Positions 1 to 42,517 of a DNA stretch of 42,517 bases are shown here, piece by piece. Origin of the DNA: an uncultured Bacilli bacterium. Lineage in GTDB: Bacteria > Bacillota_I > Bacilli_A > RF39 > UBA660. A program made the position numbers and the translations under genes. The notes beneath the pieces were generated by a model. That model was not told the origin of the DNA, ran no database searches, and saw nothing but the letters and a program-made list of their open reading frames with translations. The stretch is from NCBI GenBank assembly GCA_947630195.1, contig CANRGQ010000001.1, forward strand, positions 1-42,517, written 5' to 3'. Each line of letters begins with the position of its first letter. Positions within the stretch are counted from its first letter, which is position 1.

Positions 1-249
1 TTTTAATATTTTGTTATTTTTAGTTTTCTTATTAATATCTTTTATCATTTCTTTATCACCTTTTAATAAAATGTCTAGAGAAACTTTAAATTTATCACTA
101 ATCATTATTAGTGTTTCAATATCTGGATAATTATTTCCATTTTCCCAATTGGAAACTGTTTGTCTTGTTACATTTAAAACTTCTGCAAACTGTTCTTGTG
201 ACATTTTATTATCCTTCCTTATTTTTAAAATTTTATTACCCAGATTCAT
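1..249 (-). CDS. XRE-family helix-turn-helix regulator (C-terminus runs off the window edge)
   Basis: Not in the ORF track. My own translation from ATG at 249 gives MNLGNKILKIRKDNKMSQEQFAEVLNVTRQTVSNWENGNNYPDIETLIMISDKF..., a classic Cro/CI HTH with the Q-x-x-x-A...S-x-W-E-x-G pattern. GGAGG (256-260) lies 6 nt upstream. Confidence 0.8.
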   Translation of the reverse strand, partial: MNLGNKILKIRKDNKMSQEQFAEVLNVTRQTVSNWENGNNYPDIETLIMISDKFKVSLDILLKGDKEMIKDINKKTKNNKILK

Positions 250-323
250 AAATTTCCTCCTTTCATAAGAACATAATAAAAGATAATCTAAAATTATTAT
301 ATCAAACTTATTTGACATTACTA

Positions 324-338
324 GCAAGAATTTCTTGC
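324..338. promoter_or_regulatory. 15-bp palindrome GCAAGAATTTCTTGC in the XRE gene upstream region (candidate operator)
   Basis: Perfect 7-bp arms around one central base. It sits ~75 nt upstream of the XRE start, next to a TATAAT on the minus strand. Confidence 0.4.
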
Positions 339-355
339 ATATTAAAAATATTAAT

Positions 356-383
356 AAAAAAGATTGTATTGTAAGATACAATC
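356..383 (-). terminator. Rho-independent terminator ending the transfer-gene operon
   Basis: On the minus strand, GATTGTATCTTACAATACAATC (8-bp stem) is followed by a T-run. It lies directly downstream of the CDS ending at 416. Confidence 0.6.
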
Positions 384-415
384 CCAATCCTATATAATAT
401 TTGTTAATAAAACAT

Positions 416-646
416 CTAATAAGTTGTATTTTCCCAAACAAATATAGTCATTTCATCACCATCTGTGTATTTATAATGCGTTACTAACAATCCTTTATCA
501 ATATAATCAATGTTTCCATCATCTAAATTATCTCTTATCTTTAATAAGGGACTATTATTAAAGACTTTTGCTTGGATTGTATCAATGGCAATAATTCCTA
601 TTAAAACTCCTAAGACAATTAAAGTAATTTTTAGACCTTTCTTCAT
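416..646 (-). CDS. Small membrane-anchored/secreted hypothetical protein
   Basis: Track ORF 416..670. I prefer the internal ATG at 646 (MKKGLKITLIVLGVLIGIIAI...) because GGAGG (651-655) precedes it. It has an N-terminal hydrophobic helix. Confidence 0.6.
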   Translation of the reverse strand: MKKGLKITLIVLGVLIGIIAIDTIQAKVFNNSPLLKIRDNLDDGNIDYIDKGLLVTHYKYTDGDEMTIFVWENTTY

Positions 647-694
647 AATTCCTCCATTTCTACAAATCACTATTTAACTTGATTATAACATACT

Positions 695-1279
695 TTAAAT
701 ATTAATTCTATTTATGCTTTTTTCAAATTGCCTTAAAGAACATACATTATTTAATAATTCTTCCAAAAACAATCCACCATTATATAATGATAAAATCTCA
801 CCCTTAATTCCTAAATCAGGATATGCTTTATAGTCAATATCATTAGTTACTTTTAATTTATCATATTCTTGTATATTATCTTGATATTTATTGATAAGTG
901 AATCATTAACTAAATATCTCAAAATAGAGTGGGCTTTTTTTAAATCGTTTTTATGAAAGATAAAAAAGACTGGATTATCTATATCATTATCAAATTTCAA
1001 AAATAGACAATGGTCTTTATCAGTTTTAGCTGAATGTATTATTAAGTCTTTATCTGTAGTAATATTATAGTTTTCCAATAAAAAATCTTTTAAAGAAAAA
1101 GATTCCATATTTAACTTATAATCTAATAATTCTTTATCAACATCAATATTTAGATTAGCAAGAGAGTAGTCATATATATAATTAATTACTTTGCTTTTAG
1201 TATCTATACTAATATTACCGATTAACAAATCATTCTCTTTATTATTTTTATCTAGTCTTGTTATATCAACCACTATCAT
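695..1279 (-). CDS. Hypothetical protein
   Basis: 194-aa ORF whose ATG overlaps the relaxase stop (ATGA coupling). I recognise no motif. Confidence 0.55.
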   Translation of the reverse strand: MIVVDITRLDKNNKENDLLIGNISIDTKSKVINYIYDYSLANLNIDVDKELLDYKLNMESFSLKDFLLENYNITTDKDLIIHSAKTDKDHCLFLKFDNDIDNPVFFIFHKNDLKKAHSILRYLVNDSLINKYQDNIQEYDKLKVTNDIDYKAYPDLGIKGEILSLYNGGLFLEELLNNVCSLRQFEKSINRINI

Positions 1280-2715
1280 TGTATATATTCCTCCAATTCA
1301 TATTCCATATTAGAAACAATCTGCATTTTTTCTCGTTCTAATTCATACATTAAATGAGTTATCGCTTGATTAATAAATACTTTATAATTAAGTTCTTGAT
1401 AAAAATGTTTATTTTTAAATTTAACATATTTTTTGTAAGAATAACCTAATTTATTTAAACATTTATATAATTCGGTAGAAGTAAATTCATTATTGGTTAC
1501 TACCAAAGAATTAATTACTTTATTTAAATCTAAATTATATTTAGAATTAATTATCCAATTCTTAAATACTTTTTTAGTTTCATAATCATTAAGTCCTGCA
1601 AATAGACAAAGTCTATATAAATCTAGGGCTATCTTATTTTTAGTATCTTCTTTTAAATAGTCGTTCCTACTTTTAAACTTCATATCTTTTATATGTTTAG
1701 ATAAGAATTTCTGCTCCCTATTAATAGCATTAAGAGATTGATATTTTTTAAAATTAGAAAGTATTTCATTACCAACTTTAGAATATAATCTTTGTAACTG
1801 CTCATTATAATATTTTCTTGTTTTATTATCTTCGGTCATCCCATAAATATTAATTAATTCTTTTTGGTGTTGTTCTAATAATTTTAAATAATTAGCATAA
1901 TTATATTTTGTTGAATCATGCATTAAAATGAAATCAATTATTTCGTTTAATTCATTTTTATAAGGTATCATATTTTTAGAATTATATTGTAACCGACCTT
2001 TACTTGGTAATTTTTCATAAAGAGAAAGTAATTTGTTATTTAATTCCTTACGAAATTTATCACTAAATAATTTTTGACTTTTAATTTTATTTAAATCATT
2101 TAATTCGATAGATCCTGTGATATTAGAAAATGTTTTATCTCTTAACTTGTAAAATTCGGTATTATCAATAAGAAAACTAGAAATATTACTTTTCATATTT
2201 TGAATAGCAAATTGGGGAATGAATCCTTTACTAGCTGTTTTTTTATTTTCATATATTAAGATATGCATATGAGGATTATCGGTATTCCTATGTAAACAAG
2301 CATACCAATTAGTGTTGTCTAATTTTAGTCCCATATCCGTAATTAATGATGGCATAATATTTTTAGTAAGGTCAGCATAATCAGATTTAGTTATGAGTCC
2401 ATTATTGATAGCAAAATCTGGTGGAAAAGAAATGACTATATTCCAAATGAAACCATTGGAATCAATATCATTATATTTTAAATCTTGTTTAGGATTAGCA
2501 TCCCCATCTTTATCCCAAACGAATGACTCACATTTTTCAAATAAAAAGGAATCTTTATCAGCAAGAGAAAAATATTCTTTCATTATATTTTTTTCATCTA
2601 AACTAGTAGTATCAGCTTTCTCTTTTTTAGAAACATAATCCACCCATTTAGAAATATTTTTACTTGTAGTTAAATTGTTTTTATATCTAGTCCTAATAAC
2701 AATATTACTACTCAT
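1276..2715 (-). CDS. Relaxase/mobilisation nuclease (MOBP/MOBQ-like)
   Basis: Contains HRNTDNPHMHILIYE, the H-x-D/N-x-x-N-P-H-x-H three-histidine motif of relaxases. It sits just downstream of a MobC-like RHH gene. AAGGAG lies 7 nt before the ATG. Confidence 0.8.
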   Translation of the reverse strand: MSSNIVIRTRYKNNLTTSKNISKWVDYVSKKEKADTTSLDEKNIMKEYFSLADKDSFLFEKCESFVWDKDGDANPKQDLKYNDIDSNGFIWNIVISFPPDFAINNGLITKSDYADLTKNIMPSLITDMGLKLDNTNWYACLHRNTDNPHMHILIYENKKTASKGFIPQFAIQNMKSNISSFLIDNTEFYKLRDKTFSNITGSIELNDLNKIKSQKLFSDKFRKELNNKLLSLYEKLPSKGRLQYNSKNMIPYKNELNEIIDFILMHDSTKYNYANYLKLLEQHQKELINIYGMTEDNKTRKYYNEQLQRLYSKVGNEILSNFKKYQSLNAINREQKFLSKHIKDMKFKSRNDYLKEDTKNKIALDLYRLCLFAGLNDYETKKVFKNWIINSKYNLDLNKVINSLVVTNNEFTSTELYKCLNKLGYSYKKYVKFKNKHFYQELNYKVFINQAITHLMYELEREKMQIVSNMEYELEEYIQ

Positions 2716-3130
2716 CTACATACTCCTTTTTATTTTGTGCCATAGTCCTTATATCTTTGAGTACCAATTCTTCGGCAACATCCGTAATAGGATGATTAAG
2801 AAAAGATATATTTAAATCATCTTTAGTTTGAGGTACTTTTAAATGTTGCATAAAAATATCTTGTTGTTTTAAAAGCCATCTAGTATTGAATTCAATTCTA
2901 TTTAGAATGACCACTAAATGCTTTTGAAATTGCTCGTAACTTCTTTTAAAAGCTGTATCAAATAGTTCTAAAAACTGTCCCTGACTATCGTTTAAATTAT
3001 CAACTTCGATTTTATCTTTAATAGCTTTATAAATATATTCTGATGTATTCATTTTTAGTTTTTCAGCAATTAAATTAATTTCTTTTTTCTCATCTTCGCT
3101 AACTCTTATAGATATTCTTTCAGTTTTCAT
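2708..3130 (-). CDS. MobC-like ribbon-helix-helix relaxosome accessory protein
   Basis: The N-terminus MKTERISIRVSEDEKKEINLIAEKLKMNTSEYIYKAI is typical of RHH/MobC proteins. The gene overlaps the relaxase start. Confidence 0.65.
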   Translation of the reverse strand: MKTERISIRVSEDEKKEINLIAEKLKMNTSEYIYKAIKDKIEVDNLNDSQGQFLELFDTAFKRSYEQFQKHLVVILNRIEFNTRWLLKQQDIFMQHLKVPQTKDDLNISFLNHPITDVAEELVLKDIRTMAQNKKEYVDE

Positions 3131-3303
3131 TTTTTATCACTTTTTAAATCAGTAACTAAACTTATATTATCAATAACAAATTCTTTTACTTTAGAATCAA
3201 TAAAATCTTGTTGAGTCATATTAAGTTTATTTAATATCATTTTAAATACTTCGTATAATTTGTTATCAATTCTTCCTTTAATAGTTCCGGAATCATTATT
3301 CAA
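3127..3303 (-). CDS. Small hypothetical protein (58 aa, TTG start), possible second DNA-binding accessory protein
   Basis: Not in the track. TTG at 3303 lies 7 nt after GGAGG (3311-3315). Translation is (M)NNDSGTIKGRIDNKLYEVFKMILNKLNMTQQDFIDSKVKEFVIDNISLVTDLKSDKK. Its TGA stop overlaps the MobC ATG. Confidence 0.4.
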   Translation of the reverse strand: MNNDSGTIKGRIDNKLYEVFKMILNKLNMTQQDFIDSKVKEFVIDNISLVTDLKSDKK

Positions 3304-3689
3304 AAAAACACCTCCATTTTAAGTACAAAATAATGTACCAAGTTTTTATTTTTTTTATCTTATTTTTTTCTAAATTAAAGTACCAAGTCTTGTATATTTT
3401 TTTAGCAGGATAACTACGGCTGACAAACAACTTCCCAGTGGGAAGTTTAGCCTAAATTTAGGACTATTTTTATTATTACAATGGATGACATTTATTTTTA
3501 AGTATGACATTTGTATTAACAAACATTTTAAACTTTTTAAATTATTTTTAGTAATAATTATAAAAAGTATGCCATTTGTTATAACAAATGAATGACAAAT
3601 GTTATAACAAAATAGCTTTAAAAGTACCAAAAAAATTTAATAATTAAGTTTAAGATTAAAACCATCTTTAATTAAATTTTGTACCAATT
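3304..3689. promoter_or_regulatory. Candidate oriT / mob-operon control region
   Basis: Non-coding stretch just upstream of the accessory-protein/relaxase genes. It holds an 8-bp-stem hairpin AACTTCCC-AGT-GGGAAGTT (3429-3447) and the palindrome CCTAAATTTAGG (3451-3462). It also has an 18-bp perfect palindrome CATTTGTTATAACAAATG (3573-3590) with a second TGTTATAACA at 3600-3609, and ATGACATTT twice (3485-3493, 3504-3512). Confidence 0.5.
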
Positions 3690-3995
3690 TTATATTTTTT
3701 TATCATAAACATTACATATACTTTTTAATTCATCTTTGAAAAGTTCATCTTGAAAAGGATACGAAAATAAATCACAATCATAATCTCTTTCTAGTATTTC
3801 TTTGGCTTTAGCATATGCAAGAGTTCTATCATAAGGCATATGTAAATCATCAATGTAAGTGTCCCCAACTACATCAGCATATTCTCTTTTCAATTTTCTT
3901 TTTTCAAATTTATTATAAATATTATAAGCAATTATTTCAGCTGAAATGTTTATATAAAATTTTTCTTCACTTAATCTCTTTTTATTAATCAACAA
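3690..3995 (-). CDS. Hypothetical protein
   Basis: 101-aa ORF with a TTG start 6 nt after GGGGAGG. It overlaps the end of the M23 peptidase gene. Confidence 0.55.
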   Translation of the reverse strand: MLINKKRLSEEKFYINISAEIIAYNIYNKFEKRKLKREYADVVGDTYIDDLHMPYDRTLAYAKAKEILERDYDCDLFSYPFQDELFKDELKSICNVYDKKI

Positions 3996-4563
3996 TTAAT
4001 TCCTCCCCATTAATAATTAACATTGGGTCTAATAAATATTTCCTTTCAGATGTTGCTTTTTCTTTTGAAATTAAAAAATGTAAATGTATTCCTGTAGACC
4101 TACCAGTGCTACCAATCGTGGCAATAGGTTGCTTTGCTTGAACAACTTCGCCCTCTGTTACTAAAATAGAATTATCTAAAAGATGACCATACATCGTATA
4201 TATTTTAGTATTGTCGTAGTTATGTTCAATGTAAATATAATTACCAAATCCATTTTCATCGTAACCTATTTTATAAACAACTCCATCAGCACTCGATAAG
4301 ACAAGAGTATTAGGTGGAGCTCCTAAATCAACACCACTATGGTACTTTAATTCATTTGTGAAAGGGTCTTCTCTATAACCAAAACGAGAATTAATAGTAA
4401 ATTTTACACTTTCATCAAAGGGAACATTAAATGTAGAAACCACAAAAGATTCACTAGTAGAATAACTGGCATTAAACATAAAAAGCATTAAAATAATTAA
4501 AAAAGGAAAGCCAACACTAATCCCCAATTTGCAAGTTTTATTAAATAATTTTATATCATCCAT
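3985..4563 (-). CDS. M23-family peptidoglycan endopeptidase (conjugation-associated cell-wall hydrolase)
   Basis: N-terminal TM helix, then the M23 signatures HSGVDLGAP, GHL and GRSTGIHLHF. The start overlaps the VirB4 stop (TAATG). Confidence 0.85.
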   Translation of the reverse strand: MDDIKLFNKTCKLGISVGFPFLIILMLFMFNASYSTSESFVVSTFNVPFDESVKFTINSRFGYREDPFTNELKYHSGVDLGAPPNTLVLSSADGVVYKIGYDENGFGNYIYIEHNYDNTKIYTMYGHLLDNSILVTEGEVVQAKQPIATIGSTGRSTGIHLHFLISKEKATSERKYLLDPMLIINGEELIVD

Positions 4564-6887
4564 TACTTGCCACTCGCAGTACCAAACAATTCGCTTTCTT
4601 CATTTCTTAAGTCAATGTGAATAGGTAAACGAGTGTCATGACTAATAACGAATAAACCATCACCTTTAGATGCTGTAGTTAAAAAATATTTTTCTGATTC
4701 GCTTAAGTTCATCATTTTTTGAACTGCATCAATTTCTTTCATCCCCTGTGCCATAACCATAATATAAGAACTATTATCAATTATAACTTGTCCATATCTT
4801 TCAATTTCCGGAGCAGTAAAGTCTATTAAATTTTGTGATAAAATCCACAAACTTCCATTCCTTTTTCTAATACACTTACTTGCTTTCTTTAGAAAATCTA
4901 TTCCCTGATGATTATTAGGGTCAATAATTAAGTGAGCTTCATCACATAATAAAATTACTTGTTCATCTTTACTTTTACAAATCTCGTTCCAACACCAAGA
5001 AAGTATATTAAAGAATTGGCTTTTTAATATACTAGTATCAGAATCTAGTAAACTATTAATATCTAAAACAATAAAGTCCGAGTTTTCTTTAACATTAATA
5101 CTAGAATGTCCGTTAAATATTTTGGCATCAGTAGTAACAACTTTTTTTAATAATGAGCATATTTTCTCTAATGATTCAATTACATTATTTGGCTCTTTAT
5201 TATCTTTAGCTGTTTTTAAATTAGAGAGTAATTTATTATATAAATCCTCCATAATAGGGTAGTCCTTACTGGTTAATTTGGTAAGGTCAGTATTAAAATC
5301 TATGCCTTTATCTTTGTAAACTTCAATTAAAGCATCTTCAATTTTGGTTAATTCATAAGCACTTAAATCCTGTAAGTAATATTTAATAAATGTTCTGAAT
5401 GTTTGAAAATGTTTATTCAAATCACTGCTTGTTAAGTTTTTATCATCATCAGAGTCATCAGCTGTTTTTCGAACTTCTAATGGATTAATAATTCCTGATA
5501 ATCCTGTACCTGCATCAATCCAAACACCATTTAAAGACTCACACATTTCTTTTAATTCTCGTTCCGGATCAATGGCAATTATTTTTGTCCCTCTTGCCCA
5601 ATTACCTCTAATAATTTTCTTGATTAATGTAGATTTACCACATCCACTTTTACCAATTACAACTGCATTTGAATTATTCCTTTTATTAGTTCTTTTCCAT
5701 AAATCAAAGAATACAAGACTATTTAAACTATTATGACCTAAAATAAGAGAGTCACCACCATCTTGTAAATTTTGAAAAACAAAAGGAAATGTTGATGCTA
5801 ATGTAAGCATAGGCATATATATTCCATATTGCTTTTCTAAATCAGTATATAGGGTAGGTAAGCACATTTTTAATCCTCTTTCTTGTTCAAATAAAAGATT
5901 AGTGCCATATAATCCACAGCCGGTTAAAGTATCTTTTAAGTCTTTACAATTGCGTTCCAAACTTTCTTTAGAATCACCATAAACTAAAAAGCACACTGTC
6001 AGTTTAGCAAACCTTTCGTGTTCTCTATCAATCCGATTAACTAAATCCGTATAATCATCTAATTTATTATTTAGAATAATTTGGTCATTATAATCAGATA
6101 CATTTATCATTTTAGATTTTGTTTCGGAAATGCTTTTTTTAAGAGTTCGAGATACTTCGGCAGTATCAATAGGACTTATGGTCATGACCATCCTAGTATT
6201 ATTTACATTAGAAACAGCTCCAAGCCAACCGGCTTGAACATAAGATGAATAAGTAACGAGTGTTACTACACTCATATAAGCATCGCCCATAATTAGGTCT
6301 CTTTCATTAAATTTTAAACCTCTTGGAGCGATTTTTTCTTTAAATGTTCTAGTTATACCAGTAGCATCATTTTTAAAAGTTTCGAGAGTATTTAAAGGAT
6401 TAAGAATTATATAAATTAAATCTCGCCACTCTTCACTTGTAATAATAGAACTAGTAAGCCCAATTGATGAGAAATCAACTATTAAATCATTTATTTTTTG
6501 TTTTAATATTTGTTCATTTTCTTGGCTTTCTTCTAGTATTAAATAAAACTCTCTATTAACTACTTGTTTTTGAGAAACTAAAGAATTTACATAATCTAAA
6601 TCCTCCTCTAAAATTTTTTCTTTATTTTTATTGCTTTCTTGTTTTATTTTAGTATTTAATACATTTATATTATCATCTAAAATAACTGGTTTATCAATGC
6701 TTAAAATTTTAAAAGGGTAATCAATAGAATTTAAAACCTTTTTAAGTTCTAAAACTTTTAACTCTTGCTCTTGGTCAAATAATAAAAATATATTAATTGA
6801 GCCAATTTTAATTCCTCCCACAATCCGATTATTATCTAAATATAGATAATTATTCCAAACATCTTGAAAGGGAAGAAAGTTTAACAT
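4563..6887 (-). CDS. VirB4-family conjugative transfer ATPase (Tn916 Orf16 / PrgJ / TcpF-like)
   Basis: 774 aa with Walker A GKSGCGKST and Walker B ILLCDEAH, of typical Gram-positive VirB4 size. The ATG at 6887 has no SD. An in-frame ATT at 6920 lies 7 nt after GGAGG and may be the true start. Confidence 0.9.
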   Translation of the reverse strand: MLNFLPFQDVWNNYLYLDNNRIVGGIKIGSINIFLLFDQEQELKVLELKKVLNSIDYPFKILSIDKPVILDDNINVLNTKIKQESNKNKEKILEEDLDYVNSLVSQKQVVNREFYLILEESQENEQILKQKINDLIVDFSSIGLTSSIITSEEWRDLIYIILNPLNTLETFKNDATGITRTFKEKIAPRGLKFNERDLIMGDAYMSVVTLVTYSSYVQAGWLGAVSNVNNTRMVMTISPIDTAEVSRTLKKSISETKSKMINVSDYNDQIILNNKLDDYTDLVNRIDREHERFAKLTVCFLVYGDSKESLERNCKDLKDTLTGCGLYGTNLLFEQERGLKMCLPTLYTDLEKQYGIYMPMLTLASTFPFVFQNLQDGGDSLILGHNSLNSLVFFDLWKRTNKRNNSNAVVIGKSGCGKSTLIKKIIRGNWARGTKIIAIDPERELKEMCESLNGVWIDAGTGLSGIINPLEVRKTADDSDDDKNLTSSDLNKHFQTFRTFIKYYLQDLSAYELTKIEDALIEVYKDKGIDFNTDLTKLTSKDYPIMEDLYNKLLSNLKTAKDNKEPNNVIESLEKICSLLKKVVTTDAKIFNGHSSINVKENSDFIVLDINSLLDSDTSILKSQFFNILSWCWNEICKSKDEQVILLCDEAHLIIDPNNHQGIDFLKKASKCIRKRNGSLWILSQNLIDFTAPEIERYGQVIIDNSSYIMVMAQGMKEIDAVQKMMNLSESEKYFLTTASKGDGLFVISHDTRLPIHIDLRNEESELFGTASGK

Positions 6888-6919
6888 TGTTTTTTGTTCA
6901 CGTTTAATAGATTTTGTAA

Positions 6920-7153
6920 TTATTTAACCTCCAAACTATGCATAAATTTTTCAATTAATTTACTAGCCTCTTTATTGTTTGAATCAACATTATTTAAATC
7001 ATAGCAAGATAAAGTAAAGGCTATTAATTGTCTTACATATTCTGATAAAGTAAGTTTATTTTTAAAAGCAATACTTCTTAATTTATCCTTTGATTTTTTA
7101 TCTATATTAACTTTAATGATGGTATCATATAGTTTTAAACGATTACTTGTCAT
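6920..7153 (-). CDS. Small RHH-like hypothetical protein
   Basis: 77 aa. KSKDKLRSIAFKNKLTLSEYVRQLI resembles a ribbon-helix-helix core. Confidence 0.5.
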   Translation of the reverse strand: MTSNRLKLYDTIIKVNIDKKSKDKLRSIAFKNKLTLSEYVRQLIAFTLSCYDLNNVDSNNKEASKLIEKFMHSLEVK

Positions 7154-7493
7154 TAATACCTCGGCTTTCCTTATAATTATTTACTCCAAACTTATCGTAT
7201 TCTTTTAATATTCCCATATTAACAATAGCCACTGGAACTTCAATATTATTGAATGGTGCAAATCCTGTTATTTCTTTTATTATTTTAGCCTTTTTTAATA
7301 TATTAATTAATCCATTATTTACAACATAAGGGTCTAAAAAAACTTTCCCATCATCAAGATAAGCTGTATTAATATTTATGGTGATATCATGGCTTTCACT
7401 TTTATTAATATATTTTAATCGTAGCCTACCATTATGATAATGAGAAACCTTAATGTTATAAATTTTACTATTAAATTTTATTTTTTTCCTAAT
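7143..7493 (-). CDS. DUF4313-like conjugative-element protein with an apparent ATT start
   Basis: Not in the track (no ATG/GTG/TTG start). A 116-codon open frame reads (I)RKKIKFNSKIYNIKVSHYHNGRLRLKYINKSESHDITININTAYLDDGKVFLDPYVVNNGLINILKKAKIIKEITGFAPFNNIEVPVAIVN.... From memory it resembles DUF4313 proteins of ICEs. The ATT lies 7 nt after GGGAGG (7501-7506). Confidence 0.45.
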   Translation of the reverse strand: MRKKIKFNSKIYNIKVSHYHNGRLRLKYINKSESHDITININTAYLDDGKVFLDPYVVNNGLINILKKAKIIKEITGFAPFNNIEVPVAIVNMGILKEYDKFGVNNYKESRGINDK

Positions 7494-7505
7494 ATTAAAA
7501 CCTCC

Positions 7506-8105
7506 CTATATTTTTATCTCTTGTATGGAATTATATTTTTCTTTATTAGTTATGAGTTCAATCATTTTGTCTTTATCTTTATATAGTTTTGATAACTCAT
7601 AGCAAACATCTTCAGCCTGTTTTAATGTTTCGCAATAAGCACAAAATATACTATTTTTAGAATCGTATTTTATTATAGATTTTAAGTCATTAAAATTAGA
7701 ATTTATATAATCTTTAAAAACTCTTTCATAGTCATGACCATTGCCAAGAATCGATTTTTTTGATTTTTTTATATAATCATCTTGGTCTAAACATATGGCA
7801 TAACCATTTTCACAGGCAAATATTTCAAAAGGTTTAAATGATTTGTTATACCAATTATTAAATTTTTGAAACTCTTCCTCTTTAAAAATGATATCATTTA
7901 AAAGTATTATTTTATATTTTTTCTTAAGTTCAAGACCTTTTTCCACAAATTCACAAAATGGTAAATCTAATATTGAGTTCATTTCTTCATAATATTTATC
8001 CACTACTTCTTTAGGACATTTTTCCTCTAAATAATTACTAATTGCATCAAATTTTCTATAACCCATACTACTTCTTACACTTTCATATTCTTGTAAAACA
8101 CTCAT
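7506..8105 (-). CDS. Hypothetical protein
   Basis: Track ORF 7506..8138. I prefer the ATG at 8105 (MSVLQEYESV...), which is preceded by GGGAGG (8114-8119). Confidence 0.6.
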   Translation of the reverse strand: MSVLQEYESVRSSMGYRKFDAISNYLEEKCPKEVVDKYYEEMNSILDLPFCEFVEKGLELKKKYKIILLNDIIFKEEEFQKFNNWYNKSFKPFEIFACENGYAICLDQDDYIKKSKKSILGNGHDYERVFKDYINSNFNDLKSIIKYDSKNSIFCAYCETLKQAEDVCYELSKLYKDKDKMIELITNKEKYNSIQEIKI

Positions 8106-8165
8106 TTTTAAAACCTCCCATCTAAATAAAAGATACAAAAGTTACTAACCTTTGTATCCTTTCCA

Positions 8166-8387
8166 TTATTTTTTTTCGTATGATATTTCTCTAATTAAAA
8201 TATCGGTAATTGTATCTTCTTTTGGATAGCCTCTATCTAGTTCATCTGCAACTTGTCTTATTAATTTTTCTAAAGTATGTCTTACATTCTTTGGAAGTTG
8301 ATTAAAATAAGAACCATAAAGGTCGTGTAGAATTTCATCTAAAACTAGCATAGCTGTACTAACTTCAAAAGTTTTTCTTTTTAGCAT
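8166..8387 (-). CDS. Hypothetical protein
   Basis: 73-aa ORF. GGAGGTG lies 7 nt upstream of the ATG. Confidence 0.55.
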   Translation of the reverse strand: MLKRKTFEVSTAMLVLDEILHDLYGSYFNQLPKNVRHTLEKLIRQVADELDRGYPKEDTITDILIREISYEKK

Positions 8388-8469
8388 TTAATATCACCTC
8401 CTTTTGTGTGATATTAAATCTTAATCAAGTGATATTCCAATCAATTTTAAATCCCTCAAATTGCAATAA

Positions 8470-8500
8470 TAAAAAAGATTACCAATTTCTTGATAATCTT
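8470..8500 (-). terminator. Rho-independent terminator splitting the transfer genes into two units
   Basis: On the minus strand, AAGATTATCAAGAAATTGGTAATCTT (7-bp stem) is followed by TTTTTT. It lies downstream of the PrgI-like gene. Confidence 0.5.
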
Positions 8501-8590
8501 AATTCAAAAAAAAGTGGTGTGTTTTTATAAAACCGATGTACTATTAAAAAATAGCATATTTTTTTAATTATTTCTATTTAAAACAATATA

Positions 8591-8872
8591 TTATTTATAT
8601 TTATACATTTTTTGACGTTTTTGGTATATAACAAATTTCTTTAAAAACATAAAAGTATTACCACCATTAGGTAGTGGAAATAGTAATAAGAAAGTTAATA
8701 TTGGAAAGAATGTGAAAAGAAAAATTTTTAAATAAAAATTACTTGTGAATAGTTGTAATAAATAACCTATACCACACATTAATGCCATTACTAATAATTC
8801 AACAAATCCAAATCCTTTAAATATTTCATTTTTTGTTTTTATATTTTTAGGAATAAGATATATCATGTCCAT
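8591..8872 (-). CDS. PrgI-family (VirB3-like; Tn916 Orf17-like) small membrane protein
   Basis: IYLIPKNIKTKNEIFKGFGFVELLV, two TM helices and the C-terminal FLKKFVIYQKRQKMYKYK match the PrgI/Orf17 layout as I recall it. Confidence 0.6.
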   Translation of the reverse strand: MDMIYLIPKNIKTKNEIFKGFGFVELLVMALMCGIGYLLQLFTSNFYLKIFLFTFFPILTFLLLFPLPNGGNTFMFLKKFVIYQKRQKMYKYK

Positions 8873-10101
8873 TTCCTAACATTATTTTTCATTTTATTTT
8901 GATTAATATAAAGATTCCTCATTGGATTTATTGATGATGAATTTCTGAATCTATTTTCATTACTTTGAGATGGATTATTTTTATTAGAACTAAAGAAATT
9001 GTTATTTGTTTGAGATGCTGAATAATTATTATGGTTTTTAAAATCCATATTAGCTGAGTCCGGCATCTCTGGACTAGATCCCCTAAATTTATTTGCCATA
9101 TTTACAAACCCTCTTCCTAATTTAGTGCCACCATTAACAATAGCTGAGCCTATCGAAACAGCTTTATCTTTGGCATAACTTAAACCTCTTCCAGTTGAAG
9201 ATGCCATTGCTATAATTGATTGAATACCACCAAGCCCTTCCGAAACTCCGGATTGTTGATTTAAAAGAGTTTTAATAATTGTCGGTGTAGTAATAATGAA
9301 TATTAAAGCTCCTAATATAAGAAAGATACTTGCTCCAATACCAGTGTCATTTGATGCATCAGCACATAGGTTTAATAATAGTCCGATACATACAAACTGC
9401 ACAACGGTTACTAGAAAAGCACCCATTGTTGATTTGCACCAAACATTAAATGCTCCTGCTTGGCTAGTAGTTAATGAAGTACAACAAAAAGGTCCGATAA
9501 CTTTATAGAGGGCTATTTCCATTACTCGGGATGCAATCTGAATCCCGACATAAAATAATAAAAAAACCATAATAATTGAAATAACAAATAACATAAAAAA
9601 GTTGAGAGAGTAGACATATACATCACCTAAACCAACAAAACCCCCTGTGGTTTCGTTAATATCTATGGTTTTATAATTAGAAACAAGTTCTTCTATCTTA
9701 TCTTCTTCCATTTCATTATCATATACCATTGCTCTAATGATGGAAGATGAAAGAGAAGTATCCGAATTAGTATCGGTCATACTCGACACTTCCAAAACAG
9801 CATCATTTAATGCAGTTGAAACATTTTGTCCAAATTGAAATAGGGGTGTTATTAAGAACATCATAACTATAGCAATTAAAACTCCTCGATATACTACAAA
9901 CGGACTACTTCTTTCATCATTTTTTATTATATAATTCATAACTAGTTCTATAATGGTTTTTAAAACTAACCAACTACAGGCTACAATTAAAGCTCCACCA
10001 AATATTTTATTAACATACTCATTATCAAAAAATTGATATCGCCATACTTTGTCAATTGTATTAAAGATATTATTTAATGCCCATAGAACACCTTTAGACA
10101 T
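8863..10101 (-). CDS. VirB6/TrbL-like polytopic membrane protein of the T4SS channel
   Basis: 412 aa with multiple TM helices and an N/S-rich C-terminal tail. It lies between the sortase and PrgI-like genes. The ATG at 10101 lacks an SD. An in-frame ATT at 10173 lies 8 nt after GGAGG and may be the true start. Confidence 0.65.
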   Translation of the reverse strand: MSKGVLWALNNIFNTIDKVWRYQFFDNEYVNKIFGGALIVACSWLVLKTIIELVMNYIIKNDERSSPFVVYRGVLIAIVMMFLITPLFQFGQNVSTALNDAVLEVSSMTDTNSDTSLSSSIIRAMVYDNEMEEDKIEELVSNYKTIDINETTGGFVGLGDVYVYSLNFFMLFVISIIMVFLLFYVGIQIASRVMEIALYKVIGPFCCTSLTTSQAGAFNVWCKSTMGAFLVTVVQFVCIGLLLNLCADASNDTGIGASIFLILGALIFIITTPTIIKTLLNQQSGVSEGLGGIQSIIAMASSTGRGLSYAKDKAVSIGSAIVNGGTKLGRGFVNMANKFRGSSPEMPDSANMDFKNHNNYSASQTNNNFFSSNKNNPSQSNENRFRNSSSINPMRNLYINQNKMKNNVRKWT

Positions 10102-10185
10102 ATTCCAAAAAATAGACCTAAAAATGTCATTTATAAAACTTTGTTTAACTGGTTGAATATCTAAAAGAAAAATTTAAAGCACCTC

Positions 10186-10797
10186 CTAAAAAATCTCTTG
10201 ATTGATTAAATTACTGACAATTACTATTTGTTTAGTTCTATCAGTTTGACTACAAGTGGTTAATACTAACATCTTATTATTAGACCTAATAACTTCAATA
10301 TCACCATCTTTTAATACATCATATTTAGAAACAATTTCATAAGTGTACTTAATACCTTTATAATAAACATAAATTAAATCATTAGTATTTAGTTTATATA
10401 AATATTTAAAATAAGACCTTTTTCCATTTCCTGAATGACCAGCAATAGCCAGTAAACTTTTATCTTCATCAGGCATTGTTGAATTTTTCAACACTTCAAT
10501 ATTTTTATTAACATTGTTATTTTTATCACCGAGAGAAAGAAAACCTCTTTTTAAATTAATTTTTGGAATTTCTAAAATACCAATATAATTAATTTCATTA
10601 GAAGTAGTGTTATTATTTTTAATAACTTCTTCATCTTTATGAGCATAAGTAGTAAAAAATTCATTTACTAAATTTTCATTATTTTTATTTGAAATATAAA
10701 TATTTGCATAATAAATTAGAATCCCAAATATAGATAAAAGAATTAAAAGAGAGCCAATTTTAAAAAATCGACTCTTATTTTTTTCTTTTTTCATCAT
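10186..10797 (-). CDS. Sortase (class B/C-like)
   Basis: N-terminal TM anchor, catalytic-His region LAIAGHSG, and the Cys motif LVLTTCS (TLxTC-like). The gene overlaps the end of the adhesin gene. Confidence 0.85.
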   Translation of the reverse strand: MMKKEKNKSRFFKIGSLLILLSIFGILIYYANIYISNKNNENLVNEFFTTYAHKDEEVIKNNNTTSNEINYIGILEIPKINLKRGFLSLGDKNNNVNKNIEVLKNSTMPDEDKSLLAIAGHSGNGKRSYFKYLYKLNTNDLIYVYYKGIKYTYEIVSKYDVLKDGDIEVIRSNNKMLVLTTCSQTDRTKQIVIVSNLINQEIF

Positions 10798-13700
10798 ATA
10801 TCAAAAACCCAATACCTGCGAATATACAAACTAAAGCAATTATATCAATTATTGTTGATTCATTGGCTGAAGTTTTAGGAACAGGTATTTTTTCATTAGT
10901 CATGTCACTCTTTACTACAATTCCATCCTCTAAAATTTCAAAGAACATTTTCTCGGGATTTAAAATGTAGCCATCCGGTGCTTGTTTTTCTAAAATATAG
11001 TATTTTCCATATTTTAAATTCTCAATAATTACTTTGCCATTTTCATCAGTTAAACCACTAAAAATTAGCTCATCTTTATCAGTGTAAACTTCAATCAATG
11101 TATTAGGCAGTGGATTACCGGTTGAGATGTCCGTTTTTGTAAATTCTAAAGTACCAGTAATTAGTTTGTTTTCCATATTGGCTTTAACAATCTCACCATT
11201 TCTTCTAATGCTAAAATACATCTTTTCCGTATTTAAAACATAACCCTCTGGTGCTTCTTTTTCTAAAATATAATAGCTTCCATATCTTAATTTCTTAATA
11301 AAAATCTTGCCATATTCATCAGTTCTTCCTCTAAAAATTAATTTATCATTAATAGTATAAATTTCAATTAAGGTATTAGGAAGTGGCTCACCAGTTGAGA
11401 TGTCGGTTTTAGTAAATTCTAATTTTCCAGTAATAGGAACATCTTTCATTTCTGATTTAATAATTTCGCCATCTTCTTTTATCTCAAAATACATTCTATC
11501 TTTGTTGATAAGATATCCTCTAGGAGCTTCTTTTTCCAAGAAATAATACTTACCTGTTTTTAAGTTCTCGATAATAATTTTTCCGTATTTATCAGTTCGA
11601 CCACTAAATATTAATTCATTATCAATAGTATAAACTTCAATTAAAGTATTAGGTAAAGGCTTACCTGTCGAAATATCAACTTTTGTTATTTCAATCTTAC
11701 CTTTTTTTAGATAATTTTTTAAAGTGATTTCTTGTTCAATGATTGGTGTATATTGGTCTCGATATTCTAAATTGAACTCATATTCTTTAGTATCTAAAAC
11801 ATAACCATCAATAGTTTCAATTTCTTTTAAAATATACTTGCCAAGTTTTAAATCCAAAAATTCAGCATAGCCATCTTTATTTGTTATAGCTGTTGCAATC
11901 AATTTCCCTTTTTCATCATATAGACCAAATTTAATTCCTTTTAAAGCAATTTCTTCATAAGTGAAACTGCCATCTTCAATAACAAATTCTTCGCCAGTTT
12001 TATGAATAACTATTTTGCCACGAACTTCTTGATTTTCAAATTCGACTTCTAATATTACTCCTAAATCATCATCAAAAGTGAATTCAGCATCTTTTTTAAC
12101 TTCAAATTTTAATGGCTCTCTATTCCACAAGTATCCATCAATGACTTGGTCAATTTCTTCTAATTGATAATGACCAACTTCTAATCCGTATGGCGTATAT
12201 AAAATGCCTTCTTCATTTGTTTTAAATACACATAATTTTTCATTAGTAGGGTAACTAACCATTTGACAAACATAATCGCCAGTATCTAAATTTTTTATCT
12301 TAAATTTTATACCGGCAATAGGCAATTCTTCTTTTGTAACGGAATCTATTTTTGTAACTTTAATTCGTGCCTTTATTGGTCCATTATTGATAACTTTATC
12401 AACATCTTTATTTTTAATATCGATTTCAAAGCATCTTGCATCTTCTGAATCAAGAGCTCCTTTAGTTTGACAAACACTATATCTTCCATAAGGTAAAGTT
12501 ATTTTTGCTCGACCTTTATCATCAGTAGTAATAGTGCCTACCTTTTTATTTTTACTAATTAATGTTATATCAAATACTGCATTTGGCTCGGTTTCTATTT
12601 CACCAGTTGTGCCATCACTTTTGACTTTAAATAAATGAAAATCAAATTTATAAACTTCTTCTTTAGAAGTTACAGAAACAACTTGGTCGTGTTCTTCAAT
12701 AGTTACATTATAAGTTTTGGTGTCTATTTTATAACCGACATTTGGTGTTTTTTCTCTTACGGTGTAATTTCCAACTTCAAGAGCTCTAGATTTGGCTTTA
12801 CAATTACTACCAATTGTTAAAGTATCAACTTCTTCGCCGTCTTCATTATAAATGCCATAAATAGCTCCGACTAATTTAGCATCTCCTTGTGCCTCACAAC
12901 TATTGTTTTCAGAGTCAACTTTGGTAATCTCGATATAACCCTCACTTGCTTCACCAGAAACTCTTGCATAAATGGGGTCTACATTACCATTTGTTATTAG
13001 GTTTTGAGAATCGGCTAGAGTTAAAAATAAAACACTATGGTCATAAGAGCCTCGACCATTTTTAACTAATGTAACACTTACTTCGCCACCATTTTCAGTA
13101 GTTATTGATAGTTTATTTCCATTAATTTGGGCTGTACAATTGTTACAACTATCAACCGAGAATTGACTTAAAACATTGTTGGTATCTTCCAATTCTTGCG
13201 TTTCGCCTTTCTTTAGTTTTACAGATGTTCCATTAAAACTAGGAGTTACTGAATGATTATCTACAAGTGCTTGGATTTCGTTCATAGCATTTGTAACAGT
13301 AGCAGGATCGTTGACTTTAGAACAGCCATCAGTACATAATGTATTAGTAAATACTGTTGGCTCAATAGTTCTATAAATAAGCATTTGAGTTGCGACAATA
13401 TAAATGCTATTAGTATGAGTTCCATAACCATATCCATAATGAGCATATAATTGCATTTTTCTTAATTGCTCTAGTGTTAATTGATTAGTTGGCTTTTCTT
13501 GAGAATTATTTACTAAATCTAAAATGCTCGTATCATCATAATTATAAACATTATAAGTTTTAGAACGATTCATTACTTCGCCCGGAGCAATACAATATGC
13601 TTGAGCTCCCACACTTACTCCACTTGTTATTTTAGTATTAAGAATTTGCCCATATCTATTAAAATGACTTGAACTTTCCATATGGGCATGATAGTAATCG

Positions 13701-13804
13701 CCGACATTTTTGGATGTTACTTTAGCTGTATCGGCTTTAACTATATTTACATCTAATAGTAATAATAATAAAATTATGATAAAAATAAAATTTTTTCCTT
13801 TCAT
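10775..13804 (-). CDS. Cell-wall-anchored adhesin: putative thioester N-domain plus multiple Cna-B/SpaA-type repeats
   Basis: Track ORF 10775..13846. I prefer the ATG at 13804 (MKGKNFIFIIILLLLLL..., GGAGG 13813-13817). AYCIAPGE and VATQMLIY resemble the Cys and TQxA(I/V)W motifs of thioester domains. There are many G-x-I/L-x-I/F-T-K-x-D ... G-x-Y-x-L-x-E-x-x-A-P-x-G-Y repeats. The C-terminus has VPKTS, then a hydrophobic helix, then KRKK. Confidence 0.85.
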   Translation of the reverse strand: MKGKNFIFIIILLLLLLDVNIVKADTAKVTSKNVGDYYHAHMESSSHFNRYGQILNTKITSGVSVGAQAYCIAPGEVMNRSKTYNVYNYDDTSILDLVNNSQEKPTNQLTLEQLRKMQLYAHYGYGYGTHTNSIYIVATQMLIYRTIEPTVFTNTLCTDGCSKVNDPATVTNAMNEIQALVDNHSVTPSFNGTSVKLKKGETQELEDTNNVLSQFSVDSCNNCTAQINGNKLSITTENGGEVSVTLVKNGRGSYDHSVLFLTLADSQNLITNGNVDPIYARVSGEASEGYIEITKVDSENNSCEAQGDAKLVGAIYGIYNEDGEEVDTLTIGSNCKAKSRALEVGNYTVREKTPNVGYKIDTKTYNVTIEEHDQVVSVTSKEEVYKFDFHLFKVKSDGTTGEIETEPNAVFDITLISKNKKVGTITTDDKGRAKITLPYGRYSVCQTKGALDSEDARCFEIDIKNKDVDKVINNGPIKARIKVTKIDSVTKEELPIAGIKFKIKNLDTGDYVCQMVSYPTNEKLCVFKTNEEGILYTPYGLEVGHYQLEEIDQVIDGYLWNREPLKFEVKKDAEFTFDDDLGVILEVEFENQEVRGKIVIHKTGEEFVIEDGSFTYEEIALKGIKFGLYDEKGKLIATAITNKDGYAEFLDLKLGKYILKEIETIDGYVLDTKEYEFNLEYRDQYTPIIEQEITLKNYLKKGKIEITKVDISTGKPLPNTLIEVYTIDNELIFSGRTDKYGKIIIENLKTGKYYFLEKEAPRGYLINKDRMYFEIKEDGEIIKSEMKDVPITGKLEFTKTDISTGEPLPNTLIEIYTINDKLIFRGRTDEYGKIFIKKLRYGSYYILEKEAPEGYVLNTEKMYFSIRRNGEIVKANMENKLITGTLEFTKTDISTGNPLPNTLIEVYTDKDELIFSGLTDENGKVIIENLKYGKYYILEKQAPDGYILNPEKMFFEILEDGIVVKSDMTNEKIPVPKTSANESTIIDIIALVCIFAGIGFLIYDEKRKK
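10883..11701 (-). repeat. Three tandem 273-nt (91-aa) near-identical Cna-B-type coding repeats inside the adhesin gene
   Basis: The units begin GKIEITKVDISTGKPLPNTLIEVYT..., GKLEFTKTDISTGEPLPNTLIEIYT... and GTLEFTKTDISTGNPLPNTLIEVYT.... Coordinates were derived by counting back from the stop. Confidence 0.8.
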
Positions 13805-13871
13805 TATAAACACCTCCATTTTGTCATAAAAAAAATAAGTTTTCACTTATTTTTAAAATTATTGTTACTTA

Positions 13872-14594
13872 TTAATTTTTTCCGGTACAAGCATACCCAA
13901 GACTTTTTAAATATTGAATAGCACTTATACCATTTCCATTTTCAAATGAAACACTATTTGGAAGATAAATCATGTCGTTATCTTCACAAAGTTTTTTGGG
14001 AACATATAAACTAATTGAATAAATCTTTGCCTCACAAGTATCGTCAGAGTATTCTCTAGGAACTGGTGAAATGAAAAAGCCATATAAATAATTCCTAGCA
14101 ATTCTATCGCCGTCATTATAAGCCTCTTCATAACTATTGTAAAATCTTAATGTATCATAAGTTTTAGACAAGTTGTTTAGCCATTTTACATATCCCTCAT
14201 CATTGTTATTGCAAGTATGCTTTTCTTTAACTTCATTATTAGATGGTTGCTTATTATCCGAAACATTATTATCATTTTGTTTATTATTGGTAGCTGTATC
14301 TTTGCTGTTTGAAGTTTGCTTTTTATCTTCTTTTGAAGTTTTATCTTGATTGTCATTAGAAATAGGCTCTTCAACTTCAGGACTACTGTTGTTCTCAACA
14401 TCACTAGATTCGTTATCATCATTATTGTTGTTATTTTCATATTGCAAGTTATCATTAATTTTTTGCGTATCATTAGGATTTGGATTATTAGACTCTTTGT
14501 TATTCAAAACAACAAAGTAGGTAATACAAGTTCCCAACAATATAATTAAAATAATACTTATTAGTATAATTAATATTTTTTTGCTTTTTTTCAT
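13872..14594 (-). CDS. Membrane-anchored hypothetical protein with N/D/S-rich linker and Cys-containing C-domain
   Basis: Track ORF 13872..14618. I prefer the ATG at 14594 (MKKSKKILIILISIILIILL), which is preceded by AAGGAAGG. Confidence 0.6.
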   Translation of the reverse strand: MKKSKKILIILISIILIILLGTCITYFVVLNNKESNNPNPNDTQKINDNLQYENNNNNDDNESSDVENNSSPEVEEPISNDNQDKTSKEDKKQTSNSKDTATNNKQNDNNVSDNKQPSNNEVKEKHTCNNNDEGYVKWLNNLSKTYDTLRFYNSYEEAYNDGDRIARNYLYGFFISPVPREYSDDTCEAKIYSISLYVPKKLCEDNDMIYLPNSVSFENGNGISAIQYLKSLGYACTGKN

Positions 14595-14652
14595 ACCATA
14601 CCTTCCTTTAACTCGCATTGTACGACAATGTTATAAAAAAATCAAATTTTTT

Positions 14653-14937
14653 TTAATAATCTTTTTCTAAATATTGCTTTAAATAGTTTAAATCATTAAT
14701 TAAATCGTGTAAATTACACCGAAGTTCAATTCTTTTTTGATTATTATTAAATTTGTCACAAAAGTATTTTAAAATGGTTTCTATAAAAATAGGATTATTT
14801 ATATTTTCTTTTAAAATGTCTTTAGCATCATTTTTACTTAAATCATTTTTTTCGAAAATATTAAAATAGTCCAACATATCAAAAATGCGATTTAATAAAT
14901 TTTTGCTTTTTATAAAGTAATAATAATTCTTTTGCAT
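14653..14937 (-). CDS. Hypothetical protein
   Basis: 94-aa ORF tightly packed behind the upstream gene (1-nt gap). Confidence 0.5.
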   Translation of the reverse strand: MQKNYYYFIKSKNLLNRIFDMLDYFNIFEKNDLSKNDAKDILKENINNPIFIETILKYFCDKFNNNQKRIELRCNLHDLINDLNYLKQYLEKDY

Positions 14938-14938
14938 T

Positions 14939-15331
14939 TTATATTTTTATATCCTTATTTATATATGTGGCATCACTTACTATCTCTTCGATATCACAAT
15001 CACTATAATCAACTGCACTATAAAAATCAAGATTTTCATTTAAATACTTTTGAGTTTCATTAACAATTGATTTAATATCAGTTATATTACAAATATCAAT
15101 TAAATAATTATTAATGAATATATTTACTCGATAAACAAAGTCACCAACTTTAGAATAAAATAAATCGTTATCTAAAACAAAGTTATTTCTAAATTTACTA
15201 TAAAAGGTATTATGTAGATTTTTATCAAATATTACTTGCTTAATTAAATTACAATTTTTAAGGGGAATATTTTCTACTTTTTCTTGATGTAGAATCTCTT
15301 TAATAATTTTATCAAAACTTTTTCTTTTCAT
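14939..15331 (-). CDS. Hypothetical protein
   Basis: 130-aa ORF. Its ATG overlaps the stop (TAATG) of the unannotated small membrane ORF upstream. Confidence 0.5.
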   Translation of the reverse strand: MKRKSFDKIIKEILHQEKVENIPLKNCNLIKQVIFDKNLHNTFYSKFRNNFVLDNDLFYSKVGDFVYRVNIFINNYLIDICNITDIKSIVNETQKYLNENLDFYSAVDYSDCDIEEIVSDATYINKDIKI

Positions 15332-15594
15332 TATTTAAAATAGCCAAAAATCCAACTAACAAATTCAGCAGTAATTAAAGAACATACTCCTGCAATTATA
15401 GTCGATTTTATCTTTCTATCATAACTGGCTTTATGATTATCGTCAGTAGCTGTCATTTTTAAGACACAATCTTTAGCCACAAAGAAAGCAGTAGCTCCAA
15501 TAACAAAAAGTCTTAAATAATTTGTAGCATCCTGAATAAGACTTAAAACATCTTGTAATATGCTATCTATAATTATTCCCCAAAATTGTATTAT
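15331..15594 (-). CDS. Possible small two-TM membrane protein (VirB2/Maff2-like topology) without a canonical start
   Basis: Not in the track. An 88-codon open frame reads ...ILQDVLSLIQDATNYLRLFVIGATAFFVAKDCVLKMTATDDNHKASYDRKIKSTIIAGVCSLITAEFVSWIFGYFK. Its stop is coupled to the next gene. Only ATA/ATT codons are available near the 5' end, and AAGGAGG (15622-15628) lies further upstream. Confidence 0.3.
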   Translation of the reverse strand: MIQFWGIIIDSILQDVLSLIQDATNYLRLFVIGATAFFVAKDCVLKMTATDDNHKASYDRKIKSTIIAGVCSLITAEFVSWIFGYFK

Positions 15595-15632
15595 TTTTTA
15601 GTTTGTTTTGAATATTTAATACCTCCTTAATT

Positions 15633-16460
15633 TTAATATTCTAGTGATATTTTTAGCTGTACACCATTTTCTAATCTCTTTTTAATGATTTCACAATATT
15701 TGCTAGATAATTCAATTCCTATCCATTTTCTATTTAATACTTCACAGCCTAGTAGAGTAGAGCCACTGCCACTTGTAAAATCCAATACTATTTCATTTTC
15801 TTTAGTATAAGTTGAAATTAGATATTCCATAAGATTAATAGGTTTTTGCGTAGGATGATACAATATAGCCTCTCTTGGAAACTGAATTATATTTCTAGGG
15901 TAGTTACTAAATTCTTGGATGCTTTCAAATTTTTTGTCTGACTTTTTTTCTCGTAAATAGTTAACACTTTTTTTAATTGTTTTTATATTAACTGATATTA
16001 ATCCCTGTGGGTAATAGTTAATATGTTGTTTTGCACTAGAGTTTGCTTTGGCTTTAGAAAAAACCATAATATCTTCATAGCATCTTAAGGGTTGATATTT
16101 AGCTGTTTGAAAATTAGTAACTTGGGTTTTAATCCATTTCCAATCATAGCGATATAAGTTTAAATTACTCATCCTTAATTTACTAGAAAAAGGCTCATTA
16201 CCAAACAAAACAATAGCACCATTATCTTTAATGAGTTTTAATAACTTATCCCACATTTCATCAAACGGAATAATGTTATCCCAAGAGAAGTTAGTGACGG
16301 CATATGGTGGGTCAGTTATTATGGCATCCACTTTAACTCCATCTTTTATTAGTTCATCCATTACTTTTAAACAATCACCATTATATAAAACACCATTGTT
16401 GGTTGAATAGTATGGTTTACAAGTTATTTTATCACCTCCAATCCATTTATAAAAAAACAA
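15633..16460 (-). CDS. Beta-class N6-adenine/N4-cytosine DNA methyltransferase (orphan)
   Basis: DAIITDPPY (motif IV) precedes FTSGSGSTLLG (motif I, FxGxG), which is the beta-class order. No restriction endonuclease gene lies beside it. The track's TTG start has no SD. An in-frame ATA at 16427 lies 7 nt after GGAGG. Confidence 0.85.
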   Translation of the reverse strand: MFFYKWIGGDKITCKPYYSTNNGVLYNGDCLKVMDELIKDGVKVDAIITDPPYAVTNFSWDNIIPFDEMWDKLLKLIKDNGAIVLFGNEPFSSKLRMSNLNLYRYDWKWIKTQVTNFQTAKYQPLRCYEDIMVFSKAKANSSAKQHINYYPQGLISVNIKTIKKSVNYLREKKSDKKFESIQEFSNYPRNIIQFPREAILYHPTQKPINLMEYLISTYTKENEIVLDFTSGSGSTLLGCEVLNRKWIGIELSSKYCEIIKKRLENGVQLKISLEY

Positions 16461-16937
16461 TTAATTCGTTGAACTAATTGTCTTTTTGCGTTTATATACT
16501 GCTTTATCATCTTTTTGAATTAAATTGAAATGTAATGCTACTTTAACATAGCAACTTCTTTTAATTTGCCTTGTCGTTTTTAAGGATTTTGCAATCGCAT
16601 CAGCCATTTCTTCATCAGTTAATCTTTGCTCGATACCATATTTAAATATAGATTTTTCATCATCGGTTAAAGTTGCTTTAAAATTTTTAACTTTAATATT
16701 AAATTTTTTAATCTCATTTAATAGCTCTTCTCGTTTAATAAGAACTGATTGAGTGGGGTTTGAAACAGAATGGGTATCTGATATGACAACTTCTTTAATA
16801 GTTGATGTTGCTTTGCCAAAGTAATTTTTAGCGAGAAATACTTTATAATTGTATTCATCCCATTTTTTGTAAATTCTTTTTGAAAGTTCTCTTAAATAAA
16901 ACTTATTAACATATTCCTTTGCGAGTAAAACTCTCAT
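16461..16937 (-). CDS. ArpU / sigma-70 region-4-like transcriptional regulator
   Basis: The C-terminal LTDDEKSIFKYGIEQRLTDEEMADAIAKSLKTTRQIKRSCYVKV resembles the region-4 HTH of ArpU/Orf7-like regulators of phages and ICEs. Confidence 0.5.
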   Translation of the reverse strand: MRVLLAKEYVNKFYLRELSKRIYKKWDEYNYKVFLAKNYFGKATSTIKEVVISDTHSVSNPTQSVLIKREELLNEIKKFNIKVKNFKATLTDDEKSIFKYGIEQRLTDEEMADAIAKSLKTTRQIKRSCYVKVALHFNLIQKDDKAVYKRKKTISSTN

Positions 16938-17282
16938 AATAAAATCCCCCGTTTCTTAAAAAGCCCCAACACTGCTAAAAACTTTTTAATTGAAAATTAT
17001 TTTACAATTTTTTTATAAAAAGTCAATAGTAATGTGGCGTTTTTGCATAAATTTTTGCATTTTCGCATCATGTGATAAAGCATAAAAAAATAGAAGTCTA
17101 CCTCCCCATTGGCGTAATCTTCTATTTATAACAATTGTATCATAACGAAATATAAAATAAAATATCCAAAAAATACTCAAACAAATTAGTAAATTTATAA
17201 CCATTTTATTTGGTAAAGCAATTACCCCGAAAAATGATAAAAAATTGTTTTTAAGTTATGTATTTAAAAGGAATACTACTTT

Positions 17283-18839
17283 TTATTTTTTATCTTTTTT
17301 GCTTTTGAGTTTATTTAAATCTTTCGTGTTTTGGTCGAAACAATTATTGATAATCTCACTTGCCGAAGTATTATCAATATAATCACATAAACTATCAAAA
17401 TTATGTTTAGCATTAGTTGTACTTTCAGAATAAATTGGTAATTGTAATGGAATGCTTTTGTGGTTATAATTAATTCTTAAACAAGTGATAAAACTATCCT
17501 TATATATATAAGGTTGTATTTTCATAACACTAAATTTAATATTAGATTTAATAAATTCTTTGGTATTACAAACTTTGCCGTTATCAAAGAAAAATTTTTC
17601 AGGATTAGTTTTTTTCGCTTTATGTGTAATTTTATAAAGTTTATTTAACTTTTTTTCAATAGGGGTGTTTAAAAAGTTAGTTTTGATTTTGAATATTAAA
17701 TCTTTAAATAATCCATCTTTAATAAAAGCCGGATCGAAGTTATCCATATTTATTTTAACTTTAACTATTTTATTATTTACTATCTTTTTGCCTTTAATAT
17801 ATTTTTTCTTTTTATTCAATAATTTTATAACATCATTTATATTAAGTTCAACAAAAGTAATAACCTCGTTTTTATCATAATTTTTAAAATCAAATAAAGA
17901 AATATTCTTTAAATCTAATAAATAATAATATTGAAATTCTCTAATTATATAATCTTTTTTAATAGTCTTATTGCATTTTCTTTTTTCAATAAATATCAAA
18001 TCATTATACGAAACATTTAAACCGGTTTCTTCTTTAATTTCTCTAATTCCATTTTTTAAAGTTTCGCCACTTATTAAATGACCTCCGGCAGTTATTTCTA
18101 ATAATTCTTTTGTATTAATATGATTATAAGCCGGATTTTTTAATTGAAAGAAAATTTTATTTTTCTTACTATTAATAATGAAACAGCCAAATACTTTATG
18201 CCAATAACCTAATTGATGAGCCATTGATTTTTCACAATATCCCAACAAGTTCTCTTTGGAATCATAAATATCTATGTATTCAACTTTTTGACTTTTGCCT
18301 TTTTTAAATCTTTTTATAAAACTATTAGCATCAGTAAGCATTGATTTGAATTCTTTAGATAGATTTAAATTATATTGTTTGGCAATTTGAAATGTAATGA
18401 TAAAAATTTTAAATATCCGGTCTTTAACAAAGTCATAACTATTATTAAATCCAAAACGATTTTTTTTAAACCGACAATCATTAATTTCCATTATTGCCTC
18501 AGTTAATTGTCCAAGTAAAATAGTGATACCATTTATATCTTTACAATCATAATTTGAATAGTCTTTGATTTCATACATATTTATACCTAAATTATTAGCA
18601 AGATTTATTAATTGTAAAATAACATCAGATAACTCATCACCTAAATTATTGATGATTCTTTTATCTTCTTTTGTAGAATCAATAGAATATAAAACATTAT
18701 ACACATGACCAACTTGCACATATAATTCGTTTAGGTATGTTTGCGAGTCCCATTTTTTAGATTTTGTTATATTAAAATCATCAACTAATTTTAATGCTTT
18801 TTTATAATTTTCATCTAAAAACTTTATAATTTCTTCCAT
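17283..18839 (-). CDS. MazG-like NTP pyrophosphohydrolase / Nudix hydrolase fusion with an unknown C-terminal domain
   Basis: The N-terminal LGDELSDVILQLINLANNLGINM is a MazG-type EExxE/D helix. The central GGHLISGETLKNGIREIKEETGLNV is a full Nudix box (GX5EX7REUXEEXGU). About 160 C-terminal aa are unassigned. The ATG lies 1 nt after the radical-SAM stop. Confidence 0.75.
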   Translation of the reverse strand: MEEIIKFLDENYKKALKLVDDFNITKSKKWDSQTYLNELYVQVGHVYNVLYSIDSTKEDKRIINNLGDELSDVILQLINLANNLGINMYEIKDYSNYDCKDINGITILLGQLTEAIMEINDCRFKKNRFGFNNSYDFVKDRIFKIFIITFQIAKQYNLNLSKEFKSMLTDANSFIKRFKKGKSQKVEYIDIYDSKENLLGYCEKSMAHQLGYWHKVFGCFIINSKKNKIFFQLKNPAYNHINTKELLEITAGGHLISGETLKNGIREIKEETGLNVSYNDLIFIEKRKCNKTIKKDYIIREFQYYYLLDLKNISLFDFKNYDKNEVITFVELNINDVIKLLNKKKKYIKGKKIVNNKIVKVKINMDNFDPAFIKDGLFKDLIFKIKTNFLNTPIEKKLNKLYKITHKAKKTNPEKFFFDNGKVCNTKEFIKSNIKFSVMKIQPYIYKDSFITCLRINYNHKSIPLQLPIYSESTTNAKHNFDSLCDYIDNTSASEIINNCFDQNTKDLNKLKSKKDKK

Positions 18840-18840
18840 G

Positions 18841-19962
18841 TTATTTGCCTACTTTCAAAATTAATGGTTTTGCCCCATTTAATGTAGAGTTATAGGTATC
18901 GGCAACAATATTATTAGTAGAAACATAAACTTTAACTCCTAAAACATAAGATAGATAAGAAAGGTCACTAATTTTTAAATCCAAATTTTTAATTTCTAAA
19001 CTTTGATATTCATCAAAAACTAATTCAGCTTGACTACTATTAAATCCTAATTTTTCTAATAAATTTAAGCATTGTTCAGTTATTTTGTTTTTATTAATAT
19101 TCTTATGACATTTTTTACATCTTTCTCTTTGCTCTTGGCTACAATGATTATAATTTAAACACTCTTGTGTACCATAATATTGAGTTGATGGTCTTTTTAA
19201 TTTGGTATTAAGTCCACAAGTATTAGTTTGAAATATTTGTTGTGGATGTTGGTAGCCCTTACTAAAATAATTCCAAGCAGAGTCGGTCCAAACACAATTT
19301 GCTTTTAAGCAAGATTCTCGATTATCTTTTATTGCATCCCAAAAGTCTATTTTATCAATAAAAGTTTCAATTAAGGCAAGACCGGTTGTTACTGATACAT
19401 CCGTATAAGGATTAACATTATCAAGTATTTCCTTTATTTTATCAGCATTTGAATTGGCAGGTAAAAAAGGTCTAAAATAATGAATAACGTCAATATTGTT
19501 TTCTTTTAATTTTTTGAAATTATTTAAAAGAGCATTTTCAGATATGCTAGGCTCATAATCTCTGCCTAAACCGGAATAACTTATATAGAATATAACATTT
19601 ATACCTTTTCTTTTTAAATCTAAAACTTTTTTGATAACAATATTAGGAATTGCACATTTAGTAACAATAACTAAATCGTTTTTAACATTATGATTTACTA
19701 ATTCATCAAGTAATTCAAATAGATAACTAATATTATCTAAATTAACAAAAGGGTCAGTATTTGGTAATAAACAAACAGGTATTTTTTCATCATAATATTT
19801 ATATTGCAATAATTTTTCTACTGCCTCTTTTGGGGTAGCAATTTGAGTAGGACAAACTTTGTTGCTATCATTAGCTTGTAATAAACAATACTTACATCTA
19901 TTTGGGCAACCTACAATTGAATTAATTGCTAACCAACTTGAATGCATTTCGATAACTTCCAT
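18841..19962 (-). CDS. Radical SAM enzyme (SplB/COG1533-like architecture)
   Basis: GCPNRCKYC (CxxxCxxC) lies near the N-terminus. A Cys-rich stretch CGLNT...CLNYNHCSQEQRERCKKC follows later. I prefer the ATG at 19962 (MEVIEMHSS), which is preceded by GAGGTGG; the track's GTG at 19971 lies inside that SD. Confidence 0.85.
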   Translation of the reverse strand: MEVIEMHSSWLAINSIVGCPNRCKYCLLQANDSNKVCPTQIATPKEAVEKLLQYKYYDEKIPVCLLPNTDPFVNLDNISYLFELLDELVNHNVKNDLVIVTKCAIPNIVIKKVLDLKRKGINVIFYISYSGLGRDYEPSISENALLNNFKKLKENNIDVIHYFRPFLPANSNADKIKEILDNVNPYTDVSVTTGLALIETFIDKIDFWDAIKDNRESCLKANCVWTDSAWNYFSKGYQHPQQIFQTNTCGLNTKLKRPSTQYYGTQECLNYNHCSQEQRERCKKCHKNINKNKITEQCLNLLEKLGFNSSQAELVFDEYQSLEIKNLDLKISDLSYLSYVLGVKVYVSTNNIVADTYNSTLNGAKPLILKVGK

Positions 19963-20051
19963 CAAAACCACCTCTTAATTGGGGTTATGATAACATAGTT
20001 ATACTTTAAATATAATTAAGCAATTTTACAAAGATATTTGCAATAGTGCAT

Positions 20052-20073
20052 AAAAAAAACTAGCAAGTGCTAG
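20052..20073 (-). terminator. Rho-independent terminator after the LysR gene
   Basis: On the minus strand, CTAGCACTTGCTAG (6-bp stem, includes the TAG stop) is followed by eight T. Confidence 0.6.
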
Positions 20074-20963
20074 TCTATATCTTTAACATTAAACTCTTTT
20101 AACAACTCTTTAGCTGATGGCGAAATGTTTTCTCTTATAAAGGCAATAGATATATCTTTTTTAAGGTCTATATCAAAAGTTAAGATATCTTTATCTTTTA
20201 GAGTGAATCTTTTTGGAAGTAATCCAAAACCTAATCCGCTTTTAACATATTCTAAAATTGAATCGTAACTATTTACCTCTAATGATAAATTCATTTCTAT
20301 ATTTTGTTTTTTTAATAAGGAATTAAAATCGTATCTTTCTTTCTTGGCTGTAATAGGTAATATTAAAGGTAAGTTATCCAAATCTTTTAAACTATTAATA
20401 TTAAGGTTATAATGTTTTTTAGAATAAGCGATACAAAAAGTATCGACATTAATATTTTGCACTTCTATTTTTTTAGAAGTTTGGTCAACATCAATAATGG
20501 TGTCTATAATAAAGTCCATTGAAAATTTAGAAAGTTTATCATATAGGTCATTAGTGGAAGAATTAACAAATTTAATAACAACATTTGGGTATTTGGATTT
20601 AAACTTTTTAATCTTATCTATAACAATATCGTTTTCAACATCTTTGGAAACACCAATCGTTAACTTACCGTTATTTAAATCTTTATTTTGAAGAAAATTT
20701 TTCTCTGTAATATATAATAAATTGTATGCTTTCTCAAATCCCTCAAATAATTCTTTTCCATCCTCGGTCAATTCAAATTTTTGGGAACTAATATTAAATA
20801 GTTTTGTTCCATAGGCTTTCTCTAAATTACTGATGTTTCTTGAAATATTAGACCTATCAATGTTTAATTTTTTAGTGGCTTCAGTAATACTTTTAGATTG
20901 ACCTACTACGACAAAAGTCCTTATGAAGTTTAAATTAATGGTGGGTATTTGTATTTGCTTCAT
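20070..20963 (-). CDS. LysR-family transcriptional regulator
   Basis: 297 aa. The N-terminal winged HTH reads LNFIRTFVVVGQSKSITEATKKLNIDRSNISRNISNLEKAYGTKLF. The C-terminal substrate-binding domain has typical length. Confidence 0.9.
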   Translation of the reverse strand: MKQIQIPTINLNFIRTFVVVGQSKSITEATKKLNIDRSNISRNISNLEKAYGTKLFNISSQKFELTEDGKELFEGFEKAYNLLYITEKNFLQNKDLNNGKLTIGVSKDVENDIVIDKIKKFKSKYPNVVIKFVNSSTNDLYDKLSKFSMDFIIDTIIDVDQTSKKIEVQNINVDTFCIAYSKKHYNLNINSLKDLDNLPLILPITAKKERYDFNSLLKKQNIEMNLSLEVNSYDSILEYVKSGLGFGLLPKRFTLKDKDILTFDIDLKKDISIAFIRENISPSAKELLKEFNVKDID

Positions 20964-21247
20964 TATAAGCCCTCCTCAAATTACTAAATATGATAAATCA
21001 GAGAGCATAAAAAGTCAATAATAATTTATGCAAAAATGCAAAAAAGATATGTTTAAATTGTAAAAATGCAACATAACTATTAAAAAAGATTAAAAGAGTG
21101 TAAATAAATTATTTAATGCTTTTATCGATATGTTCTTTTTGAATTAATATACATCTTTTGATTTTTCTATGGAAATTACAACAAAAAATGGTTTTTTTAT
21201 TGGCTTAGATTATGGCAAATTATAGTAATTGTAGCATTGCTGAGTTA

Positions 21248-21278
21248 TTGACAAAAAGCATACGGGGGGGGGTATAAT
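21248..21278 (+). promoter_or_regulatory. Sigma-A-type promoter: TTGACA, 19-nt spacer, TATAAT
   Basis: Perfect -35 (21248-21253) and perfect -10 (21273-21278), about 90 nt upstream of the 21369 ATG. The spacer is 2 nt longer than the optimum. Confidence 0.6.
21264..21272 (+). repeat. G9 homopolymer abutting the -10 box
   Basis: Read directly as tacGGGGGGGGGtataat. It is the longest G/C run I could find by eye in this AT-rich window; the others are 5 nt or shorter. Confidence 0.9.
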
Positions 21279-21368
21279 AACAATAGAGATAGAGTTTCAT
21301 ATATAATCATAGGCATTATATGAGGATTTTCTGTCAAAAAAATTTTAGAAAGAGAGGAGGAAAAATTA

Positions 21369-22055
21369 ATGGAAAAGAAAAACACAATGTTACTAACAGT
21401 AATCGCAGTAGCCACTTTATTAGTAGCTGTAGTGGGAGCAACATTTGCATATTTTAGTTTAAGTACAACTGGAGGTTCAAATACGACTGCAACAATTAGT
21501 ACTCCTAAAGTTGGTCAAGCATTAATTAGTACAAAGCAAGAATCTTTACAATTAACATTAACAGCACAAGATATGGATAAAAGTAAAGCAGGCACAACAT
21601 ATTATGCTTCAACAGATGGAGCAACAAAGGATAGTGCTACTCCAATTCCAATAGCTGAAGTAACATTATCAGAAGCACAAGATACAGCAAAATATTCATG
21701 TACTACAACTGTCAAAGTGACTGCTGATAATACTGAAGAAGATACTAACATGTTAAGTAGCTTGGAAAAAGGATGGGCTAAATTAACACTAGGTGGAAGT
21801 GTAACTGCAGATATAGATATTGCTGATTTAAAAGACACTAATACTCGAGAAGAAACAGGAACATATGAATTAGAAGTTAGTAGTGCCGGTTCAGTAACTA
21901 AAGATATTTTAAGCGCAGTATTATCATTTACAAATACAGCTGATACTGAAGAAGTACCTAATAGTGGTAACCAAAATGCAGTAGCTGGTAAGACATTAAA
22001 GGTTAAAGTAGAAGTTAAAGAAGGAACATGTACTTTAGCATCAGATGGTGAATAA
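21369..22055 (+). CDS. Secreted T/S-rich protein with SipW-cognate (TasA/camelysin-type) signal peptide, paralog 1
   Basis: In MEKKNTMLLTVIAVATLLVAVVGATFAYFS, the G-x-T-F-A-Y-F-S motif matches the TasA/CalY signal class. AGAGGAGG lies before the ATG. Confidence 0.7.
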   Translation: MEKKNTMLLTVIAVATLLVAVVGATFAYFSLSTTGGSNTTATISTPKVGQALISTKQESLQLTLTAQDMDKSKAGTTYYASTDGATKDSATPIPIAEVTLSEAQDTAKYSCTTTVKVTADNTEEDTNMLSSLEKGWAKLTLGGSVTADIDIADLKDTNTREETGTYELEVSSAGSVTKDILSAVLSFTNTADTEEVPNSGNQNAVAGKTLKVKVEVKEGTCTLASDGE

Positions 22056-22112
22056 TTTTTTATCTAGATAAAAAATTTTATAATACGAAATAATAGAAAA
22101 GAGGTGTAATAA

Positions 22113-22841
22113 ATGGAAAAGAAAAATACAATGTTACTAACAGTAATCGCAGTAGCAACATTATTAGTAGCTGTTGTGGGAGCAACATTTGCGTTCTTTA
22201 GTTTACAAGTGTCTGGAAATAGTACAACAGATGCTACTGTTACAGCTGCTAAAGTTGGTACAGCAACAATAAGTACTGTGGAAGAAAATAAAACTTTAAA
22301 ATTAAGTTTAACAGCTGAAGACATGGCTAAATATACAGATGATAAAGTGTATTATGCTTCAGTAGATGGTACTGCACCCGGAGATTCAACTCCGATAAAA
22401 ATTGCTAATATAGCTTATTCAGGTGGCGAAGCAAATACAACTTACAAGTGTCCCGTTCAAGTAAACGTATCAGTTAGCGGAACTATGCAAGAACATTTAC
22501 AAGAAGGATGGACTCAATTAATACTTCAAGGTGATGCAGTAAATGTAAGTGCTAGTCAATCTCAAAGTAGTGTTGCTGGAACTACTATACAAGATGGTAA
22601 TTTGCAAGTTGATTTGAAAACAGCATTAGCAGTAGGACCACAACAAGGTAGTAAAAAAGTAACTTTTAAAGGTAATGTTACAGTAACTGGTCCAGAAATG
22701 GAAGCTAAAAATATCCTTAGTGCATCATTATCATTAACAAATAAAAATAATGTTGACCAAAGTGCGATTGCCAATAGTGATTTAATTGTTACAATCACTG
22801 TTGAACCAGATGGTGCTTGTACTTTACAAACGACTGATTAG
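22113..22841 (+). CDS. Secreted protein with SipW-cognate (TasA/camelysin-type) signal peptide, paralog 2
   Basis: The first 27 aa are identical to paralog 1 (..VVGATFAFFS). Shared islands include LTAxDMxK, YYASxDG, GWxxLxLxG, ILSAxLSxTN and a C-terminal CTL. Confidence 0.7.
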   Translation: MEKKNTMLLTVIAVATLLVAVVGATFAFFSLQVSGNSTTDATVTAAKVGTATISTVEENKTLKLSLTAEDMAKYTDDKVYYASVDGTAPGDSTPIKIANIAYSGGEANTTYKCPVQVNVSVSGTMQEHLQEGWTQLILQGDAVNVSASQSQSSVAGTTIQDGNLQVDLKTALAVGPQQGSKKVTFKGNVTVTGPEMEAKNILSASLSLTNKNNVDQSAIANSDLIVTITVEPDGACTLQTTD

Positions 22842-23153
22842 TAATAAAAAAAACATATCAAAGATATAAACATTAACCTTTAATATATAGATGTTTATAT
22901 CTTAAAAAAAGAGAAAAAAATTCTTCCTCTTTTAAACATTTTTTAGAAATATTATCCTCAAACTTTTTTTAAAAATGTTTATATCATGAGATTCCCTAGA
23001 AATATTTTTTCTCTTTTTTTAATTTATAAATGCTAATATTTTTTAATAAAATAGAACAATTTATGATATTTTTTTGTTAAATTATTTTATATTATTTTGT
23101 ATTAATTCGTCAGTAATCCGTCAGTAAATATTAAATTTATAGTTTTTGGCAAT

Positions 23154-23176
23154 AAAAAAATGCCTAAAAATAGGCA
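23154..23176 (-). terminator. Hairpin plus T-run downstream of the tRNA remnant
   Basis: On the minus strand, TGCCTATTTTTAGGCA is followed by TTTTTTT. Confidence 0.5.
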
Positions 23177-23206
23177 AATTGTACTTTATATTTTAGTTGC
23201 AGGGCG

Positions 23207-23249
23207 TGTGTGTTGCAGACCCACGCCTTAGCCACTTGGCTACGGCTCC
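23207..23249 (-). pseudogene. tRNA 5'-half remnant (acceptor 5' strand, D-arm, anticodon arm with GCA = Cys); no T-arm or 3' acceptor
   Basis: The minus strand reads GGAGCCG TA GCC AAGTGGCTAA GGC G TGGGT CTGCAAC ACACA. The sequence then diverges (CGCCCTGCAACTAAAATAT...), with no GTTCRAnYC T-loop and no CGGCTCC partner. Confidence 0.55.
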
Positions 23250-23388
23250 ATCAAATAACATTAATATTTTACCTTAAAATAATAGGCATGTCAATTAAGT
23301 TATTAAATTTTATGTGGGTTAGATTTTAATATGAATATTAACTTGATTAATAGATTAAAGATAAGTATAATCATTTAAGAGGTATTTT

Positions 23389-23931
23389 ATGAAAGTATAT
23401 ATAGTAAGACATGGAGAGACAGATTGGAATAAAGAGGGAAGAAGACAAGGGTCTATAGATATTCCTTTAAATGAAAAGGGAATAGAACAAGCAAATATCT
23501 TAAAAGATAAATTAAAAGATATAAAGTTTGATTTATGTATATCATCTCCTTTAAAAAGAGCATACAAGACAGCAGAAATTATCTATGGAAATGATAATAT
23601 TATAACAAATGATTTATTAAAAGAAAGATATTTAGGAGAATATGAAGGAACCACTATTGGGAATAGTAAATTTGATTTCTATTATTATATGAATTATAAA
23701 ATAAATGCTAGTGATCATGGGGTAGAACCTTTTCAAGATTTACTTAAAAGATGTCATATATTTTTAGAGGATTTAAAAAGAAATTATAGGGATTATGAAA
23801 ATATTTTAATTGTTACCCATGGTTTTTGTGGTAAATGTTTATATTATAATTTAGTAGGATATAATGAAGATACAGATTTTAGTGGTTTTAAATTAGAAAA
23901 TTGTGAATATTTTGCTTATGTTATAAAATAA
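23389..23931 (+). CDS. Histidine phosphatase (phosphoglycerate mutase superfamily)
   Basis: The N-terminal VRHGETDWN motif and a later VTHG are the catalytic His signatures. Confidence 0.85.
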   Translation: MKVYIVRHGETDWNKEGRRQGSIDIPLNEKGIEQANILKDKLKDIKFDLCISSPLKRAYKTAEIIYGNDNIITNDLLKERYLGEYEGTTIGNSKFDFYYYMNYKINASDHGVEPFQDLLKRCHIFLEDLKRNYRDYENILIVTHGFCGKCLYYNLVGYNEDTDFSGFKLENCEYFAYVIK

Positions 23932-23970
23932 GGACTATATTAAATAATCCTTATTTTTAAATTTAATTAA

Positions 23971-24996
23971 TTATCCTAACCAAAGTATTTCTAAAACCAT
24001 TAAAATACTGGTTATAAAACTGGTAAGAGAAATAATTAAAGTCATCGTAAAACCATTTTCTTTAACTAATACTCTTTTCTTTCCTTTATCATATTCTAAA
24101 TTTTTATTATCGTAGATGACTTTACCATATTCATCAACATGACCTAGATAATTACCATTTGAATCAAAGACATTACCAACTTCATCAGTTATAACTTCTT
24201 CCTTATTGTTCTCATATTCTTCATTTTGGAGTTCACTAACTTCATTGGCTCGTGTTTCTTTATCTTTTAAATTAGTAACTCTTTCTTCTAATTTTTGTAA
24301 GTAATCATATTCGGAATTATTAATACCTAAGTAAGTATTATCTTCGGTACTTAAACGGAAATTACCGCGGTTATTAAAACTGTCTTGGGTTTTGGATACA
24401 AAAGTATTTTTTAGTTTACCCTTTAGAGTAACTTCTAAAATTATGGGTTCAATTAATTCTTTTTTTAAAGTTTCATTATAATTCATAACCTTACTAATAT
24501 GGGTTATGGTATTTTCATTTTCTTTATAGCCTAGTTTTATTTCACAATATTTTTCGCCAAGAGAAACATCTTTAATATTGAAACTAATCATGGCTTTTAA
24601 GTTTGGTCTTTTATTATTATCGAGACTTTCTAATATTTTATTTTTTAAATCAATTATTTCTTGTAAATCTAACTCGCCAATTCCTTCATTTAATAGTTGG
24701 TCTTTTTCTTCCTCAGTTAAATCGGTACTATTTAAGAATTGTTTTAAAGATTCAAAATCTTTTATGGCTCCACTTTCAACCATTTGTTTAAGTAAGTTTT
24801 TATAATTATCAAGTTTATTATCTTCTTTAAATAAATCACTTCTAATTTTTTTGAGTTCCTCTAAAACATATTCTAACTCTTCGGCAGTTGCTTTAGTTAA
24901 ATTATATCCATCCTTTTTATAAATTTCATACTCCCCATTTTGAATTTGAATGACGTAATTATTACCTTTTTCATCTTTAATGTTAACACTTTCCAT
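23971..24996 (-). CDS. Tail-anchored coiled-coil hypothetical protein
   Basis: 341 aa, E/K-rich, with a single C-terminal TM helix (FTMTLIISLTSFITSILMVLEILWL). AGGAG precedes the ATG. Confidence 0.6.
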   Translation of the reverse strand: MESVNIKDEKGNNYVIQIQNGEYEIYKKDGYNLTKATAEELEYVLEELKKIRSDLFKEDNKLDNYKNLLKQMVESGAIKDFESLKQFLNSTDLTEEEKDQLLNEGIGELDLQEIIDLKNKILESLDNNKRPNLKAMISFNIKDVSLGEKYCEIKLGYKENENTITHISKVMNYNETLKKELIEPIILEVTLKGKLKNTFVSKTQDSFNNRGNFRLSTEDNTYLGINNSEYDYLQKLEERVTNLKDKETRANEVSELQNEEYENNKEEVITDEVGNVFDSNGNYLGHVDEYGKVIYDNKNLEYDKGKKRVLVKENGFTMTLIISLTSFITSILMVLEILWLG

Positions 24997-25089
24997 AAAC
25001 AGTCTCCTAGGATAATTGTACTAAATATTTATTTTTTAGACAATATTCAAGGAAATTTCTTTTACTAATTATTAACATTGGATTTAGAC

Positions 25090-25117
25090 TTGTAAAATAA
25101 AAATAATCAGTTATAAT
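25090..25117 (+). promoter_or_regulatory. Candidate promoter: TTGTAA, 16-nt spacer, TATAAT
   Basis: Read directly. It lies ~110 nt upstream of the 25229 start. Confidence 0.45.
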
Positions 25118-25228
25118 CTAATTTAAATGATTTTTATGTGTTTGCAACCGTATTTTGACAAAAAGATACCGAAAGTTGGTGGTTGCTATTCTAATTTTTT
25201 ATTAAAATGGTAAGTGAGGTGAGGAAAA

Positions 25229-26596
25229 TTGAGTTTTGGAGAAAAATTAGCCACTTTAAGAAAAGAACATAATATGAGTCAAGAAGAAATGGCTCACAAG
25301 TTAAATGTTTCAAGACAAGCTGTATCGAAATGGGAAAGTAATGCGGCTTATCCGGAAACTGATAAGATTGTGGCTATCTGTAAATTGTTTAACTTTAGTA
25401 TGGATGAGTTAATTGGTTTAAAAGAGAAAGGAAGTTTTAAAGAAAGTAAAATTAAAAATACTTTTAATAATATTTTTGATAATTTTCTAAAAGGAATAAA
25501 GATGTTTTCACTTATGACTTTTACGCAAAAGTTAAAATGTCTTATGGAGATTATCTTTTATGCTCTTTGTTTAATTTTCTTGTATTTTGGTTTAAGGGTA
25601 ATTTTATCCTATATATTAAATGATATATTTTCATTTATTCCAATGGATATAATGGATTCTTTAATTAATATCTTTGAAGGACTTTTTACTTTTGGGTATT
25701 TAGTTTTGGCTATTTATTTAATTATGAAAATTTATAAGATAAGATATTTAGATTATTATGAGAATATTAAAGATGATGATAAAACTGAAATTAAAGTAAA
25801 TAATAAAGAAAATAAAAAAATAGATATTAAAGAAGAAAAAATAATTATGCGAGATTCTTCCGTTAATCCCTTCTTATGGCTTAAAAAATTATTTATATTA
25901 TTAGTTAAATTTTTCATAGGTTTATGGAGTATTCCTATCATTATTGGTTTAGTTCTTTTAATAACTGTTGCCATCTTTATATTATATTATTTAAAAAATG
26001 GTTTAGTTTTACTTTATGTTCTTTTAGGGGTTATAAGTATTATAATTATTACTTATTTAATTATTGAAATAATATTTAGATTTATCTTTAATATGAAACA
26101 TAACGCCAAAAGATATTTAATAACATTTACTGTTGGTCTAATTCTTGGAGGGGTAAGTTTAGGTTTGTTCCTAGGAGAGGTATCCCAATATAAGGTAACA
26201 AATGTTACCAGGTTAGAAGAATTAGATAATGAAATGACTATACCGATGCAAGATAATTTAGCAATTGAGCATTTAAATAATTCGGTAATTTTATTTGAAG
26301 ATCGAGAGGATATAAAAATAGAATACTATGTATTTAATAAAGATATAATTAATACTTATCCATCTTCTTGGAGTGATTTTGGTTATTTTGATAGAGAAAG
26401 AAGTTTTTATGTTATCGGGTATGGAGTGGAATATGAAGATTTAAGTGTAAGTAGTTTAATTAAGGCTACTTTAGATATGATTAGAAATAAAGAAATATAT
26501 GTTTATAAAGAAAGTGTTAGAATAGTTATTCATCTAAGTAAAGATAATTATAATAAAATAAAAGAAAATAATAGGATAATTGAAAAATGGTCTTAA
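25229..26596 (+). CDS. XRE-HTH domain fused to a polytopic membrane domain
   Basis: TTG start. The N-terminal HTH reads LATLRKEHNMSQEEMAHKLNVSRQAVSKWESNAAYPETDKIVAICKLF. Several TM helices and a C-terminal extracytoplasmic domain follow. Confidence 0.8.
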   Translation: MSFGEKLATLRKEHNMSQEEMAHKLNVSRQAVSKWESNAAYPETDKIVAICKLFNFSMDELIGLKEKGSFKESKIKNTFNNIFDNFLKGIKMFSLMTFTQKLKCLMEIIFYALCLIFLYFGLRVILSYILNDIFSFIPMDIMDSLINIFEGLFTFGYLVLAIYLIMKIYKIRYLDYYENIKDDDKTEIKVNNKENKKIDIKEEKIIMRDSSVNPFLWLKKLFILLVKFFIGLWSIPIIIGLVLLITVAIFILYYLKNGLVLLYVLLGVISIIIITYLIIEIIFRFIFNMKHNAKRYLITFTVGLILGGVSLGLFLGEVSQYKVTNVTRLEELDNEMTIPMQDNLAIEHLNNSVILFEDREDIKIEYYVFNKDIINTYPSSWSDFGYFDRERSFYVIGYGVEYEDLSVSSLIKATLDMIRNKEIYVYKESVRIVIHLSKDNYNKIKENNRIIEKWS

Positions 26597-26665
26597 AAAA
26601 GGCCTTTTTTCTTGTAATTTTCACATTACTTTAATATAATTAAGTAGATTGTTAAGGAGATGCCT

Positions 26666-29600
26666 ATGTTAGAGATTAGAAACATTAAAAAAGAATACAA
26701 TACGGAAGGTTTTAAACAAAAGGCTTTAGATGGTGTTAGTGTTAATTTCAGAAAATGTGAATTTGCAAGTATCCTAGGGCCATCTGGAAGTGGTAAGACC
26801 ACCTTTTTAAACATCATTGGAGGATTAGACCATTATGATTCTGGTGATTTAATTATTAATGAAGTTAGTACTAAAAAGTTTAAAGATGCGGATTGGGATA
26901 GTTATCGTAACCACCGCATTGGTTTTGTTTTTCAAAGTTATAATCTTATTAGTCATCAAAGTGTTTTATCCAATGTCCGTTTAGCTTTAACATTATCTGG
27001 TATTTCTAAAAAAGAAGCTTTAGAAAGAGCGAAGAAGGCTTTAATAGAAGTTGGTTTAAAAGATCATATTTATAAAAAACCTAATCAACTTTCGGGTGGG
27101 CAAATGCAAAGGGTAGCTATAGCAAGAGCTTTAGTAAATGACCCCGAAATAATTTTAGCTGATGAACCCACCGGGGCCCTAGATAGTGAAACAAGTTTAC
27201 AAATAATGAATGTTTTAAAGAAAATATCTAAAGATAAATTAGTTATTATGGTTACGCATAATCCAGAACTTGCCGAAACTTATTCGACTAGAATTATTAA
27301 CTTAAAAGATGGGAAAATAATTTCCGATTCTAATCCTTATGATGGAAAAGTTAATACCAAAGAAGATGGGGAAGAAAGTAACCGGAAAAGAAATAAAACC
27401 AAAATGAAATTCTTAACGGCTTTAAGTTTATCTTTTAATAACTTAATGACGAAAAAAGCCAGAACCTTACTGGTATCCCTAGCGGGTTCCATTGGGATTA
27501 TTGGTATTGCTTTAATTATGTCTGTTTCCACTGGTTTTCAAAATTATGTGGATTCCATTCAAGAAGAAACGATGACTTCATACCCTTTAACGATTATGAG
27601 TGAAACTGGTGATTTAACAAGTGCCCTTTTATCAATGCAAGGGGGAAGTGCCGAAAATGTAACGGAAGGAACAGTTGTCGAAAGACAAAATATTTCTTCG
27701 ATGCTTTCCAGTATTAGTACCAATGATTTAAAAAGTTTTAAGAGTTATTTAGAAGATAATTACAAAAAAATAGATAAAGATATTGCGAACTTAAAATATA
27801 CCTATAGTATAAGTCCTAATATTTATACGATTGATGAAACTAAAGAAATAGTTAAAGTAAATCCAAGTAGTTTATTTACCTCAATTATGGGTTCCAATGG
27901 TTTAATGAGTTCAATGTCATCTTTTTCTTCCGTTTATTCCGAAATGGTTGATAATACCAAAGAGATTGAAGAACAATATGATGTTTTAAAAGGAAGATAT
28001 CCCAAAAACTATGATGAAGCAATCATTGTTTTATCAGATAAAAATGAAATATCTGATTTACTGGTTTATTCTTTAGGTTTAAGAGATAATAATGAACTAA
28101 CCGAAATGGTTAATAACATTATGAATGGTAAAAGCAATAGTGTTACTAATGAACCAATGACTTTAACTTATGATGATTTAATGAATATTGATTTAAGAGT
28201 AGTTATGCCTAGTGATTTATATAAATATAATAATGAATATAATATCTATGAAGATATGAGTGCCAACAAAGATTATGTTAAAAATGTTTATAATAAAGCC
28301 TTAAAATTAAAAATAGTGGGAATTCTTGCTCCGAAAGAAGGTAGTATGAATACCATGGCTTTAAATCCCGGAGTTAATTATACATCCGCTTTAACCAAAT
28401 ATATAATTGATTATGCCAAGACGCAAGATGTCGTTAAAAAACAAATAGCAAATGAAGATGTTGACGTTTTTTCTGGTAAGAAGTTTACCGATAAAAATAA
28501 AAAAGTTAATTTTGAATTTAAAGATTTAATGGAAATTGATGAAGAAAAACTCCAAAGTGCTTTTAATATAAATATAGATCCTAAAGTAATGGAAGAAAAA
28601 ACTAAAGGATATATGGAAGAAATATCTAAATCTATTACTACTGATACGAGCGGCGCCACGAATGCCTTTAAAGAAAATTTAGATGCTTTTTCTAAAGATA
28701 TATTTGCGAGCGTAAATGAATTTAGTTTAAGTGAGGTAAATACATTAGTGGATAATTATTTAAATAAAGAAGATGTTTTAAATAAATTAAAAACAATGGA
28801 AACAAATTATGTTATCCCAATGGATACTTTAAAAACTACTTATAAAGGATTATTAACATCATTACTTAATGCCTATATTACGGGATACAATGAATTTATG
28901 AAAACAACTAATTCTGAATTTGTGGTAGATACGACAATTGAGGAATTAAAAAATACCGTTATTGATAGTTATTTAAAAAGTGCTGCCATTTTAGCTACAA
29001 ATGAGAAAATGGGTAGTGCTATGACGGAAGCTAAAATGCAAAAAGACATTTTAACTAAAGTAGGAGAACTTACAACTGTTTATACCAGTTCTCTTGCAAG
29101 TTCCTTTAATGTTGACCAAAGTAAAATAGCCTCAGCTTTTAAATTAAAATATACCGAGGAAGAATTAACGAGAATTGTAAGTGCGATGATGAGTCCAAGT
29201 GAAGCCTCTGCAAGTAGTAATTTATTATCTTTAGGCTATCAAGATTATGAAGAACCAACGGCCATGTCTTTCTATTTTACGGATTTTGATGGTAAAGAAG
29301 ATTTCTTAAGTTTCTTAGATAATTATAATGATAGTGTGGAAGAAGAAAAGAAAATTAATTATACGGATATGACTGGCATATTAATGGATTCGGTTAAGAC
29401 AATCGTTAATGCGGTAAGTTATGTTTTAATTGCTTTTGTTTCTATCTCTTTAGTCGTATCTAGTATAATGATTGGGGTAATTACTTATATCTCTGTTTAT
29501 GAAAGAACAAAAGAAATTGGTATTTTAAGAGCGATTGGAGCCTCAAAAAGAAATGTTTCATCTATCTTTAATGCCGAAACCTTTATTATTGGTCTTTTAT

Positions 29601-29818
29601 CTGGAACCTTAGGTATTGGAATTTCCTATGCTTTTATTCCAATTATTAATGCTGTCCTTCATCACTTTACCGGAAATATTCCACTTTCAGCATCCCTTGA
29701 TATAAGTAAAGCTTTAATCTTAGTTATCTTAAGTGTTATCTTAACTTTAATTGGAGGATTAATTCCTGCAAGAGCAGCTTCAAAGAAAGATCCAGTGGAA
29801 GCTTTAAGAACAGAATAA
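26666..29818 (+). CDS. Fused ABC transporter: MacB/LolD-like ATPase plus FtsX-type permease with a very large extracytoplasmic domain
   Basis: Walker [10 protein letters not shown], signature LSGGQMQR, Walker B ILADEPTG, and a C-terminal FtsX helix bundle. I prefer the second ATG at 26666, 7 nt after AAGGAG; the track start is 26660. Confidence 0.85.
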
Positions 29819-29822
29819 AAAT

Positions 29823-29843
29823 AACCCGAACAATCGGGTTTTT
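29823..29843 (+). terminator. Rho-independent terminator after the ABC transporter gene
   Basis: AACCCGA-ACAA-TCGGGTT followed by TTT. Confidence 0.65.
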
Positions 29844-29930
29844 GTGTGTCTTTTAATATTTCCAAAGTTTTTGCATTAGACTACAAAAACTTTATAAAAT
29901 TAACACTTTTTTGTATTTTTGTACAAAAAC

Positions 29931-29959
29931 TTTACATTTTTAATTAGAAGATGTATAAT
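29931..29959 (+). promoter_or_regulatory. Promoter: TTTACA, 17-nt spacer, TATAAT
   Basis: Read directly, 23 nt upstream of the 29982 ATG region. The -35 overlaps the second copy of a 12-bp direct repeat ACAAAAACTTTA (29883-29894 and 29922-29933). Confidence 0.55.
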
Positions 29960-29981
29960 ATAAATAGAGAGGAAAATTAAC

Positions 29982-31187
29982 ATGATTGAAAGAAATGAGT
30001 ATTTAGATGTCTTAAAAAGATTTAAGGATAAAGAAATAATCAAGGTAATAACTGGTATTAGAAGATGTGGAAAATCTACGCTTTTAGAATTATATAAAGA
30101 ATATTTACTTAATAATGGTGTTAAAAAAGACCAAATAATAAGTATCAATTTAGAAGACTTAAAATATAATTTTCTAACTGATTATATGTCTTTATATAAT
30201 TATATAAATGATAATTTAAAAGATAATAAGAAAAATTATGTTTTTATCGATGAAGTTCAAAAGATAAATGAATTTCAAAAAGCGGTGGATAGTTTATATA
30301 TAAAGAAAAATGTTGATTTATATATAACAGGCTCTAATGCTAATTTGTTATCTAGTGAACTTGCCACTCTTTTATCCGGAAGATATATCGAAGTCAAAAT
30401 GTTACCTTTATCATTTAAAGAATATAAAAGTGTTTATAAAGATTTGTCTAATGAAGAATTATATCGTAAATATATTTCTTTTGGTTCCCTTCCTTTTACT
30501 ACTTCTTTAGAAACAGAAGATGATGTAAATATCTATTTAAGTAGTTTATATAATGACATTATCATAAAAGATGTTATGACAAGGAAAAAAATAACTGATG
30601 AAACAATGCTTCGAAGTGTGGCAAATTTTGCGATGGATAATATTGGTAATTTAGTATCAATAAATAATATTGCGAGTACGCTTGCTAGTGATGGCCGAGA
30701 TATTAATGTTCGCACTATTGAAAGATATTTGGAAGGATTTACGGAAAGTTACTTTCTTTATAAAACTACTAGATATGATATCAAGGGTAAACTTTATTTA
30801 AAAACTGGTGAAAAATATTATGTAACTGATTTAGGACTTAGATACTTTATCTTAGGACGTAAATTAGGAGATTATGGTCATGTATTAGAAAATGTTGTTT
30901 ACTTAGAACTTTTAAGAAGAGGCTATGATGTCTATATAGGTAAGTTTGATAATTATGAAGTTGACTTTGTAGCCCTTAATAAAGATGGAAGGGTATATAT
31001 CCAAGTTACAGATACTTTAAAAGGCAAAGATGAAAATGATTCTAAAGTTTTAGATAGAGAATTAAGATCTTTAAAAAAGATAAATGATAATTATGAAAAA
31101 ATAATCTTAACATCAGATAACATACCTTTATCTAATGAAGATGGTATAAAAGTCCAAAATGTTTATGAATGGTTATTAGATAAGTAA
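29982..31187 (+). CDS. AAA-type ATPase with DUF4143-like C-terminal domain
   Basis: The P-loop ITGIRRCGKSTLL, Walker B VFIDEVQ, the ~400-aa length and the C-terminal VDFV motif match this widespread ATPase family as I recall it. Confidence 0.75.
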   Translation: MIERNEYLDVLKRFKDKEIIKVITGIRRCGKSTLLELYKEYLLNNGVKKDQIISINLEDLKYNFLTDYMSLYNYINDNLKDNKKNYVFIDEVQKINEFQKAVDSLYIKKNVDLYITGSNANLLSSELATLLSGRYIEVKMLPLSFKEYKSVYKDLSNEELYRKYISFGSLPFTTSLETEDDVNIYLSSLYNDIIIKDVMTRKKITDETMLRSVANFAMDNIGNLVSINNIASTLASDGRDINVRTIERYLEGFTESYFLYKTTRYDIKGKLYLKTGEKYYVTDLGLRYFILGRKLGDYGHVLENVVYLELLRRGYDVYIGKFDNYEVDFVALNKDGRVYIQVTDTLKGKDENDSKVLDRELRSLKKINDNYEKIILTSDNIPLSNEDGIKVQNVYEWLLDK

Positions 31188-31219
31188 AAAAGAATTGGTT
31201 TAAAATGCCAATTCTTTTG

Positions 31220-31666
31220 CTATCTATGAGGTTTTCTCTCATCAGTTGCGTATAATATATAGTCTACGGATACATTATAAAACGTTGCTAGGTCTTTTAA
31301 TATTTTTATTGGTATATCACAATAACAAGTTTCATAAGTAGAATAAGTAGGTCTACTTATAGGTAATTTTTCGGAAACTTCTATTTGTTTTAAATCTAAA
31401 TCATTTCTTATTTCACTAAGTCTATTCATATTATTAGTAATATTAACAATATTTGAGGGATAGTATTTGTTTTTATTATCAGTTAAACAAAGTATATAAT
31501 CTATAGAAACATTATAATAATTAGATAACTTCTTTAAAACAACAGTAGGGATATCGGTAATTTCATTCTCATATTGGGAATAACCATTTTGACTCATTTT
31601 AAGAAATTCCGCAATATCTTTTTGAAGCAAATTTTTTTCTTTTCTTAATTCTTTTAATCTATTCAT
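31220..31666 (-). CDS. Tandem double XRE-type HTH regulator
   Basis: Two HTH units: LKELRKEKNLLQKDIAEFLKMSQNGYSQYENE...VSIDYIL and LSEIRNDLDLKQIEVSEKLPISRPTYSTYETC...VSVDYIL. Confidence 0.8.
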   Translation of the reverse strand: MNRLKELRKEKNLLQKDIAEFLKMSQNGYSQYENEITDIPTVVLKKLSNYYNVSIDYILCLTDNKNKYYPSNIVNITNNMNRLSEIRNDLDLKQIEVSEKLPISRPTYSTYETCYCDIPIKILKDLATFYNVSVDYILYATDERKPHR

Positions 31667-31680
31667 AATTCATCATAGAA

Positions 31681-31770
31681 AAGTTAACATAAATATAAAA
31701 CTGCTTATTGATTTATGTTAAGTTTTACGATATAATTCTATTATAAAATATCGTATAATTTAACATAAAG
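31681..31770. promoter_or_regulatory. Operator-like repeats in the divergent intergenic region
   Basis: A 14-bp inverted repeat AAGTTAACATAAAT (31681-31694) / ATTTATGTTAAGTT (31711-31724) has one mismatch. A third copy TTTAACATAAAG lies at 31759-31770. ACGATAT/ATATCGT arms flank two TATAAT boxes. Confidence 0.5.
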
Positions 31771-31823
31771 ATTATTTAGGCAATATTGTATCGATAAATG
31801 CAACATAAAAAAGGAATGGTTAA

Positions 31824-32474
31824 ATGATAAAAGAAAAGTTGAAAAAAATTAATAATAAAGAATTAATATTACTAGTGATAATAGTATTTATTTTTATACT
31901 TTTGTTGTTATTTAAATTAATTATAAAAAGCACTCATGCTTATTATAATTATGAAATGGCTCCGGTACCAATATTTACGGGGAAAGTTGGAGATTTTGTT
32001 GGAGGTAAACTTGAACCTAGTCCTTATGAAGGTGATGCTGACATAAGCACTATTGTGTATGCTAATGAAGGGGAAGGATATCGTATTATAGATACCGTGC
32101 CTGTATTTGGCTTTACTTTGAATGAAAAGAAGACTAAATGTAAACCAGAAGCACTTCCATTTAGTGATATAGATATAACAGATGGAACAATAACTTATGA
32201 TGTAACAGAAACAACACCAAATCAAGTATCTTGTTACGTTGTATATGATTTATCTTCTGATGTCGTAGTTTATGCTTATAAACAAGATAGTTTAGGAACT
32301 AAAACATATAATAATAAAACTTATACATTAGTAAGTGAAATACCAACCAATTATAAGTATTCAGGTTTTACTTGTACAGACAAAGGTACTGAAATAAACT
32401 ATGATACCTCAACAGGAATAAGTTTCACAACTGATAAACCAAATATCTGTTATGTATATTTTGATGCTCAATAA
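31824..32474 (+). CDS. Secreted protein with TasA-like signal motif and two Cys-bracketed modules
   Basis: The N-terminal TM helix is followed by KSTHAYYNYE (compare G-T-F-A-Y-F-S-D). Modules: TKCKPEALPFSDIDITDGTITYDVTETTPNQVSCYVVYD and FTCTDKGTEINYDTSTGISFTTDKPNICYVYFD. Confidence 0.6.
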   Translation: MIKEKLKKINNKELILLVIIVFIFILLLLFKLIIKSTHAYYNYEMAPVPIFTGKVGDFVGGKLEPSPYEGDADISTIVYANEGEGYRIIDTVPVFGFTLNEKKTKCKPEALPFSDIDITDGTITYDVTETTPNQVSCYVVYDLSSDVVVYAYKQDSLGTKTYNNKTYTLVSEIPTNYKYSGFTCTDKGTEINYDTSTGISFTTDKPNICYVYFDAQ

Positions 32475-32492
32475 GGAAAGGAAGTATAGAAT

Positions 32493-33692
32493 ATGAAAAA
32501 GAAATTAATAATAAGATGTTTAATATTAATAATGTTGGTAGGAGTAATATATGAAATATCTACCATAGTAATATCATTTAACGAAAATAATACAATTCTA
32601 GAAGATATTGAAATAACCAATAATTTTAATAATAAAAAACAAATGATATCCATCAAAGTAGAAAACGATGATGATTATGAATATCATGATTATGAAGATA
32701 AAAGTAAGTGGCCTGATTCAACAAAATATACATATGCTGGTTCATTATGTACAGACTGGGGAGGAAACAATATAAATGAAAGTATAATCAAATTTGATGA
32801 AGTTAATTATAAAGCCACGATTACAACAAAAAGAACAGCCTATTGTACTTTATACTTTACCAAAGGGAAACCAGCATTAACAGTATTAAAAGATAAGGGT
32901 GGAAGTAAATTCAACTCTTCAAATGCAGTGTTTGGTTTATATAGATTCAATGGAACCCAAACAGATGTAACAAATCATATTTTAAATAACTTTGTCTGTT
33001 TTGGAACAACGGACATACAGACTTGTACAGGTTTTGATAAACAAACATATATGTATAGAATAATAGGGATAACAGATAATACAACAACAAATACAGATTT
33101 AGGATTAGAAGAAAATCAATTAAAAATAATAAGAGCATACCCTTCAAGTACAGATCAAGTATGGCATAGTAGTAATGGACCTGATGTCAAATGGGATGGA
33201 ACAAATCCAGTAGCTGATGTTCAAACATATTTAAATGGAAATTTTTTAAAAACAGAAAAAGCAAAATGGAAAAACAATTATTGGGAAGGAATAATAGATG
33301 AACCATATTGGTATATAGGAGATAACGCAAATTCAGGAGCAACAACAGAATCAGGAAAATCAACAGCAGTACATAAAGTAGGATTAATGTATAGAAGTGA
33401 TTATGTAAATGCAGGCCCTAATGAATATAATAATCTAACAAATTGGTTGTTTATAGCAAATGGAATGAGTGGAAACTCAATAGCAGATGAATGGACCATG
33501 ACTAGGCATGGTCAAAACAGTGTTACTGAAAAATTCGATTCGTGGTATGTTAATCAAATTGGTTTTTTGAATTGGGCTACAGTGAGTTCCAGTTCGGTAT
33601 CGGTTCGCCCAGTCTACTATCTAACATCCAATGTAACGCTAGCGGGAGAAGGAACAGAAACTAGTCCATTTATTATAACAAGTAAAAATTAA
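32493..33692 (+). CDS. Secreted/anchored protein: the same Cys-bracketed module plus a C-terminal domain ending in VRPVYYL
   Basis: N-terminal TM helix. The module reads SLCTDWGGNNINESIIKFDEVNYKATITTKRTAYCTLYF. The C-terminal EWTMTRHG...VSVRPVYYL recalls the W-x-x-[ST]...VRP-type domains common in gut Firmicutes. Confidence 0.6.
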   Translation: MKKKLIIRCLILIMLVGVIYEISTIVISFNENNTILEDIEITNNFNNKKQMISIKVENDDDYEYHDYEDKSKWPDSTKYTYAGSLCTDWGGNNINESIIKFDEVNYKATITTKRTAYCTLYFTKGKPALTVLKDKGGSKFNSSNAVFGLYRFNGTQTDVTNHILNNFVCFGTTDIQTCTGFDKQTYMYRIIGITDNTTTNTDLGLEENQLKIIRAYPSSTDQVWHSSNGPDVKWDGTNPVADVQTYLNGNFLKTEKAKWKNNYWEGIIDEPYWYIGDNANSGATTESGKSTAVHKVGLMYRSDYVNAGPNEYNNLTNWLFIANGMSGNSIADEWTMTRHGQNSVTEKFDSWYVNQIGFLNWATVSSSSVSVRPVYYLTSNVTLAGEGTETSPFIITSKN

Positions 33693-33901
33693 AATAATTT
33701 GGTATAAATAATAGACAAAGTTCGACAGTAATGTCGAATTTTGTCATAATATTAGAAGTTTTGACAACATTTGTCGAACGTGTTGATTTTATAAAAAATA
33801 TAAGTATAATAACGACTTAACGCAAGGATAATGCGTTGAAAAATACCTTTTATTTTCATCTAGTCACCTGACTATTATTGAAAAAGAAGGAGGTGTTGCT
33901 T

Positions 33902-34012
33902 ATGAAGATGAAGACTTTAGTAAAAGTATTATTCTTTATAGTTTTTATTCTTTTGTATTTGTTAATACTAAAAGATATAAAAACACCTACTTTGGTAATA
34001 TTACCAGAGTAG
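33902..34012 (+). CDS. 36-aa hydrophobic peptide MKMKTLVKVLFFIVFILLYLLILKDIKTPTLVILPE
   Basis: Not in the track. GAAGGAGGTG lies 6 nt before the ATG. A TTGATT-16 nt-TATAAT promoter sits upstream (~33783-33810). The hairpin AACGCAA-ACC-TTGCGTT plus a T-rich tail lies downstream (~34026-34042). Confidence 0.4.
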   Translation: MKMKTLVKVLFFIVFILLYLLILKDIKTPTLVILPE

Positions 34013-34102
34013 GATAGCAACTAAACAACGCAAACCTTGCGTTTCTTAATTTTATTATACTCGTAATTTAATAAAATTACAATGAATATTACTTATACTT
34101 TT

Positions 34103-35131
34103 TTAATTTGGTAAATTATATGGGTTAGAGATAAATACTCTTTTACCATTACTATCTAATTTATAATCTGCAATAGTATTTTCTTCAATAGTGATAGTAA
34201 ATCTTATTTCATAACCGACAATACCATCACCAGATTTATTAACAACAGCGGTTCTTAATCTATTTAATGATTTAGTACCTTCTAGTTTTAAATTTAAAGC
34301 ATCAATATCTTTTTGAATTCTAATAGTTTCAGTTTCTAATAATTTATTTATTTCTTGACTCATAGCATCTACTTTATATAAATCAAGACTTACAGCACAG
34401 TTATTAGAAGTAACATTAACTGCAACTAGATATTGATTAGTATCATATTCGCCATTACCATATTTACAATTTACAGGTTTTTCAGGTGTTGTTGGAGTTC
34501 CTGGTTCTTCTGTTGTAGTTTGTTCCCCAATAATAAGTTTAGTTTCAGAAACTGTTTGATTTCCCTCACCGTCTAAAGCTTCAATCTTAATGGTATAAGT
34601 ACCATTATCTTTATATGTAGAATAATCAACTATATTACCTTCTTCATCAATTCCGTTGTAGAAGTTTATTATACATTCAGTATCACTATTATCTTTACAA
34701 GAACTAACGAAGTCTTTAGCTGTGTATGAACCGTTTTTATTAATTCTTACTTCTTTTAAAGCGAGTTCTGGTCTTTCGGTATCCACTATTTTTAAGGTAG
34801 ATGTATATTCTTCATTATTAACAACTATTTTAACATCATAACTACCGACAGCATGAATATTAAAATCATCTGGGTAAACTACCTCAATATCATCAAGTTT
34901 AATATTTTCAATTCTTGAAAAGAAGATTTCCTTGGAAAATTCTTCATTTATTTCGGATGTTACTTCACTTTTAATACTTAAGTTACTTTGGGGTTCATTT
35001 TGATTTTCCCCTTGGAAATTACGCGTTAAAACAAAACAAACGATAATGCCGATGATGCATGCCGCAATTACAACAATGTTTATGATTGTTCTTTTCGAAT
35101 TATAGACTCTGGTATTAAAAAACTTTGCCAT
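34103..35131 (-). CDS. Membrane-anchored protein with Ig-like extracellular domains
   Basis: N-terminal signal-anchor IINIVVIAACIIGIIVCFVL. Beta-rich repeats follow (GSYDVKIVVNNEEYTSTLKIVD, GTYTIKIEALDGEGNQTVSETKLII), then a T/P linker. Confidence 0.6.
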   Translation of the reverse strand: MAKFFNTRVYNSKRTIINIVVIAACIIGIIVCFVLTRNFQGENQNEPQSNLSIKSEVTSEINEEFSKEIFFSRIENIKLDDIEVVYPDDFNIHAVGSYDVKIVVNNEEYTSTLKIVDTERPELALKEVRINKNGSYTAKDFVSSCKDNSDTECIINFYNGIDEEGNIVDYSTYKDNGTYTIKIEALDGEGNQTVSETKLIIGEQTTTEEPGTPTTPEKPVNCKYGNGEYDTNQYLVAVNVTSNNCAVSLDLYKVDAMSQEINKLLETETIRIQKDIDALNLKLEGTKSLNRLRTAVVNKSGDGIVGYEIRFTITIEENTIADYKLDSNGKRVFISNPYNLPN

Positions 35132-35245
35132 AATAAAAACCTCTTATTCTTTAATATATCTAAATAATACCATATTATGTGTTTAAAAAATAGTATTTAT
35201 TCTTTATTTTACACAAATTGCATACAATTTTAGAGAGGAAAATAC

Positions 35246-35274
35246 TTGCATATTTAAGGGTTTTATGGTATTAT
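35246..35274 (+). promoter_or_regulatory. Promoter: TTGCAT, 17-nt spacer, (TGg)TATTAT, for rplK-rplA
   Basis: Read directly, with an extended -10 TG. It lies ~100 nt upstream of the rplK GTG. Confidence 0.55.
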
Positions 35275-35374
35275 TTCTAGTGCAATTTATATATTGCCAA
35301 GTTAAGTGGGAGGGAAATGCGGATTTGCCCAAGACCACTTACACGAAAAAATTTATTTTATAGGAGGTGTTTTC

Positions 35375-35971
35375 GTGGCAAAAGAAGTCGTAAAAAGAAT
35401 TAAGTTAGAGATTGAAGCAGGAAAAGCGACTCCCGCTCCACCAGTTGGTACTGTTTTAGGACCTGCTGGAATCAATTTACAAGAATTTTGTACGAAATTC
35501 AATGATGCAACAAAAGATAAAATGGGCGATGTTGTTCCTTGTGAAATTTCTATTTATGAAGACAGAACTTTTGATTTTGTTCTAAAGACTCCACCAGCAG
35601 GTTTCTTACTAAAGAAAGTTGCAAAGATTGCTAAAGGTAGTCCAAAAGGAGCAAATCATATCGTTGCTACAATTAGTGAAGCAGATCTTAGAAGTATTGC
35701 TGAAACTAAATTACCAGATTTAAATGCTTATACCGTTGAAGAAGCAATGAATATCATTGAAGGTACAGCAAGAAATATGGGAATTGCGGTTGCTGGTCGT
35801 ACGGATAAAGAACTTGCCGAACAAGAAAAAGAATCTGAAGCTGAAGAAAAAGAAATGGCTAAGAGAGAAGCTGAACTTGAAGAAATGGAAGCAGGTCTTG
35901 ATGCTGAAGTTGAAGTTCCAGTAATTGGTGACGAAGAAAAATCTGAAGAAGAAACTGAAGAAGAAAAATAA
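35375..35971 (+). CDS. rplK: 50S ribosomal protein L11 with a ~58-aa acidic C-terminal extension
   Basis: GTG start after AGGAGG. The canonical L11 core is [34 protein letters not shown]...GTARNMGI. The extra tail is [57 protein letters not shown]. Confidence 0.9.
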
Positions 35972-36027
35972 TATAATAATGATAATAAAAAATCCGCTAA
36001 TTAACCACAGTTAGGAGGGAAGAAGTT

Positions 36028-36726
36028 TTGAGAAAACATAGTAAAAAATATGTGGAAGTTGCTAAATTAATTGATAGCAACAAATTATATACTAAAGAAG
36101 AAGCTATTGATTTAGTTAAAAAATCTAATGTTACCAAATTTGATAGTACGGTTGAAGTAGCTATTAAACTTAACATTGATGCTAAAAAAACTGATCAACA
36201 ATTACGTGGTTCTTTAGTTTTACCTAATGGAACTGGTAAAAGTAAGAAAGTATTAGTTATTGCTAAAGGTGATGCTGCTGCATTAGCTAAAGATGCTGGT
36301 GCTGATTATGTTGGCGATAAAGACATGCTTGATAAAATCAAAAATGAAAACTGGTTTGATTTTGATGTTGTTGTGGCAACTCCTGACATGATGCCAGAAG
36401 TTGGAAAAATCGGTAACATTTTAGGACCTAAAGGTTTAATGCCAAACCCTAAAACTAATACTGTTACAATGAAGGTTGCTGAAGTTGTTAAAGACTTAAA
36501 AAGTGGTATGGTAACTTATAAGAATGACTCTTATGGTAATGTTCATACTATTATTGGTAAATCTTCATTTGAGGCATCTAAATTACTAGAAAATTTAGAG
36601 TATGTAATTAGAACTATCAATAAAGCAAAACCAAATACGGTTAAAGGTATCTTTATTGATAAGATAAGTGTTGCTACTACTATGGGCCCTGGAATTAAAG
36701 TTGATAAAAATTCCTTTGACATTTAG
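36028..36726 (+). CDS. rplA: 50S ribosomal protein L1
   Basis: TTG start after AGGAGGG. Typical L1 sequence: DQQLRGSLVLPNGTGKSKKVLV...ATPDMMPEVGKIGNILGPKGLMPNPK. Confidence 0.95.
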   Translation: MRKHSKKYVEVAKLIDSNKLYTKEEAIDLVKKSNVTKFDSTVEVAIKLNIDAKKTDQQLRGSLVLPNGTGKSKKVLVIAKGDAAALAKDAGADYVGDKDMLDKIKNENWFDFDVVVATPDMMPEVGKIGNILGPKGLMPNPKTNTVTMKVAEVVKDLKSGMVTYKNDSYGNVHTIIGKSSFEASKLLENLEYVIRTINKAKPNTVKGIFIDKISVATTMGPGIKVDKNSFDI

Positions 36727-36749
36727 GAAGTAGTATATTATAATAAATT

Positions 36750-36884
36750 TTAAGAAAAGAAACCGAAGACAGTAGGGAAGGAAACTTTTAATAATCCTAC
36801 CGAGGGGAAATTTAAATAACTTATGTTTTTTGAAGCTTCCCTTAACGCGGAAGCTTTTCTTGAAAAATAAAATAAGGAGGAAAT
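36750..36884 (+). promoter_or_regulatory. rplJ 5' leader (L10-leader-like attenuator region)
   Basis: A structured non-coding gap before rplJ. The hairpin GAAGCTTCC-CTTAACGC-GGAAGCTTT (36832-36857) runs into a T-rich tail, and a GTAGG/CCTAC pairing lies upstream. Position and form fit the Firmicute L10 leader, but no covariance model was run. Confidence 0.45.
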
Positions 36885-37385
36885 ATGGCAAGCGAAAAAA
36901 ATCTTAATGAAAAGAAAGAAATCGTGAAGGAAATTGTTGATAATATCAAGAATAGTGAATCTGTCATTATGTTTCAATATCAAGGCCTAACTGTTTCTGA
37001 AATGACTGAACTAAGAAATAAGTTAAATGAAGTATCTAGTTCTGTTAGGATTTATAAAAATACTCTTTTAAAAAGAGCATTAGATGAACTTAACATTAAT
37101 ATGGATAGCTTCTTAGATGGCCCAAATGCAATGCTTTTTGGTAAAAGTTTACTTGAACCAATTAAGATTATTGCAGACTTTGCTAAAGACCATGATAAAC
37201 TAAGCATACGCGTAGGAATTATCAGTGGTGATGTTGCCGATATTGATACCATTAAAGAGTATGCAAGTATTCCATCAAGAGAAGGATTACTTACAATGCT
37301 TGCAGGTGGCATGATTCAATATGTCAAAGATTTAGCAATAAGTTTAAAATTATATGCCGAACAATTAGAAGGGAAGGAGAATTAA
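36885..37385 (+). CDS. rplJ: 50S ribosomal protein L10
   Basis: Expected position and sequence (FQYQGLTVSEMTELRNKL..., 166 aa). AAGGAGG precedes the ATG. Confidence 0.95.
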   Translation: MASEKNLNEKKEIVKEIVDNIKNSESVIMFQYQGLTVSEMTELRNKLNEVSSSVRIYKNTLLKRALDELNINMDSFLDGPNAMLFGKSLLEPIKIIADFAKDHDKLSIRVGIISGDVADIDTIKEYASIPSREGLLTMLAGGMIQYVKDLAISLKLYAEQLEGKEN

Positions 37386-37386
37386 T

Positions 37387-37758
37387 ATGGCAAAATTAAC
37401 AAGAGATGAATTTATAAGTTCATTAAAAGAAATGACGGTTCTTGAAATAAAAGAATTAGTAGATGCAATGCAAGAGGAATTAGGAATTAATCCTTATGCT
37501 GTTGCTGTTGCTGCTGCTCCAGCTGCTGGTGCCGCTGAAGATGCTGGTTCTGCTACTAAGACTGTTGTTTTAAAGAATGCTGGTGGCAATAAAATTGCTG
37601 TTATTAAAATCATTAAAGAAATTACTGGTTTAGGTTTAGTTGAAGCTAAAGGACTTGCTGATAATGGTGGAAACATTAAAGAAAATGTTCCTGCTGATGA
37701 AGCAAAACAAATTGCTGACCAATTAACTGAAGCTGGTGCTGAAGTAGAACTTGCTTAA
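37387..37758 (+). CDS. rplL: 50S ribosomal protein L7/L12
   Basis: An Ala-rich hinge AVAVAAAPAAGAAE is followed by KIAVIKIIKEITGLGLVEAKGLAD. Confidence 0.95.
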   Translation: MAKLTRDEFISSLKEMTVLEIKELVDAMQEELGINPYAVAVAAAPAAGAAEDAGSATKTVVLKNAGGNKIAVIKIIKEITGLGLVEAKGLADNGGNIKENVPADEAKQIADQLTEAGAEVELA

Positions 37759-37779
37759 TTAAAAAGTTTAGAAAAAGTT

Positions 37780-37806
37780 GTTAACCTTATGGTTAACGCT
37801 TTTTTT
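37780..37806 (+). terminator. Rho-independent terminator after rplL
   Basis: GTTAACC-TTAT-GGTTAAC followed by GCTTTTTTT. Confidence 0.7.
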
Positions 37807-37859
37807 GACTATTTATATGAATTGTGCTAGAATACTTCTTAACAAAAGGGGATTTTGAG

Positions 37860-39299
37860 ATGAAAGAAGTTAAAATTAAAGATATAACAATTAGATATGA
37901 TAAGGAAGAAATAGAAGAAATAATAAATATTGTTAAAAATAATTATTCTGTAATTTATGATTGTTTGCCTTCTAAAAAGATTATTAGTTTACTAGAAACT
38001 ACCGATGAAGATATAGAGTATGTTTCTGATTTTGATGAGTTTTTTACCGATATTGTTATAGCTAATTTTAATTATTATGAAAAAGAGAAAAAACCTTTAG
38101 AAGATATAAGTACTTATTTATTACTTTTGATAAATAAATTAGATAAAATGGATGTTTCTCATTTTGAAATTCCTGCTAGTCTTCCTCTTGATAAACTTTA
38201 TTTTGTAATGGCCAAAGAATATTTTAAGGAAAATGGGACAATTAATTCATTAATTGAACATTTAAAAAATCCCATCAATAAAGAGGATGTAATTAGTTGG
38301 TTTACGGATAAAATGCGCTATCCTACATATGAATATTTATTAAATGAACAAGTTAAATGTTTAGAATCTTTAGATTTTGAATATTTAGATAATATAAATG
38401 ATATTACAGAAAGATTTTTTGAACAAATGGTATCTGACTTAAAATATAATGATTTAGAAAAAGAAGAAGAATTACCTGATATATCTTTTGAAGAGATAAG
38501 TGCCTTATTTAAAGAGTTTTTAAAAGTAGTCAAGGCTCCAGAAGAATGGCTACAACTATATCAAGAATTAAAAGATAATGGTTTCATTTATTATAACGAG
38601 CCAGAAGAGGGAAAAACTTCTGAATGTTATGTAGATAAAGACGGTCATTTAAAAATTATGATTTATGGTAAAGGACTTATGGCATTTAAAATTCTTTGCC
38701 ATGAATTTGGTCATTATGTATCTATGTATAAAGGTAATAAGAATATTAAACCTTCTATTTCTGAATTTCCTAGTATTTTCTTAGAATACTTGGCCATAGG
38801 TTTTTTAAAGTTTAAAGGTTATAATGATAATATTTTAAATAATTTAGAAAAAAGGCGGATGCTTAATAATTTTGATATCATGTGTTTTACTTATCCTATT
38901 TTAAATGATATAGCGGATTTGTATAAAAATAAAGAAGATTTTATTTCAAGGAAAAAGGCTAAAGCCCAAAAAATATGCGAAGATATTGAGCTAAAATATA
39001 AAATAGATTATCCTAAAGAATTAAGTTATAATCCAGAAGAAACATTAAATAAGGAAGTTGATTTTGCAACGATGCTTATTATTAAAAATCCCACGATAAT
39101 TTTAGAAAGTTATCAATATTTATTAGGAACTTATTTAGCTAGAGAGACGGTTATTAAATTTCATGAAGATGCTAGTATTTTAAATAAAGTTTTTGAAATT
39201 ATCAATAATTTAGATAATGTTAATTTAAAAGATATTATTGAGTATTTAAACTTACCAGATATTTTAAAAAATTCGCAATTTATTTCAAAACTTGCTTAG
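37860..39299 (+). CDS. HExxH zinc-metallopeptidase-like protein (M3/PepF-like motif HEFGH)
   Basis: Track ORF 37824..39299. I prefer the ATG at 37860 (MKEVKIKD) after GGGGA. LCHEFGHY lies at about two-thirds of the length. The rest is unrecognised. Confidence 0.6.
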   Translation: MKEVKIKDITIRYDKEEIEEIINIVKNNYSVIYDCLPSKKIISLLETTDEDIEYVSDFDEFFTDIVIANFNYYEKEKKPLEDISTYLLLLINKLDKMDVSHFEIPASLPLDKLYFVMAKEYFKENGTINSLIEHLKNPINKEDVISWFTDKMRYPTYEYLLNEQVKCLESLDFEYLDNINDITERFFEQMVSDLKYNDLEKEEELPDISFEEISALFKEFLKVVKAPEEWLQLYQELKDNGFIYYNEPEEGKTSECYVDKDGHLKIMIYGKGLMAFKILCHEFGHYVSMYKGNKNIKPSISEFPSIFLEYLAIGFLKFKGYNDNILNNLEKRRMLNNFDIMCFTYPILNDIADLYKNKEDFISRKKAKAQKICEDIELKYKIDYPKELSYNPEETLNKEVDFATMLIIKNPTIILESYQYLLGTYLARETVIKFHEDASILNKVFEIINNLDNVNLKDIIEYLNLPDILKNSQFISKLA

Positions 39300-39406
39300 G
39301 ATATAAAAAAATAAATAATTGTAAAAATATAAGGAATATAAGTAAACTATGGCAAAGTAGTTTGCTTTTTTAGGCCATTTAATTTATAATAATTATTGGT
39401 GATACT

Positions 39407-39676
39407 ATGAAGAAGACATTGGGGATTATACTTAAAGTATTAATTGTAACACTAGTCATAATGTGGGTAGGTTTAATTGTGATTGAATTTAATCGTTATA
39501 AGAATAATGAACCAATGTTAGTAGTATTAAAAGAAGATACCCTAACATACCCTGATGGGCATGTCTATGTTTATTATGGACTAGGTTATAAATCAATTAC
39601 TTATGAAAGAACAAGCTTATATGGTAAAGAGTTTGGTCATATATTTATAAATGTAAGAGAAAGTGTTAAAGGTTAG
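39407..39676 (+). CDS. Small membrane-anchored hypothetical protein
   Basis: 89 aa with an N-terminal TM helix (ILKVLIVTLVIMWVGLIVI). Confidence 0.5.
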   Translation: MKKTLGIILKVLIVTLVIMWVGLIVIEFNRYKNNEPMLVVLKEDTLTYPDGHVYVYYGLGYKSITYERTSLYGKEFGHIFINVRESVKG

Positions 39677-39685
39677 GTGTATTAT

Positions 39686-40060
39686 ATGAAAAAAAATGGA
39701 TGGGGAACATTACAAATGCTTTTATTAAGTGGGGGATTATTACTGGCTTTATTAATCGCCGTTTTCTTTATATCTAAATTATATGGTTCTTATGAAGGCT
39801 CTAAAAGCAATAAAGAATATGCGGATTTAGAAGCCAGAATTGAAAACGCCGCCGCTTTATTTATTAGATTAAATAGTATTGAAGTATCTGATACTTTTAG
39901 AGTGGATTTAGAGGCTCTTCAAAATAGTGGTTTAGTTAATGATTTTAAAGATGATTTAGGGCGGGGTTGTGATGGTTATGTTATCGTCATTAAAAACGAT
40001 ATTGCTTATGATTATGAAGGAAGAATTAAGTGTCCTAATTATACAACTATAAATTATTAA
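39686..40060 (+). CDS. Small protein with a degenerate type IV pilin/pseudopilin-like N-terminus
   Basis: I prefer the ATG at 39686. In MKKNG|WGTLQMLLLSGGLLLALLIAVFF, a Gly is followed by an aromatic residue and Gln sits at +5 where pilins carry Glu, then comes a hydrophobic helix. The size (~124 aa) is ComGC/GD-like. Confidence 0.45.
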   Translation: MKKNGWGTLQMLLLSGGLLLALLIAVFFISKLYGSYEGSKSNKEYADLEARIENAAALFIRLNSIEVSDTFRVDLEALQNSGLVNDFKDDLGRGCDGYVIVIKNDIAYDYEGRIKCPNYTTINY

Positions 40061-40078
40061 AAAAATGTATAAAAAATA

Positions 40079-40108
40079 TTGACAAAACATATATTAAAAT
40101 GGTATATT
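40079..40108 (+). promoter_or_regulatory. Promoter: TTGACA, 18-nt spacer, (TGg)TATATT, for rpsL-rpsG-fusA
   Basis: Read directly, ~95 nt upstream of the rpsL ATG. Confidence 0.6.
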
Positions 40109-40201
40109 AATAACGCATTTTATTTAGGTTCTACCTTGGTAGAACTTAATTTAAAAGAAATTATGACACACTTGGGTTAGTGTTAATGGAAAGGAGAAAA
40201 T

Positions 40202-40612
40202 ATGCCTACAATTAATCAATTAGTTAAGAAAAATCGTCAAAAGAAAACGAAAAAGAGTAAAAGTCCCGTATTAAATGTGGGATTCAATACCTTAGAAAGA
40301 AAACAAACTGATGCGAAAAGCCCTCAAAAAAGAGGAGTTTGTACTCGTGTAGGAACTAAGACACCAAAGAAACCAAACTCAGCCTTACGTAAATATGCGA
40401 GAGTAAGACTTTCAAATGGTAAAGAAATCGATGCTTACATTCCTGGTGAAGGACACAACTTACAAGAACACAGTGTTGTTTTAGTACGTGGTGGACGTGT
40501 AAAAGATTTAATCGGTGTTCGTTATCACATTGTTCGTGGTACATTAGATACTCATGGTGTTGAAAATAGAAAACAAGCCCGTAGTAGATATGGTACTAAA
40601 AAAAGTAAATAA
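40202..40612 (+). CDS. rpsL: 30S ribosomal protein S12
   Basis: MPTINQL...[17 protein letters not shown]...[15 protein letters not shown]. Note the Ile where Pro is normally found. Confidence 0.95.
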
Positions 40613-40645
40613 TTAAATAAATAAATAAGAGAAGGAGGAAAACAT

Positions 40646-41113
40646 ATGCGTAAAAGAAGAGCAGTTAAAAGAGATGTTTTACCAGATCCTATATATAATT
40701 CGAAAGTTGTTACTAAACTTGTTAATGCAATTATGTTAGATGGTAAAAAAGGTACTGCCCAAAAGATTTTATATGAAGCTTTTGATATTGTCGAAAAACA
40801 AACTGGTAAAAAAGCCATGGAAGTTTACGAAGAAGCTTTAAAAAATATAAGTCCAGCACTTGAAGTTAAATCTCGTCGTGTAGGTGGTTCTAACTATCAA
40901 GTACCGATGGAAGTTACTGATGAAAGAGCGCAAACTTTGGCCCTTCGTTGGTTAGTAAATTATGCAAAATTAAGAAATGGAAAGGGAATGGCTATAAATT
41001 TAGCAAATGAAATTATTGATGCTGCTAATGGTGAAGGTGGAGCGGTTAAAAAGCGTGAAGATACTCACAAAATGGCTGAAGCAAATAAAGCATTTGCTCA
41101 TTATAGATGGTAG
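40646..41113 (+). CDS. rpsG: 30S ribosomal protein S7
   Basis: Typical S7 sequence: [16 protein letters not shown]...[17 protein letters not shown]...AFAHYRW. Confidence 0.95.
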
Positions 41114-41119
41114 TGTGAT

Positions 41120-42517
41120 ATGGCAAGAGATGTTACAATAGATAAGATTCGTAATATTGGTATAATGGCCCATATAGATGCCGGTAAAACTACTTTTACA
41201 GAAAGAGTTTTATTCCATACTGGTATTACTCATAAAATTGGGGAAACTCACGATGGAGAATCCCAAATGGACTGGATGGAACAAGAAAAAGAAAGAGGTA
41301 TCACGATTACTAGTGCGGCTACTACAGCCCATTGGAAAGGATATCGTCTAAATATCATTGATACTCCGGGACACGTAGACTTCACTGTTGAAGTTCAAAG
41401 AAGTTTAAGAGTATTAGATGGTTCTATCTGCCTACTTGATGGTAATGCTGGGGTTGAACCTCAATCCGAAACAGTATGGCGTCAAGCTACGGAATATAAA
41501 GTACCAAGAATGATATTCGTTAATAAAATGGATAAATTAGGTGCGGATTTTGAATTTAGTTTAGACACAATTGGTAAAAGATTAGGAGTTAATTATGCCC
41601 CTATTCAATGGCCAATTGGAGCGGAAAATGATTTTCATGGAATCGTTGATTTACTAGAAAAGAAAGCTTATACTTTCGATAGAGCCGATGAACATGAAAA
41701 TTATAAAGAAATTCCTATTCCTGATGATTTAAAAGATTTAGTAGAAACTAAAAGACTTGAATTAATCGAAAAGGCTGTGGAATTTGATGATGCTTTAATG
41801 GAAAAATACTTAAATGGTGAAGAATTAAGTGTTCCCGAAATTAAAAGTGCTATCCGTAAAGGTGTTTTAAAAGCTGAATTCTTCCCAGTATTATGTGGAA
41901 GTGCCTTATCAAATACAGGTGTTAAATTAGCACTAGATGCTGTTATTGATTACATGCCTGCTCCAACAGATGTTGAAGCTATTGAATGTACTGACTTTAA
42001 TGGTAATATTGTTAAAAGACATCCAAGTGATTCAGAACCATTTATGGCTATGGCTTTCAAAATTGCCGCTGACCCTTATGTTGGTCACTTAGCATTCTTT
42101 AGAGTTTATTCTGGTCACTTATCAAGTGGTTCATACATTTTAAATAGTACGAAAAACGTTAAAGAAAGAGTTGGACGTATTTTACAAATGCATGCCAACC
42201 AAAGAAAAGAAATAACTGATGTTTATACAGGTGAAATTGCCGCTTTAGTTGGTTTAAAAAATACCACTACAGCAGATACCTTATGTGATGAAAAGAATCC
42301 CGTAATCATGAATGGTATGGAATTCCCTGATCCAGTTATTGATGAAGCAATCGAACCAAAGAGTAAAGCTGATCAAGAAAAACTTGGCCAAGCCTTACAA
42401 AAACTTGCGGAAGAAGATCCAACATTCAGATATAAAACAGATCCTGAAACTGGTCAAACAGTTATCAGTGGGATGGGTGAATTACACCTTGAAGTTTTAG
42501 TTAGAAGAATGAAAGAT
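41120..42517 (+). CDS. fusA: Elongation factor G (N-terminal 466 codons; continues beyond the window)
   Basis: Not in the track because there is no stop in the window. My translation reads [35 protein letters not shown]...[19 protein letters not shown]...[15 protein letters not shown]...FVNKMDK. The frame is open to the last base. Confidence 0.95.

Follow-up and report, generated by a model that had tools for sequence, protein, structure and literature searches.

The window (the whole stretch of DNA that was analysed, 42,517 nucleotides) carries on its minus strand a LysR-type regulator gene, two closely spaced enzyme genes, and a sigma-like gene. The genes, in order of transcription, and the domains of the second enzyme are as follows.

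20070–20963, minus strand: LysR-type regulator, 297 aa (Pfam HTH_1, 3.2e-14; LysR_substrate, 1.3e-19)
18841–19962, minus strand: radical-SAM enzyme (rSAM) of an unnamed family, 373 aa, likely ATG at 19962
17283–18839, minus strand: fusion gene with MazG-like, Nudix and C-terminal domains, 518 aa
18300–18839, minus strand: MazG-like domain, fusion residues 1–180, all-helical, NTP-pyrophosphohydrolase type
17805–18299, minus strand: Nudix domain, fusion residues 181–345, IPP-isomerase/YfcD structural type with a complete Nudix box
17286–17804, minus strand: C-terminal part, fusion residues 346–518, a helical linker and an alpha/beta domain of ~125 aa, from the secondary structure of the model
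16461–16937, minus strand: sigma-like gene, 158 aa, the first gene after the pair and head of the adhesin and type IV secretion (T4SS) row, with a weak sigma-70 region-4-like HTH

The rSAM and fusion genes are separated by a single base (TAA-c-ATG), and both reading frames and the spacer are as described in an earlier note on this DNA, which reported a 373-aa radical-SAM gene followed one base later by a 518-aa fusion. A GTG opens a longer form of the rSAM reading frame (18841–19971); the ATG at 19962, which lies 8 nt after an AAGAGG ribosome-binding site, is the likely start. Homologues were found for both products (248 for rSAM and 97 for the fusion, with identities of 39–99%), so these are real genes rather than chance open reading frames, and the tightness of the junction is kept in related loci, with 13 ATGA and 12 TAATG overlaps and distances within 3 nt in most of the remainder. 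All of the motifs quoted in that note are present: CPNRCKYC (C19/C23/C26) in rSAM, and LGDELSDVILQL (residues 66–77) and GGHLISGETLKNGIREIKEETGL (residues 252–274) in the fusion.

The rSAM protein matches Pfam Radical_SAM (PF04055; 37.8 bits against a cut-off of 29.5), and its AF2 model (pLDDT 76.7, pTM 0.81) has the predicted partial TIM-barrel core fold expected of the radical SAM superfamily. In the family alignments the cluster motif C19-x3-C23-x2-C26 is invariant, as is a second cysteine set (C249/C268/C274/C282), and these four extra cysteines probably form an auxiliary metal or Fe-S site. No close solved structure was found with Foldseek (against PDB and BFVD) or in PDB sequence searches; PFL activase (probability 1.00) and viperin chains (0.97–0.99) are among the Foldseek matches, with TM-scores of only 0.31–0.42. 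The protein belongs to no named family of NCBIfam, the best scores being 14–15 bits against cut-offs of 199–410; the score against radical SAM mobile pair protein B (TIGR04470), for example, is 14.2 bits, with a cut-off of 410. The earlier note had allowed that rSAM might prove to be a member of a housekeeping family such as a cofactor maturase, and no such family matches.

More specific identities were also considered and rejected. Assignment to viperin or pVip fails because there is no PADLOC match at E≤1 and no NCBIfam viperin hit, and a close structural relationship with viperin, including its C-terminal CTP-binding extension, is contradicted by TM-scores of 0.31–0.36 and identities of 12–18%. 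The family shares the N-terminal cluster motif GCxxxCxYCFLQ with spore photoproduct lyase (SPL; COG1533), and some homologues carry the JGI label 'DNA repair photolyase', but the likeness in PDB profile searches is confined to a 15-residue motif (profile positions 21–35, E = 0.37–1.8), and SPL is missing from the top 50 Foldseek matches.

The MazG-like domain is the constant partner of rSAM. In each of the 35 related loci whose rSAM gene is complete, it opens the next reading frame, and in distant homologues the two are fused in both orders, one order being represented by P0224, P0255, P0260, P0279, P0268, P0253 and P0257, and the other by P0244 and P0227. A partner that is obligate and often fused is more likely to perform a pathway step than house-cleaning, and, if the reading proposed below holds, its constancy leads us to expect new nucleotide or nucleotide-sugar chemistry. 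The domain is all-helical in the model (pLDDT around 90) and, at ~180 aa, roughly twice the size of the canonical domain; it scores below family thresholds (Pfam MazG-like, PF12643, 20.6 bits over residues 64–93, with a cut-off of 27). Profile comparison with the PDB identifies 4qgp (E = 0.015), 5ie9 (0.016), YpjD (0.066) and DCTPP1 (0.2–0.3), and relative to the MazG-like all-alpha NTP pyrophosphohydrolases (YpjD, DCTPP1/RS21-C6, phage Atd1) D68-E69-x-x-D72 aligns with the EExxD helix of 4qgp, 5ie9, 2gta and 2oie. Seven residues—E38, Q42, H45, E58, D68, E69 and D72—are invariant; the DExxD motif is thus kept throughout, and the first acidic motif, canonically ExxE, is reduced to E38...Q42. 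Given this partial first motif, the domain could bind rather than hydrolyse a nucleotide.

The second domain matches Pfam NUDIX (PF00293; 24.7 bits against a cut-off of 21.1, residues 214–337) and contains the full Nudix box GX5EX7REUXEEXGU as G252-G253-H-L-I-S-G-E259-x6-R266-E267-I-K-E270-E271-T-G273-L, with positions that are 90–100% conserved. Foldseek returned 151 matches at E≤0.001, of which all 50 listed are Nudix-fold proteins; the best are in the branch of type 1 IPP isomerase (IDI) and E. coli YfcD (2i6k, E = 6.6e-8, then YfcD, 2fkb), followed by DR0079 (2o5f). In a visual alignment with E. coli IDI, His208, His214, His254 and Glu301 appear to correspond to the IDI metal ligands, and the catalytic Cys67 and Glu116 are presumably replaced by Gly253 and Gln303. 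With both catalytic residues replaced and a score of 17.6 bits against NF002995 (IPP isomerase), far below the cut-off of 127, identification as a type 1 IPP isomerase was rejected, and the full hydrolase-type box would make the domain a hydrolase instead. The suggestion that the fusion might act on isopentenyl diphosphate, which the earlier note had put forward against its own proposal, accordingly went unsupported.

One lineage (P0210, from L006/L007) has a catalytically degenerate Nudix domain and another (L012–14) has lost the domain altogether, so it is not essential; nor, therefore, is the double sanitation by two house-cleaning hydrolases that had been envisaged for the fusion. Its remainder, previously taken as one C-terminal domain of ~160 aa, resolves into a helical linker of ~45 aa and the ~125-aa alpha/beta domain; the latter has no Pfam or PDB match, is a separate open reading frame in L005 and L012–14, and is absent from L032 and L034.

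The pair had been placed next to a conjugative element and in fact lies inside one. Element genes in the window include those for a MobL relaxase, NikA, an M23 peptidase, a TraG/VirB4 P-loop protein, PrgI, TrbL_4, a sortase and a SpaA/TED adhesin; relaxase, VirB4-type ATPase and mating-pair genes thus stand in one block, as in an integrative and conjugative element (ICE). There is no integrase in the window, past whose left end the element runs; in related loci integrases lie upstream (a serine recombinase in L005 and a tyrosine integrase in L001).

The related set comprises 35 loci with a complete rSAM gene in gut Bacilli/"Tenericutes", and all of the ICE-type loci are in metagenome-assembled genomes of uncultured organisms. 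Their common gene order is LysR, rSAM, MazG-like domain, sigma-region-4-like gene, adhesin and type IV secretion genes. The two enzyme genes, whose linkage the earlier note had made dependent on conservation elsewhere, are neighbours in every related locus; the LysR gene precedes rSAM in 31 of the 35, and in three of the four exceptions the contig extends less than 2.6 kb upstream; in 28, tblastn places a match to the sigma-like protein downstream of the fusion. Even where the fusion is only 39–43% identical, the same surroundings recur, with LysR ahead of the pair and the sigma-like gene, SpaA adhesin, sortase and VirB4 behind it. Of all genes of the element, rSAM is conserved best: in L001, for instance, its identity is 70%, compared with 60% for the fusion, 45% for LysR, 42% for the sigma-like protein, 37% for SpaA and 26% for VirB4, which indicates strong constraint.

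The intergenic regions contain the following sites.

21059–21070 and 21029–21040, minus strand: two boxes upstream of the LysR promoter, degenerate TGCATTTTTACA and TGCATTTTTGCA, respectively, 30 nt apart
20990–21018, minus strand: putative LysR promoter, TTGACT, 17 nt, TATCAT (10 of 12 consensus matches, by consensus match alone)
20057–20076, minus strand: terminator-like hairpin and T-run, from a terminator scan, straddling the LysR stop codon (20070–20072)
20019–20050, minus strand: rSAM operator region, with TGCACTATTGCA at 20039–20050 and degenerate TGTAAAATTGCT at 20019–20030, 20 nt apart
19987–19995, minus strand: extended -10 TGTTATCAT of the rSAM operon promoter
17056–17067 and 17036–17047, minus strand: two boxes upstream of the sigma-like gene promoter, TGCGAAAATGCA and TGCAAAAACGCC, respectively, 20 nt apart
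16999–17026, minus strand: promoter-like site preceding the sigma-like gene (TTGACT, 16 nt, TAAAAT; the -10 hexamer has a TG two bases ahead of it)

Three promoters share the palindromic box TGCAAAWTTGCA: those of LysR, the rSAM operon and the sigma-like gene. Exact TGCA-N4-TGCA sites occur twice in the 42.5-kb window (0.33 expected), once upstream of rSAM and once upstream of LysR, and a copy with one mismatch is upstream of the sigma-like gene. Across 21 related loci there are 59 exact sites, of which 54 are in one or other of these promoter regions. The same boxes precede LysR in related loci, and before rSAM the box lies ~90 nt from the start codon and is followed by a conserved TTGTAAAATTG; of 24 distinct upstream sequences, 21 have a TGnTAnnAT element 32–38 nt ahead of the start codon. 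The promoter-like site of the sigma-like gene was found by a consensus scan and is conserved in an alignment of 20 intergenic regions. Every box either precedes or overlaps the -35 region, as is typical of sites for activation.

The LysR protein, which reaches no NCBIfam equivalog cut-off, is probably the protein that acts on TGCAAAWTTGCA to drive the rSAM operon, and the hairpin at its stop codon would separate its transcript from that operon. The sigma-like protein gives weak matches to Pfam Sigma70_r4 (E = 0.03) and TIGR02937 (E = 9e-4). The enzyme operon is apparently under the same control as the transfer genes, and a box common to the rSAM operon, LysR and the head of the transfer row implies that the enzyme would be switched on together with conjugation. 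Some related loci also carry Cro/CI-type regulators.

This layout brings to mind a regulatory loop in which the adjacent LysR responds to a nucleotide-derived co-inducer that the enzymes synthesise or break down, and which would thereby time the conjugation genes. The operon would then make or remove a new nucleotide-derived LysR ligand, with the radical-SAM reaction at the core of a positive-feedback switch committing the cell to conjugation, and with such a LysR-ligand switch a mobile element would in effect encode a second messenger. A LysR gene beside an enzyme operon is a classical arrangement, the box before LysR suggests autoregulation, the activation-type positions and the box before the sigma-like gene fit, and the MFS exporter and NRPS genes in Bacillales clusters with rSAM relatives suggest a small molecule that is released. 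In ICEclc, too, a LysR regulator (TciR/BisR) heads the regulatory cascade of the element; what differs here is the enzyme operon behind the LysR gene, which has the same operator as that gene. We nevertheless consider such a loop distinctly doubtful: outside the ICE family the triad of rSAM, MazG and Nudix has no immediate LysR neighbour in Solibacillus or Patescibacteria, and in Paenibacillus the only one is 7 kb upstream; LysR may simply sense substrate supply; and co-expression with transfer genes is equally expected of any function that transfer requires.

Distant homologues show the triad in other forms. In Paenibacillus and Solibacillus it consists of separate genes (Nudix 2.5e-45, MazG 1.2e-33), and in a Patescibacteria genome of an rSAM-MazG fusion and a Nudix gene, among housekeeping genes. 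The last of these, and a Nudix fold closest to IPP isomerase and YfcD, might be taken to indicate an ordinary housekeeping pair, composed of a cofactor-maturase rSAM with house-cleaning hydrolases and present in the ICE by chance. We find this barely credible and largely refuted by the replacement of the IDI catalytic residues and the failure of rSAM to fall into any named family; chance is countered by the module's constant place in the ICE, its fusions and the operator it shares.

In other distant homologues a GalU-like nucleotidyltransferase is directly upstream of rSAM or fused to it, and the clusters hold GT2 and GT4 glycosyltransferases, HAD phosphatases, a hexapeptide acetyltransferase and a glucose-1-phosphate cytidylyltransferase. 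These associations would suit an rSAM whose substrate is a UDP- or CDP-sugar destined for a surface glycan or natural product, and a sortase-anchored SpaA/TED adhesin is encoded a few genes downstream of the pair in the ICE, where such tailoring could alter the surface or the adhesin for mating-pair formation or be mere useful cargo. However, the ICE version is without the nucleotidyltransferase, kinase-like and glycosyltransferase genes that accompany the distant homologues, so the chemistry may differ between contexts, and a MazG-like domain as the constant partner is not usual in sugar pathways; we therefore regard sugar tailoring as improbable.

We propose that rSAM and the fusion gene make up one bicistronic operon with translational coupling, a fixed core of an ICE family in uncultured low-GC gut Bacilli, encoding one enzymatic unit that is LysR-controlled and coupled to transfer and that modifies a nucleotide or nucleotide-sugar. 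We give this explanation as a whole a probability of about 0.45, making it the best reading and a tentative one. The nucleotide or nucleotide-sugar theme draws on the GalU-like neighbours and fusions, the TIR and nucleoside-deoxyribosyltransferase-like fusions, the complete and nearly invariant Nudix box and the invariant DExxD motif. The unit would consist of rSAM and the obligate MazG-like domain, usually with the IPP-isomerase/YfcD-type Nudix domain and the small C-terminal domain. Its substrate would be a nucleoside triphosphate or else a nucleotide-diphospho-linked compound, for example a UDP-sugar, which rSAM would alter by 5'-deoxyadenosyl-radical chemistry; the MazG-like and Nudix domains would cut the pyrophosphate bond of the substrate or the product, so that either a monophosphate is fed to rSAM or the modified product is released. 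A similar logic is known from oxetanocin-A biosynthesis, which is plasmid-borne: the cobalamin-dependent radical-SAM enzyme OxsB remodels a (deoxy)nucleotide, and OxsA, an HD-domain phosphohydrolase, trims its phosphates. The resemblance of the pair to OxsB/OxsA may be one of logic alone, and not of sequence.

As to the purpose of the proposed unit, we would place a conflict or establishment function at the time of transfer first, and synthesis or removal of a LysR ligand second. A defence role for the pair is possible. In its viperin-like form, rSAM would make a toxic or chain-terminating NTP analogue from which the two hydrolases protect the host pools; or the hydrolases would destroy immune signalling nucleotides or alarmones upon ICE entry. 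Distant rSAM relatives are fused to TIR, to a nucleoside-deoxyribosyltransferase-like domain, and to TCAD9+APH, the TIR parts matching ThsB, SAVED-TIR and PDC-S66 models of PADLOC; in Streptomyces the neighbours include a GT4-conflict glycosyltransferase and a transposase; the family recurs on ICEs, on Streptomyces linear plasmids and beside integrases; and in this window only, an orphan DNA methyltransferase is inserted right beside the pair. Viperin and pVip, likewise radical-SAM enzymes thought to act on a nucleotide, are among the best structural matches (6q2p, 5vsl), and relatives of theirs, like those of the present family, are found on mobile elements and in conflict-like contexts. Two published systems offer parallels. 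The phage MazG-like enzyme Atd1 is an anti-TIR counter-defence, which indicates that mobile elements use such enzymes in conflicts, and Ophion (OpnA rSAM + PHP + PRTase) is a radical-SAM-based defence thought to act via nucleotide modification, although, compared by description, its partners are PHP and PRTase rather than MazG-like and Nudix domains, and it is from Gammaproteobacteria.

The earlier note's idea of a nucleotide-directed conflict module is upheld in part by these fusions, the nucleotidyltransferase associations and the occurrence on plasmids and ICEs, but not by the defence models: PADLOC-DB v2 matches no rSAM domain, and the sole hit of the fusion is PDC-S07 (E = 0.025), in its Nudix part. 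The similarity to viperin is generic (TM 0.36, E = 3e-3), and viperin lacks both the four extra invariant cysteines and the obligate MazG-like partner. The module is essentially absent from phages, with no tblastn match in 50,697 phage records and two hits among 2.9 million viral contigs, and the Patescibacteria copy sits among housekeeping genes. The pair has transfer genes rather than defence genes as its neighbours and an operator in common with LysR and the head of the transfer operon, and its fixed, syntenic and highly conserved position is unlike that of patchy defence-island cargo. As an explanation of the pair in this element, defence or counter-defence is accordingly unlikely.

Finally, the unit might edit the dNTP pool or modify bases before replication, protecting the transferred DNA, with the MazG-like domain converting dNTP to dNMP, rSAM modifying the dNMP, and the Nudix domain removing the unmodified form. 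MazG-type enzymes feed monophosphates into phage modified-base pathways (T4 dCTPase, and MazZ of Z-genome phages), the Streptomyces neighbours include dCTP-deaminase-like genes and a methyltransferase, and the SPL-like cluster motif and photolyase label point the same way. We rate such editing as very improbable, as the locus is without a kinase, polymerase or DNA-transglycosylase, the SPL match at E = 0.37 is to the short motif alone, and the scarcity in phages applies here as well.

If our preferred reading—the transfer-coupled, nucleotide-modifying unit—holds, it defines a new radical-SAM family of about 360 clusters at 50% identity, with members in Bacillota, Actinomycetota, Patescibacteria and others, and a conjugative-element family of common uncultured gut bacteria wires one such enzyme into its transfer-gene regulon. 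It also raises the testable question of small-molecule nucleotide chemistry in mobile-element transfer, establishment, or the timing of movement, and experiments on it can be designed from the operator, promoters and domain boundaries set out above. The samples in which the ICE family is found are from human, mouse, rabbit and goat.

Both genes described in the earlier note are present, with every quoted motif found; the proteins they encode, a radical SAM (rSAM) protein and a MazG-like/Nudix fusion, are considered here together with the genes that follow.

18841-19962, minus strand: rSAM gene, 373 aa, with its ATG 8 nt 3' of an AAGAGG ribosome-binding site
17283-18839, minus strand: fusion gene, 518 aa, separated from the rSAM TAA by a single base
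16461-16937, minus strand: gene for a 158-aa protein that weakly matches sigma-70 region 4 (sigma-like gene)
15633-16460, minus strand: N6/N4 DNA methyltransferase gene
14939-15331 and 14653-14937, minus strand: two small ORFs, between the sigma-like and adhesin genes like the methyltransferase gene

The mechanical rSAM ORF begins further out, at a GTG at 19971. Pfam recognizes Radical_SAM in the first protein (37.8 bits; cut-off 29.5) and NUDIX in residues 214–337 of the second (24.7 bits; cut-off 21.1); a MazG-like match at residues 64–93 scores 20.6 bits, under the cut-off of 27. The genes are taken to be real because 248 homologues exist for the rSAM protein and 97 for the fusion protein.

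The conjugation module takes up the leftmost 17 kb of the window, entirely on the minus strand, and includes genes for a MobL relaxase, NikA, an M23 peptidase, a VirB4/TraG-type ATPase, PrgI, TrbL_4, a sortase and a 1023-aa SpaA/TED adhesin, as well as the methyltransferase and sigma-like genes. The rSAM and fusion genes had been placed beside this integrative conjugative element (ICE), and they prove to lie inside it. On contigs carrying homologues, gene order is constant even where fusion-protein identity is 39–43%: a recombinase or integrase with HTH regulators and small ORFs is followed by LysR, rSAM and the fusion protein, and then by a ~155-aa sigma-like protein, a ~200-aa protein, SpaA adhesin, sortase, SSB, T4SS pilin and VirB4. 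A scan with one genome for each GTDB species, which reached only close relatives, yielded 31 loci; every one is in a gut metagenome-assembled genome (MAG) with the label Bacilli or Tenericutes, and the samples were from human, mouse, rabbit and goat. In a census by tblastn and HMM, the MazG-like domain directly follows rSAM in all 35 loci with a complete rSAM gene, and nearly all of these also have LysR upstream and the sigma-like gene downstream. The two genes are thus conserved as neighbours elsewhere, and since the whole order is kept they are a core syntenic part of the ICE family.

The methyltransferase gene and the two small ORFs have no counterpart among 38 related loci and are therefore an insertion specific to this element; the insertion point may be a slot for anti-restriction cargo. 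At 7506-8138 within the T4SS row, between the VirB4-type ATPase and PrgI genes, lies the gene for a 210-aa protein in which an Imm51 immunity-protein domain is recognized (4.3e-12). Loci L002–L004, which represent one ICE lineage, carry a GNAT acetyltransferase gene between LysR and rSAM (8225-8746; 7994-8515 in L004), and in L001, from MAG GCA_965311905.1, a diversity-generating retroelement (bAvd and reverse transcriptase, 5688-7588) lies directly upstream of LysR-rSAM, with a tyrosine integrase farther upstream. Inverted repeats cluster at 3508-3611 (CATTTGTATTAACAAA / TTTGTTATAACAAATG and TTTGTTATAACA / TGTTATAACAAA), within a 560-nt gap preceding nikA and the relaxase gene, and are the sole oriT candidate. 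The relaxase genes of well-studied plasmids enter the recipient last; if that holds here, the rSAM and fusion genes lie ~15–17 kb from this cluster in the direction of entry, and an argument placing them in the leading region was dropped.

Upstream of the rSAM operon is a conserved region of its own, composed of a TGCA-N4-TGCA box ~90 nt before the start codon, a degenerate box inside the conserved TTGTAAAATTG 20 nt beyond the first, and an extended -10 (TGnTAnnAT). Related boxes are found at two other promoters.

21029-21040: LysR box, 10 nt upstream of the -35 in a TTGACT-17-TATCAT promoter for LysR
20057-20076: terminator-like hairpin closing the LysR gene
20039-20050: first box of the rSAM operon
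17056-17067: sigma-like gene box, one mismatch, with a second box 20 nt away, ahead of a TTGACT promoter

Exact TGCA-N4-TGCA occurs twice in the 42.5-kb window against 0.33 copies expected, and across 422 kb from 21 related loci, 54 of the 59 exact boxes fall in the LysR, rSAM or sigma-like promoter regions. The consensus, TGCAAAWTTGCA, is palindromic, and the boxes are ~-45 to -80 from the likely transcription starts, where LysR-type activators typically bind. LysR is the putative binding protein because it is the regulator adjoining the boxes in 31 of 35 related loci. Sharing of the box by all three promoter regions places the rSAM and fusion genes in one predicted regulon with LysR and with the gene heading the adhesin/T4SS row.

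No RNA element was found near the two genes in Rfam. Between the fusion and sigma-like genes (17080-17200, minus strand), upstream of the operator boxes, a hairpin and T-run come after a conserved block, TTGTTATAAATAGRA; this region is conserved in 20 aligned loci and may be the rSAM operon terminator, a small RNA or an attenuator. A 63-aa ORF at 17013-17204 overlaps the conserved operator and promoter blocks and is probably not a gene.

The model of the fusion protein is confident (pLDDT 89.3), and four parts are visible.

Residues 1–180: helical domain with remote similarity to MazG-like pyrophosphohydrolases (4qgp, 5ie9, YpjD, DCTPP1; E=0.015–0.3)
Residues 181–345: Nudix domain whose Nudix box is complete and nearly invariant; fold nearest to IPP isomerase (IDI), YfcD and DR0079
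Residues 346–390: helical linker
Residues ~390–518: alpha/beta domain without a Pfam or PDB relative

In the MazG-like domain D68-E69-x-x-D72 is invariant, but of the first acidic motif only E38...Q42 remains. Gly253 occupies the position of the IDI catalytic Cys, and for this reason the Nudix domain is predicted to be a hydrolase, not an isomerase. The best 50 Foldseek matches listed for the whole protein are all Nudix; a match of the C-terminal domain to 8fzz (DUF1851, E=0.021) spans 31 residues only and is regarded as chance. The architecture varies among related loci: L005 and L012–14 encode the C-terminal domain as its own ORF, and L032 and L034 lack it; L034 also splits MazG and Nudix into two ORFs; deletion has removed the Nudix domain from L012–14; and P0210, the fusion homologue of L006/L007, has lost the Nudix catalytic residues. 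Only rSAM with its MazG-like partner is constant across loci.

The rSAM protein is 68–76% identical across species, compared with 50–63% for the fusion protein, 45–59% for LysR, 32–56% for the adhesin and about 26% for VirB4. Cysteines invariant in the wider family are those of the cluster motif (C19/C23/C26) and a second set (C249/C268/C274/C282), which is probably an auxiliary Fe-S or metal site; among the few invariant polar residues are K102, H161 and R164. No named rSAM family fits—the best NCBIfam scores are 14–15 bits against cut-offs of 199–410—and the protein stands outside any housekeeping or cofactor-maturase family. A housekeeping role for the two genes is largely excluded. NCBIfam, PADLOC and PHROGs gave an informative family for neither protein, with no PADLOC model matching rSAM and PHROGs returning only the unknown-function phrog_13321 and a generic Nudix phrog. 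PDB sequence-profile searches with two rSAM-family alignments (A2 and A3) recovered only designed TIM barrels and a spore photoproduct lyase-like cluster motif. By Foldseek, the rSAM AF2 model (pLDDT 76.7, pTM 0.81) has only generic matches in the PDB (PFL activase and viperin, TM 0.31–0.42) and only generic rSAM cores, from phage rSAM proteins, in BFVD.

Searched exhaustively, 1.84 billion cluster representatives include 364 rSAM relatives at E<=1e-3, of which 66 reach E<=1e-30. Seven representatives are fusions of rSAM followed by a MazG-like domain and two have the reverse order; distant relatives are fused to a GalU-like nucleotidyltransferase, to a TIR domain matching ThsB-type defence models, to a nucleoside-deoxyribosyltransferase-like domain, or to TCAD9 and APH. 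Gene neighbourhoods in the wider family are as follows.

Paenibacillus and Solibacillus: orthologous Nudix, GalU-like transferase, rSAM, MazG-like protein, two unknown proteins (one P-loop) and phosphatase
Related metagenomic cluster L051/L052: same core as in Paenibacillus and Solibacillus, beside integrase, AurF and NRPS genes
Patescibacteria: rSAM-MazG fusion and Nudix amid housekeeping genes
Metagenomic clusters L044 and L047: each with MazG-rSAM fusion, GT2 glycosyltransferases, glucose-1-phosphate cytidylyltransferase and a Nudix gene; L044 adds HAD phosphatase and acetyltransferase, and L047 adjoins PrgI/VirB4 genes
Streptomyces chromosome arm: two dCTP-deaminase-like genes, methyltransferase, GalU-like transferase, rSAM, GT4-conflict glycosyltransferase, HAD and transposase
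Streptomyces linear plasmids (18 of 24 matching plasmid records): GT4, class II aldolase, MurA, rSAM, Nudix and ABC transporter

These fusions and neighbourhoods suggest that rSAM and the MazG-like domain act as one unit, often with this particular Nudix, and, judging by the partners that recur, the substrate is probably a nucleotide or a nucleotide-diphospho-sugar. On two of the Streptomyces plasmids (L049 6544-7893 and L050 4566-5885) a second MurA, with a full score of 509 bits, is encoded directly upstream of the rSAM homologue; the set with GT4, class II aldolase, Nudix and ABC transporter may form a small biosynthetic cluster that includes a self-resistance copy of the target. A phage origin of the module was rejected: tblastn matched the rSAM family to no phage, and only 2 of 2.9 million viral contigs matched it.

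We favour, at slightly less than even odds (roughly 0.45), a LysR-controlled enzyme unit coupled to transfer, in which an rSAM of a new family would modify a nucleoside triphosphate or NDP-linked compound and the MazG-like and Nudix domains would cleave the pyrophosphate bond in substrate or product. Its purpose may, in descending order of preference, be conflict or establishment at transfer, making or removing the LysR ligand, nucleotide-sugar tailoring, or DNA/dNTP modification. The viperin-like defence module suggested in the earlier note is possible, the one line of evidence for it being the domain fusions in distant relatives; against it are the fixed core position in the ICE, the co-regulation with transfer genes predicted from the shared box, and the lack of any defence-model match to the two proteins. 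The literature searched contains no description of the rSAM/MazG-like/Nudix triad. Its closest parallels in print are viperins, the Ophion rSAM system and Atd1, a MazG-like counter-defence protein of phage. OxsB/OxsA is a further analogy, as an rSAM and hydrolase pair. The components fall within known superfamilies and the general logic is familiar, but every specific test of family membership failed.

Elsewhere in the window, two tandem paralogues (21369-22055 and 22113-22841), for which Pfam gives no match, begin with the same 27 residues, MEKKNTMLLTVIAVATLLVAVVGATFA, which we take to resemble a SipW-dependent (TasA/camelysin-type) signal peptide. Chromosomal DNA makes up the right end, which carries the genes of ribosomal proteins L11, L1, S12 and S7 and an L10 leader RNA (36745-36869). 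At 37387-40612, the usual place of rpoB/rpoC, only a 491-aa and a 127-aa ORF, neither matching Pfam, lie between a 123-aa ORF and rpsL; the 123-aa ORF (37387-37758) is assigned to the L7/L12 place by position alone.

Follow-up and report, generated by a model that had tools for sequence, protein, structure and literature searches.

A nine-guanine tract in the promoter spacer of a secreted-protein gene pair from an uncultured gut Bacilli bacterium: a candidate slipped-strand switch

Organization of the locus

The window, the whole stretch of DNA that was analysed, is 42,517 nt long (contig CANRGQ010000001.1 of assembly GCA_947630195.1), derives from an uncultured Bacilli bacterium of the rabbit gut and has a G+C content of 27.2%. 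Within it, a 405-nt gap separates a divergent LysR-family gene from a 228-aa open reading frame, gene 1, and holds two perfect promoter hexamers with a run of nine Gs between them (Table 1). Gene 2, a paralogue of gene 1, begins after a further gap of 57 nt that contains no comparable promoter, and we infer that the two genes are co-transcribed.

Table 1 Features of the promoter region and gene pair (positions are those of the window)
Feature	Position	Strand	Remarks
LysR-family gene	20070-20963	-	divergent from gene 1
Conserved block directly 5' of the -35 box	21224-21247	+	left end of shared cassette; small dyad AGCA-N-TGCT at 21233-21241
-35 hexamer TTGACA	21248-21253	+	perfect consensus; same in 5/5 haplotypes
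Spacer, 5' half, AAAAGCATAC	21254-21263	+	10 nt; positions 4-6 variable between lineages, CATAC invariant
G9 homopolymer GGGGGGGGG	21264-21272	+	3' half of spacer; abuts -10 box
-10 hexamer TATAAT	21273-21278	+	perfect consensus; same in 5/5 haplotypes
Putative 5' UTR	21285-21368	+	predicted transcription start near 21285
Hairpin in 5' UTR	21288-21335		predicted fold -12.8 kcal/mol, z-score -1.9 (modest)
Second TATAAT	21302-21307		lacks a -35 partner
Ribosome-binding site GGAGG	21356-21360		strong
Gene 1, 228 aa, predicted secreted	21369-22055	+	N-terminus MEKKNTMLLTVIAVATLLVAVVGATFAYFS; all-beta jelly-roll-like body
Gene 2, 242 aa, paralogue	22113-22841	+	41% identical to gene 1, same N-terminus
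Conserved 3' non-coding block	22842-23036	+	right end of cassette; ~195 nt; 97-98% identity across lineages
Hairpin in 3' block	22861-22903		13 bp

The gene products

Neither protein of the pair matched Pfam or NCBIfam, a family profile returned 0 matches at E ≤10 in a PDB sequence search, and exact-protein look-ups for both found nothing on record. The family to which gene 1 belongs comprises at least 1639 proteins of gut 'Bacilli' MAGs, some of them from human gut, that carry no Pfam domain or annotation. An AlphaFold model of the gene 1 product (pLDDT 84) places a jelly-roll-like all-beta domain behind a disordered/hydrophobic N-terminus. Foldseek gave weak matches only, to TNF-like and viral jelly rolls, Pgp3, the archaeal cannulae 9h8b and the Pyrobaculum bundling pili 7ueg (E-values near 0.01 for 7ueg and 9h8b), and TasA was absent from the top 50.

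The preliminary description had called the two proteins TasA-like. In favour of this label are an N-terminal KK-hydrophobic-GATFAYFS segment that resembles the signal region of TasA and CalY, a modelled body that is all-beta and jelly-roll-like, and PF12389 (camelysin/TasA, Peptidase_M73) as the commonest weak Pfam match, found in 11 of 67 relatives but always below threshold (best E-value 0.0033). A C-terminal N..QN..AGK.L.V motif also aligns with QNKYQGNSIKLQF of TasA, although at a negligible hhalign probability (0.7%), the QN..AGK part falling on the QNKYQG region of an approximate TasA sequence. Against the label, all family matches remained sub-threshold, both window proteins lacked a Pfam or NCBIfam match, TasA lay outside the Foldseek top 50, and no signal-peptidase domain or sipW was seen in the window ORFs scanned, unlike the situation for TasA and camelysin. 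As a label, 'TasA-like' is a reasonable lead, short of a finding, and denotes a weak remote resemblance.

Between lineages, dN/dS reached 0.3-0.8 in the mature parts of the proteins versus 0-0.37 in the N-terminal 45 codons. The elevated values, together with the signal-like N-terminus, are as expected of proteins that would be exposed.

At other loci (L009, L012-L015), AAA_14/DUF4143 ATPase genes repeatedly stand between paralogues of the secreted-protein family. The window has one such gene 7 kb downstream (29982-31187); behind it lies a 216-aa ORF (31824-32474) whose N-terminus (...STHAYYN) is similarly signal-like.

The promoter and its G tract

A G9 tract abutting the -10 box, in a 19-nt spacer between TTGACA and TATAAT, was the core of the preliminary description and is confirmed on the sequence, the spacer consisting of N10 plus G9. 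So is its statement that no other G/C homopolymer in the window exceeds 5 nt, the longest others being two C5 and two G5 runs. The tract was said to be unlikely to reflect compositional noise, and dinucleotide-preserving shuffles agree: a run of G8 or longer is expected 0.08 times per window, a figure itself inflated by the GG content of the tract. The same shuffles predict 0.28 perfect TTGACA-N15-21-TATAAT pairs versus the two found in the window. The second pair (36716-36744) has a 17-nt spacer and lies 141 nt upstream of rplJ. The hexamers in front of gene 1 thus match those of a ribosomal-protein gene in quality, yet are 2 nt out of register.

Hexamer pairs with at least 10 of 12 matches were counted window-wide and peak at a 17-nt spacer (32 pairs, versus ~15 at other spacings), so that sigma-A spacing in this organism is of the ordinary kind. 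The 17-nt optimum on which the earlier account relied therefore holds locally: 16-17 nt is the rule in this organism and, as described below, in the gene family, and 19 nt is abnormal. A scan of the 405-nt intergenic region, limited to spacers of 16-18 nt and for that reason not listing the 19-nt pair itself, found no plus-strand candidate with 9 or more of 12 matches. Given this result and the conserved hexamers, the promoter that serves both genes is very probably this TTGACA/TATAAT pair, with the tract setting its spacing, as had been proposed.

Other readings of the region were considered and rejected. Alternative -35 boxes at 17 or 18 nt (GACAAA, TGACAA) match at 2 of 6 positions. By eye, GGGTAT has no GTTTAA at 12-15 nt as a SigB-type promoter would, and the TGAAAC/CGTA elements of an ECF-type reading are on the minus strand 29 nt apart.

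Promoters of related genes

Ten candidate promoters of related genes combine a perfect TTGACA with an overall match of 11/12 and lie ~85-115 nt upstream of the ATG. Their spacer is 17 nt in seven, 16 nt in two and 20 nt in one; none has 18 or 19 nt. For the one scored at 20 nt (locus L026), choosing a weaker -10 box would give 17 nt.

We surveyed 80 distant loci of the family (240 kb) from human and other gut metagenomes. They contain no G/C run of 7 or more (the longest is 6) and none of 6 or more in the 200 nt that precede the gene, and this absence rules out the tract as a family trait. All other family loci fetched likewise lack a G/C run in the promoter spacer; runs near family genes elsewhere are only G5-G7 and occur in purine-rich upstream or ribosome-binding regions of sister lineages. 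Orthologues at 71% and 62% identity (L009/L010, L012-L015 and L024) have upstream regions unrelated to that of the window. Given the 17-nt family norm and the missing tract in distant loci, the tract is a clade-specific addition that shifts a normally 17-nt promoter to 19 nt.

Two of these loci carry homopolymers of other kinds. L009 has TTGACA-17-TACAAT at 3908-3936 with an A10 run in the spacer and no G9 (A/T runs in the window are at most 8), and the L012 paralogues have G7 runs (712-718 and 3990-3996) in the ribosome-binding region, within strongly purine-rich upstream sequence.

Tract length in related assemblies

Contigs with the closest homologues came from rabbit ('Lapin') gut metagenomes and from MAGs of 'uncultured Bacilli bacterium'. 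The rabbit-gut data sets concerned are ERZ27249129, ERZ27249352, ERZ27249088/097/317 and ERZ27059787/666, together with the MAGs GCA_947589435 and GCA_947627805. The resulting census covers ten independent assemblies and five promoter haplotypes, with protein identities to the window of 100, 92, 80, 78 and 77%. G9 was found in nine of the ten assemblies and four of the five haplotypes, namely in the window itself, the 92% lineage (L001 and L002), the 80% lineage (L003, L004 and L005) and the 77% lineage (L006, L007 and L008). The exception is the 78% lineage (L011, MAG GCA_947627805), where G8 gives an 18-nt spacer. Tract lengths were identical in all five within-lineage comparisons between samples, and no allele longer than G9 occurred among the ten assemblies. 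Comparison of the tract in related genomes, which the preliminary description had suggested, has therefore yielded both an allele shorter by one G and a length that is nearly invariant.

The lone G8 comes from one MAG contig and is one of ~5 indels in 145 aligned promoter/UTR columns, including A7 to A8; as one of several ordinary indels it is by itself no proof of hypermutation. Pairwise coding dS between haplotypes is 0.16-0.5, a divergence over which free slippage would have had time to diversify the tract lengths, so that the length observed should reflect a mutation-selection equilibrium rather than shared ancestry. The purity of the tract was considered as a sign of special selection and rejected: substitutions affect 17 of the 145 columns, the chance of nine clean columns is ~0.3, and the tract stands out only against the synonymous rate and not against the promoter/UTR background.

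The L002 contig starts 5 nt before the tract. We rejected this break as a sign of tract heterogeneity, since it coincides with an A/G strain difference directly before CATAC (window versus L001 haplotypes) and is probably explained by a strain-level branch in the assembly graph. Several assemblies break around the locus (L002, L019, L020, L022 and L023), with contig ends at the spacer, within gene 1 or just before gene 2, a fragmentation that fits co-occurring strains with common promoter and signal-peptide segments.

Further copies were sought with the conserved 5' UTR as a DNA pattern, which gave 0 matches in JGI metagenomes, 0 in viral contigs and, in GTDB species genomes, only the two MAGs already obtained. 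Look-ups of the gene 2 alleles P0028 and P0018 returned no further contig that included the promoter.

Conservation and a portable cassette

Upstream of ~21224 the haplotypes are unrelated. From that point as far as the signal-peptide codons they are conserved, with the -35 box, CATAC, G run, -10 box and 5' UTR all included. The 5' half of the spacer occurs as AAAAGCATAC, AAAAACATAC, AATTACATAC and AACGCCATAC, all of 10 nt, with positions 4-6 reading AAG, AAA, TTA or CGC across lineages and the length unchanged; in the upstream dyad the arms are fixed and the central base is T or A. Identity across lineages is 94-97% in promoter plus UTR, where lineages differ by 3-13%, and falls to 52-90%, in mosaic patches, in the mature-protein coding region. 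Promoter and UTR, including the tract, have thus evolved several-fold more slowly than synonymous sites and are functional and under constraint. No credible Rfam match was found on 20900-23400.

Homology is lost again beyond ~23036. The flanking genes differ between lineages: LysR and radical-SAM genes border the cassette in the window and in L001, a DNA methylase and a MutH-like gene do so in L003 and L006, and L003 and L011 have in addition a 113-aa gene directly upstream. This points to a portable unit of ~1.8 kb. The two cassette ends (~21224 and ~23036) bear an inverted 7-mer, TAGCATT / AATGCTA, and the conserved ends with this 7-mer suggest a portable 1.8-kb expression cassette.

Discussion

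We tentatively read the locus as a sigma-A promoter that would be tunable by slippage and attenuated in its sequenced state. In this scheme the G tract would belong genuinely to the spacer of a sigma-A-type consensus promoter and be kept there by selection, and this promoter would drive an operon of two genes whose products are secreted beta-jelly-roll proteins that evolve fast. With G9 the spacer is 2 nt over the norm of the organism and the family, from which an attenuated or OFF promoter is predicted. Slippage of the G run during replication would bring the spacer to 18 nt, as seen in one MAG, or to 17 nt, and so raise transcription, and the locus would act as a slipped-strand volume control or phase switch. 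That slippage would alter expression follows from established promoter biochemistry. We infer all three links of the scheme, that is, the use of these hexamers, the weakness of a 19-nt spacer and slippage frequent enough in populations. An evolved, frequently switching contingency locus is plausible, and we put it forward with some reserve. The slipped-strand phase switch of the preliminary description thus gains from the promoter anatomy, the 17-nt norm and the one G8 allele, and loses from G9 in nine of ten assemblies and from equal lengths in all five within-lineage comparisons.

The design has well-studied counterparts. In Mycoplasma hyorhinis, the vlp genes have poly-A promoter-spacer tracts, one per paralogue, and their products are lipoproteins. 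The present locus resembles them in its spacer homopolymer, in a conserved block of promoter, 5' UTR and signal sequence before divergent bodies of putative surface proteins, and in coming from an AT-rich member of the wider Bacilli/Mollicutes radiation. It differs in that the tract is poly-G, a single tract would serve a two-gene operon, and the signal is of the TasA type rather than that of a lipoprotein. A homopolymer of at least ~8 nt between recognisable hexamers, the mark of porA, opc, fetA and vlp-type promoters, is present here as TTGACA-N10-G9-TATAAT.

As in Neisseria porA (poly-G), opc and fetA/frpB (poly-C), a G/C homopolymer between the -35 and -10 boxes sets the spacing (PMC5320596). 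In the neisserial porA, opc and fetA genes tract length sets the transcription of a surface-protein gene, switching has been measured and lengths vary widely, the fetA promoter tract spanning C10-C14 (PMC5320596); here, in contrast, there are nine G9 and one G8, and the host is a low-GC Gram-positive-type gut commensal, not a proteobacterial pathogen. Cutibacterium acnes PPA1880 offers a Gram-positive parallel in which a G run in the putative promoter spacer alters the spacing: tracts of G11, G13 and G15 occur, with spacings of 18, 20 or 23 nt, and correlate with strain-specific secretion of a putative adhesin (PMC3224659). Unlike that tract, which belongs to a high-GC actinobacterium, has 11-15 G and is polymorphic among three strains, the window tract is shorter and nearly invariant.

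Near-invariance need not be fatal to a slippage-tunable promoter. In the AT-rich genome of Campylobacter jejuni, where G/C tracts likewise stand out, the modal length of poly-G/C tracts is also 9, G8 mostly gains a G and G11 mostly loses one (PMC3401435), and this bias makes a narrow G8/G9 spread compatible with a true contingency tract. C. jejuni differs in having about 29 tracts per genome, mostly in coding regions, whereas here one tract is known and it lies in a promoter. In gonococci, a tract that was either A8 or A9 in six strains was taken as a candidate for transcriptional phase variation (PMC5320596). On the other side, if the OFF state were selected, G10 and longer alleles would be equally OFF, yet none was seen, and the invariant CATAC with its ATAC...GTAT dyad hints that sequence, and not length alone, matters to the role of the tract.

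In a second explanation, a serious rival that we rate somewhat lower, the promoter is regulated and its length locked. The 19-nt state would be functional and held by selection, and the promoter would stay weak until a regulator or DNA supercoiling, not mutation, acted on it; the G run and ATAC/GTAT would form a fixed operator or structural element, and G8 would be a rare mutant or a consensus error. G9 in four of five haplotypes and in all replicate samples despite dS of 0.16-0.5 argues for it, as does a spacer whose length is kept while its positions 4-6 change. ATAC (21260-21263) is the inverted complement of GTAT (21272-21275), and the two flank the tract as ATAC-N8-GTAT (N7 in the G8 allele) beside the invariant CATAC. 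The arms of this dyad are only 4 bp, however, and lie off-centre in the spacer, overlapping the -10 box. Proteins could also bind the conserved AGCA-N-TGCT (21233-21241) and an inverted copy of the -35 region (21328-21340). Finally, a static model leaves the presence of a pure homopolymer at 27% GC unexplained.

Candidate regulators for a locked promoter bear on both sides. A 19-nt spacer, which keeps a promoter inactive until remodelling, is typical of MerR-type activated promoters, indeed their hallmark, and the locus shares with them good hexamers and a spacing within their 19-20 nt range. Unlike them it has no long dyad operator centred in the spacer, and no MerR-family gene occurs in the window or the related loci. 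A MerR-type operator was rejected for want of an extended dyad centred in the spacer. Neighbouring genes encode LysR, radical-SAM, histidine-phosphatase and XRE-type HTH proteins. The divergent LysR-family gene of the window and L001 would suit a regulated promoter, but it is missing beside the cassette in three of five lineages; L003, L006 and L011 are flanked by DNA-methylase, MutH-like or small unassigned genes, and LysR control is unlikely. A stricter version, in which the run is locked at nine and forms with ATAC/GTAT a fixed operator or DNA-structural element needing a DNA-distorting activator, a MerR-like logic without a MerR protein carried on the ~1.8-kb portable cassette, seems to us improbable.

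Two side observations concern possible binding sites. In the G8 allele the dyad reads ATAC-N7-GTAT, with a spacing like that of the classical LysR T-N11-A box. The -35 region TTATTGACAAAAA (21245-21257) has its imperfect inverted copy, TTTCTGTCAAAAA, ~70 nt downstream in the 5' UTR; both are present in all haplotypes, and TTATTGACAAAAA and TTTCTGTCAAAAA could be paired operator sites.

A third explanation, which we regard as unlikely, is that the hexamer pair is not the promoter in use or that its spacing is irrelevant because polymerase relies mainly on the -10 box. Expression would in that case not depend on the G run, which could be a neutral relic or have another role, e.g. in a longer transcript. 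In favour of this, a second TATAAT lies downstream, and -35 boxes contribute little in some reduced-genome relatives (Mollicutes). Against it stand the lack of a -35 partner for that TATAAT and of any other plus-strand candidate in the gap at 9/12 or better with a spacer of 16-18 nt, the conservation of TTGACA at 16-17 nt in related-gene promoters of many lineages, the 17-nt peak of the window spacers, and a tract that is uninterrupted across dS of 0.16-0.5.

A sequencing or assembly artefact (poly-G from two-colour chemistry or a homopolymer miscall) is scarcely credible: homopolymers are error-prone and L002 begins next to the tract, but that break is accounted for by the strain-level branch, and both flanks agree in ten independent assemblies from different samples, which effectively settles the existence of the tract, though not the G8 call of the single MAG.

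Promoter-spacer homopolymer contingency loci are, to our knowledge, well documented in Neisseria, Mycoplasma and Campylobacter and hardly so in walled gut commensals of low GC content that only metagenomes have revealed. Whether the promoter is slippage-tunable or length-locked, the locus adds an example to a known design and does not represent a system of a new kind. If the switch is true, the same mutational volume control would operate in uncultured gut Bacilli on a secreted-protein family that is abundant and evolves fast, and G-tract length would be a simple marker readable directly from metagenomic reads. If the tract is length-locked, it would be an unusual case of a promoter homopolymer kept for a non-mutational role.

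Additional features of the window

Beside the cassette, a G+C-rich stretch on the minus strand (23195-23270) resembles the 5' part of a tRNA (GGAGCCGTAGCCAAGTGGCTAAGGCG...) and may be a tRNA fragment or the remnant of an attachment site; ARAGORN predicted no tRNA anywhere in the window. Positions 700-16500 carry the gene set of a Gram-positive conjugative element, comprising a MobL relaxase, a NikA-like protein, a VirB4/TraG-type ATPase, TrbL, PrgI, an M23 peptidase, a sortase, a 1023-aa SpaA/thioester-domain adhesin and an N6/N4 DNA methylase. In the region 35306-41113, an rplK-rplA-rplJ-rplL operon is not followed by rpoB/rpoC. Its place is taken by an ORF of 491 aa that has no Pfam match (37824-39299) and one of 127 aa whose hydrophobic N-terminus is pilin-like (39677-40060), with rpsL-rpsG beyond them.
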